The notes beneath the pieces are model-generated. The model saw only the letters and a program-made list of their open reading frames with translations. It made no database searches and was not told the DNA's origin. Shown one piece after another: positions 1 through 64,000 of a stretch of DNA of 64,000 nt (positions within the stretch are counted from its first letter, which is position 1; every line of letters begins with the position of its first letter). The position numbers were made by a program, and so were the translations under genes. This stretch comes from Perkinsela sp. CCAP 1560/9. Its lineage: Eukaryota; Protista; Euglenozoa: Kinetoplastea. The DNA lies in contig CBFFSA010000013.1 in NCBI GenBank assembly GCA_965644495.1, positions 248,001 to 312,000 on the forward strand, written 5' to 3'.

Positions 1-194
1 ACTTTCACGGCCTAGCTAGCAAGTGAATAAGAAAATGACGCATCTTTTATGAAGATAAAAGAAAGAATCCTTTTCGGCACATGCATTCCGACCCGTAGAA
101 ACCGGTGTTCAGGTTAATGCAGGTTTATACAGTTTTAAAGATATGATCGCCATGACAATTTTACACGTTACATCCAAGCTCTATAATTTCTTGT

Positions 195-836
195 TCAATA
201 ATATCTGTACGTTATTCGTCCATCAGCCCAGTTCGTGACGTGCCTCTCTTTCATGTTGTTCCAACATTGAATTTTTGTCCCTGAGAAATCGTACGTCGTG
301 TGCTCTGGAAGCTCGTGTTCCCCAAGTGTCCCAGTTAGCTCTTCATTTTCCTGAAGCCATAGTGCCGACAGAGTCGTAGGCACCACTTGAAAATACACAT
401 TCTCAGAAAATTTATTTGACCGCAATCCCAAAACTTGGAGAGTAGAAGGAAGTCCTGAAAGATCGACCCTACCGCTCAGCTGATTGTGATTTACAAAAAA
501 GTATTCCAATTGTGGCGGTAAGTTAATAAGATCTACTTCGCCCTCAAGACTGTTTGGTGAAACGCTGAAGAATGTCAATGTTCGAGGTAAATGTTGCCAT
601 AACATGGAGCCATGTAGTTTTAACCAGTCCCAAGTAATGCGATCAACCATGGCTGCATCATTACAAGTAACACCACTCCACCTACACGCATTTGTTGCCG
701 TTGTCCACGAGGAATGGGTGTTCTCAACATTTCGCACGAGGCGCTCCAATTCATATTCCTGGGAAAATATCATTCCGCGAACCTTGCCTGGCCGAGTACC
801 TTGCGTCGAGGGATCGACGCACGTAGACGTGTTCAT
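195..836 (-). CDS. Short leucine-rich repeat protein (LRRNT_2-like cap plus plant/protist-type LRRs)
   Basis: ACRWSGVTC cap and repeated LxxLxLxxNxLSGxVDLxxLP units; paralogue at 10813-11397. Confidence 0.85.
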   Translation of the reverse strand: MNTSTCVDPSTQGTRPGKVRGMIFSQEYELERLVRNVENTHSSWTTATNACRWSGVTCNDAAMVDRITWDWLKLHGSMLWQHLPRTLTFFSVSPNSLEGEVDLINLPPQLEYFFVNHNQLSGRVDLSGLPSTLQVLGLRSNKFSENVYFQVVPTTLSALWLQENEELTGTLGEHELPEHTTYDFSGTKIQCWNNMKERHVTNWADGRITYRYY

Positions 837-1031
837 ATAGTGTTGATGATATTGTATACTGCAATAAGGACTACTCTATACTTTTTGTATTGTTCTGCAA
901 CGATTAAATGTTTGACTAGTATAACTACTCACACGTAAAGAGCTAAAACGGTATAAAATACCTACCTCTCGTTCCATAAAAAAAATCAGGGTTCGACCTA
1001 CAGTAACAGTAGGGCCAGCTGGCCAAAAATT

Positions 1032-3938
1032 TCATTCACTTGGTAATACAGGATCAATTCGCCTCGGACGATTAATGTGTCCCAATGCCCGGACGGCGCT
1101 TTGAGCTTGTTTATGTGCTATTCGACTAGCCGGCTCGTGGATGCGGCTTTGTCGACCGTCTGACCTGACGTATGATTCTGACGGAAGACTTTCAAAATTT
1201 TTCTGCAACAGCTGATCATGACAAGTTACGGATTTGATGTCTCTCGCATCCAGCAGCTGGCGCAGTAGTTCAAGATCACTTGCGTTGCTTTTATGATTGT
1301 CAGCTGCGAGAGGTGTGACATCACGGACAGATACTATGCCGCCTCTTTGAGAAGAAATATTATGTAATTCGTCGTTGCCCTTTAGTGATTCGCTACACGA
1401 ATCAATTGTATCGCATCGTGATGTCTCCTCTGCATGAGACATCTTAAAGTTTTCAAAATTTTGCGATCCAAAACGTCCTTTGCGCAAAATATCCAGAGTT
1501 TCATCATAATCTGAGCCCAACGTAAAGTAATCAGAAAGCTGCTGTCGGTGAATGCCAGTGGTATGAGATTGAACACCAACGTCGGACAAATTGGAGCTCG
1601 CCTTATTAACACGTGTCGATTTCAATACCGTTTCAGTTGAACAGAGTTTCATAATTTGTCGCTCGTAAACTTTTTCTTCAATGGTTCCCGCCGCCAGAAG
1701 ACGATATATTTCCACATCCTTTTTCTGACCGAGACGCCATACTCTTTCACGTGCCTGAATATCAATGTGAGGATTCCAATCAGGATCTATGATGACCACT
1801 CGACTGCATCCAGTAAAATTAATACCAAGGCCCCCAACACGAGTTGTTAGGAGACCAATTGTGATACTGGGATCATTATTAAGAGAATCGATCAGTGTAC
1901 CACGATGTGCAATCGGAGTAAGTCCATCCATACGTATGTAGTCGTACCCCTCATACCGGATGCATTGCTCGATTATGTCAAGCATCATACGTGTTTGAGT
2001 GTAAATAAGCGTCTTCTCAACACTGGTTAACGCGCTGTCATTTTCGGATTTGGTATTTGTTGTACCCTCTTCTTTCAGAAACGTAGAGAGTTCATTCGTT
2101 TGGCCTGATCTTAGGTTCCATCCCGCCAGCAAAGGCAAAAGCACCCTGAGTTTACAACTTGATGCTACACAATCATCGTAAAGTTTGCTGTTAACAGGCT
2201 TCGAAATATCAGTGATGGGACAAGTGAGAAAACGTTTCCTCTGACGGGCCGTAATACCGTTACCGCGATCACATAGCCATGGATGGTTGCACAAGTTTCG
2301 AAGGTAAGAAATGGCCTGAAACAAAAGTAAGTGTGACGTGTCGTTGCCTAAACAATTGGAGTGGCGGTCTATTTCTTTGTTAACTGCACGTTGATAGAGC
2401 CTCCAACTCATGTTTTCAGACATCAGGAAGCCACTGTACAACCGTACTTGCGCAGGGGTAAGCTTCACATAGATCAACTTTTCAGATTTTGCTGTTAGTT
2501 GTATGCCAACGTCGTTCTTCAAGCGGCGCAACAGAAACGGTCCAATACGGGCCTTTAATTGCTTGCTGAACGCCAAAGAGGAGTGAACATCCCTGTCGGT
2601 AGCACCTTTGTACGAACCCTGCCGGATGGGTTCCTCAAATTGGTTCACGAAGGTATCCAAATCCCCTAACAATAGAGGATTCACAAAATTAAAAAGGGAC
2701 CACAATTCCGATATCTTATTCTGTATCGGTGTGCCGGTAAGTAATATCCGATGCGGTGTGCGGAAAGACTTCACGGCTTTCGCTGTTGCGCTTTCCGCAT
2801 TCCGTATAAAATGACCCTCGTCGAGAATTACGTACCCAATGGGCAGTTTTAAAAGCTGCGGTAAGTAGAGACGAAGGGTGGCATAGGTAGTAAGCAAAAT
2901 CGTATTTCTACTGGACTGGGATCGTAGTGACTCAATAAATGTCCCAAGTTTGCCATCTGCTCCGACCTCCGAGGTGCGATGGAGAAGGCGTACGCGCAAG
3001 TGAGGGGCCCAATACGACATTTCTTGCATCCACTGGCTCATTATGGTAGCTGGACAAGCTAGTAAGACATACTCGGCCATTAACTGGGAGTGACCCAAGG
3101 AACCCAGAAAGCCAGCCGTGATCACCGTCTTGCCAAGGCCCATCTCATCGGCCAGGATGCCGCCAGTGTTCAAAGAGTGTAGTTCCCATAGCCATTGTAC
3201 CGCAACGCGTTGATAAGGGTACAACAGCGTCCATACACCAGGAGGAATGAAGAGCCCTCCAGGAAATGAGACACACTGGGATTTGGCCCGCCCGTCTTTC
3301 CATACCTCAGACAAGTTGGTTGGCGAGGAAGGAGACTCACTGGACGTGTCGTTGTATTCTTGAATCACCTCTTCAAATAGATTATAGAGCTCCTGGTTCC
3401 AGATTTCAGAAAGTTCGGTGTCCTTGCGCGTAGATTTCTTTGCTGTCGCACCTCGTTTATGTATACTGCGAATTGGGCTTTCCCCTATTTCGTTCTTTAT
3501 GCGATAAGTAGGTATTGATGGTGATTCACTGCGTTCCCGTTTTCCTTTGCAAGCTAAAGAAGATCTATTTCTAAACCTGGAAGCAGAATGAGAACTGTTA
3601 CTAAAAATTCGTTCAACTGGCATAGTGGGATTTACTGAAACGTGACCAGCGTTGTTTTGACGTCGTAAAATTGGATAACATTCCTCCAGAGTATCTCCGA
3701 ATTCTGACTCAGATGGTTTTCTGATTCGCGTTGAACGTTCAGCATCAACTCCCGGTGATAAACACGTAGATTGGGACAGGACTTTGGGAAATTTTTCGAG
3801 CTCTATATGAGACGCCTCTTCATTATCCTTCTGGAGACATGTGCCGCACTTGCTTTGAAGTTCTAGGGTATTAGAACCCTTCAATAACTCCACTTCCGCA
3901 TTGTTTTTCTTTGTATGAAGCGACCGTGTGGGTTGCAT
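1032..3938 (-). CDS. RAD26: SNF2-family helicase, Rad26/CSB (ERCC6)-like
   Basis: LYPYQRVAVQWLWELH, GGILADEMGLGKT, DEGH, LTGTPIQN, LTTRVGGLGIN, DPDWNP..D.QARERVWRLGQKKDV motifs; the 'WLWELH' and 'QARER.WR.GQ' forms are CSB-typical. Confidence 0.85.
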   Translation of the reverse strand: MQPTRSLHTKKNNAEVELLKGSNTLELQSKCGTCLQKDNEEASHIELEKFPKVLSQSTCLSPGVDAERSTRIRKPSESEFGDTLEECYPILRRQNNAGHVSVNPTMPVERIFSNSSHSASRFRNRSSLACKGKRERSESPSIPTYRIKNEIGESPIRSIHKRGATAKKSTRKDTELSEIWNQELYNLFEEVIQEYNDTSSESPSSPTNLSEVWKDGRAKSQCVSFPGGLFIPPGVWTLLYPYQRVAVQWLWELHSLNTGGILADEMGLGKTVITAGFLGSLGHSQLMAEYVLLACPATIMSQWMQEMSYWAPHLRVRLLHRTSEVGADGKLGTFIESLRSQSSRNTILLTTYATLRLYLPQLLKLPIGYVILDEGHFIRNAESATAKAVKSFRTPHRILLTGTPIQNKISELWSLFNFVNPLLLGDLDTFVNQFEEPIRQGSYKGATDRDVHSSLAFSKQLKARIGPFLLRRLKNDVGIQLTAKSEKLIYVKLTPAQVRLYSGFLMSENMSWRLYQRAVNKEIDRHSNCLGNDTSHLLLFQAISYLRNLCNHPWLCDRGNGITARQRKRFLTCPITDISKPVNSKLYDDCVASSCKLRVLLPLLAGWNLRSGQTNELSTFLKEEGTTNTKSENDSALTSVEKTLIYTQTRMMLDIIEQCIRYEGYDYIRMDGLTPIAHRGTLIDSLNNDPSITIGLLTTRVGGLGINFTGCSRVVIIDPDWNPHIDIQARERVWRLGQKKDVEIYRLLAAGTIEEKVYERQIMKLCSTETVLKSTRVNKASSNLSDVGVQSHTTGIHRQQLSDYFTLGSDYDETLDILRKGRFGSQNFENFKMSHAEETSRCDTIDSCSESLKGNDELHNISSQRGGIVSVRDVTPLAADNHKSNASDLELLRQLLDARDIKSVTCHDQLLQKNFESLPSESYVRSDGRQSRIHEPASRIAHKQAQSAVRALGHINRPRRIDPVLPSE

Positions 3939-4328
3939 ATAAGTAGGATACGAGGGCCAGAAACTATACTACGAATGAATATACGAAACATTTATGAAAA
4001 AAACACAGAAACTTCTTACATCTTTTATGGCACTGACTTACTATTCCTGGAGTAACGCAACTATAAAACCCATAATGTTCAGTACAGACTATACTACAAG
4101 TACTGATTCAATAGATTTCTCCATAAACGTTCGAGGTATGAACCTCGGTTGGGATTGAAACAAAATTGAAAACTATTGAAAATAGACCATTGAAGAACCA
4201 AAAAATAAAAGCGGATGAATAGTTTCTGTGATACTTCTGTGAAATGGTATCTGCACACGAAATGTGTCCTTAGTTGCAACAGTTTCATATGAATTACACG
4301 TCTGATTATCTTCACAGGAGGACCATTT

Positions 4329-7061
4329 TTACGCTGCTGTACCAGTCGTCAGTGATTCCACGAAACGGTTACTCAAAGATGTAGCAACGCCCTCTGACGA
4401 GCACTTAACCTTCAGATTACCACTGAAAATTTCCCCATCCTTTGAGAGGCAAAGATGAGTGAGGACAATGTCGTTAAAGAGTGTGCGCGAAGCCGATACC
4501 GTACACTGGATAGAAGTTGTATCAGATTCCGCACAAAGAGACTTGCCATCTTTCAGGTTTAGTTTCTCACAACAGTGCCAATCATTTCCCTTGAAATGCT
4601 TTTGAAATTTGGACACAACTTGGTGCCTCTCTTTTGTCCAAAGCTCCGTAATTGCTTCAGGTCTACATGGTAACTGCATCATTTCTAAATGGTCCGTCGG
4701 ATCAACCGATATCTCAAGTAGGGTGTGCGTATTCGAGCTCGTGGTCCCTGCTTGAATTTCATATCTCACTTCTGGAAAAACTATTATTTCTTGCGTACTC
4801 TTAATCTTGAGCGTAGCCCGAACGGTCGTAAAATCTCCTGGAGAGACGTTACACGGTGAAAATTTTTCAATAAAAGAAACTGCTTCACTTTTCTGTGCTG
4901 AAGTACGAGCTGACAGCCCCAGCTTAAGATTCAGCATGGGTGAAGACGTTTGATTCACAATCAGAAACACAAAGGTAACGACGGGAGTTTTAGTGGACAC
5001 CGCGCACTCCACATACAAAGGTTCACCGAAACCAGTTAATGCATGGAGCACTCCTTGTGAGCTATGTATTCCCTGCTGCATTGCATCCAGAAGTGGTAGG
5101 GTATCCGAAGTATTGTCAGCACCGCTCACCGCCAGGGCGAGCTCCTCATCTTCAGTTTTTCTCGTTCCCATCTCGCGGCTTACAGAAGGATGCGGAAGCA
5201 TCGAGTACGATAAGGGAACATCAACTGAGGTTTCAGAAGGGCGCACCACGATAGCATTCTCTTCTGGCAAACAGTTTGACATTGGCAGTGATAAAAGATG
5301 TAATCCTGTTCCTGATGAATTAAGAGCTGAATCCATGTGTAGCCTTCGTAAGAAAACAACTTGATTAGCTGAATCAGAGTCAAAAAGAGCAGGGCGTCCA
5401 GCAACTAGAATGTACAGTTTTTCTAGACATGCCCGAAGCAGTAACGCATCGTTCTCTTCTACTTGTTCATTTGAGAGCGACATAACATCGGAAAGAAGCT
5501 GTCCTACCAAAGACGCAAGACAAGAAACTGTGGGTCCTATTTCATCAATTGATCTGTTTCTCTCCATTTCACAGTCCGATAGATTTTGTGCAATCTTTTC
5601 AACCGCATCACAAACCTGAGAAGCGTGTTTCGGTTGCACAAACGCTCTCAAAGTGTTCAACACTTGCCGCCCTGTAGGCTGACCATTGCATACAAGTACC
5701 TGTGATAAGAGTTCTCGAATATAGTTGTCGCGATCCTGATCTGAAATGGATTTAAGGGCAACGGTCAACAAATGCGTGAAATAGCGTCCCACATTAAGAT
5801 TCACCTTCTTAGTGGCGAAACGCACAAATTCTTGCGCTACTTTCTCTGGGAATTGTCTTAAAATCTGTTCTATGACGTGGGCAATGTATTCCAGATATGC
5901 TTCTTGCTCCGACTCAGTAGTTTCTAGCATTCTATTTTCCAAACAGTCGATTTCGTAAAGTAAACAAGTCAAAAGCTGGTTCGCCGAATTTTCTGAAATC
6001 CAGAACACTATAAATTTTAGTAGTCGACTGCGAATTTCATATGGAAGCGTTGTACCTTCCAAACATCGTATCATCGTTGTCATTGCATGCGACATGCAAT
6101 GAGGAGGCAGACTCTTGAACTTTTCAAGCTCCTTCAAAACAACTTGTTTGACACTTAAATCCTCGTGAGTGGCCATGAGATCAGAATAGATCTCTGCAGC
6201 ACTCTGCATCGCGCTTTCCGAGCCTGATATGCGTGGCAGTAATTGTGCGCATGAAAATTGCACACTAGGGTCCATGTTTCGAATTTGTAACAAGTAAGAT
6301 AGTAGATAAGCCCCAGGCGCACGTAGCCCAGCGTTGTTCCGCAACTGAGACCCTAGAACACGGAGAACGGTATTCCAAAAGGATACATTGGCCGGAGTAA
6401 CGTCACGTGGTATGATACTTGATGGTGTCCCAGATGCCACACTTTGCAAAAGGTTTGTCAACCAATTCGGATTCATTTCACTTAACAATTGGAACGCGCG
6501 GCATTGCACACTCCCATCATGGTCCGTAAGCAAATTCTCCAGGACTGGTTCGATTCCTGAAACCAAGGAACTGTGTTTTCGAAAAATACACGCCAGGGTA
6601 TGTACTGCGGCTCTTGAAACGTACGGATGCTGGTGTCGTGAGCAGTCAACAATGCAAGGCACAAGGGGCTCTAAGAGATCTCTCTCTTGTACGGAGCACA
6701 GAAATCGGAGTGTCGCACCTCGAATGTACTCATTAGGATGTTGTAAATCGACACGCCAGGATGATATCAAAAGGAGCATCTCAGGAAGAAGTTTGCCATC
6801 ACCGTCCGTCTTGTCGATTAGTTCCCAGAGGAGAAACATAAGCTTTTTAAGCTCATGGTCACCACAGGGAACGCAAAATTTGATTACGGACAATACAGTA
6901 GAGTTTACTGACTCCCCACTGATATGTAAGCGAATGATTTTTTTCAATGTATCTCTTTTTTCCGAGATATTGGCAGATTCTAAGCCTTCAGCAATTTCTT
7001 TAAAAGTCGGCGGCACTGAGCTGCAATTAAGTAATAGTCGACAAGTGTCTCTAGCCTGCAT
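4329..7061 (-). CDS. COPB1: Coatomer subunit beta (beta-COP)
   Basis: DHELKKL..L.WE...KTD.DGKLLPEM, DLQHPNEYIRGATLRFLC, and appendage LTGFGEPLYVE / LIVNQT..MLNL motifs. Confidence 0.92.
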   Translation of the reverse strand: MQARDTCRLLLNCSSVPPTFKEIAEGLESANISEKRDTLKKIIRLHISGESVNSTVLSVIKFCVPCGDHELKKLMFLLWELIDKTDGDGKLLPEMLLLISSWRVDLQHPNEYIRGATLRFLCSVQERDLLEPLVPCIVDCSRHQHPYVSRAAVHTLACIFRKHSSLVSGIEPVLENLLTDHDGSVQCRAFQLLSEMNPNWLTNLLQSVASGTPSSIIPRDVTPANVSFWNTVLRVLGSQLRNNAGLRAPGAYLLSYLLQIRNMDPSVQFSCAQLLPRISGSESAMQSAAEIYSDLMATHEDLSVKQVVLKELEKFKSLPPHCMSHAMTTMIRCLEGTTLPYEIRSRLLKFIVFWISENSANQLLTCLLYEIDCLENRMLETTESEQEAYLEYIAHVIEQILRQFPEKVAQEFVRFATKKVNLNVGRYFTHLLTVALKSISDQDRDNYIRELLSQVLVCNGQPTGRQVLNTLRAFVQPKHASQVCDAVEKIAQNLSDCEMERNRSIDEIGPTVSCLASLVGQLLSDVMSLSNEQVEENDALLLRACLEKLYILVAGRPALFDSDSANQVVFLRRLHMDSALNSSGTGLHLLSLPMSNCLPEENAIVVRPSETSVDVPLSYSMLPHPSVSREMGTRKTEDEELALAVSGADNTSDTLPLLDAMQQGIHSSQGVLHALTGFGEPLYVECAVSTKTPVVTFVFLIVNQTSSPMLNLKLGLSARTSAQKSEAVSFIEKFSPCNVSPGDFTTVRATLKIKSTQEIIVFPEVRYEIQAGTTSSNTHTLLEISVDPTDHLEMMQLPCRPEAITELWTKERHQVVSKFQKHFKGNDWHCCEKLNLKDGKSLCAESDTTSIQCTVSASRTLFNDIVLTHLCLSKDGEIFSGNLKVKCSSEGVATSLSNRFVESLTTGTAA

Positions 7062-7403
7062 GATTACAAAATCTATCGAAAATTATGAAGAAAATAACCG
7101 AAGGAATTATGAAGAGTCATTACTATAACGAGGTAATGGAAACGAATAAAATTTCCTACGATGTTATTCAGCAGCCTTTATGAAGTCTGTAGAATACAAA
7201 AAAAACGTGCTACGCAATACACTTTATTAAGTACGATCTATAACCATTTTTTCTAATATCATTTTGTCGTATCCTCCAAGACTGCACAAATTATTTAATA
7301 GATTCAGCTAAACGTGTATTTACAATCTAAATTCTAGCACTGCGGTTTAGCTAGTAAACTCCAGTATAACAATCGGGTTCAAATAGATTCATCGTATGAA
7401 CTG

Positions 7404-8435
7404 CTATGCATTTCCAAATATTTGGCCACCTATCGCCCTTTTTTGAGCCACAGGAAATTCTATTTGGTTTAACGAAACCGATAAACCCTGAAATAGATTC
7501 ATTGCCCGAGTGATATCGGCTTGATCGCAAAATTTATCCTCTTCTTTGGTCACATTCCCCTTTTTCCAGTGATGCATCACACCCTTTCCATTCACGATAT
7601 AAACACCATACCCATGCCTCGAATCATTCTCATACTGCCCGAGCGAAATTTCCTGTGCGGTTGCGTACAGAAAAGTCAACCCCCACCCATGACGCTTCCC
7701 GTTTTCCCACCACCCCATATAGGTGCGACCACTGCTCGTCCAGTGATACACACCAAACCCATGAAAATGACCATCCATAAACTCTCCTTCGTAACACTCT
7801 CCTTGCGGATGAACCCAATACCCGTGGCCATGTTTCTTCCCCTTCCATATCTCCCCACGGTAGGACGCGCCTGTGGGAAACACACAGTGGTGAGTCTCCA
7901 GAGCTGTCGGCTCTTCGGAGCCCTCCTCCGTTCCTTTCGGCTCCACCGCTCCACGGAGTTGTTGACTCACCCCCTCGTACCTCTTTCCTAACTCCTGTTG
8001 TGTCTTCTCACTCTCGAGTTGATCCACCCAGGAGGCTTCTGCGGCGGTTTGCAGTCTCCCGCAGTTCCACTGCTCCAAAACGGGGACTCCCTCCCCCGGA
8101 GCGTACCGTACCATTGGGCCATGTTTGGTGCCGGCGTGAAAACTTCCGACGGATTTAGAATTCGATTCAGCTTCGTGATTCGTAACTACGCCTTTGCCTT
8201 GCCTCAGCCCTCGAGACCACTCCCCGAGATACACCTCACCCGAGGCAGCGGTGTGGGTGCCACAGCCATGGGGTTTGTTCTGTTCGTACTCCCCTCGGTA
8301 GCCCTCCCCACTGGGATGGGTCCACTCCCCGTAGCCGTGCATGTGGGTATCCCCGAGTACGGTACCGGCGTAGGTACAGCCACTGGGGAACGTGTAGGAG
8401 CGGTACTGTAAAGGAGGAGTAACGGTGTCGGACAT
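7404..8435 (-). CDS. MORN-repeat protein
   Basis: Two blocks of Y-x-G-x-W/F-x3-H-G-x-G repeats; start moved to ATG 8435 (MSDTVTPP), which follows a polypyrimidine tract. Confidence 0.85.
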   Translation of the reverse strand: MSDTVTPPLQYRSYTFPSGCTYAGTVLGDTHMHGYGEWTHPSGEGYRGEYEQNKPHGCGTHTAASGEVYLGEWSRGLRQGKGVVTNHEAESNSKSVGSFHAGTKHGPMVRYAPGEGVPVLEQWNCGRLQTAAEASWVDQLESEKTQQELGKRYEGVSQQLRGAVEPKGTEEGSEEPTALETHHCVFPTGASYRGEIWKGKKHGHGYWVHPQGECYEGEFMDGHFHGFGVYHWTSSGRTYMGWWENGKRHGWGLTFLYATAQEISLGQYENDSRHGYGVYIVNGKGVMHHWKKGNVTKEEDKFCDQADITRAMNLFQGLSVSLNQIEFPVAQKRAIGGQIFGNA

Positions 8436-8944
8436 TAGGAGAAAGGCATAGAGAGAGAAGAGAGAGACAGAAGGAAGAGTCGTGTTATTATAGTTGTTAT
8501 ACAGCAGCACTACTATACAGTTTTATATACCCCCATTTATGTCATATTGCTACAGTTTTTCTGGGAGTACAAAGTGGGTGAAAATGGAAATAATGCCTGT
8601 TTTTAAGAGATACAGTATAACGTCTCCCCGTTTAAGCGCACACGGATATCCCCCTTTTAAGCGTTCATTGAGCTGAGGTGCAGACGGTGCAATTTTTTTT
8701 AATGTAGTAATTCAGACCCTCCTCTTTTTAAAATTTAAACGCTCGTATGAACTCTACGAGTGTGAGTGAATGTTTCATTGTGAAACACAGAGCAATACAA
8801 TGCAGATGTAGTGTAACATCTTTTAAGTATACATCTCTTAAGATACAGATGTACAGATGTAGTATGTGAATGTGTTGCGGAGTAAAGTAAATCCAGTAGA
8901 GTGCCTACCTTGCTTTACATACTCGTGAAGATTTTTTTGTGACG

Positions 8945-10510
8945 TTAAACTGCACGACTTCGCTGACCATGACTTTCTTTTTCATCTTTCGAATGATTTT
9001 TTTGAACCTTCAATGACTTAGCGGTCGCCTTATCTGAACTGGGGAGGTAGTATACTATGTTGCAATATTTATCACGGACACGAATTGTTGAGCCCACAGC
9101 AACGTGACCCTGGAATTTCTGAAAGTAAACGTGATTGATGGTGACGTGTAGCGGGATAGGGTAGACAAAATTGGATTCAGTTGGTTTCAATGAGGAGGGT
9201 TCAGACGTTGCAGGAGGTTTCTCGTGTATAGCCTCAGGTGAGCTTCGTGACGAAGAATTAGCCGAAGGGGGACTTTTTTCTCGTAAAACACCGGAGGGTG
9301 GGTGCTCCAGCCTTGACGACATATTTATTGCGCAGCTCGTTTTCACGTTACTCGGTTGAGAACTTGATATTGACAGACCGACCTGTATTTTATCAGTTTT
9401 CCATTGGATATCCCCATTGGATGTCAAGCTAGTGAGTTCCACCTTGTGATTTAATTTTTCTTTGGAGTTTAACTCATATTGTGTATCTTCTTCAGATAAA
9501 GTTTGAAGTTCGTTCTTTTTACCGGCAGGGGAATTCGGACCGCTTCCCTGCTGCGAATTTTCTGATGATTTCAAGCCTGACAAAGGCTTTTCGTGCGCTT
9601 CATCGGACGATAATGAAGAAGATAAATTTCGGTCTTTTAATCGCTGAAAGGCGGGCTGCGTATTCAGGGGTGTATAACGCAAGTGAGGTGGTAATAGAGC
9701 TGGACTCTTCTTTGTCACTTCAAATTCCTGACCTTCCTGGCTCCAACCAGTATCGCTAGAGAGGGCAGAAGGCCATGGCTCCTCCGCAGATGTGTATAAC
9801 CAGCACGCGGGGTCGCTGCGGACCTCAACGATGTTATAACGCTCGCCTTCTTGACTCACCAGTTCCTGTTTCGGATCCGGGCCTGTATCTTGGCCGTCTA
9901 TCACGAAAGTATAATAGTGCATCCCAACGGGGAGTTCCAGTAAGACATAGAACTCATCTTTGGATTTTATCATGGGCAATGGTCGCCAGCTCGAAAATGA
10001 TCCCATTATACTCACGTACCGTGCATCGGTTCCTTGATATCGCAACACAGTAGGCATTACTGGAATATATTCCTGACCAGATTTGTTCGTGAGACCTTGT
10101 GCTATTTCTGACGCTTCCTTGGGATTCTGTTCCGCAGCATGTTGAATATCCGCCTCGCCAGAGGCGGAAGGGCAAGGCAAACCATTTTGATGGTCGTCAA
10201 ACGCAGTTTTTTGCGTTGCCGGAACTGAAGTTGGAAATTCTCGGATGATTTCATTATGTTGCAAGTGGTTTCTCGTGGCTCGCGGTCCCTCCTGAACTCG
10301 ATTGAGCTCCGAGTAATGTATTGCACTAGACAATGCCGGTGGAACTACCCCGTCTAACAGCGCGCTGTTCTTAGGGCTCTGCGCTGCCAGTCGGTTTATG
10401 TTTATAGTCGATAATCCTCGTCTTCCTCTGTTGGTGGGTGCTGTGGGTGGTGTCCCCCTAGCGCTACTCTTTTCCGCCGGACTGCGAAGATCGCTCGAGG
10501 TTTGACCCAT
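8945..10510 (-). CDS. AMP-activated protein kinase beta subunit
   Basis: MGQTSS myristoylation start, glycogen-binding domain (GSFSSW...LELPVGMHYYTFVIDG), ASC motifs PALLPPHL and P.HVTINHVY...RVRDKY. Confidence 0.85.
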   Translation of the reverse strand: MGQTSSDLRSPAEKSSARGTPPTAPTNRGRRGLSTININRLAAQSPKNSALLDGVVPPALSSAIHYSELNRVQEGPRATRNHLQHNEIIREFPTSVPATQKTAFDDHQNGLPCPSASGEADIQHAAEQNPKEASEIAQGLTNKSGQEYIPVMPTVLRYQGTDARYVSIMGSFSSWRPLPMIKSKDEFYVLLELPVGMHYYTFVIDGQDTGPDPKQELVSQEGERYNIVEVRSDPACWLYTSAEEPWPSALSSDTGWSQEGQEFEVTKKSPALLPPHLRYTPLNTQPAFQRLKDRNLSSSLSSDEAHEKPLSGLKSSENSQQGSGPNSPAGKKNELQTLSEEDTQYELNSKEKLNHKVELTSLTSNGDIQWKTDKIQVGLSISSSQPSNVKTSCAINMSSRLEHPPSGVLREKSPPSANSSSRSSPEAIHEKPPATSEPSSLKPTESNFVYPIPLHVTINHVYFQKFQGHVAVGSTIRVRDKYCNIVYYLPSSDKATAKSLKVQKNHSKDEKESHGQRSRAV

Positions 10511-10812
10511 TGCTATAAATTTTTGTGTACCTAGAAAAAGAGCATTTTTGTTTCGCTTCCCACTTTGCGGTAAATATTGTTTATACTAGTATACCAAATT
10601 TAATTTATATTGTATGAATTTTAAATTATAGTACTAGCACCCCTCTTTATCACTGTATACTAAATCACTGTATACTAAAACAACGTAGGACTACTGCTGT
10701 AGTCTTGGAGGAACCAATTCTTAGAAATTTCGGTTTCTATGTACATGTAACGTGTCATGTTGATGTGATGTACAGTTAAGATGTAATACCACTAAAATCT
10801 TGATGCCTTGGG

Positions 10813-11397
10813 TTAATATACTCGAATTTTGGTACCCTGCACGTACCTGATACTCAGACAAGGGGGTAGTTTACTAATAATCATGTCACCCATAAGTTCC
10901 TCATTTCGATAAAGAAGAATCCTCTCCAGACCTTGTGGAAGCATGTCAAAGCGTACCATTCCGGAAAAATTGTTCTTCGCCAAGTTTAGCACCTTCAGAT
11001 TCGATGGCAGGTGGCACAAATCAATCTCTCCACTAAATTCGTTCTCTGAGATGCGGAACACGGTCAAGGGAGGGGGGAGTACTGTGAGATCAACGGGGCC
11101 TGATAAAGTATTTTCCCAGAAAACAAGAATTTGAACTGTGTGTGGCAGAAACTTCCACTGCAGTACACCGCGTAACTTACGACTGCGTAAGTCCACTTTT
11201 TCGACCTCCAATTGATCGTTACACACTATGCCCTCCCATTCACATACAGATACCTCCTGTGACCAAGATGGGACCGGATTCGTAAGATCTTGAGCAAATT
11301 GTTGAAGTAAAAATTCTGCTGGAAAAACGTTACCTCGAACTTTTCCGAGACGGACGCGAGGATTGATATCCGCTGAATTTGCAGGACGGGAAAACAT
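10813..11397 (-). CDS. Short leucine-rich repeat protein, paralogue of 195-836
   Basis: VCEWEGIVC cap, LRR units, shared N-terminal GKVRG motif. Confidence 0.85.
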   Translation of the reverse strand: MFSRPANSADINPRVRLGKVRGNVFPAEFLLQQFAQDLTNPVPSWSQEVSVCEWEGIVCNDQLEVEKVDLRSRKLRGVLQWKFLPHTVQILVFWENTLSGPVDLTVLPPPLTVFRISENEFSGEIDLCHLPSNLKVLNLAKNNFSGMVRFDMLPQGLERILLYRNEELMGDMIISKLPPCLSIRYVQGTKIRVY

Positions 11398-11598
11398 AGG
11401 ATGAAGTAATCTGACAAAAATTACACTACTTTGTTAGTACATTAGTAATTTGTAGGTAAAACCGAATAAAGGTCGAATTTCCAGTTGAAACACATTCATA
11501 AGAAGGGATGTATGGTATATCATATGCCATACATGGGTACTACGAATTACGTTCATGCTATAATCTAATTGAAGGAAAGTGTATTATACATTACCGTT

Positions 11599-13278
11599 CT
11601 ACTGCGACGCCTCCATCGTGCTCCCTTCTTCGTTCTTCGTCAAATGAGTATTGGAAAAGTGAGAAAGATAATCCAAAGTGGGAATCGGACATGCTACATC
11701 TACGTCATCTTCCTTGGAGACCCCACCAGAGATCTCAGATTCCGTTTTTGTTTCGTTTGTACTTTCCGCGACCGACTCCTTTAAGCCTTCGGTGTCCGCC
11801 TTCTTGCCCTCCTCATCGCTGCCGGGGATTGCACCTGTGCTGACGAGTACCTCCGAGGCATTACAGACGGGACCCACGGTACTAAGACACAGACTTCCGG
11901 GGCGGTAGTATCGATTCATTACATCCCGGATACGCTCGGAGCTCACTGCATCGACGTGGGTGAAATATTCCTCAAGAGAAAGACGTTTGTCGGCGTGCAG
12001 GAGCTGACGTCCAATATCTTCCGCAATATTGGTGGTGCCATCGACGTTGAGTACCAGTGCAGCTTTCAGGTTCGACTTGGCAAGCTCGAGATCGCTGTCG
12101 GAGAGGCGGGTGGAGCACAACTCGGAGAAGAATTCCATCACGGAACGGAGGTGGTGCTGGACGTTGTTCTCCTGGGGGTATCCGATGAGATACACCCCCA
12201 TGAGACCGGAGTCAATGTACGGGGTGAAAAACGGGTTGAAGGTCTCTATCCGGGGATCGGGTTCCAAAACGGAGCCGCCGTCTTCGGTGGGGAAACGCAT
12301 TGCAAGACACTGAGGACTACGAAAGCGTTGTTTCGACATGAGGTCTCGATTGACACGGTTGTAGCTCCCTAGCAGATGCTGCACTACCTGCAAAGCGAAG
12401 ACGTCTTCACTGGCTATCCCACAGGTCTGGAAAGCGAGTGCGAGGTGCAGTGCGGGAAGCTCTTTGGACCACAACGTGTACTGCCCACCGGTGTAGATCG
12501 CTGCGTGATTCTCCCCACGGTCGCATTTCGGAGACAAATCTCCGAAATACTGGGAGGCCAGGGTCTCGAGGGACTTATGCGTGACACCTCCGGCCCCAAC
12601 AAGCACCATGCGGGGCCCTGTGTAGTGCTGATCCACGAAACGCACTATCATGTCTCGGTTGATGTGAGTGGAGATGTTCTGTTCGGGACCCAGAATGGTG
12701 AGACCCAGACTGCAGTCCCGGTACGCTGCGATGTGAAGATGATCCATCACGACTTCGTCCACCAGAAGTTCTACCTCTCGCATTTCTTCTAAAATGGTCG
12801 ATCTCTCGCGTTCTAAATCTTTCTCTGGGAGTTTGCTGTTTCGTAGGATGTCGGCCAGAATGCTAACCGCGTCCGGGACGTACTTTTTGAACACTTTAAC
12901 ATAATAGCTAGTGCGATCTCGTGCGGTGTATGCGTTCAAATGTCCTCCAATCTCTTCAAACTTGCGCTCCAGCTGTGCTTTTGTCATCGAACGTGTGCCT
13001 TTGAAGTTCATGTGCTCGAGAAAATGTGCCGTGCCGTTGATCTCCGGCGTCTCATAGCGGCTTCCGGCATCGATCCACACCCCCACAGTGGCTACTTCAC
13101 TTTCTGGATGCTCCTCACATGCGACGCGAAATCCATTTGGTAGTCGCGAGATGGTCGTAGGCGGGACTTTGTTGAGGATGTGACGTACAGACTGGGTGGG
13201 GGCAAAACCGGGCCGAGGAAAGACGCGTGGAAGACCTTTCAAATTTCCAATAGAAAGCAATCGACAACAGTAACGCAT
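11599..13278 (-). CDS. Mitochondrial processing peptidase beta subunit (M16 family)
   Basis: TVGVWIDAGSRYE, GTAHFLEHMNFKGT (HxxEH), LNAYT, EDIGRQLL; Arg-rich N-terminal presequence. Confidence 0.92.
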   Translation of the reverse strand: MRYCCRLLSIGNLKGLPRVFPRPGFAPTQSVRHILNKVPPTTISRLPNGFRVACEEHPESEVATVGVWIDAGSRYETPEINGTAHFLEHMNFKGTRSMTKAQLERKFEEIGGHLNAYTARDRTSYYVKVFKKYVPDAVSILADILRNSKLPEKDLERERSTILEEMREVELLVDEVVMDHLHIAAYRDCSLGLTILGPEQNISTHINRDMIVRFVDQHYTGPRMVLVGAGGVTHKSLETLASQYFGDLSPKCDRGENHAAIYTGGQYTLWSKELPALHLALAFQTCGIASEDVFALQVVQHLLGSYNRVNRDLMSKQRFRSPQCLAMRFPTEDGGSVLEPDPRIETFNPFFTPYIDSGLMGVYLIGYPQENNVQHHLRSVMEFFSELCSTRLSDSDLELAKSNLKAALVLNVDGTTNIAEDIGRQLLHADKRLSLEEYFTHVDAVSSERIRDVMNRYYRPGSLCLSTVGPVCNASEVLVSTGAIPGSDEEGKKADTEGLKESVAESTNETKTESEISGGVSKEDDVDVACPIPTLDYLSHFSNTHLTKNEEGSTMEASQ

Positions 13279-13557
13279 TTTTGTAGCTGAGAAATGAGGT
13301 AACTAGTAATACGCGAATAAGAAGATTGTTGAAAACTATTTACACAGTTAGTAGTATAAACTACTAAAGGGCCTTGTACGATTAAATTACGGTTAAAGGG
13401 CCTTTTACGATAAAATTACATGTTATCATCCGTGGAGACACTACATAATTTCGTTCACAAAAGTAATATTTTTGATCTCGGTAAACACGTATATTTTGAA
13501 CAAAGTAACGTCAAAATCTTCACTCATCGAGAGTTGAGAGGACATCTGTGCAGTACG

Positions 13558-16410
13558 TCACACGCTTGCTTCATGCTCAGGATCCTTTTCCGTGAACACA
13601 ATACCTTCCAGAATTCGGTTCTTTGCCACGGGACGGACGGCGCTAGGCGGGAGTTCGGCACGGTCGGAAGACTGCAGCACGACAGGTGAGTTTTGAGTCT
13701 GAAACCCTGTAATCCTTTTCGGTTTTCCCGCCATTGCAACCGTATCTACTGCCGTCCCTACTCGTACAGGTTGCTGTTCGAGCGGTTTCCCCTCACCATC
13801 GACCAAAATCAGATGTCTGGGACGCATAGATGCCGCCAGGCTCATCCACAGATACGAATATTTCGCAACGCTTACCTCAGGGGTTAGCATGGAGAACACA
13901 GCGGTGAGGATACCACACAGTGAGGTAGAAGAGGCGAGTAGGCCATCACTGTGAACGGCTCGTAGCGTCATCTGCCCTTTTCCTAACTCTACCAGACCTA
14001 GTGCGATGTGACAGAGCAGCCAGCACTCCGGGTTGCGTACGTGAAAACCACAAAGCGAGCGCAGCATTGTGGCCGCACGTACACTCCGGGTACCTGCCCC
14101 AACAAGTCCAATGGCAAAGATCGCGGCCTGAGCGGTAGCCGCGTCGGTGTCATGGCTGAGCTTACTAAGGGTTTCGAGCACGGTCACATGCGGATCGGAG
14201 AGAGATAGCAAGGCGATACATAATGGAAGGGCGCGGCGTGCGTGAAGATCCCCAAAATGGAGGATGTGGTCCATTACCCGACAGGCAACCTCACGCCCAA
14301 TATTCTCCCCGAAGGCAACAAGGCCGATGCCCAAGGTCGCGATCGTGTGTGGGCGGAGAAACAAAGAAACCTCTTTCGAAGACTTTGGTTTCCGTACGCC
14401 CCGCCTCGCGGATTGTCCAGATATCAGAGTCGCCAAATCCGGTCCTTTTGCGGATCCTTCTTTGGGTTTGACATCCTCGGCGGGGGTACCGGCCTCCTCA
14501 CTTGGTTTCGGGTCCGTATTTTCGTTATGCTTCACCTTTGAGTCAGATTCTTTGTCCCTTTTATCTTTGCTCAGGGTTTGTTTCGTCCCTTCTCGTATCA
14601 AGTGAAGTAGTTTTTGTACAATCAGTACATTGCCTGTACCCGCATATGCCAGTGCCGTCAGTAGAGTCTCAATGAAGACGCGAACCTCGGATGATAATGT
14701 GTGAACTGTGCTCAGAAGAGTCTCGACTCGATCTTGCTGTCCTAGAAAAAGTAATCCGAGTCCAAGGATTAGATAGGGCGCTGTGAAATTTTCAGTAAGA
14801 ACTGCAGACTCCTTCTCCATGAGACAAAGAAGCATGGTTTCCACGAGATCCTCGTGCGCGGTGCCAACAAATACGAAGCCGAGAGCTAGTGCTGCAAAGG
14901 ATTGCAGACTAATGTCCATGCTAGAGTCAGCCACAAATGGGACTAGGATGGACAGAATTTGTTCACTTCGTGTCCCTGCGTACGCAAGTCCAAGTCCCAA
15001 TATGGAACACATTCGAATCTCTGTATTTTCAACGTACAAATTTTCCGTAAGCAGTGATAACGCGGGATCAAACTGGGAGCACACTCCGTGGCACACCACC
15101 CCAACACCCAGCGCTGCTCCCGCCCGTATCCGCACATTCTCGGAGCTAAGATACTTCTCCAGGGCGTTCAACCCCTCTGTGGGATTTCCTAAGTGCAGTA
15201 ATGCAACAGAGGCAACCGCCGAGATGACACGTTGCTCTCTTTGCCCATGCAGCCACTCATTGTCCTGCAGTGTAGTGAGTTTGTCGGTGCCAAATCCTGC
15301 ATTGGAGAAACCACTTAGCAGAGTGTAGGCCAGGTGTCGGAGATAACGTGGGGTGTTGGATGCGTGCAGTGTGGTGCGTTGATCCATTAGATGTGGTTTC
15401 GCAACCTCCTCAGGGGCTTTTGGCTCCAAGGCGTCTAGCGCTTTGCTACAATGTAGAAAATACTCTGGGATTTTTTCCTGAAGGTCAGTCCACGCAGGAC
15501 AACAGGCTACGAGATCATATGCCCCGTGACGGTTGCAGAGTATGAGAAGCTGCTGCTGTACCAGGGGGTCCGCGGCGGCGAGATCTAAAAGTTCTTTTGC
15601 TTTTTCGTGATCGGAAAGCTTTAATGCCATGCGCATTGCATCATACAGTGCCCCGAAACATTGGTACAATTCTCCACAATGTCGATATATTTTTCCGTCC
15701 TCTCCTTCTGGCAGATAGGGAGCGAGAGCCAGGAGGTAGTCACACGTACGAACATAGTTGTCCATGGTGCAGCGTGAAGTTAACAAGTCCATTCTGTCGA
15801 TTTCCAGAAGTAGATCAACGGCATTCGGCTCTCCATTGTGAGAAAACTCGAACTGAACAATTTCCTGCAATAGGGGAAGCAAGCTTTCACGGAGTTGGGT
15901 TTCTTTTTCTGCTCCTTTCCATGTAGTGACAAACTGAGTAGACAGTTGACGGACGTAGTGGTGCCCCCAAATATCCAATGCCAGAGTTCCTTTTCGTTTC
16001 CAATCAAGACACTGTGTCTGTTTTTCAGCCGATGGAAATGCCATCGAAAGTATCGATAAGATATCACTTAGCCGCTGTAAGAAATTTTCCGGTAAACCTG
16101 TATTCGGTATTTTTGAAAGGGCTTCGTAGCGCTCCGTGAGTGAGGGAATATGAGGTCGCAGATACTTCAGAGGTTTCGGAATTCCGGTCAACGAATTCGA
16201 GTATGTGTCACGCATCATACTCCCAAGTTGATCCACTGCGCTAGAGGCTATCTCCAGATTACTGTCCTGAATACGAGAAACACATAAATCCACTCCCTCC
16301 ATAATTCTTATGTCTTCATCCGAGAGCGTTGATTCTTTCTTATTAACTCCTTGATCTTCATCTTTACCGGAGCGATTTACTTTCTTGCTATCTTTTTCTG
16401 GTTTGGCCAT
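13558..16410 (-). CDS. RPN1: 26S proteasome regulatory subunit RPN1 (PSMD2)
   Basis: IPKPLKYLRPH, PC repeats, LSKLSHD, VRVGTAVDTVAMAGKPKRITGFQT. Confidence 0.95.
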   Translation of the reverse strand: MAKPEKDSKKVNRSGKDEDQGVNKKESTLSDEDIRIMEGVDLCVSRIQDSNLEIASSAVDQLGSMMRDTYSNSLTGIPKPLKYLRPHIPSLTERYEALSKIPNTGLPENFLQRLSDILSILSMAFPSAEKQTQCLDWKRKGTLALDIWGHHYVRQLSTQFVTTWKGAEKETQLRESLLPLLQEIVQFEFSHNGEPNAVDLLLEIDRMDLLTSRCTMDNYVRTCDYLLALAPYLPEGEDGKIYRHCGELYQCFGALYDAMRMALKLSDHEKAKELLDLAAADPLVQQQLLILCNRHGAYDLVACCPAWTDLQEKIPEYFLHCSKALDALEPKAPEEVAKPHLMDQRTTLHASNTPRYLRHLAYTLLSGFSNAGFGTDKLTTLQDNEWLHGQREQRVISAVASVALLHLGNPTEGLNALEKYLSSENVRIRAGAALGVGVVCHGVCSQFDPALSLLTENLYVENTEIRMCSILGLGLAYAGTRSEQILSILVPFVADSSMDISLQSFAALALGFVFVGTAHEDLVETMLLCLMEKESAVLTENFTAPYLILGLGLLFLGQQDRVETLLSTVHTLSSEVRVFIETLLTALAYAGTGNVLIVQKLLHLIREGTKQTLSKDKRDKESDSKVKHNENTDPKPSEEAGTPAEDVKPKEGSAKGPDLATLISGQSARRGVRKPKSSKEVSLFLRPHTIATLGIGLVAFGENIGREVACRVMDHILHFGDLHARRALPLCIALLSLSDPHVTVLETLSKLSHDTDAATAQAAIFAIGLVGAGTRSVRAATMLRSLCGFHVRNPECWLLCHIALGLVELGKGQMTLRAVHSDGLLASSTSLCGILTAVFSMLTPEVSVAKYSYLWMSLAASMRPRHLILVDGEGKPLEQQPVRVGTAVDTVAMAGKPKRITGFQTQNSPVVLQSSDRAELPPSAVRPVAKNRILEGIVFTEKDPEHEASV

Positions 16411-16543
16411 CAAAAATAACGTAAATATAAAGGAAAAATGCTCTTTACGCTACGGTACAATGACATGCTTCCCGTTTATATTCTTTAACGTAGCTTTACG
16501 CACAATATACACACCACTAAAATAAAAATGAATGCAGAATTGT

Positions 16544-17320
16544 TCAAAGACCACATGACTCACCGAGCAGTCCGGTGCCATCACTCGTTGCCTCGGTATT
16601 TGTCTTATTTTCTGTATCCTGTCGAGATAAATATTTCTTAAAGTACCATGACCTCCTTTTCGAGACCTGTTTCCAGTAATTGTGCAGATGGGCTTGCGTC
16701 CGGCTGTAAAACGAGCTCAGGCTCTCCTCCAGAATCACCGTCATCGCGGGGGCGCTGACGCTAAAATACATTTCCTCAGCTTGGAGCGCCGTAACGCTTT
16801 GCCCTTTTTTCCGCATCGCGTGGACGTGGCTCTCCACCTGGCGGTAGACATTCTCCGTGTACTCTGCCGGGGGCTTCCAGTCGAGATCCACCCACTGGCC
16901 TTGACTAAACCCTTTAATCTGGGGGTAACGCAGCAGCGGCCGCGTGGCCTCCGGAAGCCGCTCCTTTTGGATCTCATAGAAGTGTAGCCGTGGGTAGTGG
17001 CTCTCGAGTCGGTGGCAGAGATACTCCAGTACTTTTCCCATCGCGTTGCATGCGGTACAGTTCTCCTGGGAGTACTGTGCAACCATAACATCCGAGGAGT
17101 GGGCATAGTGCTGGAGCAGACGTCGTAGGACAAACTCACTGGGGACCACACGGACGCATTTGGTCGGGAATTCCGCGTTCAGGGGGTTGATACCCGCCCC
17201 CTCACGGGCGTAGTCACTCGTAGCCCCCTGGGGGTTCGCCGTGTTGATGGTCTGGGACTTCATCCAAAGCTGGCGGAAGAAGTCAGAGTCGGATCCAGGT
17301 GGCTTGAAGTTGGAGCTCAT
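16544..17320 (-). CDS. Thioredoxin-like fold protein (CxxC = CTAC)
   Basis: YSQENCTACNAMGKVLEYL...LHFYEI...RYPQIKGF follows the thioredoxin pattern; same strand as the cluster. Confidence 0.6.
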   Translation of the reverse strand: MSSNFKPPGSDSDFFRQLWMKSQTINTANPQGATSDYAREGAGINPLNAEFPTKCVRVVPSEFVLRRLLQHYAHSSDVMVAQYSQENCTACNAMGKVLEYLCHRLESHYPRLHFYEIQKERLPEATRPLLRYPQIKGFSQGQWVDLDWKPPAEYTENVYRQVESHVHAMRKKGQSVTALQAEEMYFSVSAPAMTVILEESLSSFYSRTQAHLHNYWKQVSKRRSWYFKKYLSRQDTENKTNTEATSDGTGLLGESCGL

Positions 17321-17551
17321 TTTGCCATTTACAGTTTAGAATGAAAATGTGAAAAAGTGAGAAGTGCGTAATCCGATCAGTGAATCCCCAAGCCAACACT
17401 TTCGCTAAATATTTTACATGTCAGTATTTTTAATTTACGATACTAGATGGTCAATACATTCATAAGTAAGGATCTTATATGTTCATTTCATCTTTACTTG
17501 GACCATTACTTCCCTTCCTTTTGTCTTTTCTTCCATCCTTTCAAGTCTTCT

Positions 17552-18007
17552 TTATGCCACCAAGGCGCTTGCGCTGCCGGATTCGTATCGCCACGTGGCC
17601 GGAAGCTGCTTCGTACGTTTGTAGTATCGTGCCAGACGGTGAATACGGGATTCGACCAAAATCAGTCGGAACTTGGTATCCAAATCCTTTCGGTTCTTCT
17701 CCAGGTGCTTACGCATGGACACGGCTTTACGAATCATGTGGTACAGATCCTCCGGGATCTCAGGCGCCAATCCCTTGTGCTTCAGAATACGAAGAATCTT
17801 ACGTCCGGTGACGGATTTGACTTGTCCGATTCCCTGACTGTCTCGCAGGTGGGTGCCGATGGCCGACGGGGTGAGTCCCTTACGGGCGAGTGTTGTGATT
17901 TGCTGCACCACCTCACGTGCGGTTGTTTTCAGCCACGTAGGAACGGCGCGACGGTAAGGGAGAGAGCTTCCGCTAATTCCCTTGCCATTTCCGTGCATGC
18001 GGCCCAT
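17552..18007 (-). CDS. RPS13: 40S ribosomal protein S13 (uS15)
   Basis: [18 protein letters not shown]...[19 protein letters not shown], 151 aa. Confidence 0.98.
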
Positions 18008-18256
18008 GATGTGAGATGTGAATAATTAATAATGAGCGTCGAAAAAAATCTACAGAGAAAACAATGGGTAGGTGATTCAAATTGGTTTACTAAAATTTCG
18101 AAAGCAGAAACTATCTCCACCGTTTACTAGTTCTGTGTTTATATGGTATACCTGATCAAGAGTTCATAAAAAAATGTATCACTGCCCAAACAATTGTCAT
18201 AATGGAACATCAAGTTTGAAATGCAAACTTTGAATACCGGAATTCTCACCCTATAG

Positions 18257-19297
18257 TTAAAACTTCCGTCGCCTCTTTCTTCCCGTGTATTTCGTATCCG
18301 GCCGGGTAGGCTCCCCGTGGATGCGTCGCAACTCTTTTTTCATCCGGATCCACGCCCGAGTCCCTTTCAATGGACGCCCAGAGGAGGACGCACCTCGAAC
18401 ACTTTTCTGAACACGAACCGTCTTTTTCGACCCCTTCCCCACAGCTACCCTCTCCTCCCCGTCTTCTGCAGCCCTCTCAGAACCACTCCCCTCCTCCTCC
18501 TCCTCCTCCTCCTCCGTACTACACCCCAACACCTCCTCATCCACCACTCTCTTCCGTTTCCTCCCCCCTCCCTCCCCCCTTTCCCTCCCCCCCTCCCTCC
18601 TCACCCCCCCACCCCCTCCCTCCCCCCTCCCCGGCCGCGTCATCAGCACCAGGAACACCTTCCGTGCCCGTGTGCTGTGCGGGTGGTCCACCACCACCCC
18701 GCCCCCGAACCCCGCCCGGGTCGCGGCACGGGTCACCAAGTCCCGCTGCGCCGCGCTCTCCGGGTAGAACTGCACCACCGCCCTCGCCCCGGGCCGCAGC
18801 ACCGCGAGGAGCGTCGCGAAGAACCGGCGCAGCCTGCGGTGGGGGTTGTGCCCGGAGGCGTCCGCCCCGCACAGCCACTGCACCGCGGAGACGCTGATGG
18901 CGCCATCGAAGGTGGCGGGGCGGAAGGGGAGGCCGGCGCCCAGGTCGTGCCGGAGCAGGCCCCCGGGGTCGTGGTGGGGGGGGAGGGACTGGGCGGCGCG
19001 GAGCATGGGGTCGCTGAGGTCGAGCCCGAGCCAGTGGTGGCCGGAGTCCCGGAGGACGGCCCCGCTGAGGCCGGTGCCGCAGCCGAGGTCGAGGAGGAGG
19101 CGGGGGGGGGAGAAGGAGGAGGAGGAGGAGGAGGAGGAGGAGGAGGAGACGGGGGGGAGGGCAAGGAGTTCGGTGGCCCGGATGGCGAGATCGCGTTGGA
19201 CTTTGGTGAGATGGGAGGAGGTGTGGTATTTGTGGGCGTGGTCGGGGGTGTAGATGAATTCGGGAGGGGCGATGTGTTCGGGGCGGCGTCCGACCAT
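18257..19297 (-). CDS. BUD23: 18S rRNA (guanine-N7) methyltransferase BUD23/WBSCR22
   Basis: RRPEHIAPPE start, LLDLGCGTGLSG, LPFRPATFDGAISVSAVQWLC, AVVQFYPE, C-terminal KYTGRKRR; start moved to ATG 19297. Confidence 0.93.
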   Translation of the reverse strand: MVGRRPEHIAPPEFIYTPDHAHKYHTSSHLTKVQRDLAIRATELLALPPVSSSSSSSSSSSFSPPRLLLDLGCGTGLSGAVLRDSGHHWLGLDLSDPMLRAAQSLPPHHDPGGLLRHDLGAGLPFRPATFDGAISVSAVQWLCGADASGHNPHRRLRRFFATLLAVLRPGARAVVQFYPESAAQRDLVTRAATRAGFGGGVVVDHPHSTRARKVFLVLMTRPGRGEGGGGGVRREGGRERGEGGGRKRKRVVDEEVLGCSTEEEEEEEEGSGSERAAEDGEERVAVGKGSKKTVRVQKSVRGASSSGRPLKGTRAWIRMKKELRRIHGEPTRPDTKYTGRKRRRKF

Positions 19298-19612
19298 GGA
19301 GGGGGGAAATAAAAGGAGAGAAGGAGGAGAAAGGTTTTCTTCGCTTTGTGTGGGTTTTTGGTTTTTGGTGGGTGAAGGAAAGGGGGATGAAAAGGAGGAT
19401 GGGAAAATAGATTTAGAGAGGAGATAGCAAAGGAAAAATTGCGTGCACTTGTACATAAATGTAGCAAAGCGGAACCGGGAAAATATACAATGTACAAAGT
19501 TTACAGAATTTAAGCTATACATACATAACATTTACGTGTATAAGCACAGCAAAAGAAAACACGTGTTACGAAATAAAGCAAGAACATAGAACAAATGTAC
19601 ACTTTGATGCGT

Positions 19613-20518
19613 TTATGAACACATCGACAGAAGCGAACGGTACAAAAAGAGGAGTACGTCGATGACAAGTGCAATAAGGAGAACTCCGAGACAACAGAAC
19701 AATGGGGTGTGCCGACGAACGAAATCTGCTCCAAGGGTGTCGCTTTCTGCATCATCCAATACTGCATTTTGTACCATTTCCTTCTCCACAGTTTCTCCAA
19801 GTGATTTATCGGACAAATTCGTGTTTTTCGATTCACGAAATGATGACATTTCGCTAGACAGAGGAATTGTATCAAACGACGTGGAGCCATTCGACCCAAG
19901 ATTTTCGCTACACGGTCCAACTTCCGAACGTTCGTACAAAGAATTTGGCGTGTGTGGCTTTCTCGAAGTTCGATTCGGGGACTGCTGCGACACAAGCCAT
20001 CGAACAAGTCGTGGTGCAGGATGTGGAGGTAATGTATTCTCTTTCCTTTTCCGAGGTGATTGCGCTGTTGAAAATGTTGAGTGCGAACGCGAGAGAGTGT
20101 CTGTATTGACGTTGTCATTTTCGGAGACTGATCTACTAGCTCGTGCTGATTCTGGTATTCCGTTGCTAAGAATTCCACTCAATCGCCGACGCTGTGGCTT
20201 TTTACGAATTCCGTTTCTAAACGAGCGACGAGAAGGATTTTTGTTCTTCCCCAAAACATCACCACTTGATGTTAAATGCAAGTTTTCAGAAGACTCGGAG
20301 CATGTGCTTGTATTCATTAGATTCTGACAGGATTGTGTACGTCGATGATTTATGTTCGGCCTTTCGTGATCAGACATTCGAAAAAAAAGAGACTCCGTAC
20401 AGTATACGGATCCATACGCTTGGGTGAAAGGTGATTTAGTGCCGTGGTACTCGGAAAGCGTGAAAAACGCTACAAGTACGAACGGCAGATAACTTTCACC
20501 GGGCATTTTTATTGACAT
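19613..20518 (-). CDS. Hypothetical protein with C-terminal transmembrane anchor
   Basis: 301-aa ORF on the cluster strand; Ser/Arg-rich body and hydrophobic tail LFCCLGVLLIALVIDVLLFLY; start uncertain. Confidence 0.55.
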   Translation of the reverse strand: MSIKMPGESYLPFVLVAFFTLSEYHGTKSPFTQAYGSVYCTESLFFRMSDHERPNINHRRTQSCQNLMNTSTCSESSENLHLTSSGDVLGKNKNPSRRSFRNGIRKKPQRRRLSGILSNGIPESARASRSVSENDNVNTDTLSRSHSTFSTAQSPRKRKENTLPPHPAPRLVRWLVSQQSPNRTSRKPHTPNSLYERSEVGPCSENLGSNGSTSFDTIPLSSEMSSFRESKNTNLSDKSLGETVEKEMVQNAVLDDAESDTLGADFVRRHTPLFCCLGVLLIALVIDVLLFLYRSLLSMCS

Positions 20519-20667
20519 TGTGAAATCAGAGCCGCAGGACGTGTGATAGAAATGATGGCTGTATACATGCTAAGAATGGGTTGAGTACGGTAAAAAATAT
20601 CTAGAATGCAAAAAGAACTGTTCAGAGTAAAGGTTACTATTTTCACAAATTTTCTTTTAAAAAAATC

Positions 20668-20720
20668 GGGTAATGCGCACTTAATTTTGAAAGTGGGTGC
20701 AATGTAAGTGGTCTGTACCC
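20668..20720 (+). mobile_element. 53-bp internally deleted Merlin element (fused TIR ends)
   Basis: GGGTAATGCGCACTTA (left end) is joined directly to TTTTGAAAGTGGGTGCAATGTAAGTGGTCTGTACCC (right end), matching the ends of 30493-31796; flanks AAAAAATC/GAAAATTC match 6/8 as a decayed TSD. Confidence 0.85.
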
Positions 20721-21516
20721 GAAAATTCGCTATAAAGTACTGAAATCTAGGTGTATGGTAATCACAAAAAAATTGTCCCCTTACTTTCTATAAGTCCATG
20801 GGGTTTAAGTTAATTTTGTCAACTGAGTACGTTTAGTTCAGTTCTTAATATGTCCAAGTTATTTACACTTGATGGTTCTCCGTAAGGGATGTAAATCCCT
20901 AAGTGGGACATGGAGAAAAAAGGGAAACTGTTTTTTATTGCGACAATAAAAATTATGCAAAATGAATATTATCCCCTGTTTGCAGATGTTTCTAAAGTGA
21001 GAGAAGACATGTGACGACAAAAAATAAACTCTTTTTAGAAACTTTATTGTCCGATATTTCATCTCTCACAACAGAGATATCTAGCCGAATTTTAAAAGCA
21101 ATCAACATGATAATTTTTAAAGACCTAGTAACATGGACATGCTTTCTACAATATAGCGGAGTGGCTCTTAGATATTCTGTGGAATAAGTTTCTTACCTAG
21201 AATCTTAGATTATTTTCAGTTTTATAAAAGTTGTCCTAAAGAACATGTCCCCGAAGAAGGAGAAGACTACGAGCAGGTATGGTACACAACCATCCCCCTC
21301 AACCCTCGTCTAACCTCTCTCGAGTTCAATGAAGTTCTCCCCTCCGATCACCCTCTAACTCTCCTCGCACAAGGACGGAAAATCTGCCCACCAGCACCCT
21401 TCATCAATCTCTCCACCTAACCACGGTAAACCCCATCTTTAACTCCCTTCACACTCCTGGCTTCCCAACGCACCCGACCAGCCCCGTTCGTCTCTTACCC
21501 CATGTCAACGTTTTAG

Positions 21517-21819
21517 TTGTCCTGCAGAATTCGTGTTCGCAGTCGGGCAAGACAACTTAATGTTCAACATTGCATTCGAAACTATCGATATGTATGGCTT
21601 GGTGATGAAACGAAAATGTATGTTGATCGTGATCCGGAACGTACTTCCCTTGCACCTGCTGGAATACCGAATGTGAAAATTGTTGGAACAAATGAAAAAG
21701 AAACGGTTATTGTGTTTCTTGCAGGTCTCTATGATGTGAGAGACTCCAAAGTTCGTTCTCTTCCCCCAACTATTCTTTTCGAGTCTAGGCAAAAGACAAG
21801 AGATCTTCCAGTATTCTAA
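21517..21819 (+). pseudogene. Degenerate pogo/Tc1-mariner (DDE_1-like) transposase fragment
   Basis: WLGDETKMYVD..ERTSLAPAGIPNVKIVGTNEKETVIVFLAG..SLPPTILF resembles the pogo core N-x-DET...TL..KG...V......K..T V.L......KLPP.IIF; antisense to the cluster, in a 2-kb gene-free gap, flanked by stops. Confidence 0.55.
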
Positions 21820-22848
21820 AGGAAGCCAAAAAATGTCGCGACTTTGCCAAAACAACACGTACACAACTCTACGCAGGTCGTAGAAGCTGTTATTACTTCA
21901 TTAGCAGTTACATGTATGTTACTGAGTGCCGATTCCGATGAGGGCGCATCGCAATGGGAGTCCTCTGATAATTCTTTCGGATGACTCGACTCAGGAAAAG
22001 GAGTTGTGCGATCGAGGTACAGATTGAAATCCTACGAACGGAAAGGTTCTTTGCTCCCTGGTAGCGTGGTAGACGATCTATGTTTGACGGCGAACCGGAA
22101 GTTCAAAGATTTATATCCAGTCGAAGAGGTTGTGTTCTGGGGTATACATCACACGCAAAATATGTGTGCGCACAAGAAATAATCCCCCAAAAGTTTTTCA
22201 TGCTACCCAAGTGCACCTAGTATTGTATCACAATTTTCTTTGTTTTGTAACATTATATTCTTCTACTTTTCTATCAAGAGTTGTATTCTGAATATTTATG
22301 ATCGTTTTTTGATCATGCCACATCAGCACGTCATGCTAACGTGATTTTTTTCTGAAACAGACTTATTTCTCACTTAGAAATACGTTCAAAGCATTCTTAC
22401 TTGATCTCTTTTGCCAAATGCCCTCAGTAGATACAAGGCGAAAATACTCGTGCGGGCTACACCTAATAAATAACTTAACTATGCTGCTATTTATTTGGTC
22501 TCCGAAAAGAGTATTAAGATCAACACTGCGAAAATTGGTCTCCACAACTTTACTCTAGACTAGACTGGTTATAGAAAATTACAAAAATTACCACTCCTAA
22601 TGAGAGTGTGCACTGGGGAAGTATGGTCGAGACCTCCTAGTGGTCTTCCCTGGCACTGCTATCTTACCGATAGTACAGATTCAGAAATGTATTCTAACAA
22701 GAAGCCCTACCTAGCTTCTTCCCCTGAGCTTGAATATTATGAGTTGCAGACGGATCAGGAATTTCAACAACTCTGTTTTGCAAACAACAGTACATGCTAA
22801 TGTTATGGTGTGACTAATTGTACTATTGATAGCTAAAAGTCTAGGCTG

Positions 22849-25740
22849 TTAACTTTCGTTGCTTAATTGTTTTGACAAGTCGGAAAGGGTTCGCGTAGCC
22901 TCTTCTTGTAAATCATTTACTTTCACTAGAATGCGGAAGAGTGTACATTCATGTGTATTTCGTCCTGAAGCATCTCTTCCTCTTTGCCAACATGCACCCA
23001 CCAAGGTCCGTATGAGAGCGGAGATGTACCTTCTCTTCCTTGAGGATGCCTCCGTGCTACGGAATAACAGAACAGTTGTACTGTTCAACCGGGCTCGGCG
23101 ATTTGCTCGTTTGTGTTCGACAGCTCCTTCAGCCGAATCATCTACAGGGGAGGGCACCGTCTTCGTGGGGAAGGTAATTGGTATCGCTTGATCAAGCAGA
23201 GACTGAAGCTGTTCTGCTCGAATGCTAGGGTGTCGCAAAATTTCTGTGTAGTGCAAAAGAAAAAATCCACAATCCGCAGACCAAAGAGGCTGTTGAGGAA
23301 GGGCAAGCTCACTAACTGGCACAACTTCTGTACACCGTAGACTGCGATACATCGCAATTAGCTCCGTGGGGGAAAGTACAGAGGAATCTTTTAGTGCAAT
23401 GCAAAGTTCCACATGCCACCTTGTGACCATAAACCAAAATAGATGAATGAGTATTCTCTGATAAATTTCCTCGTCGCCATGTCGTATCAAGCTGTTCGCA
23501 AAGATGACCTTAGTTTGCAAATAGTTACCCATTTGAAGAGTATCGGTGTTGATGCCAAAAGCAGTCGTACTCTCATTCAGTACAGGATTCTCCGGCTCGA
23601 ACTCAATCTGAGGAATTCGGGTTGAGATTGGTGAATCAGATGGTGATGAATCAGAACATTTTGTTCTCTCTGCTTCGTCAGTACGAAGAGTTGCGTCCGT
23701 TGTAGAAGCCATCACTCGTTCAGTTGCTCTGGATTGTCTTGGAGAACTATCATCAACATCAATGTGCCCATCGTTCTTTTCATTGACACGGGCGTCATTA
23801 CTTTTTGGTAAGCCCATATTTGTATAAAGTTTAGTAGAGGAGATTTTAGGTTTTTGACAAGAAGGCACAAAAATATCTTCGTCAACACTGTTAAAATCCG
23901 ACACTTTGGGAACAGTACGCTCCGCTTTGGTTTTCTCCATGCTTGTCAGGCGAATATCATATATGCGCTGCATAGCCGCATTTCGATCTGTTTTACTTAA
24001 TGGTGATCCTCCCTTCGCTTGAATGCGCTGAGAGGCATGAGCTGGAGTGACGCGTGAAAGCGCCGCGGCAGGATTTTGTATCAAGACCAAAAACCAGTGC
24101 TCCTCGTGACAAACTGGCACAAACCATAGATCATCTAGGAAGATACAAGACTCCAGTTCACATCGCAATATTGGCGCACGATCTAGGCTAAACCGAACAC
24201 TTCTCCCCCAACGACCACCCGGGTCCTCCGCACATGGGAGCTGAGCGGCGCCTCTCAAGGCATTATAAAACTGTGCGTGAAAGGTACGTACCCTGGGATT
24301 GGGCATTACCTGCGACAGGAAACGGAGATAAAAATCAAGCAAGGTGTCATTCGCGTACGCACTGCTATGTCGCAAGATATCAAGTTCCTTACCCGTAATT
24401 CGAATCGGACCATACCGAAAAAGGACATGATCAACATTGTACATGGCAGCGACGTCTCGTGCACTCAGTGTTGAATCACTTGCAAAGGAAAAGGAAGGAC
24501 ACCCTCGAAGGAGTTGCTCGGCGCACGTCGGCTGCTTGCTTTGTTCAGGAACGGCCACGTTCTCCTTCTCCGGCTTTTTTTTAGAAGATTCAGCATTCGG
24601 CTTGCTTTTCTTTTTGTCCGCATTCTCGCTTTTCTTTTTGCTCGTACTCTCGCTTTTCTTTTTGTTCGTATTCGCGTTTTTCATTTTGTTTGAATTCTCG
24701 CTTTTCTTTTTGTTTGAATTTTCGCACTTCTTTTTCTGATTTGACTTTTTGGATTTTTTCGGTGGGGTGCTCTCACAGGAAGAAGTCTCATAATGTGACT
24801 CGGATTCGGAACTTGAAGAATCCTCCTCCGATGGGGTGTCGGTCGTCTCGTCATCTGATGTTTCCGATTTGGGCTTTCTCTGTTGACTACGTTTCGAAAC
24901 TGAAATCGTGGGTTCTTTTTTGTCACGGATCTGCGTTCCTTTCACGTTCTTCTGAGATTTTGATTTTGATTTTTCTTCGCTAGGCTTCTTTGGGACGTTT
25001 CTCTTTCTGTTCGCGACAGCTTCTGTGGTTTTTCCTTTCTTCACTTTTGCTGTGCTTTTCTTTTCTTTCCTATTCACTGTCTGCTTCGGTGAAACTATTT
25101 CATTGGACGAGTTCGAATCTTCCTGATCAACGTCTTGGCTTGTATCCCTTGAGCTACACGCTACTTCTGCTATCTGGGGAATCTCAGGCGTTGTATTCTT
25201 TTTTGTATCTTCGTCACATAAATCAACCCTTTTCTGAAAACACCACAAAGCAGTGTCTGTAGCTGACTGTCTGTAAGTTGACCGGTCGAGAAAGGTTCGA
25301 AAGGAGGCGTCGGGAATTTGAGTACAGTTTTTCTCATTGGTCTCGTTCGCTAATTGTCCGTTGGAAGAATTCCTGGATCGAAAGGAAAATTCAAGGGGCC
25401 TTACATTGGCAAGCGGTTTTGGTGCTTTTTTGGGTGCGTATTTCTTGAAATTCGGTTTCGCTTGATTTTGCTTTGCGTAATCAGAAATTTGTGAGCCGCC
25501 CATTCTCAACATTGGAAAAATTCCTTTCTTCTTGGGTTCAATCCCCACATTATCACTCAATGATTGCGCACCTGATTCAAAACTCAGTACTTCTTTAAGC
25601 GTTTCACTAGATGGGCGTGGTACAGTATTTTCATGAGAATCGTTCTCTCGTTGTTCGCTCGCATATGGTTTGTGTGGTGACATTGCCCAGAACCCTTCCA
25701 TACTTTTCTCAAGAGTGGTAGACGACTTCCTCTCCATCAT
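22849..25740 (-). CDS. Ulp1/SENP-family (C48) SUMO protease with long low-complexity N-terminus
   Basis: ITGKELDIL...YANDTLLDFYL, FHAQFY, WFVPVCHEEHWFLVLI, PQQPLWSADCGFFLLHY. Confidence 0.85.
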   Translation of the reverse strand: MMERKSSTTLEKSMEGFWAMSPHKPYASEQRENDSHENTVPRPSSETLKEVLSFESGAQSLSDNVGIEPKKKGIFPMLRMGGSQISDYAKQNQAKPNFKKYAPKKAPKPLANVRPLEFSFRSRNSSNGQLANETNEKNCTQIPDASFRTFLDRSTYRQSATDTALWCFQKRVDLCDEDTKKNTTPEIPQIAEVACSSRDTSQDVDQEDSNSSNEIVSPKQTVNRKEKKSTAKVKKGKTTEAVANRKRNVPKKPSEEKSKSKSQKNVKGTQIRDKKEPTISVSKRSQQRKPKSETSDDETTDTPSEEDSSSSESESHYETSSCESTPPKKSKKSNQKKKCENSNKKKSENSNKMKNANTNKKKSESTSKKKSENADKKKSKPNAESSKKKPEKENVAVPEQSKQPTCAEQLLRGCPSFSFASDSTLSARDVAAMYNVDHVLFRYGPIRITGKELDILRHSSAYANDTLLDFYLRFLSQVMPNPRVRTFHAQFYNALRGAAQLPCAEDPGGRWGRSVRFSLDRAPILRCELESCIFLDDLWFVPVCHEEHWFLVLIQNPAAALSRVTPAHASQRIQAKGGSPLSKTDRNAAMQRIYDIRLTSMEKTKAERTVPKVSDFNSVDEDIFVPSCQKPKISSTKLYTNMGLPKSNDARVNEKNDGHIDVDDSSPRQSRATERVMASTTDATLRTDEAERTKCSDSSPSDSPISTRIPQIEFEPENPVLNESTTAFGINTDTLQMGNYLQTKVIFANSLIRHGDEEIYQRILIHLFWFMVTRWHVELCIALKDSSVLSPTELIAMYRSLRCTEVVPVSELALPQQPLWSADCGFFLLHYTEILRHPSIRAEQLQSLLDQAIPITFPTKTVPSPVDDSAEGAVEHKRANRRARLNSTTVLLFRSTEASSRKRRYISALIRTLVGACWQRGRDASGRNTHECTLFRILVKVNDLQEEATRTLSDLSKQLSNES
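24600..24745 (-). repeat. ~24-bp coding minisatellite (N-K-K-K-S-E-N/S octapeptide, about 6 copies) inside the Ulp1-like gene
   Basis: NQKKKCEN SNKKKSEN SNKMKNAN TNKKKSES TSKKKSEN ADKKKSKP. Confidence 0.7.
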
Positions 25741-26040
25741 GCTGAGGATACTGACTCATAAGATAGTATTTAATTAGGATAAGTTAATCCCTTCTTGAAT
25801 CATAAATACAGAACAAATTTACATTCTAGCATTGCAAATCGCTTACAAAAATTAAAATATAATTCACCCTCTCTAGTTGAGTGCAAAGTTATGCCTCACT
25901 ACATATTTTTAGACTTCAAATCCTTACTCTGTACGGAATTTGTATCGTGACAGAAATCTTACCTTTACTTTTCGTTTCTTTGCTTTACATGGTTTCACTG
26001 TTCTTCTCTCTCTCTCACTCTTGCGGAGGGGTCAGGGAGT

Positions 26041-26310
26041 CTAATTCGCTTTCGACTCACGTAGTAGACCATCCTTGAGGGCGAGTCGGTTTAAGGCCTG
26101 ATCCCCTTCTCCCCTCTTGCGTAACGAACCGGAAAGGACATAGGTTTTGTAGTTGCCGGTGTAGACCCCATTTGAATCGGTCATACCCACATTGATTTGT
26201 ACGGCGGCGTGATCCTGTGAGTGAATGATGCGTCCGGTGCTGGAGCATTTCCGCGGGATGTATAAATCCACATTACGTCCTTCGTCGTTAATGCAACCAA
26301 CTTGTGTCAT
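26041..26310 (-). CDS. RPS21: 40S ribosomal protein S21 (eS21)
   Basis: NDEGRNVDLYIPRKCSSTGRII...DHAAVQINVG; start at ATG 26310. Confidence 0.96.
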   Translation of the reverse strand: MTQVGCINDEGRNVDLYIPRKCSSTGRIIHSQDHAAVQINVGMTDSNGVYTGNYKTYVLSGSLRKRGEGDQALNRLALKDGLLRESKAN

Positions 26311-26561
26311 TATGAAATTCAATACTTTGAAGAAATAGAAGTTGGCGTAGGATCAAGGAAACAAACAGAATAACACATGGAAAATATTTCTCGCAAAAGC
26401 AACAATGAACAAATGATTTGATGACAGCCAACGATATCTTCCTTGAACCACATAATAAAATGATACATGCCCGCACTTCAATTTTTAATATGGACTTCAT
26501 TACTGTACCCAACAAAAAACACACTCACTCCACCTTTTACCCCACCCCCATATTACCTCTT

Positions 26562-27395
26562 TCACGAATGTAAATCAATAATCGCCTCCTGTAACCCCCC
26601 CTCCAACAACCCCTCCCCCGTACCCTTCTTCACCCCCTCCCCCGCCTTCTCATCCTCCCGGTGCGTCGCGCCCTGCCCCACCCCAAGCCCCCCCTTCCGC
26701 ACCCTCTCCCCCCTTTTCCTCTCCAGCTTCAACACCCGCTCCAGCACACTCATCTCACTCGCGGTGGTATCCAACCCCACGAACGCGGTCCAGTCATTAC
26801 TGATCACCCCACACCCCACCTGCGGGTTCCCCCGGTTCACCGTCCCCGCCACCACCGGCAGCTGCAGCAGCGTACTCAGCTCCTCCATATCCGCTTTTGT
26901 CGTCTTCGGGGCCACCATGCACCCGTGGTTACTGAGCAGCGCGTAGCTCCCCACCAGGGCGTTCTCCCCGACACTGGTGCGGAAGGTCTCGACCTTGAGC
27001 ACGTCCCGCACCAGGTGCTCCGTCTCGGCATCGAGATCGGTGTGGAGCAGCGCGACGTGGTCGTTGCAGGCGATGCAGTTCCCCAGGGCGCTGTAGCGCT
27101 CCTCGATGCGCTGGATGGCGACCGCGGCGGGGAGCGCGTTTCGTAGGTGCTGGAGCTCCTGGTCGGTGGTGATGGAGGGGAGGAGGAGACCGTGGCGGTT
27201 GCCCGCGGTGAGACGCCCAATGACGCGGGTTCCCCCGATGGAGGTGTAGACCACGGGGATGTGACGGGCGAGCTCGGTCTCGAAGACGCTGTAGAAGTTT
27301 TGGGCGGAGCCCATGGCGACGAGACAGTAGGCGTTGGTGAGACGGGAGAAGACCCCGATGTCGTTGGAGGACTCGAAACGGGTGCGGAGGGCCAT
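26562..27395 (-). CDS. EIF6: Eukaryotic translation initiation factor 6
   Basis: [48 protein letters not shown]. Confidence 0.97.
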
Positions 27396-27641
27396 GGGGG
27401 AGGGAGCGAGGGGAGGGGAGTAGAGAGATTGAGATTGAGATAAGGAAAATAGGATAAGCGGTATTGATCTTTTGTTGCTTCTTTGAAATGAATAAAATGG
27501 TGTGAAATAGTTTCAGACAAACAAGCAGTGGAAACAAGTGGTGGTTATGCAGAAGTGGTAAACGAAAATTCGCCTAGGGAAGGGCAGAGCACGAAGAGTG
27601 AGACGATTTATCCTAGATAGCAGTTTGGAACAGAAGCCATG

Positions 27642-28082
27642 CTACTCATCTTCTCTCAGGCTTTCTCGAAACTTTTCTGCCTCCATAAAGCGCCGCTGCA
27701 TCGTTCGATTCCTCATTGCGTTGACCTCGTACATGGGCCACAGCATCTCTGTCAATGTCCAGTAGACGAATCCAAGCCCAATGAGTGTTGCACCGAAGCG
27801 AAAAGGACGAATATCGGCCATTTTCTTCTGTAAACGTTCCCGAGACCCAAACCTCTGAGTTGCATTTTTTGCCATTTCTTTAAAAGCACGAACGCCTCTT
27901 GTGGATGATTTTACTGTAAGCGGCTTTGACGGAGTAATACGGCTTTTATAGGAAACCGATGCCTTCAGTTTCTTTAGATTTTGCTCATATTCCTCCTTAG
28001 ACATGCCGAGAGATTTCGCGATTTTTGCACTGTCCAATCTGTCGCCCATCATTTCGGGAGGAGTGGAATGTGCCCCGTCCAT
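27642..28082 (-). CDS. Hypothetical small single-pass membrane protein
   Basis: 146-aa ATG ORF on the cluster strand with one hydrophobic segment (FGATLIGLGFVYWTL). Confidence 0.55.
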   Translation of the reverse strand: MDGAHSTPPEMMGDRLDSAKIAKSLGMSKEEYEQNLKKLKASVSYKSRITPSKPLTVKSSTRGVRAFKEMAKNATQRFGSRERLQKKMADIRPFRFGATLIGLGFVYWTLTEMLWPMYEVNAMRNRTMQRRFMEAEKFRESLREDE

Positions 28083-28284
28083 CTTGTCGCGTCAAGAACA
28101 CTCAATTCATCTGAATAAGTACTAAGGAAAAATTCGTTTGATTCGAAATCGTAACTCAAGTGCTAAAAATAGGGGATTCTTTCATCATAACATTTCAAGT
28201 ACTCCCTACGTCTCACCACCATTTTTCTTATCAAAAGAAGGACAGTCTTATCATCTTTTGAGAACGTAAAGAAAGGTAAGGGGG

Positions 28285-30363
28285 CTACGTATCATACCTT
28301 GCAGAATCAATCCGTGAAGAGTGTTGCCTGGCGGAGTGCTGTCGGCGGTGTACCAGCTCGTTGTGTCGCATTCCCTCCAGCACATTCAGCCCTACGTCAT
28401 AGGCTGTCACACTGGCAGGTAACGACCGGGCGGTGTCCATCGAGCACAGGTCCTCCTCCGCCTCCCGTTCCGCTGAGAGGGAGGGGGAGGGAATGCCAGC
28501 ACGGAGCTGTAGCCTGGCGTGACTAAGACGGGGAATCTCAACGGTATGAGATCCACGACGCATCGGCTCAGGTACCGGGCTGGGCTCCGTGGGCTCACCC
28601 AACCCCGACCGCGGGAGAGAGGAGGGCAACCGAAGCGCTTCCTCCACCTCCGGCACCTGCGGGGGCTGGGTGAGATATCTCCTGCGAGCGACATAGGCCG
28701 CGTAGATCATAGAGAACAGCGCGAGTCCACTCCATGACATCACCGCGCGAAATCCCCAGCGCAGTCCCATACTCTGGGCCAGCGTACCGCACAGAAACGG
28801 ACCTAAGAAATACCCAAACAACGAGAAGGTCATGGCGGCAAGAGAACTCGCGACATTTCGGTGTTCCTTTGCGACACCCACCATCAGCAGCCCTGTGGCC
28901 GAGGGCACAATCGCGCCCCCAAAGAACAGCAAACACCAGGCAAGAATCATGTAGGGCCAGAACTTTGTAACGGTCAGTGAGGCGAGAGCACAGCCCACGG
29001 CAACGGTTCCACAAGCGGTGCCCATGTAGGCTGCACGGTGCGGGTGTTCCTGGTACCCCCCGATACGGTCCAGTACCACCCCGCCGAGGACTACCCCCAG
29101 CACAGGACCCGTGGCACTGGTGAGACCAAAAGCAGCAACAATTTTATTTAAATCCGCCGCGATTGGGGGAAGGCGCAGGTACGCCGTGACCCAGAGCTGC
29201 AGCGCGGTGACCACAAAGTACAGCGAGCACAGCGCAAACACGGTGGAGGTGTACAGCGGGTTGGAGACCAGCTCCTTGAAGACACGCCAAGTGAGCCCGG
29301 AGCTGGTTTTGGAGGGCTTACCGTCGACTCGGGAGGCATCGTGGGAACGTCCTTGTAGCGCCTCTCCCCGAACGACGTAAAAGATGGTGACAATCGGGAC
29401 CAACAGGATGGACTTAATAAAGAACGTCACTCTCCAGGACACCCCGCTGTTGGCCGCAATCAGTCCCGCAATCAGATACCCGAGCATAATACCGATCGGT
29501 ACCCCAGCCTGGGCGAGTGCCATCCACGTGGTCTTATGTTTCCTCGGGGAAAACTCATCCACCCACACCGGGGTGTACACCACCACCAGGGATTGCGTAA
29601 ACCCCAGAAAGAAACGTGCCGCGATCGCAAGTCCAATACGCGGGCTGGTCGCGAACACCACCGAGAGCAGCATATGAACCGTCAGGGCGCGTGAGATCAC
29701 CGCTTTCGCGCTAAACTTCCGAAACAGGTACCCGCAGAACGACCCCCCGGCGGTATTCCCGAGGTACGAAATCGAGGCCAGCACCCCGTCCAGCGCCCCC
29801 GAGGAGTGGAAGTCCTGCGACATCGGTCCCCCAATCACCGCGGCAATCGCACCGTTGTCAATGTTGGTACTGGCCTGGGTGATCACAAAGAGAAGGAAGA
29901 CATAGAGCTTGTAGTTACGGGAGAGTAACCCGCGGGGAGGAGGGTGGGTTGTGGGGTCACGCGTGCCCTCCGCGCCCTCGGGTTCCGAGGAAGAGGAGGA
30001 ACGGGGTGAGTCCCCGCGCATGGACCGCGGGGTGAGACTCATGGTCTGGAGGGACAAAAGGTCGAGGCCATGGGGGCCTGGGCTGTGCGGGGGTGGAGAA
30101 AAAGATCCGAAGGGGGGCTCCATGGGGGTGAAGGGGTCGGTTCCTGTGTGGGGTGCGGTCCTTAGGGGGTCCGGGTCGTGGGGAAAAGAGTCACTGGAGA
30201 GGTTGCGACCCAGGATATCGGTATCGTAGCACGCGTCGTTGTCCGATAACATGGGGGAACTGTTGCGCGAACGTGTCTCGGGTTCCTGTGATGTTGCTTT
30301 CATCGCAACCTCATGTAGTCGTAAAGGCTGCTTTTCACTCCGGGAATCTTCATTGTCGCCCAT
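28285..30363 (-). CDS. MFS transporter, Spinster-like
   Basis: NIDNGAIAAV, ARFFLGFTQSLVVVYTPVWVDEFSP, GVPIGIMLGY, ~12 hydrophobic segments. Confidence 0.88.
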   Translation of the reverse strand: MGDNEDSRSEKQPLRLHEVAMKATSQEPETRSRNSSPMLSDNDACYDTDILGRNLSSDSFPHDPDPLRTAPHTGTDPFTPMEPPFGSFSPPPHSPGPHGLDLLSLQTMSLTPRSMRGDSPRSSSSSEPEGAEGTRDPTTHPPPRGLLSRNYKLYVFLLFVITQASTNIDNGAIAAVIGGPMSQDFHSSGALDGVLASISYLGNTAGGSFCGYLFRKFSAKAVISRALTVHMLLSVVFATSPRIGLAIAARFFLGFTQSLVVVYTPVWVDEFSPRKHKTTWMALAQAGVPIGIMLGYLIAGLIAANSGVSWRVTFFIKSILLVPIVTIFYVVRGEALQGRSHDASRVDGKPSKTSSGLTWRVFKELVSNPLYTSTVFALCSLYFVVTALQLWVTAYLRLPPIAADLNKIVAAFGLTSATGPVLGVVLGGVVLDRIGGYQEHPHRAAYMGTACGTVAVGCALASLTVTKFWPYMILAWCLLFFGGAIVPSATGLLMVGVAKEHRNVASSLAAMTFSLFGYFLGPFLCGTLAQSMGLRWGFRAVMSWSGLALFSMIYAAYVARRRYLTQPPQVPEVEEALRLPSSLPRSGLGEPTEPSPVPEPMRRGSHTVEIPRLSHARLQLRAGIPSPSLSAEREAEEDLCSMDTARSLPASVTAYDVGLNVLEGMRHNELVHRRQHSARQHSSRIDSARYDT

Positions 30364-30492
30364 GTCAAAAGACCAAAGTGTAATAAAGGTACAGATCTTC
30401 TACAAACATACATGTATTTTGCCAACAAACTAAATTATGTGGAAATGTATCTTGCCTAACATTAGACTATTCTAAGAGTAAAAGGTTACATT

Positions 30493-31796
30493 GGGTAATG
30501 CCTACTTATATTGCACCCACTTTTCAAATTTTGTGTACCTTTTTTTTCTTATGGTTACTTACTCTCCAGTTGCCTAGAAATATTTGTAAGATAAATTTTC
30601 AAAAATGTGTACCTGCGCAGACCTTCGATGAATTCTTCGGTGGAAGAACGATGCAGATCTACCCGCGTGCTTCGCTTCATTTTTGAAAGCTCATAGCGTT
30701 GTGAAAAATGAGCTCTGTACTACGCACGGTACGCCAGGAACTCCCCACAAAAAAAATTATTCATTGTGCATCTGTTGGCGACGCAAGGGCAATAATAAGT
30801 GTCGAAAGCGTCTCTCGACATTGTCACCTTTTTTTTCAGCCAAACAAAAAAAACCCGAATCAAAGTTCCTTTTTTGGGTGAAACTGTGCCAGAGAGTTGA
30901 AATGGACAGCATAGCCTCCCAATGTTGCGTAACTCGAAATACAGTTTTTAAATGGAAACGCGAGCTACTGGATTGGATTTCGAAAGCGGTGGCAAAGCGC
31001 AACGAGGAAATAAAATTTCATAAATGCGCAGCAGACGAAACTCTCACCTTTTCAAGCACTCTTTTCAAGGCTCTCACCACAAGCAGACGAAACTTTCTCT
31101 TCCCAAGAAAATATCATCAAGGTAGCGCGAATCGTAAAAAAACAATATGCATGGCCACCATCACGGGTATCGAGAGAGACGGGAGCTGTGGAAGAACTAT
31201 ATGGAAGCGTGTGGAAAAGCGAGATGCCTCCACGCTACAGAATCTGATAAGGAAGTATACGGTAGACAGCTACCGGTCCATCGTAAATACAGACGGATTG
31301 CGTGGCTACCGAGGACTAAGCGAAGTACGAGAGCACCGAACTGTGAACCACCGAAAAAAGGGTAAATACCGCTTCGTCACCGAAAATGGCGTACATACCA
31401 ACAAAGCAGAATCTTGCCATTCGTCGGTCAAGCGCGCGATACGAAGGCAAGGAAGACTTTCTATGAACCCAGAAAAAGCTGAAAAGGTAGTATCACTCTA
31501 TACTTTATTTTTTAAGAAAACAACATGGCAACAACGTCTCTCCTCGTCGCCTTGAAGTCAATAAAGAATGAAGTAGAACTCGAAGGTATTGAGGAAACCG
31601 AAGGGTCTGGTGTTGAAACTCCATCGGATGCAACCGAAGACGATCTGACTTTGAGTATGCTGCAACACTTTTTGATGTAAAGTAAGCGGAAAGAGCAAAT
31701 GAGGTAAAGTGAGCAAAGTTACGCTGCACAAGAAAAAATTTCAGTACCTTCGTATTATTATTTTGAAAGTGGGTGCAATATAAGTGGTCTGTACCC
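30493..31796 (+). mobile_element. Merlin (IS1595/ISXO2-related) DNA transposon, 1304 bp
   Basis: Imperfect ~35-bp TIRs (GGGTAATGCCTACTTATATTGCACCCACTTTTCAAA; right end reverse-complemented GGGTACAGACCACTTATATTGCACCCACTTTCAAAA); exact 8-bp TSD GTTACATT at 30485-30492 and 31797-31804. Confidence 0.93.
30605..31555 (+). pseudogene. Merlin transposase (Zn-ribbon, HTH, DDE), with in-frame TGA at 30629-30631
   Basis: AADET, RKYHQG, TDGLRGYRGL, HRTVNH, GVHTNKAES are ISXO2/Merlin motifs; ATG 30605 is in frame with the ORF but is followed by a stop at codon 9. Confidence 0.8.
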
Positions 31797-31914
31797 GTTA
31801 CATTTAATACATACTTTCCAGTCTAAGTTAGCCACTTAAACAATGAGCGCGTAAATCTTATGTAATAATCTTATGTACATGAGATGTTAAAAATCGAGGA
31901 CAGGTGGAATTTGA

Positions 31915-32400
31915 CTAACGGTATTCTTTTGACTCATTCGCTATCGTATGGTTTTCTACTCGTAAAGCAACTTGATCAAAATTAGAAACATCTTCAAAGG
32001 AAACCCAAATAGAGTTAGGATACCCGAAGTCACGAAGCGCCTGCACAGCATTGTGACCTCTGTAAGATGAAGCAATGACAACAAGTGCGGCTTTTGTGTC
32101 TAGAGGAAGAATTGGACGAATAGCTCCTGAAATAATGTCGTGGTAATTCATTGGGACGGCGCGTTGCAGACCTTGATATGCTATGGAAGCTCGTTCTCGT
32201 AGATCAAAGAAAGGTACACGACTGCGGTACATTTCACGAAGACGCTCGCTTGCATCGGCAATAGGTACCAGAGAAGTTTGTGATTTAATGTGACCTTTCC
32301 CTTCCCCCCGGACATTTCCATACGTGTTCCGTAAATTTTGAAACCCTTCGTGTTTGTTAGGATTAAACGTCCAGATTACATCACCTACGCGTCGCTTCAT
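31915..32400 (-). CDS. Rhodanese-like domain protein (first gene of the minus-strand cluster)
   Basis: PFFDLRE...GLQRAVPMNY..I......LPLDTKAALVVIA...A..ALRDFGYPN rhodanese-like pattern, no catalytic Cys; start uncertain. Confidence 0.55.
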   Translation of the reverse strand: MKRRVGDVIWTFNPNKHEGFQNLRNTYGNVRGEGKGHIKSQTSLVPIADASERLREMYRSRVPFFDLRERASIAYQGLQRAVPMNYHDIISGAIRPILPLDTKAALVVIASSYRGHNAVQALRDFGYPNSIWVSFEDVSNFDQVALRVENHTIANESKEYR

Positions 32401-32488
32401 GAGTAAAGTACAATCAGATGCGAATTCATCCAAACTTCTATAATTAGAATTTCGATGATTAAAAAAGAACGTATAACTAATTGCAGTT

Positions 32489-32599
32489 GAAAAAAGATAT
32501 TTTATTTATAAAAGGATTTTCTATAGACGCAAATATGCAAAATTTCCTGTTGGAGTTTCTTGAATCACAATTATTCTGAAATATTTAAGAAACTACGAC
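32489..32599 (+). repeat. Truncated first unit of the 280-bp satellite, left of the retroelement
   Basis: AAAAAGATATTTTATTTATAAAAGG...GAAACTACGAC matches the array unit with one substitution. Confidence 0.95.
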
Positions 32600-32619
32600 A
32601 TTAATTTCCCGCCATCTCA

Positions 32620-33417
32620 ATGCCGGAAAGTCAGCCCTCCGTTTCTGACGTCATGCGTCAGCTGTCGATATTAACTTCGAAATTCGAGTCTAGCGCGAGC
32701 CAACTTCAGAGTTTGCAGGAAGGAATGCTGCATTTGCAATCTCAAATGGGGCGTTTGGACCGTATGGAAGGCGATCTGAGCCGCTTAAGTACGCAAAATA
32801 AAGAAGTTTTACAAATGGTGGCGCGCGCGTCCGACTCGCCGTCTGCTTATGATATTTCCATCCATGACCTGCCACAGGAACACGTTTTGCAGCCGGAACA
32901 CTGGAAACCCGAGCATTACTGTTCTGACAATTTGCGTCGACAGCTCCTCCAACGCGTAGAGCATGAGGTGCGAAACCTCTTCGGAAACTCCGCGGATCCG
33001 ACTGCTGTGCCAGGAGATTCTATTGGTCTAAAAGATGCATTAGACACTATCCAAAGTCACTTGGAGGCTTGCGACGAGCTGGTGAAACGGGGCCAGGCAG
33101 TTTCCATGAAGTCGATTACTCCGGCGATCGAAAACGTCATTTTCCTCAGATACAAACACAAGTGGGGTCGGCGTGTCGCGCTCCAATGGAAAGATGCTCT
33201 AAAAAGTTCGCCGATCGGGTCAAGGTATGACAATGCTCACGACACCGCTATGGAGTTTTACAAGAACTGTTCGATCGCTCAGGGCGCAGTGTCTCTATCG
33301 CAGGCAAAAAACGGCGGAGGGCGCGGGTTCGCTTCCAGTGGGCGAGGGAGAACCCGCGGGCGCGGAGGGCGCGGAGGTCGCAGTTATGCATCTCCGGCTG
33401 CTCCCCCGTCCCAGTGA
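32620..33417 (+). CDS. Gag-like ORF1 of the YR retroelement
   Basis: First ORF of the element; N-terminal coiled-coil heptads and C-terminal RGG/GRG nucleic-acid-binding tail. Confidence 0.7.
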   Translation: MPESQPSVSDVMRQLSILTSKFESSASQLQSLQEGMLHLQSQMGRLDRMEGDLSRLSTQNKEVLQMVARASDSPSAYDISIHDLPQEHVLQPEHWKPEHYCSDNLRRQLLQRVEHEVRNLFGNSADPTAVPGDSIGLKDALDTIQSHLEACDELVKRGQAVSMKSITPAIENVIFLRYKHKWGRRVALQWKDALKSSPIGSRYDNAHDTAMEFYKNCSIAQGAVSLSQAKNGGGRGFASSGRGRTRGRGGRGGRSYASPAAPPSQ

Positions 33418-35719
33418 CGGGACCCCGGGGCCGGACGACCCCTGTCGCGGTACGGCTGTTCGGGAGGCCGTGCCGTGGAGAAAGTAAACTGCCCTGGTCC
33501 CGGCCAGGTCCCGATCAGAGATTATATTTTAGGTCACGATCAGATTTTGAAAAACATAATTTATATAAAGCTTCCGGAAGACGTGTTAGACAGCTGCGTG
33601 CAACGAGCGGAAGACATTTTCCGCGAAAAGTTTTCTCCTGGAACGCAGGAGATCATGAAAAGAATATGGAGGAGATTCGTGAGTTTCGTGGAAGGAGTCC
33701 ACACCTTGGGATATGTGCTAGACGAAGAGAGAATGCTTGCAGCTTTCGCTCTCCATCTATACGACCAAGAGAAGGTAAAAGGTCAAACGGTGGTACAATA
33801 CCTGTGCCATCTGGTAAACGAGTACTCGCTCTCGGGGGTAAAACTGGATATAGCTCGAATAGACGCTTTAAAAGCGGCCATGATGAGGAGGGCCACTCCC
33901 GCTATAAAGGCAAATCCTATGACCCACGAACAAGTAATTCAATTTTTGGATCAACCGCAGTTAACAGAGATCAAAAAAACGTTCGTGATGGTTTATTGGC
34001 TCAGCGGACAGAGACCTGGAGAACTGTTAGCTCTGGACGTAGACGAAGTGTCAGTGACTTCCGAGGCGAACGACGAAACTCATATGGATGCTAAGTCATA
34101 CCAAGAATGTTACGAATCAGGAAAGAAGTACTCCGCGCTGCATAAGAATGGTGGTCCCGCTGGTCTGGAGAAGGACAATTCGGACGTCTCTGTGGAATGC
34201 TCGCCGGTTAGGTCGCGAACAGTGGTTCGAGGGAGTAGAATTGAGAACTCTAAATCTCGCCTTGAAGAAATTACCGGCGGCGCTGAATCACCCTCGACTG
34301 AGAGACCGTTTCAGTCTATATTCCATTCGCAGGGGAGCGCTCCAACACATGGCGGCTTTGGAAGTCTCAGCGCAAGACATTCAATGTTTGACTCGGCACG
34401 TATCGGAAAACTCTCTCCGAGCGTACCTGGGATCCTATATGGATCCGAAAGCGGTAAAAGGTCTGGAAGTGTCCAGACTATTAGGACAACCCGCTCCCCT
34501 GTATTCAGAATTTCCTGTAGAAGAGAGTCGAACGACTATGTTGGAAAATACTCCGCGGACCCCATCAACGAGGGGGTCGATCATCGAGATCGATTCACCT
34601 CTCCTGGGGACCCAAATTTTCTCCAGGTTAATGGAGAAAAGGGTTCCTTGCGAAATGAGGCAGGCGGACCCATCGGAGCAACAGGACAGTTTTATACCCG
34701 TGGACTCACCTGTCGAAACGACGAGTTTAAACCCCCCCTGCTCGAACCACCAGAGGTTCGAGACACCCCTGTATCAAAAGGTGGCACGAGCATTTCCGTT
34801 ATCAAACCTGTTTCCACATTTTCCCCCGCCCGACAACGTGTCAATATTGGCCAGAAGCGTTCCTGTTTCCACCGTACCGGAACTCACTACTCCGTTTTCC
34901 GAGAGCCCTTGCAAACGAGATCAAAACCATCGATTCCCATCAGCACTACGAAACCTGTTTGGAACCCCCCCTCCTTTTCAATTGCTTGCCACCCCCGTTT
35001 TCGGGTCGGCCCCCCAGCAACAGGGTGTTCGAAGTCGATTACACTTTCCCCTTTCCCCTTGCCCTGTCCAGCCGAAGATCAATCGGGAAACAGATGCTCC
35101 AGTCCAGGCCTTATTTCTAGCCACGACACCACGGACAGAAAACCCAGATCCGATAAGCACCCCCTCTGCCTCGCGGTCCGAGATCCCTCAGGAAGATACT
35201 CCGGATCCGAGGGGGGTTTCTCCTGCCCCTCGCGCGGCTACATCACATCTGAAGACGCTGGGTCAGGGGGAATGTTCGCATGCTCTTCGGGAAGCAACCC
35301 CATATCAGGAAGCATCAAACCGCGCCACCCCACTTCTCACACCCGGTTTCGCCACCCCGCCGACCCCGTTCAATTTCCTGACGTTTCGGGATGCAGATCA
35401 TTGGACCCCACCTCCGCAACCAACGCCGCCACCAAACCCCGCCTCAATAATTCATTACGATCCCCCGCCGCAGATAAAAAGGCACAGAGTTCCTGCATAC
35501 CTGTACAACCCAACGGGGACGGACTACGCGTCCCCAGTTCAATCACGAGCGAGATTCAAAAAAGCCAAACTGGACGAACAAGAGCGGCAACTGGCAAAAG
35601 CGGAACAGGAGGATATGGAAGCTTTAAGAGAGATGGAGACCGATATAGAGCGGGACCTACATGTCCCAACAAAAACGAGGCGATCACAGATAGTGGAGCC
35701 TGCGTCGCCGCACCAATAG
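33418..35719 (+). pseudogene. Tyrosine recombinase, split by a 1-nt indel at ~34055-34094, with long Pro-rich tail
   Basis: SAM-like N-domain and WLSGQRPGE (catalytic R) in the ORF starting 33475; SHTK (K), YSIRRG (H/Y-x-x-R), LTRH (H) and LRAYL (Y) in the ORF starting 34088. Confidence 0.85.
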
Positions 35720-37302
35720 GTGTCGGCACCTCGCCATGGAAAGTATTATATGAGTTCGCGTCATACGGGTATGCGCGTTCCGGAAAACTTTTCAGCGAGA
35801 GAAACATACAGAAACCGCCGCAATGGCCTTTGGACCCGATGCCAGCGACGCGTTTAAATTTAGAATTATTAAAAAGCCTAGCACAAGCAGAACACCTGGA
35901 AGCTGAAGTCAATATATTAAAATACTTAGAAGATGAACATTTTAGCAGTTTGACGTGTACAAAATGTACACCTGTCTACAGTGGCGAATCCAAGTACCTC
36001 GCCCCCTTTTTAGGGGATTTAGTGAAAAGTGGTATTTTGAAACCATTACCGCGTCGAAAAGCGAAAATCTGGATGTCAGCGTTTCTAGTTCCAAAACAGA
36101 GAAAACGTACCTTAAGAGCGATACTAAATGCGATCCCACTGAACGAGATACAGGAGATGGTTCCCGGACCATTAGAGCTTCCGGGGTTATCTGACATTGC
36201 AGACATGATTCGGAGGCACGACTTTTTCTGCGAAACAGACGGGAAGAGCTGGTACAATCAATTCGATCTTCCATAAGCGGCGTTACCATTCTTTGCGATT
36301 CGTGTTTCGGGTCGCACATACGCTTGGTCTACATTACCCATGGGGTGGAAGAGTTCAGTGAAGATCGCACATGCCGCTACATCCATTCTTCACCATTTAC
36401 CGGGAGCTAAAAGTGAAACCTTGATGTTCATTGATAATGGCTACCGGTTCTCAAATTCAACAAAGGACTTGGAGAACGACATCGGTGAAGCTTTAGTAAG
36501 AGCAGAAAAAGTCTCAGCCACTTTAGTCGTTACAACACCGCCGCAAGCGGCGGGAACCATTTTAGGCGTTCAGGTAGATCTATCTCGAAAGACCCTTTGT
36601 TTACCCCGCGAATTTATTGAGAAGTTGGTAGCTTTGCGCAACACGTTTGAAACTCTTCAACGAATCCAATCTAGGCCCTCACATCGCTTAGTGTGGAAGG
36701 TACTGGGAACTATTTTTTGGGCCGCACGAGTGCTGGGGATTGCACAATGCGACTACATAACGGTGATGCTATGGATTCGCAACAGAGCCCGGTTTCTTTC
36801 TTGCAATCCGATCTACTGGGACAAGACCTGTTGGATGCGACCGGAATTTGTTACAGCCTTGATTGAACTCCTAAATCGTATCGAAATCAACACACCCCGG
36901 AGCGTTGGAGAGTCAGCAGACGAAAGTGAGCGTATCTACGTGGACGCGTCACAGGGCAGATGGGGTCTCGACTGGTGGGAAGCAGGGAATCTGCGAGATC
37001 GCAGTGGTATTTTTCCCTCCTGGTTGAAAGAGAAGCCAATCGCCTATAAAGAACTGTATGCTGCTGAGATGGGTCTGAAGGAATGTAAAGAACGAAAATT
37101 AAAAAATGTGACCATTATCTCTGACAACAAGAATGTAGTATCATGGATGTCCCGCTGGTGCGCGGGTCCTCCTCTTATTATGTCGTGGTTGCAGCGTCTG
37201 CGAAATGATTATTATGTGAAGGGCACGTTCAGGGAAATCATCTGGACAAGTTCGGATACAAATCTAGCGGATGCGCCATCCCGACGGGGAGGATCAGCCT
37301 AG
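35720..37302 (+). pseudogene. Reverse transcriptase plus RNase H, with in-frame TAA at 36274-36276
   Basis: AFLVPK..R.LRAILNA..LN, ETDGKSWYNQFDLP*, AWSTLPMGWKSS, FIDN, ILGVQVD; RNase H YVDASQ, IAYKELYA, ISDN, NLADAPSR; the frame continues across the stop. Confidence 0.88.
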
Positions 37303-37420
37303 ACGGAAAATTGCTATTCGTGAAAAGCGACGATTAAGATAAACTTACTGGAATTTCTATAGTTTCTCTTGGATAACAGCAACTAAATCCGTCGAACCGG
37401 AGGACGACCAACATGGTTAT

Positions 37421-40400
37421 ACACTTATTCTGAAATATTTAAGAAACTACGACTTGAATTGAATATAAGCTTAGTACTAACGAACAGAACTGTATTACGT
37501 TATTGTGTTATTCTCAAAGTAGAAACTGTTCCCAACAATGAAATTTTGGCGTCTACCTCATTTAGCACATCCTTTTGGTATCTATATTTTCTTCTTCGCT
37601 CGGCATGTAACTCGGACGCTATGGAAAAAGATATTTTATTTATAAAAGGATTTTCTATAGACGCAAATATGCAAAATTTCCTGTTGGAGTTTCTTGAATC
37701 ACACTTATTCTGAAATATTTAAGAAACTACGACTTGAATTGAATATAAGCTTAGTACTAACGAACAGAACTGTATTACGTTATTGTGTTATTCTCAAAGT
37801 AGAAACTGTTCCCAACAGTGAAATTTTGGCGTCTACTTCATTTAGCACATCCTTTTGGTATCTATATTTTCTTCTTCGCTCGGCATGTAACTCAGACGCT
37901 ATGGAAAAAGATATTTTATTTATAAAAGGATTTTCTATAGACGCAAATAAGCAAAATCTCCTTTTGGAGTTTCTTGAATCACACTTATTCTGAAATATTT
38001 AAGAAACTACGACTTGAATTGAATATAAGCTTAGTACTAACGAACAGAACTGTATTACGTTATTGTGTTATTCTCAAAGTAGAAACTGTTCCCAACAGTG
38101 AAATTTTGGCGTCTACCTCATTTAGCACATCCTTTTGGTATCTATATTTTCTTCTTCGCTCGGCATGTAACTCGGACGCTATGGAAAAAGATATTTTATT
38201 TATAAAAGGATTTTCTATAGACGCAAATATGCAAAATTTCCTGTTGGAGTTTCTTGAATCATACTTATTCTGAAATATTTAAGAAACTACGACTTGAATT
38301 GAATATAAGCTTAGTACTAACGAACAGAACTGTATTACGTTATTGTGTTATTCTCAAAGTAGAAACTGTTCCCAACAGCGAAATTTTGGCGTCTACTTCA
38401 TTTAGCACATCCTTTTGGTATCTATATTTTCTTCTTCGCTCGGCATGTAACTCGGACGCTATGGAAAAAGATATTTTATTTATAAAAGGATTTTCTATAG
38501 ACGCAAATAAGCAAAATCTCCTTTTGGAGTTTCTTGAATCACACTTATTCTGAAATATTTAAGAAACTACGACTTGAATTGAATATAAGCTTAGTACTAA
38601 CGAACAGAACTGTATTACGTTATTGTGTTATTCTCAAAGTAGAAACTGTTCCCAACAGTGAAATTTTGGCGTCTACCTCATTTAGCACATCCTTTTGGTA
38701 TCTATATTTTCTTCTTCGCTCGGCATGTAACTCGGACGCTATGGAAAAAGATATTTTATTTATAAAAGGATTTTCTATAGACGCAAATATGCAAAATTTC
38801 CTGTTGGAGTTTCTTGAATCATACTTATTCTGAAATATTTAAGAAACTAGGACTTGAATTGAATATAAGCTTAGTACTAACGAACAGAACTGTATTACGT
38901 TATTGTGTTATTCTCAAAGTAGAAACTGTTCCCAACAGTGAAATTTTGGCGTCTACCTCATTTAGCACATCCTTTTGGTATCTATATTTTCTTCTTCGCT
39001 CGGCATGTAACTCGGACGCTATGGAAAAAGATATTTTATTTATAAAAGGATTTTCTATAGACGCAAATATGCAAAATTTCCTGTTGGAGTTTCTTGAATC
39101 ATACTTATTCTGAAACATTTAAGAAACTACGACTTGAATTGAATATAAGCTTAGTACTAACGAACAGAACTGTATTACGTTATTGTGTTATTCTCAAAGT
39201 AGAAACTGTTCCCAACAGTGAAATTTTGGCGTCTACCTCATTTAGCACATCCTTTTGGTATCTATATTTTCTTCTTCGCTCGGCATGTAACTCGGACGCT
39301 ATGGAAAAAGATATTTTATTTATAAAAGGATTTTCTATAGACGCAAATATGCAAAATTTCCTGTTGGAGTTTCTTGAATCATACTTATTCTGAAATATTT
39401 AAGAAACTACGACTTGAATTGAATATAAGCTTAGTACTAACGAACAGAACTGTATTACGTTATTGTGTTATTCTCAAAGTAGAAACTGTTCCCAACAGTG
39501 AAATTTTGGCGTCTACCTCATTTAGCACATCCTTTTGGTATCTATATTTTCTTCTTCGCTCGGCATGTAACTCGGACGCTATGGAAAAAGATATTTTATT
39601 TATAAAAGGATTTTCTATAGACGCAAATATGCAAAATTTCCTGTTGGAGTTTCTTGAATCATACTTATTCTGAAATATTTAAGAAACTACGACTTGAATT
39701 GAATATAAGCTTAGTACTAACGAACAGAACTGTATTACGTTATTGTGTTATTCTCAAAGTAGAAACTGTTCCCAACAGTGAAATTTTGGCGTCTACCTCA
39801 TTTAGCACATCCTTTTGGTATCTATATTTTCTTCTTCGCTCGGCATGTAACTCGGACGCTATGGAAAAAGATATTTTATTTATAAAAGGATTTTCTATAG
39901 ACGCAAATATGCAAAATTTCCTGTTGGAGTTTCTTGAATCATACTTATTCTGAAACATTTAAGAAACTACGACTTGAATTGAATATAAGCTTAGTACTAA
40001 CGAACAGAACTGTATTACGTTATTGTGTTATTCTCAAAGTAGAAACTGTTCCCAACAGTGAAATTTTGGCGTCTACCTCATTTAGCACATCCTTTTGGTA
40101 TCTATATTTTCTTCTTCGCTCGGCATGTAACTCAGACGCTATGGAAAAAGATATTTTATTTATAAAAGGATTTTCTATAGACGCAAATAAGCAAAATTTC
40201 CTGTTGGAGTTTCTTGAATCACACTTATTCTGAAATATTTAAGAAACTACGACTTGAATTGAATATAAGCTTAGTACTAACGAACAGAACTGTATTACGT
40301 TATTGTGTTATTCTCAAAGTAGAAACTGTTCCCAACAGTGAAATTTTGGCGTCTACCTCATTTAGCACATCCTTTTGGTATCTATATTTTCTTCTTCGCT

Positions 40401-43400
40401 CGGCATGTAACTCGGACGCTATGGAAAAAGATATTTTATTTATAAAAGGATTTTCTATAGACGCAAATATGCAAAATTTCCTGTTGGAGTTTCTTGAATC
40501 ATACTTATTCTGAAATATTTAAGAAACTACGACTTGAATTGAATATAAGCTTAGTACTAACGAACAGAACTGTATTACGTTATTGTGTTATTCTCAAAGT
40601 AGAAACTGTTCCCAACAGTGAAATTTTGGCGTCTACCTCATTTAGCACATCCTTTTGGTGTCTATATTTTCTTCTTCGCTCGGCATGTAACTCGGACGCT
40701 ATGGAAAAAGATATTTTATTTATAAAAGGATTTTCTATAGACGCAAATATGCAAAATTTCCTGTTGGAGTTTCTTGAATCATACTTATTCTGAAATATTT
40801 AAGAAACTACGACTTGAATTGAATATAAGCTTAGTACTAACGAACAGAACTGTATTACGTTATTGTGTTATTCTCAAAGTAGAAACTGTTCCCAACAGTG
40901 AAATTTTGGCGTCTACTTCATTTAGCACATCCTTTTGGTATCTATATTTTCTTCTTCGCTCGGCATGTAACTCAGACGCTATGGAAAAAGATATTTTATT
41001 TATAAAAGGATTTTCTATAGACGCAAATAAGCAAAATCTCCTTTTGGAGTTTCTTGAATCACACTTATTCTGAAATATTTAAGAAACTACGACTTGAATT
41101 GAATATAAGCTTAGTACTAACGAACAGAACTGTATTACGTTATTGTGTTATTCTCAAAGTAGAAACTGTTCCCAACAGTGAAATTTTGGCGTCTACTTCA
41201 TTTAGCACATCCTTTTGGTATCTATATTTTCTTCTTCGCTCGGCATGTAACTCGGACGCTATGGAAAAAGATATTTTATTTATAAAAGGATTTTCTATAG
41301 ACGCAAATAAGCAAAATTTCCTGTTGGAGTTTCTTGAATCACACTTATTCTGAAATATTTAAGAAACTACGACTTGAATTGAATATAAGCTTAGTACTAA
41401 CGAACAGAACTGTATTACGTTATTGTGTTATTCTCAAAGTAGAAACTGTTCCCAACAGTGAAATTTTGGCGTCTACCTCATTTAGCACATCCTTTTGGTA
41501 TCTATATTTTCTTCTTCGCTCGGCATGTAACTCGGACGCTATGGAAAAAGATATTTTATTTATAAAAGGATTTTCTATAGACGCAAATATGCAAAATTTC
41601 CTGTTGGAGTTTCTTGAATCATACTTATTCTGAAATATTTAAGAAACTACGACTTGAATTGAATATAAGCTTAGTACTAACGAACAGAACTGTATTACGT
41701 TATTGTGTTATTCTCAAAGTAGAAACTGTTCCCAACAGTGAAATTTTGGCGTCTACCTCATTTAGCACATCCTTTTGGTGTCTATATTTTCTTCTTCGCT
41801 CGGCATGTAACTCGGACGCTATGGAAAAAGATATTTTATTTATAAAAGGATTTTCTATAGACGCAAATATGCAAAATTTCCTGTTGGAGTTTCTTGAATC
41901 ATACTTATTCTGAAATATTTAAGAAACTACGACTTGAATTGAATATAAGCTTAGTACTAACGAACAGAACTGTATTACGTTATTGTGTTATTCTCAAAGT
42001 AGAAACTGTTCCCAACAGTGAAATTTTGGCGTCTACTTCATTTAGCACATCCTTTTGGTATCTATATTTTCTTCTTCGCTCGGCATGTAACTCAGACGCT
42101 ATGGAAAAAGATATTTTATTTATAAAAGGATTTTCTATAGACGCAAATAAGCAAAATCTCCTTTTGGAGTTTCTTGAATCACACTTATTCTGAAATATTT
42201 AAGAAACTACGACTTGAATTGAATATAAGCTTAGTACTAACGAACAGAACTGTATTACGTTATTGTGTTATTCTCAAAGTAGAAACTGTTCCCAACAGTG
42301 AAATTTTGGCGTCTACCTCATTTAGCACATCCTTTTGGTATCTATATTTTCTTCTTCGCTCGGCATGTAACTCGGACGCTATGGAAAAAGATATTTTATT
42401 TATAAAAGGATTTTCTATAGACGCAAATATGCAAAATTTCCTGTTGGAGTTTCTTGAATCATACTTATTCTGAAATATTTAAGAAACTACGACTTGAATT
42501 GAATATAAGCTTAGTACTAACGAACAGAACTGTATTACGTTATTGTGTTATTCTCAAAGTAGAAACTGTTCCCAACAGTGAAATTTTGGCGTCTACCTCA
42601 TTTAGCACATCCTTTTGGTATCTATATTTTCTTCTTCGCTCGGCATGTAACTCAGACGCTATGGAAAAAGATATTTTATTTATAAAAGGATTTTCTATAG
42701 ACGCAAATAAGCAAAATTTCCTGTTGGAGTTTCTTGAATCACACTTATTCTGAAATATTTAAGAAACTACGACTTGAATTGAATATAAGCTTAGTACTAA
42801 CGAACAGAACTGTATTACGTTATTGTGTTATTCTCAAAGTAGAAACTGTTCCCAACAGTGAAATTTTGGCGTCTACCTCATTTAGCACATCCTTTTGGTA
42901 TCTATATTTTCTTCTTCGCTCGGCATGTAACTCGGACGCTATGGAAAAAGATATTTTATTTATAAAAGGATTTTCTATAGACGCAAATATGCAAAATTTC
43001 CTGTTGGAGTTTCTTGAATCATACTTATTCTGAAATATTTAAGAAACTACGACTTGAATTGAATATAAGCTTAGTACTAACGAACAGAACTGTATTACGT
43101 TATTGTGTTATTCTCAAAGTAGAAACTGTTCCCAACAGTGAAATTTTGGCGTCTACCTCATTTAGCACATCCTTTTGGTATCTATATTTTCTTCTTCGCT
43201 CGGCATGTAACTCAGACGCTATGGAAAAAGATATTTTATTTATAAAAGGATTTTCTATAGACGCAAATAAGCAAAATCTCCTTTTGGAGTTTCTTGAATC
43301 ACACTTATTCTGAAATATTTAAGAAACTACGACTTGAATTGAATATAAGCTTAGTACTAACGAACAGAACTGTATTACGTTATTGTGTTATTCTCAAAGT

Positions 43401-46400
43401 AGAAACTGTTCCCAACAGTGAAATTTTGGCGTCTACTTCATTTAGCACATCCTTTTGGTATCTATATTTTCTTCTTCGCTCGGCATGTAACTCGGACGCT
43501 ATGGAAAAAGATATTTTATTTATAAAAGGATTTTCTATAGACGCAAATAAGCAAAATTTCCTGTTGGAGTTTCTTGAATCACACTTATTCTGAAATATTT
43601 AAGAAACTACGACTTGAATTGAATATAAGCTTAGTACTAACGAACAGAACTGTATTACGTTATTGTGTTATTCTCAAAGTAGAAACTGTTCCCAACAGTG
43701 AAATTTTGGCGTCTACTTCATTTAGCACATCCTTTTGGTATCTATATTTTCTTCTTCGCTCGGCATGTAACTCAGACGCTATGGAAAAAGATATTTTATT
43801 TATAAAAGGATTTTCTATAGACGCAAATAAGCAAAATCTCCTTTTGGAGTTTCTTGAATCACACTTATTCTGAAATATTTAAGAAACTACGACTTGAATT
43901 GAATATAAGCTTAGTACTAACGAACAGAACTGTATTACGTTATTGTGTTATTCTCAAAGTAGAAACTGTTCCCAACAGTGAAATTTTGGCGTCTACTTCA
44001 TTTAGCACATCCTTTTGGTATCTATATTTTCTTCTTCGCTCGGCATGTAACTCGGACGCTATGGAAAAAGATATTTTATTTATAAAAGGATTTTCTATAG
44101 ACGCAAATAAGCAAAATTTCCTGTTGGAGTTTCTTGAATCACACTTATTCTGAAATATTTAAGAAACTACGACTTGAATTGAATATAAGCTTAGTACTAA
44201 CGAACAGAACTGTATTACGTTATTGTGTTATTCTCAAAGTAGAAACTGTTCCCAACAGTGAAATTTTGGCGTCTACCTCATTTAGCACATCCTTTTGGTA
44301 TCTATATTTTCTTCTTCGCTCGGCATGTAACTCGGACGCTATGGAAAAAGATATTTTATTTATAAAAGGATTTTCTATAGACGCAAATATGCAAAATTTC
44401 CTGTTGGAGTTTCTTGAATCATACTTATTCTGAAATATTTAAGAAACTACGACTTGAATTGAATATAAGCTTAGTACTAACGAACAGAACTGTATTACGT
44501 TATTGTGTTATTCTCAAAGTAGAAACTGTTCCCAACAGTGAAATTTTGGCGTCTACCTCATTTAGCACATCCTTTTGGTGTCTATATTTTCTTCTTCGCT
44601 CGGCATGTAACTCGGACGCTATGGAAAAAGATATTTTATTTATAAAAGGATTTTCTATAGACGCAAATATGCAAAATTTCCTGTTGGAGTTTCTTGAATC
44701 ATACTTATTCTGAAATATTTAAGAAACTACGACTTGAATTGAATATAAGCTTAGTACTAACGAACAGAACTGTATTACGTTATTGTGTTATTCTCAAAGT
44801 AGAAACTGTTCCCAACAGTGAAATTTTGGCGTCTACTTCATTTAGCACATCCTTTTGGTATCTATATTTTCTTCTTCGCTCGGCATGTAACTCAGACGCT
44901 ATGGAAAAAGATATTTTATTTATAAAAGGATTTTCTATAGACGCAAATAAGCAAAATCTCCTTTTGGAGTTTCTTGAATCACACTTATTCTGAAATATTT
45001 AAGAAACTACGACTTGAATTGAATATAAGCTTAGTACTAACGAACAGAACTGTATTACGTTATTGTGTTATTCTCAAAGTAGAAACTGTTCCCAACAGTG
45101 AAATTTTGGCGTCTACCTCATTTAGCACATCCTTTTGGTATCTATATTTTCTTCTTCGCTCGGCATGTAACTCGGACGCTATGGAAAAAGATATTTTATT
45201 TATAAAAGGATTTTCTATAGACGCAAATATGCAAAATTTCCTGTTGGAGTTTCTTGAATCATACTTATTCTGAAATATTTAAGAAACTACGACTTGAATT
45301 GAATATAAGCTTAGTACTAACGAACAGAACTGTATTACGTTATTGTGTTATTCTCAAAGTAGAAACTGTTCCCAACAGTGAAATTTTGGCGTCTACCTCA
45401 TTTAGCACATCCTTTTGGTATCTATATTTTCTTCTTCGCTCGGCATGTAACTCAGACGCTATGGAAAAAGATATTTTATTTATAAAAGGATTTTCTATAG
45501 ACGCAAATAAGCAAAATTTCCTGTTGGAGTTTCTTGAATCACACTTATTCTGAAATATTTAAGAAACTACGACTTGAATTGAATATAAGCTTAGTACTAA
45601 CGAACAGAACTGTATTACGTTATTGTGTTATTCTCAAAGTAGAAACTGTTCCCAACAGTGAAATTTTGGCGTCTACCTCATTTAGCACATCCTTTTGGTA
45701 TATATATTTTCTTCTTCGCTCGGCATGTAACTCGGACGCTATGGAAAAAGATATTTTATTTATAAAAGGATTTTCTATAGACGCAAATATGCAAAATTTC
45801 CTGTTGGAGTTTCTTGAATCATACTTATTCTGAAATATTTAAGAAACTACGACTTGAATTGAATATAAGCTTAGTACTAACGAACAGAACTGTATTACGT
45901 TATTGTGTTATTCTCAAAGTAGAAACTGTTCCCAACAGTGAAATTTTGGCGTCTACTTCATTTAGCACATCCTTTTGGTATCTATATTTTCTTCTTCGCT
46001 CGGCATGTAACTCAGACGCTATGGAAAAAGATATTTTATTTATAAAAGGATTTTCTATAGACGCAAATAAGCAAAATCTCCTTTTGGAGTTTCTTGAATC
46101 ACACTTATTCTGAAATATTTAAGAAACTACGACTTGAATTGAATATAAGCTTAGTACTAACGAACAGAACTGTATTACGTTATTGTGTTATTCTCAAAGT
46201 AGAAACTGTTCCCAACAGTGAAATTTTGGCGTCTACTTCATTTAGCACATCCTTTTGGTATCTATATTTTCTTCTTCGCTCGGCATGTAACTCGGACGCT
46301 ATGGAAAAAGATATTTTATTTATAAAAGGATTTTCTATAGACGCAAATAAGCAAAATTTCCTGTTGGAGTTTCTTGAATCACACTTATTCTGAAATATTT

Positions 46401-49400
46401 AAGAAACTACGACTTGAATTGAATATAAGCTTAGTACTAACGAACAGAACTGTATTACGTTATTGTGTTATTCTCAAAGTAGAAACTGTTCCCAACAGTG
46501 AAATTTTGGCGTCTACCTCATTTAGCACATCCTTTTGGTATCTATATTTTCTTCTTCGCTCGGCATGTAACTCGGACGCTATGGAAAAAGATATTTTATT
46601 TATAAAAGGATTTTCTATAGACGCAAATATGCAAAATTTCCTGTTGGAGTTTCTTGAATCATACTTATTCTGAAATATTTAAGAAACTACGACTTGAATT
46701 GAATATAAGCTTAGTACTAACGAACAGAACTGTATTACGTTATTGTGTTATTCTCAAAGTAGAAACTGTTCCCAACAGTGAAATTTTGGCGTCTACCTCA
46801 TTTAGCACATCCTTTTGGTGTCTATATTTTCTTCTTCGCTCGGCATGTAACTCGGACGCTATGGAAAAAGATATTTTATTTATAAAAGGATTTTCTATAG
46901 ACGCAAATATGCAAAATTTCCTGTTGGAGTTTCTTGAATCATACTTATTCTGAAATATTTAAGAAACTACGACTTGAATTGAATATAAGCTTAGTACTAA
47001 CGAACAGAACTGTATTACGTTATTGTGTTATTCTCAAAGTAGAAACTGTTCCCAACAGTGAAATTTTGGCGTCTACTTCATTTAGCACATCCTTTTGGTA
47101 TCTATATTTTCTTCTTCGCTCGGCATGTAACTCAGACGCTATGGAAAAAGATATTTTATTTATAAAAGGATTTTCTATAGACGCAAATAAGCAAAATCTC
47201 CTTTTGGAGTTTCTTGAATCACACTTATTCTGAAATATTTAAGAAACTACGACTTGAATTGAATATAAGCTTAGTACTAACGAACAGAACTGTATTACGT
47301 TATTGTGTTATTCTCAAAGTAGAAACTGTTCCCAACAGTGAAATTTTGGCGTCTACCTCATTTAGCACATCCTTTTGGTATCTATATTTTCTTCTTCGCT
47401 CGGCATGTAACTCGGACGCTATGGAAAAAGATATTTTATTTATAAAAGGATTTTCTATAGACGCAAATATGCAAAATTTCCTGTTGGAGTTTCTTGAATC
47501 ATACTTATTCTGAAATATTTAAGAAACTACGACTTGAATTGAATATAAGCTTAGTACTAACGAACAGAACTGTATTACGTTATTGTGTTATTCTCAAAGT
47601 AGAAACTGTTCCCAACAGCGAAATTTTGGCGTCTACTTCATTTAGCACATCCTTTTGGTATCTATATTTTCTTCTTCGCTCGGCATGTAACTCGGACGCT
47701 ATGGAAAAAGATATTTTATTTATAAAAGGATTTTCTATAGACGCAAATAAGCAAAATCTCCTTTTGGAGTTTCTTGAATCACACTTGTTCTGAAATATTT
47801 AAGAAACTACGACTTGAATTGAATATAAGCTTAGTACTAACGAACAGAACTGTATTACGTTATTGTGTTATTCTCAAAGTAGAAACTGTTCCCAACAGTG
47901 AAATTTTGGCGTCTACCTCATTTAGCACATCCTTTTGGTATCTATATTTTCTTCTTCGCTCGGCATGTAACTCGGACGCTATGGAAAAAGATATTTTATT
48001 TATAAAAGGATTTTCTATAGACGCAAATATGCAAAATTTCCTGTTGGAGTTTCTTGAATCATACTTATTCTGAAATATTTAAGAAACTAGGACTTGAATT
48101 GAATATAAGCTTAGTACTAACGAACAGAACTGTATTACGTTATTGTGTTATTCTCAAAGTAGAAACTGTTCCCAACAGTGAAATTTTGGCGTCTACCTCA
48201 TTTAGCACATCCTTTTGGTATCTATATTTTCTTCTTCGCTCGGCATGTAACTCGGACGCTATGGAAAAAGATATTTTATTTATAAAAGGATTTTCTATAG
48301 ACGCAAATATGCAAAATTTCCTGTTGGAGTTTCTTGAATCATACTTATTCTGAAATATTTAAGAAACTAGGACTTGAATTGAATATAAGCTTAGTACTAA
48401 CGAACAGAACTGTATTACGTTATTGTGTTATTCTCAAAGTAGAAACTGTTCCCAACAGTGAAATTTTGGCGTCTACCTCATTTAGCACATCCTTTTGGTA
48501 TCTATATTTTCTTCTTCGCTCGGCATGTAACTCGGACGCTATGGAAAAAGATATTTTATTTATAAAAGGATTTTCTATAGACGCAAATATGCAAAATTTC
48601 CTGTTGGAGTTTCTTGAATCATACTTATTCTGAAACATTTAAGAAACTACGACTTGAATTGAATATAAGCTTAGTACTAACGAACAGAACTGTATTACGT
48701 TATTGTGTTATTCTCAAAGTAGAAACTGTTCCCAACAGTGAAATTTTGGCGTCTACCTCATTTAGCACATCCTTTTGGTATCTATATTTTCTTCTTCGCT
48801 CGGCATGTAACTCGGACGCTATGGAAAAAGATATTTTATTTATAAAAGGATTTTCTATAGACGCAAATATGCAAAATTTCCTGTTGGAGTTTCTTGAATC
48901 ATACTTATTCTGAAATATTTAAGAAACTACGACTTGAATTGAATATAAGCTTAGTACTAACGAACAGAACTGTATTACGTTATTGTGTTATTCTCAAAGT
49001 AGAAACTGTTCCCAACAGTGAAATTTTGGCGTCTACCTCATTTAGCACATCCTTTTGGTATCTATATTTTCTTCTTCGCTCGGCATGTAACTCGGACGCT
49101 ATGGAAAAAGATATTTTATTTATAAAAGGATTTTCTATAGACGCAAATATGCAAAATTTCCTGTTGGAGTTTCTTGAATCATACTTATTCTGAAATATTT
49201 AAGAAACTACGACTTGAATTGAATATAAGCTTAGTACTAACGAACAGAACTGTATTACGTTATTGTGTTATTCTCAAAGTAGAAACTGTTCCCAACAGTG
49301 AAATTTTGGCGTCTACCTCATTTAGCACATCCTTTTGGTATCTATATTTTCTTCTTCGCTCGGCATGTAACTCAGACGCTATGGAAAAAGATATTTTATT

Positions 49401-52400
49401 TATAAAAGGATTTTCTATAGACGCAAATAAGCAAAATTTCCTGTTGGAGTTTCTTGAATCACACTTATTCTGAAATATTTAAGAAACTACGACTTGAATT
49501 GAATATAAGCTTAGTACTAACGAACAGAACTGTATTACGTTATTGTGTTATTCTCAAAGTAGAAACTGTTCCCAACAGTGAAATTTTGGCGTCTACCTCA
49601 TTTAGCACATCCTTTTGGTGTCTATATTTTCTTCTTCGCTCGGCATGTAACTCGGACGCTATGGAAAAAGATATTTTATTTATAAAAGGATTTTCTATAG
49701 ACGCAAATATGCAAAATTTCCTGTTGGAGTTTCTTGAATCATACTTATTCTGAAATATTTAAGAAACTACGACTTGAATTGAATATAAGCTTAGTACTAA
49801 CGAACAGAACTGTATTACGTTATTGTGTTATTCTCAAAGTAGAAACTGTTCCCAACAGTGAAATTTTGGCGTCTACTTCATTTAGCACATCCTTTTGGTA
49901 TCTATATTTTCTTCTTCGCTCGGCATGTAACTCAGACGCTATGGAAAAAGATATTTTATTTATAAAAGGATTTTCTATAGACGCAAATAAGCAAAATCTC
50001 CTTTTGGAGTTTCTTGAATCACACTTATTCTGAAATATTTAAGAAACTACGACTTGAATTGAATATAAGCTTAGTACTAACGAACAGAACTGTATTACGT
50101 TATTGTGTTATTCTCAAAGTAGAAACTGTTCCCAACAGTGAAATTTTGGCGTCTACTTCATTTAGCACATCCTTTTGGTATCTATATTTTCTTCTTCGCT
50201 CGGCATGTAACTCGGACGCTATGGAAAAAGATATTTTATTTATAAAAGGATTTTCTATAGACGCAAATAAGCAAAATTTCCTGTTGGAGTTTCTTGAATC
50301 ACACTTATTCTGAAATATTTAAGAAACTACGACTTGAATTGAATATAAGCTTAGTACTAACGAACAGAACTGTATTACGTTATTGTGTTATTCTCAAAGT
50401 AGAAACTGTTCCCAACAGTGAAATTTTGGCGTCTACCTCATTTAGCACATCCTTTTGGTATCTATATTTTCTTCTTCGCTCGGCATGTAACTCGGACGCT
50501 ATGGAAAAAGATATTTTATTTATAAAAGGATTTTCTATAGACGCAAATATGCAAAATTTCCTGTTGGAGTTTCTTGAATCATACTTATTCTGAAATATTT
50601 AAGAAACTACGACTTGAATTGAATATAAGCTTAGTACTAACGAACAGAACTGTATTACGTTATTGTGTTATTCTCAAAGTAGAAACTGTTCCCAACAGTG
50701 AAATTTTGGCGTCTACCTCATTTAGCACATCCTTTTGGTGTCTATATTTTCTTCTTCGCTCGGCATGTAACTCGGACGCTATGGAAAAAGATATTTTATT
50801 TATAAAAGGATTTTCTATAGACGCAAATATGCAAAATTTCCTGTTGGAGTTTCTTGAATCATACTTATTCTGAAATATTTAAGAAACTACGACTTGAATT
50901 GAATATAAGCTTAGTACTAACGAACAGAACTGTATTACGTTATTGTGTTATTCTCAAAGTAGAAACTGTTCCCAACAGTGAAATTTTGGCGTCTACTTCA
51001 TTTAGCACATCCTTTTGGTATCTATATTTTCTTCTTCGCTCGGCATGTAACTCAGACGCTATGGAAAAAGATATTTTATTTATAAAAGGATTTTCTATAG
51101 ACGCAAATAAGCAAAATCTCCTTTTGGAGTTTCTTGAATCACACTTATTCTGAAATATTTAAGAAACTACGACTTGAATTGAATATAAGCTTAGTACTAA
51201 CGAACAGAACTGTATTACGTTATTGTGTTATTCTCAAAGTAGAAACTGTTCCCAACAGTGAAATTTTGGCGTCTACCTCATTTAGCACATCCTTTTGGTA
51301 TCTATATTTTCTTCTTCGCTCGGCATGTAACTCGGACGCTATGGAAAAAGATATTTTATTTATAAAAGGATTTTCTATAGACGCAAATATGCAAAATTTC
51401 CTGTTGGAGTTTCTTGAATCATACTTATTCTGAAATATTTAAGAAACTACGACTTGAATTGAATATAAGCTTAGTACTAACGAACAGAACTGTATTACGT
51501 TATTGTGTTATTCTCAAAGTAGAAACTGTTCCCAACAGTGAAATTTTGGCGTCTACCTCATTTAGCACATCCTTTTGGTATCTATATTTTCTTCTTCGCT
51601 CGGCATGTAACTCAGACGCTATGGAAAAAGATATTTTATTTATAAAAGGATTTTCTATAGACGCAAATAAGCAAAATTTCCTGTTGGAGTTTCTTGAATC
51701 ACACTTATTCTGAAATATTTAAGAAACTACGACTTGAATTGAATATAAGCTTAGTACTAACGAACAGAACTGTATTACGTTATTGTGTTATTCTCAAAGT
51801 AGAAACTGTTCCCAACAGTGAAATTTTAGCGTCTACCTCATTTAGCACATCCTTTTGGTGTCTATATTTTCTTCTTCGCTCGGCATGTAACTCGGACGCT
51901 ATGGAAAAAGATATTTTATTTATAAAAGGATTTTCTATAGACGCAAATATGCAAAATTTCCTGTTGGAGTTTCTTGAATCATACTTATTCTGAAATATTT
52001 AAGAAACTACGACTTGAATTGAATATAAGCTTAGTACTAACGAACAGAACTGTATTACGTTATTGTGTTATTCTCAAAGTAGAAACTGTTCCCAACAGTG
52101 AAATTTTGGCGTCTACTTCATTTAGCACATCCTTTTGGTATCTATATTTTCTTCTTCGCTCGGCATGTAACTCAGACGCTATGGAAAAAGATATTTTATT
52201 TATAAAAGGATTTTCTATAGACGCAAATAAGCAAAATCTCCTTTTGGAGTTTCTTGAATCACACTTATTCTGAAATATTTAAGAAACTACGACTTGAATT
52301 GAATATAAGCTTAGTACTAACGAACAGAACTGTATTACGTTATTGTGTTATTCTCAAAGTAGAAACTGTTCCCAACAGTGAAATTTTGGCGTCTACTTCA

Positions 52401-55400
52401 TTTAGCACATCCTTTTGGTATCTATATTTTCTTCTTCGCTCGGCATGTAACTCGGACGCTATGGAAAAAGATATTTTATTTATAAAAGGATTTTCTATAG
52501 ACGCAAATATGCAAAATTTCCTGTTGGAGTTTCTTGAATCATACTTATTCTGAAATATTTAAGAAACTACGACTTGAATTGAATATAAGCTTAGTACTAA
52601 CGAACAGAACTGTATTACGTTATTGTGTTATTCTCAAAGTAGAAACTGTTCCCAACAGTGAAATTTTGGCGTCTACCTCATTTAGCACATCCTTTTGGTA
52701 TCTATATTTTCTTCTTCGCTCGGCATGTAACTCGGACGCTATGGAAAAAGATATTTTATTTATAAAAGGATTTTCTATAGACGCAAATATGCAAAATTTC
52801 CTGTTGGAGTTTCTTGAATCATACTTATTCTGAAATATTTAAGAAACTACGACTTGAATTGAATATAAGCTTAGTACTAACGAACAGAACTGTATTACGT
52901 TATTGTGTTATTCTCAAAGTAGAAACTGTTCCCAACAGTGAAATTTTGGCGTCTACCTCATTTAGCACATCCTTTTGGTGTCTATATTTTCTTCTTCGCT
53001 CGGCATGTAACTCGGACGCTATGGAAAAAGATATTTTATTTATAAAAGGATTTTCTATAGACGCAAATATGCAAAATTTCCTGTTGGAGTTTCTTGAATC
53101 ATACTTATTCTGAAATATTTAAGAAACTACGACTTGAATTGAATATAAGCTTAGTACTAACGAACAGAACTGTATTACGTTATTGTGTTATTCTCAAAGT
53201 AGAAACTGTTCCCAACAGTGAAATTTTGGCGTCTACTTCATTTAGCACATCCTTTTGGTATCTATATTTTCTTCTTCGCTCGGCATGTAACTCGGACGCT
53301 ATGGAAAAAGATATTTTATTTATAAAAGGATTTTCTATAGACGCAAATAAGCAAAATCTCCTTTTGGAGTTTCTTGAATCACACTTATTCTGAAATATTT
53401 AAGAAACTACGACTTGAATTGAATATAAGCTTAGTACTAACGAACAGAACTGTATTACGTTATTGTGTTATTCTCAAAGTAGAAACTGTTCCCAACAGTG
53501 AAATTTTGGCGTCTACCTCATTTAGCACATCCTTTTGGTATCTATATTTTCTTCTTCGCTCGGCATGTAACTCGGACGCTATGGAAAAAGATATTTTATT
53601 TATAAAAGGATTTTCTATAGACGCAAATATGCAAAATTTCCTGTTGGAGTTTCTTGAATCATACTTATTCTGAAATATTTAAGAAACTACGACTTGAATT
53701 GAATATAAGCTTAGTACTAACGAACAGAACTGTATTACGTTATTGTGTTATTCTCAAAGTAGAAACTGTTCCCAACAGTGAAATTTTGGCGTCTACCTCA
53801 TTTAGCACATCCTTTTGGTATCTATATTTTCTTCTTCGCTCGGCATGTAACTCGGACGCTATGGAAAAAGATATTTTATTTATAAAAGGATTTTCTATAG
53901 ACGCAAATAAGCAAAATCTCCTTTTGGAGTTTCTTGAATCACACTTGTTCTGAAATATTTAAGAAACTACGACTTGAATTGAATATAAGCTTAGTACTAA
54001 CGAACAGAACTGTATTACGTTATTGTGTTATTCTCAAAGTAGAAACTGTTCCCAACAGTGAAATTTTGGCGTCTACCTCATTTAGCACATCCTTTTGGTA
54101 TCTATATTTTCTTCTTCGCTCGGCATGTAACTCGGACGCTATGGAAAAAGATATTTTATTTATAAAAGGATTTTCTATAGACGCAAATATGCAAAATTTC
54201 CTGTTGGAGTTTCTTGAATCATACTTATTCTGAAATATTTAAGAAACTAGGACTTGAATTGAATATAAGCTTAGTACTAACGAACAGAACTGTATTACGT
54301 TATTGTGTTATTCTCAAAGTAGAAACTGTTCCCAACAGTGAAATTTTGGCGTCTACCTCATTTAGCACATCCTTTTGGTATCTATATTTTCTTCTTCGCT
54401 CGGCATGTAACTCGGACGCTATGGAAAAAGATATTTTATTTATAAAAGGATTTTCTATAGACGCAAATATGCAAAATTTCCTGTTGGAGTTTCTTGAATC
54501 ATACTTATTCTGAAATATTTAAGAAACTAGGACTTGAATTGAATATAAGCTTAGTACTAACGAACAGAACTGTATTACGTTATTGTGTTATTCTCAAAGT
54601 AGAAACTGTTCCCAACAGTGAAATTTTGGCGTCTACCTCATTTAGCACATCCTTTTGGTATCTATATTTTCTTCTTCGCTCGGCATGTAACTCGGACGCT
54701 ATGGAAAAAGATATTTTATTTATAAAAGGATTTTCTATAGACGCAAATATGCAAAATTTCCTGTTGGAGTTTCTTGAATCATACTTATTCTGAAACATTT
54801 AAGAAACTACGACTTGAATTGAATATAAGCTTAGTACTAACGAACAGAACTGTATTACGTTATTGTGTTATTCTCAAAGTAGAAACTGTTCCCAACAGTG
54901 AAATTTTGGCGTCTACCTCATTTAGCACATCCTTTTGGTATCTATATTTTCTTCTTCGCTCGGCATGTAACTCGGACGCTATGGAAAAAGATATTTTATT
55001 TATAAAAGGATTTTCTATAGACGCAAATATGCAAAATTTCCTGTTGGAGTTTCTTGAATCATACTTATTCTGAAATATTTAAGAAACTACGACTTGAATT
55101 GAATATAAGCTTAGTACTAACGAACAGAACTGTATTACGTTATTGTGTTATTCTCAAAGTAGAAACTGTTCCCAACAGTGAAATTTTGGCGTCTACCTCA
55201 TTTAGCACATCCTTTTGGTATCTATATTTTCTTCTTCGCTCGGCATGTAACTCGGACGCTATGGAAAAAGATATTTTATTTATAAAAGGATTTTCTATAG
55301 ACGCAAATATGCAAAATTTCCTGTTGGAGTTTCTTGAATCATACTTATTCTGAAATATTTAAGAAACTACGACTTGAATTGAATATAAGCTTAGTACTAA

Positions 55401-58400
55401 CGAACAGAACTGTATTACGTTATTGTGTTATTCTCAAAGTAGAAACTGTTCCCAACAGTGAAATTTTGGCGTCTACCTCATTTAGCACATCCTTTTGGTA
55501 TCTATATTTTCTTCTTCGCTCGGCATGTAACTCAGACGCTATGGAAAAAGATATTTTATTTATAAAAGGATTTTCTATAGACGCAAATAAGCAAAATTTC
55601 CTGTTGGAGTTTCTTGAATCATACTTATTCTGAAATATTTAAGAAACTACGACTTGAATTGAATATAAGCTTAGTACTAACGAACAGAACTGTATTACGT
55701 TATTGTGTTATTCTCAAAGTAGAAACTGTTCCCAACAGTGAAATTTTGGCGTCTACTTCATTTAGCACATCCTTTTGGTATCTATATTTTCTTCTTCGCT
55801 CGGCATGTAACTCAGACGCTATGGAAAAAGATATTTTATTTATAAAAGGATTTTCTATAGACGCAAATAAGCAAAATCTCCTTTTGGAGTTTCTTGAATC
55901 ACACTTATTCTGAAATATTTAAGAAACTACGACTTGAATTGAATATAAGCTTAGTACTAACGAACAGAACTGTATTACGTTATTGTGTTATTCTCAAAGT
56001 AGAAACTGTTCCCAACAGTGAAATTTTGGCGTCTACCTCATTTAGCACATCCTTTTGGTATCTATATTTTCTTCTTCGCTCGGCATGTAACTCGGACGCT
56101 ATGGAAAAAGATATTTTATTTATAAAAGGATTTTCTATAGACGCAAATATGCAAAATTTCCTGTTGGAGTTTCTTGAATCATACTTATTCTGAAATATTT
56201 AAGAAACTACGACTTGAATTGAATATAAGCTTAGTACTAACGAACAGAACTGTATTACGTTATTGTGTTATTCTCAAAGTAGAAACTGTTCCCAACAGTG
56301 AAATTTTGGCGTCTACTTCATTTAGCACATCCTTTTGGTATCTATATTTTCTTCTTCGCTCGGCATGTAACTCAGACGCTATGGAAAAAGATATTTTATT
56401 TATAAAAGGATTTTCTATAGACGCAAATAAGCAAAATCTCCTTTTGGAGTTTCTTGAATCACACTTATTCTGAAATATTTAAGAAACTACGACTTGAATT
56501 GAATATAAGCTTAGTACTAACGAACAGAACTGTATTACGTTATTGTGTTATTCTCAAAGTAGAAACTGTTCCCAACAGTGAAATTTTGGCGTCTACCTCA
56601 TTTAGCACATCCTTTTGGTATCTATATTTTCTTCTTCGCTCGGCATGTAACTCGGACGCTATGGAAAAAGATATTTTATTTATAAAAGGATTTTCTATAG
56701 ACGCAAATATGCAAAATTTCCTGTTGGAGTTTCTTGAATCATACTTATTCTGAAATATTTAAGAAACTACGACTTGAATTGAATATAAGCTTAGTACTAA
56801 CGAACAGAACTGTATTACGTTATTGTGTTATTCTCAAAGTAGAAACTGTTCCCAACAGTGAAATTTTGGCGTCTACCTCATTTAGCACATCCTTTTGGTA
56901 TCTATATTTTCTTCTTCGCTCGGCATGTAACTCAGACGCTATGGAAAAAGATATTTTATTTATAAAAGGATTTTCTATAGACGCAAATAAGCAAAATTTC
57001 CTGTTGGAGTTTCTTGAATCACACTTATTCTGAAATATTTAAGAAACTACGACTTGAATTGAATATAAGCTTAGTACTAACGAACAGAACTGTATTACGT
57101 TATTGTGTTATTCTCAAAGTAGAAACTGTTCCCAACAGTGAAATTTTGGCGTCTACCTCATTTAGCACATCCTTTTGGTATCTATATTTTCTTCTTCGCT
57201 CGGCATGTAACTCGGACGCTATGGAAAAAGATATTTTATTTATAAAAGGATTTTCTATAGACGCAAATATGCAAAATTTCCTGTTGGAGTTTCTTGAATC
57301 ATACTTATTCTGAAATATTTAAGAAACTACGACTTGAATTGAATATAAGCTTAGTACTAACGAACAGAACTGTATTACGTTATTGTGTTATTCTCAAAGT
57401 AGAAACTGTTCCCAACAGTGAAATTTTGGCGTCTACCTCATTTAGCACATCCTTTTGGTATCTATATTTTCTTCTTCGCTCGGCATGTAACTCAGACGCT
57501 ATGGAAAAAGATATTTTATTTATAAAAGGATTTTCTATAGACGCAAATAAGCAAAATTTCCTGTTGGAGTTTCTTGAATCACACTTATTCTGAAATATTT
57601 AAGAAACTACGACTTGAATTGAATATAAGCTTAGTACTAACGAACAGAACTGTATTACGTTATTGTGTTATTCTCAAAGTAGAAACTGTTCCCAACAGTG
57701 AAATTTTGGCGTCTACCTCATTTAGCACATCCTTTTGGTATCTATATTTTCTTCTTCGCTCGGCATGTGACTCGGACGCTATGGAAAAAGATATTTTATT
57801 TATAAAAGGATTTTCTATAGACGCAAATATGCAAAATTTCCTGTTGGAGTTTCTTGAATCATACTTATTCTGAAATATTTAAGAAACTACGACTTGAATT
57901 GAATATAAGCTTAGTACTAACGAACAGAACTGTATTACGTTATTGTGTTATTCTCAAAGTAGAAACTGTTCCCAACAGTGAAATTTTGGCGTCTACCTCA
58001 TTTAGCACATCCTTTTGGTGTCTATATTTTCTTCTTCGCTCGGCATGTAACTCGGACGCTATGGAAAAAGATATTTTATTTATAAAAGGATTTTCTATAG
58101 ACGCAAATATGCAAAATTTCCTGTTGGAGTTTCTTGAATCATACTTATTCTGAAATATTTAAGAAACTACGACTTGAATTGAATATAAGCTTAGTACTAA
58201 CGAACAGAACTGTATTACGTTATTGTGTTATTCTCAAAGTAGAAACTGTTCCCAACAGTGAAATTTTGGCGTCTACCTCATTTAGCACATCCTTTTGGTA
58301 TCTATATTTTCTTCTTCGCTCGGCATGTAACTCGGACGCTATGGAAAAAGATATTTTATTTATAAAAGGATTTTCTATAGACGCAAATATGCAAAATTTC

Positions 58401-61400
58401 CTGTTGGAGTTTCTTGAATCATACTTATTCTGAAATATTTAAGAAACTACGACTTGAATTGAATATAAGCTTAGTACTAACGAACAGAACTGTATTACGT
58501 TATTGTGTTATTCTCAAAGTAGAAACTGTTCCCAACAGTGAAATTTTGGCGTCTACCTCATTTAGCACATCCTTTTGGTATCTATATTTTCTTCTTCGCT
58601 CGGCATGTAACTCAGACGCTATGGAAAAAGATATTTTATTTATAAAAGGATTTTCTATAGACGCAAATAAGCAAAATTTCCTGTTGGAGTTTCTTGAATC
58701 ACACTTATTCTGAAATATTTAAGAAACTACGACTTGAATTGAATATAAGCTTAGTACTAACGAACAGAACTGTATTACGTTATTGTGTTATTCTCAAAGT
58801 AGAAACTGTTCCCAACAGTGAAATTTTGGCGTCTACCTCATTTAGCACATCCTTTTGGTATCTATATTTTCTTCTTCGCTCGGCATGTAACTCGGACGCT
58901 ATGGAAAAAGATATTTTATTTATAAAAGGATTTTCTATAGACGCAAATATGCAAAATTTCCTGTTGGAGTTTCTTGAATCACACTTATTCTGAAATATTT
59001 AAGAAACTACGACTTGAATTGAATATAAGCTTAGTACTAACGAACAGAACTGTATTACGTTATTGTGTTATTCTCAAAGTAGAAACTGTTCCCAACAGTG
59101 AAATTTTGGCGTCTACTTCATTTAGCACATCCTTTTGGTATCTATATTTTCTTCTTCGCTCGGCATGTAACTCGGACGCTATGGAAAAAGATATTTTATT
59201 TATAAAAGGATTTTCTATAGACGCAAATATGCAAAATTTCCTGTTGGAGTTTCTTGAATCATACTTATTCTGAAATATTTAAGAAACTACGACTTGAATT
59301 GAATATAAGCTTAGTACTAACGAACAGAACTGTATTACGTTATTGTGTTATTCTCAAAGTAGAAACTGTTCCCAACAGTGAAATTTTGGCGTCTACCTCA
59401 TTTAGCACATCCTTTTGGTGTCTATATTTTCTTCTTCGCTCGGCATGTAACTCGGACGCTATGGAAAAAGATATTTTATTTATAAAAGGATTTTCTATAG
59501 ACGCAAATATGCAAAATTTCCTGTTGGAGTTTCTTGAATCATACTTATTCTGAAATATTTAAGAAACTACGACTTGAATTGAATATAAGCTTAGTACTAA
59601 CGAACAGAACTGTATTACGTTATTGTGTTATTCTCAAAGTAGAAACTGTTCCCAACAGTGAAATTTTGGCGTCTACCTCATTTAGCACATCCTTTTGGTA
59701 TCTATATTTTCTTCTTCGCTCGGCATGTAACTCGGACGCTATGGAAAAAGATATTTTATTTATAAAAGGATTTTCTATAGACGCAAATATGCAAAATTTC
59801 CTGTTGGAGTTTCTTGAATCATACTTATTCTGAAATATTTAAGAAACTACGACTTGAATTGAATATAAGCTTAGTACTAACGAACAGAACTGTATTACGT
59901 TATTGTGTTATTCTCAAAGTAGAAACTGTTCCCAACAGTGAAATTTTGGCGTCTACCTCATTTAGCACATCCTTTTGGTGTCTATATTTTCTTCTTCGCT
60001 CGGCATGTAACTCGGACGCTATGGAAAAAGATATTTTATTTATAAAAGGATTTTCTATAGACGCAAATATGCAAAATTTCCTGTTGGAGTTTCTTGAATC
60101 ATACTTATTCTGAAATATTTAAGAAACTACGACTTGAATTGAATATAAGCTTAGTACTAACGAACAGAACTGTATTACGTTATTGTGTTATTCTCAAAGT
60201 AGAAACTGTTCCCAACAGTGAAATTTTGGCGTCTACCTCATTTAGCACATCCTTTTGGTATCTATATTTTCTTCTTCGCTCGGCATGTAACTCAGACGCT
60301 ATGGAAAAAGATATTTTATTTATAAAAGGATTTTCTATAGACGCAAATAAGCAAAATTTCCTGTTGGAGTTTCTTGAATCACACTTATTCTGAAATATTT
60401 AAGAAACTACGACTTGAATTGAATATAAGCTTAGTACTAACGAACAGAACTGTATTACGTTATTGTGTTATTCTCAAAGTAGAAACTGTTCCCAACAGTG
60501 AAATTTTGGCGTCTACCTCATTTAGCACATCCTTTTGGTATCTATATTTTCTTCTTCGCTCGGCATGTAACTCGGACGCTATGGAAAAAGATATTTTATT
60601 TATAAAAGGATTTTCTATAGACGCAAATATGCAAAATTTCCTGTTGGAGTTTCTTGAATCACACTTATTCTGAAATATTTAAGAAACTACGACTTGAATT
60701 GAATATAAGCTTAGTACTAACGAACAGAACTGTATTACGTTATTGTGTTATTCTCAAAGTAGAAACTGTTCCCAACAGTGAAATTTTGGCGTCTACTTCA
60801 TTTAGCACATCCTTTTGGTATCTATATTTTCTTCTTCGCTCGGCATGTAACTCGGACGCTATGGAAAAAGATATTTTATTTATAAAAGGATTTTCTATAG
60901 ACGCAAATAAGCAAAATTTCCTGTTGGAGTTTCTTGAATCACACTTATTCTGAAATATTTAAGAAACTACGACTTGAATTGAATATAAGCTTAGTACTAA
61001 CGAACAGAACTGTATTACGTTATTGTGTTATTCTCAAAGTAGAAACTGTTCCCAACAGTGAAATTTTGGCGTCTACCTCATTTAGCACATCCTTTTGGTA
61101 TCTATATTTTCTTCTTCGCTCGGCATGTAACTCGGACGCTATGGAAAAAGATATTTTATTTATAAAAGGATTTTCTATAGACGCAAATATGCAAAATTTC
61201 CTGTTGGAGTTTCTTGAATCATACTTATTCTGAAATATTTAAGAAACTACGACTTGAATTGAATATAAGCTTAGTACTAACGAACAGAACTGTATTACGT
61301 TATTGTGTTATTCTCAAAGTAGAAACTGTTCCCAACAGTGAAATTTTGGCGTCTACCTCATTTAGCACATCCTTTTGGTATCTATATTTTCTTCTTCGCT

Positions 61401-64000
61401 CGGCATGTAACTCGGACGCTATGGAAAAAGATATTTTATTTATAAAAGGATTTTCTATAGACGCAAATAAGCAAAATCTCCTTTTGGAGTTTCTTGAATC
61501 ACACTTATTCTGAAATATTTAAGAAACTACGACTTGAATTGAATATAAGCTTAGTACTAACGAACAGAACTGTATTACGTTATTGTGTTATTCTCAAAGT
61601 AGAAACTGTTCCCAACAGTGAAATTTTGGCGTCTACTACATTTAGCACATCCTTTTGGTATCTATATTTTCTTCTTCGCTCGGCATGTAACTCGGACGCT
61701 ATGGAAAAAGATATTTTATTTATAAAAGGATTTTCTATAGACGCAAATAAGCAAAATCTCCTTTTGGAGTTTCTTGAATCACACTTATTCTGAAATATTT
61801 AAGAAACTACGACTTGAATTGAATATAAGCTTAGTACTAACGAACAGAACTGTATTACGTTATTGTGTTATTCTCAAAGTAGAAACTGTTCCCAACAGTG
61901 AAATTTTGGCGTCTACTTCATTTAGCACATCCTTTTGGTATCTATATTTTCTTCTTCGCTCGGCATGTAACTCGGACGCTATGGAAAAAGATATTTTATT
62001 TATAAAAGGATTTTCTATAGACGCAAATATGCAAAATTTCCTGTTGGAGTTTCTTGAATCATACTTATTCTGAAATATTTAAGAAACTACGACTTGAATT
62101 GAATATAAGCTTAGTACTAACGAACAGAACTGTATTACGTTATTGTGTTATTCTCAAAGTAGAAACTGTTCCCAACAGCGAAATTTTGGCGTCTACTTCA
62201 TTTAGCACATCCTTTTGGTATCTATATTTTCTTCTTCGCTCGGCATGTAACTCGGACGCTATGGAAAAAGATATTTTATTTATAAAAGGATTTTCTATAG
62301 ACGCAAATAAGCAAAATCTCCTTTTGGAGTTTCTTGAATCACACTTATTCTGAAATATTTAAGAAACTACGACTTGAATTGAATATAAGCTTAGTACTAA
62401 CGAACAGAAATGTATTACGTTATTGTGTTATTCTCAAAGTAGAAACTGTTCCCAACAGTGAAATTTTGGCGTCTACCTCATTTAGCACATCCTTTTGGTA
62501 TCTATATTTTCTTCTTCGCTCGGCATGTAACTCGGACGCTATGGAAAAAGATATTTTATTTATAAAAGGATTTTCTATAGACGCAAATATGCAAAATTTC
62601 CTGTTGGAGTTTCTTGAATCATACTTATTCTGAAATATTTAAGAAACTAGGACTTGAATTGAATATAAGCTTAGTACTAACGAACAGAACTGTATTACGT
62701 TATTGTGTTATTCTCAAAGTAGAAACTGTTCCCAACAGTGAAATTTTGGCGTCTACCTCATTTAGCACATCCTTTTGGTATCTATATTTTCTTCTTCGCT
62801 CGGCATGTAACTCGGACGCTATGGAAAAAGATATTTTATTTATAAAAGGATTTTCTATAGACGCAAATATGCAAAATTTCCTGTTGGAGTTTCTTGAATC
62901 ATACTTATTCTGAAACATTTAAGAAACTACGACTTGAATTGAATATAAGCTTAGTACTAACGAACAGAACTGTATTACGTTATTGTGTTATTCTCAAAGT
63001 AGAAACTGTTCCCAACAGTGAAATTTTGGCGTCTACCTCATTTAGCACATCCTTTTGGTATCTATATTTTCTTCTTCGCTCGGCATGTAACTCGGACGCT
63101 ATGGAAAAAGATATTTTATTTATAAAAGGATTTTCTATAGACGCAAATATGCAAAATTTCCTGTTGGAGTTTCTTGAATCATACTTATTCTGAAATATTT
63201 AAGAAACTACGACTTGAATTGAATATAAGCTTAGTACTAACGAACAGAACTGTATTACGTTATTGTGTTATTCTCAAAGTAGAAACTGTTCCCAACAGTG
63301 AAATTTTGGCGTCTACCTCATTTAGCACATCCTTTTGGTATCTATATTTTCTTCTTCGCTCGGCATGTAACTCGGACGCTATGGAAAAAGATATTTTATT
63401 TATAAAAGGATTTTCTATAGACGCAAATATGCAAAATTTCCTGTTGGAGTTTCTTGAATCATACTTATTCTGAAATATTTAAGAAACTACGACTTGAATT
63501 GAATATAAGCTTAGTACTAACGAACAGAACTGTATTACGTTATTGTGTTATTCTCAAAGTAGAAACTGTTCCCAACAGTGAAATTTTGGCGTCTACCTCA
63601 TTTAGCACATCCTTTTGGTATCTATATTTTCTTCTTCGCTCGGCATGTAACTCGGACGCTATGGAAAAAGATATTTTATTTATAAAAGGATTTTCTATAG
63701 ACGCAAATATGCAAAATTTCCTGTTGGAGTTTCTTGAATCATACTTATTCTGAAATATTTAAGAAACTACGACTTGAATTGAATATAAGCTTAGTACTAA
63801 CGAACAGAACTGTATTACGTTATTGTGTTATTCTCAAAGTAGAAACTGTTCCCAACAGTGAAATTTTGGCGTCTACCTCATTTAGCACATCCTTTTGGTA
63901 TCTATATTTTCTTCTTCGCTCGGCATGTAACTCAGACGCTATGGAAAAAGATATTTTATTTATAAAAGGATTTTCTATAGACGCAAATAAGCAAAATTTC
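37421..64000. repeat. 280-bp AT-rich tandem satellite array (~95 units, ~32% GC), running off the window end
   Basis: Exact 280-bp period with no indels seen; units differ only at a few recurrent SNPs. Confidence 0.99.

Follow-up and report, generated by a model that had tools for sequence, protein, structure and literature searches.

The 64,000-nucleotide stretch of Perkinsela sp. CCAP 1560/9 DNA analyzed here (the window) very likely carries a decayed split-direct-repeat (SDR) tyrosine recombinase (YR) retrotransposon with the VIPER/TATE-like layout A1-gag-YR-RT/RNase H-B1-A2-B2, in which the AB terminal unit is present at least 95 times instead of once. We give this reading, drawn from DNA sequence, a probability of roughly 0.8. 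The 280-bp "satellite" next to the coding body is probably not a host satellite, and appears to be the element's own AB unit multiplied about 95-fold, the counterpart of SIRE in Trypanosoma cruzi.

The original prediction placed the element between two copies of a 33-mer, at 32567-32599 (beginning ACAATT) and 37421-37453 (beginning ACACTT). These copies do form a direct repeat flanking the coding body, with one mismatch between them, and the claim that the 33-mer belongs to every 280-bp array unit also holds: it occurs 96 times in the window (at most 3 mismatches) against 0 expected. The boundaries drawn at it are nevertheless wrong. The element starts further left, in satellite-like sequence, as the 110 bases left of the start first proposed match the array unit (Table 1). 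The statement that only ~20 bp precede the gag ATG was a consequence of placing the start at 32600; with the start at 32490, the leader is ~130 bp. A search of 32400-37800 for terminal inverted repeats was negative, in line with the original prediction, but the split direct repeats reported as missing are present, A1 being half of one. An Rfam search of positions 1-38500 returned no match.

In the window, A1-body-B1 runs into (AB)n, where n is at least 94. At the other end, both the second version of the window locus (L004) and an independent copy (L002) stop exactly at the end of B1, unit position 209, with unrelated DNA beyond. Hereafter, the 33-mer is denoted r. Its duplication is best understood as the overlap between the two halves of the element's own split terminal repeat: A ends with r and B starts with it, so that one copy on each side of the body, and one in each AB unit, is unavoidable.

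Table 1. Features of the element and the adjoining array (window positions).
Feature	Positions	Strand	Basis or remarks
A1, 5' half of split direct repeat	32490..32599	+	94-97% identity to unit positions 205-280 plus 1-33; same 5' terminus at other loci
A-run of A1	32490..32495	+	
X	32496..32566	+	Invariant TATAAA
First r (33-mer)	32567..32599	+	
Gag-like ORF, 265 aa	32620..33417	+	Intact ORF; RGG-rich tail, no zinc knuckle
YR, N-terminal part, frame 1	33583..34086	+	Through first catalytic Arg; tblastn vs intact L002 YR residues 1-168, 81% identity
YR, C-terminal catalytic part, frame 2	34082..35719	+	Catalytic part ~34082-34654, then proline-rich extension; tblastn vs L002 YR residues 170-364
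RT/RNase H, frame 1	35653..37302	+	In-frame stop 36274-36276; tblastn to L005 and L009 RT-RH
B1, 3' half of split direct repeat	37421..37629	+	Homologous to 3' terminal region of L002 element
Second r (33-mer)	37421..37453	+	
Y	37454..37624	+	
A5	37625..37629	+	
Tandem complete AB units, A2B2 to ~A95B95	37630..64000	+	X-r-Y-A5, 280 bp each; TRF; continues past window end

YR and RT were demonstrated through naturally intact relatives (L002, L004, L005 and L009); searches with the broken window ORFs used each piece by itself, with no stop or frameshift bridged. The window gag is 85% identical to that of L002 and 42% identical to that of L005; it has no Pfam match, and the window's own ORFs as a whole gave nothing usable in Pfam. 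A frameshift near 34082-34086 splits the window YR into an N-terminal piece, where the motif SGQRPG is conserved, and a C-terminal piece with the motifs YSIRRGAL and TRHVSENSLRAY. Across 21 homologues, the catalytic residues R, K, R, H and Y are invariant or nearly so (Arg II in at least 90%), and a YR profile search reaches Pfam Phage_integrase proteins. Structure prediction from a 2-sequence alignment presented a pLDDT of only 40, and the 21-sequence alignment was used instead. The resulting AlphaFold model has a pLDDT of 91 and matches Cre over both domains, with a TM score of 0.66-0.70 and an E-value of 2e-10. This likeness came from the fold comparison alone, as no recombinase emerged when the PDB was searched with a YR-family sequence profile.

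By tblastn, the window RT/RNase H is 49% identical to that of L005 and 32% identical to that of L009; RT identity to L005 is 52%. A relative, P0001, matches Pfam RVT_1 at 1.9e-07, above cut-off, and the RT and RNase H motifs are conserved in five members, the latter as DAS...E...SDN...NLAD. The order gag-YR-RT/RH is seen in the window, L002, L004, L005, L009 and L012. With YR and RT/RNase H both encoded, the element is a tyrosine recombinase (DIRS-order) retrotransposon; on this point the original prediction is supported by the YR fold and catalytic residues and by the RT/RH domains. Given the YR frameshift and the stop codon in RT, where L004 reads through, the window copy is dead.

Five independent insertions from three subfamilies (the window, L003, L002, L005 and L007) have a common 5' start, an A-run followed by GATA(T/A)TTT, and in a five-way alignment these ends follow unrelated flanks. 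L002 is homologous at 78% identity from X through r, body and second r to Y, with an A-run marking the limit at either side; its r is 39 nt long, identical at its two ends and different from the window r. In L003, a third insertion, unrelated DNA leads up to the 5' end seen in the window. L005 and L009, the latter from a different assembly and with a YR ~28% identical, present the classical split direct repeats A1-body-B1-A2-B2. In L005, A1 equals A2 (123 nt, 100%) and B1 equals B2 (114 nt, 100%), with a period of 306 and an A/B overlap of 30 nt; in L009, the same holds over 109 and 126 nt (100%), with an overlap of 26 nt. An A/B overlap of 26-39 nt, equivalent to the window 33-mer, is hence found at both body junctions in four lineages. 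L002 shows A1-body-B1 only, no A2B2 being found as far as the contig end; a LINE-like element starting at its 3' A-run may have displaced A2B2 there.

The original prediction called for other copies at the same satellite position, bounded by the 33-mer. This is not what the genomes present: the outer junctions of L002, L003, L005, L007 and L009 consist of A-runs and unrelated DNA. Those of L009 are A12 and A9, while its internal junction is AAA only.

Searches for relatives returned 63 YR homologues among 1.8 billion representative proteins, and the prokinetoplastid Apiculatamorpha spiralis contributes one YR relative, found in its transcriptome. Word-indexed protein searches (RT/RH, gag and RT profile) yielded the element's own family and one distant protein, nothing else. 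No named VIPER or TATE protein was among the homologues looked up, which included unnamed environmental relatives, and scans of JGI metagenome DNA for r and for the X...r pattern gave no match. As for the window neighbourhood, it holds twelve intronless genes on one strand, with a kinetoplastid-like look. The eS21 encoded in the window, however, is of the short type and most closely matches that of Toxoplasma and Euglena ribosomes.

The array at 37423-64000 has a TRF period of 280 bp, 94.9 copies and 98% matches, the copy number being a lower bound with the right end outside the window. A few unit variants exist within it, and they are arranged as repeated multi-unit blocks. Because the variant pattern is block-wise, at least part of the array growth was segmental duplication. 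L004 shares the left junction and is 98.6% identical over 15.4 kb, yet its array has 4.75 units; beyond unit position 209, where it stops, lie unique DNA and host genes, including a MatE gene. Since these units are bounded by unique DNA and genes, the array is not centromere-like.

The original prediction also likened the centre of the 33-mer to a lox or dif site. The quasi-palindrome does exist: TTCTGAAAT faces ATTTAAGAA with 8 of 9 pairs, a score reached by 0.6% of shuffles of the 33-mer, and by 6% of whole-unit shuffles when the dyad may lie anywhere in the unit. The L002 r keeps the dyad despite its sequence change, and better than the window (z -3.1). The dyads of L005 and L009 are weak, with arms of 5-6 bp only. 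A stable hairpin in r was rejected, given three of the four versions fold no better than shuffles. Altogether, the sequences argue weakly for a dyad in r. We regard as unlikely the idea that the element's Cre-like recombinase works on r, or that RT must switch templates there, and that by this means the element turns full copies, solo AB units and long AB arrays into one another. If true, satellite DNA would be made and resized by an element-encoded mechanism, and a locus with 4.75 units in one version and at least 95 in the other would show it in action.

Less probable still is a two-part system, in which the AB unit (X-r-Y) is a SIRE-like platform that spreads or multiplies independently and the body is a cassette that enters and leaves via YR at r, making full elements, solo ABs and arrays interconvertible. 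It would explain why r lies exactly at both body junctions in the four lineages, and recombination between two copies of r would leave exactly one AB unit, 280 bp long. Exchange at r or AB would also be expected to produce tandem A-body-B-A-body arrangements such as those of L007, and copies differ in AB number, from 0 up to at least 94. The same products can arise, though, when AB repeats of 200-300 bp undergo ordinary homologous exchange, and neither a solo AB unit nor an r-body circle was seen in the available DNA. Moreover, the co-variation of r with body and AB is equally expected if all are copied together in each replication cycle.

The original prediction interpreted the host satellite as the target: a circle carrying the body and one attP-like 33-mer would have recombined with the attB-like 33-mer of a pre-existing host satellite, duplicating the site on entry, which would make this a satellite- or centromere-homing YR retroelement. 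The direct repeat of r around the body and its presence in every unit, the Cre-like fold, the near-palindromic centre and the retained L002 dyad all agree with such a model. Nevertheless, the independent copies have already largely refuted it, and we consider it very improbable. The satellite halves X and Y belong to the element, accompanying the body at non-satellite loci with fixed outer ends and a divergence parallel to that of the body (78% in L002). The same overlap is present in single-AB relatives (L005 and L009), whose dyads are weak, hairpins mostly fold no better than shuffles, and the other version of the locus has its few units between unique DNA and genes, unlike a centromere. Finally, an over-expanded or mis-joined array, with a true locus resembling L004 and a handful of AB units, might be suspected given the 4.75 units of that version and the fact that 26 kb of 98-99% identical units exceeds typical accurate long reads, but it has hardly any probability in our view, since the 35 substitutions and 9 indels within the element (1.4% difference overall) point to two distinct sequences rather than a collapsed and expanded pair, and since structured variants in repeated multi-unit blocks are what an assembler needs and what real arrays show.

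For an SDR retrotransposon that multiplied its own AB unit, the preferred reading, the following life cycle may be proposed. Transcription would start within A1, where X has the conserved TATAAA. Reverse transcription would follow, with the ends restored from the internal B-A junction, per the published SDR model. A circle would then form, and its Y-(A)n-X junction would recombine with a genomic A-tract through YR, leaving A-runs on both sides, much as a short oligonucleotide is common to element and target in other DIRS-order elements. Because the outer junctions are A-runs, integration would take place at the Y/X circle junction rather than at the 33-mer; it appears to occur at A-tracts, although the A-runs could alternatively stem from a poly(A) tail and not from the target. 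The array would have grown after insertion, perhaps by unequal exchange among AB units, by YR acting on r or on the A-tract of the junction, or by repeated template switching at r.

If this reading is correct, the locus is a clean case of a YR retrotransposon whose terminal repeat gave rise to a satellite array that is still attached to it, and the array can be compared with its parent element, with normal relatives that have a single AB and with a version of the locus whose array is short. It would also extend the gag-YR-RT/RH plus split-repeat architecture, so far that of kinetoplastid VIPER/TATE, to a very rare, divergent clade, and bring two directly testable features beyond the standard description: the body is bordered by a conserved overlap of A and B, and each insertion junction has an A-tract. 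What the window element does not provide is a retroelement homing to satellites or centromeres.

Among known systems, VIPER and TATE are described with the order gag-YR-RT/RH, SDRs of the form A1/B1-A2-B2, SIRE as A2B2 and no target site duplications (TSDs), and TATE is found in tandem clusters (PMC6681497, PMC12278014). The window family resembles them in its three ORFs (gag-like, YR and RT/RNase H), in carrying A1 5' and B1-A2-B2 3' of the coding body, and in the lack of a classical TSD; as with SIRE, the short AB unit shares both halves with the ends of the coding element. ORF order and split direct repeats suggest placement in the VIPER-like superfamily, an assignment made by architecture. 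Differences exist, however. The A and B repeats of T. cruzi are reported as non-overlapping, with ~30 bp of SIRE's own sequence between them (PMC6681497), whereas those of the window family overlap by 26-39 nt. Further distinguishing marks are the amplification of AB to at least 95 units in tandem, a gag that has an RGG tail but lacks a CCHC box, and an RT motif C of (F/Y)IDN. The overlap r is outside the textbook SDR picture.

Ngaro and PAT-like elements share the repeat plan A1-[ORFs]-B1A2B2, and solo AB units of Ngaro, comparable to solo LTRs, have been reported in Cafeteria (PMC8547959). Their YR lies downstream of RT/RH, in contrast to the upstream YR (33583-34654) seen here, and the methyltransferase of PAT-like elements has no equivalent, as no extra domain was found. 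Like DIRS-1 of Dictyostelium, the element combines YR with RT/RH. DIRS elements have an oligonucleotide common to circle junction and target, and the A-runs fit the DIRS-1 junction oligonucleotide, thought to match the target and to be left on both sides (PMC7192593). The inverted terminal repeats and internal complementary region of DIRS-1, which define DIRS-like elements sensu stricto, are both missing from the window element. The likeness to Cre/loxP and Xer/dif concerns the protein, whose model superposes on Cre with the catalytic R-K-R-H-Y. On the DNA side, r has no paired 11-13-bp inverted arms around a 6-8-bp spacer, and the short, AT-rich dyad it does have is poorly kept from one lineage to another. 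In comparison with LTR-derived satellite arrays, the monomer is likewise a non-coding retroelement terminal repeat with block-wise higher-order variants, yet the array is still joined to its parent element, at the normal A2B2 position, and copy number differs ~20-fold between two versions of one locus.

The original prediction described a tyrosine-recombinase (YR) retrotransposon bounded by a 33-bp duplication (r, at 32567-32599 and 37421-37453, one mismatch) and inserted in a 280-bp satellite, every unit of which contains the same 33-mer. The pair lies at these positions and the 33-mer is confirmed in each unit of an array running from 37423 to the window end (94.9 copies, 98% matches); with up to 3 mismatches allowed, the window has 96 occurrences, where none would be expected. 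The predicted start of the element, however, did not hold, for array sequence is also present to its left: with 37421 counted as unit position 1, 32490-32599 matches positions 205-280 plus 1-33 at 94-97%. Given that the window reads A1, body (the coding part), B1 and then AB repeats, where A is X plus r and B is r plus Y, the 33-mer is the overlap between A and B, rather than a duplicated target or att site. What was read as a "satellite" is the AB unit of the element itself, i.e., the amplified AB half of its split direct repeats (SDRs). These repeats had been reported as absent, but A1 lies left of the body, and B1 and the AB units lie right of it; terminal inverted repeats were indeed not found in the element.

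Features of the element, its repeats and junctions, and neighbouring genes
Sequence	Feature	Positions	Remarks
Window	A1	32490-32599	A-run + X + r
Window	gag-like protein	32620-33417	265 aa, RGG tail
Window	YR, N-terminal part	33583-34086	own frame
Window	YR, C-terminal part	from 34082	second frame; runs on as proline-rich extension to 35719
Window	RT/RNase H	35653-37302	in-frame stop at 36274-36276
Window	B1	37421-37629	r + Y + A5
Window	X-r-Y-A5 units	after B1	at least 94 more; right end of array beyond window
AB unit	r; Y; A5; X	1-33; 34-204; 205-209; 210-280	unit numbering
L005	A1; A2	4084-4206; 9376-9498	100% identical
L005	B1; B2	9163-9276; 9469-9582	100% identical; period 306
L009	A1 = A2	7202-7310; 11228-11336
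L009	B1 = B2	11105-11230; 11311-11436
Elements	5' junctions		A6 (window/L004), A6 (L003), A16 (L002), A12 (L005), A7 (L007), A12 (L009)
Elements	3' junctions		A5 (L004), A10 (L002), A9 (L009)
Elements	internal Y|X junction		A5 (window family), A6 (L005 family), A3 (L009 family)
Window	host genes	within 1-30363	SNF2 helicase, coatomer beta, MORN protein, AMPK beta, M16 peptidase, RPN1, Bud23-like methyltransferase, eS21, eIF6, MFS transporter
Window	DNA transposon ORF	30683-31555	DDE_Tnp_IS1595 (ISXO2/Merlin-like), E 1e-11

The same type of overlap is present in two distant relatives, which further speaks against a duplication arising on entry. In L005, whose RT is 52% identical and which has an intact gag, a YR protein of 793 aa and an RT/RH of 525 aa, the A/B overlap of 30 nt closes A1, opens B1 and occurs one more time within A2B2. 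In L009 (YR about 28% identical), which comes from a different assembly than ERZ24900291, the one ENA assembly that supplied all the close relatives, the unit has 206 bp and the overlap 26 nt; A12 and A9 mark its outer junctions, as against only AAA at its internal Y|X junction. L010, a Logan short-read contig with an L009-type element, has the 26-nt r at both ends (5-30 and 3825-3850, 3820 bp apart), as expected if assembly graphs branch at r, and could pass for a circular contig.

Satellite targeting would place other copies at the same satellite position, but these copies instead begin after unrelated flanks, at an A-run. L003, a third insertion (98.9%), has the identical start base with unrelated DNA before it. 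L002 is a 78% identical copy whose homology to the window comprises the body plus 110 bases to its left and 209 to its right, i.e., the entire "satellite" unit split around the body and bounded by A-runs on both sides. Its body-flanking repeat of 39 nt is identical at both positions, and differs from the window 33-mer alike at both; A2B2 was not found in L002 as far as its contig end. When five 5' ends from three subfamilies are aligned, unrelated flanks give way to an A-run and then to GATA(T/A)TTTA..., with TATAAA invariant. The transcript is predicted to begin downstream of this TATAAA in X and to end in Y. Every outer junction seen has an A-run. Hence, satellite targeting is rejected: L002, L003, L005, L007 and L009 have A-runs and unrelated DNA at their borders, and the "satellite" halves belong to the element.

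These junctions suggest that a circular form would integrate at genomic A-tracts, using its Y-(A)n-X junction. This fits the proposal made for DIRS-order elements, in which a short oligonucleotide at the element-end junction is common to the target and left on both sides (PMC7192593), and also reports that VIPER and TATE, kinetoplastid YR retroelements, have no true TSDs (PMC12278014). The A-runs may derive in part from a poly(A) tail. At two YR elements, the 3' A-run is the exact starting point of a LINE-like element in the same orientation (L002, 10779 onward; L007, 12577 onward); the two LINE-like elements share 41% protein identity, with Pfam RVT_1 found in the L007 ORF and in a neighbouring called gene of L002. 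Non-LTR elements may target the junction A-tract as well.

L004 is a second version of the window locus (other haplotype, strain or recent duplicate), with 98.6% identity across 15.4 kb of host genes and element and an identical left junction. The two versions are distinct sequences, as 35 substitutions and 9 indels separate their copies of the element. The L004 array has only 4.75 units and stops at unit position 209 (...GCTATGG AAAAA); beyond it lie unique DNA and host genes, among them a MatE transporter. AB copy number is roughly 20-fold apart at these two versions of one locus. The window array consists of few unit variants in recurring multi-unit blocks (e.g., units 4-9, 37-42, 59-64 and 89-94), a pattern characteristic of segmental duplication through unequal exchange.

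In all four lineages the gag ATG follows the overlap by about 20 nt, and three of them have the 3' part of the overlap, AAACTAC, in common. Were two r copies to recombine, a full element would be reduced to exactly one AB unit, and out-of-register exchange between r copies or between AB units would yield AB arrays. The tandem A-body-B-A-body arrangement of L007 is also expected from such exchange, yet the same products are explained by ordinary homologous exchange between AB repeats of 200-300 bp. Another possible route is template switching by the RT at r. The near-palindrome at the centre of r is genuine (8 of 9 pairs), being matched by 0.6% of 33-mer shuffles, or by 6% of whole-unit shuffles if located anywhere in the unit, and it is better in L002 (hairpin z -3.1). 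The lox-like reading of r, drawn from sequence, is nevertheless weakly supported, since the dyad has only 5-6 bp in L005 and L009 and hairpin folding of three of the four versions is no better than that of shuffles. L007 itself (5252-12616) holds two tandem RT-deleted copies of the L005 family sharing AB repeats (A-gag-YR-B-A-gag-YR-...), which makes it a non-autonomous deletion derivative arranged in tandem.

The window copy is dead, with its YR broken by a frameshift near 34082-34086. Given that Pfam barely recognises the element's proteins, broken ORF pieces were not joined, but searched separately or replaced by naturally intact relatives, with no stop or frameshift read through. Among 1.84 billion representative proteins, a YR profile (two intact domains) had just 63 matches, of which the distant ones are bona fide Phage_integrase proteins; a prokinetoplastid transcriptome supplied one YR relative. 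Across 21 YR homologues there is no change in the catalytic Arg, Lys, His and Tyr and hardly any in the second Arg, and both domains of the YR AlphaFold model (pLDDT 91) superpose on Cre-loxP structures (TM 0.66-0.70, E 2e-10). The RT of one relative passes the Pfam RVT_1 threshold, and RNase H motifs are conserved. Hence, the predicted identity as a YR retrotransposon is borne out, and the ORFs of the element stand in the order gag-YR-RT/RH.

RT motif C is usually YxDD, and Asn replacing the second Asp is unusual in a reverse transcriptase active site. The motif here is (F/Y)IDN (FIDN at about 36470-36481 in the window), with I-D-N invariant in five clade members, down to 22% identity. At 34100-35720, two long ORFs of 933 aa and 543 aa in different frames overlap across the proline-rich YR-RT region, both open over about 1.6 kb; the L005 counterpart of this region is a C-terminal extension of the 793-aa YR protein.

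About a dozen intronless host genes occupy 1-30363, all on the minus strand and polycistron-like; twelve such genes on one strand give a euglenozoan or kinetoplastid-like look. The eS21, however, is the short form, with best matches in Toxoplasma and Euglena. A 963-aa ORF (22849-25740), without a Pfam match, contains a 24-bp unit repeated 5.5 times (24604-24735, 84% matches). Purine/pyrimidine-rich low-complexity tracts at 18480-19171 form inverted repeats of 30-41 nt spaced about 560-620 nt; the stretch that holds them has 55% G+C and overlaps the methyltransferase ORF. A DNA transposon (30493-31797) lies directly left of the retroelement; its terminal inverted repeats have 37-43 nt, with an extra copy 10 kb away (20678-20721).

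Three features merit follow-up, namely the body-flanking overlap with its conservation, the A-tracts at the junctions and the roughly 20-fold difference in AB copy number. The repeat plan of L005 and L009 is the SDR organisation A1-[ORFs]-B1A2B2 described for Ngaro, PAT-like, VIPER and TATE elements, and the AB unit has its counterpart in SIRE, the short repeat of Trypanosoma cruzi, which is an A2B2 unit (PMC6681497, PMC12278014, PMC8547959). VIPER and TATE also share the ORF order. The element is a divergent new variant of SDR elements with a VIPER-like layout, and would be placed in the VIPER-like superfamily by architecture, not by phylogeny. The A/B overlap genuinely sets the element apart from the described relatives: A and B of T. 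cruzi reportedly do not overlap, being separated by about 30 bp that are SIRE's own (PMC6681497).
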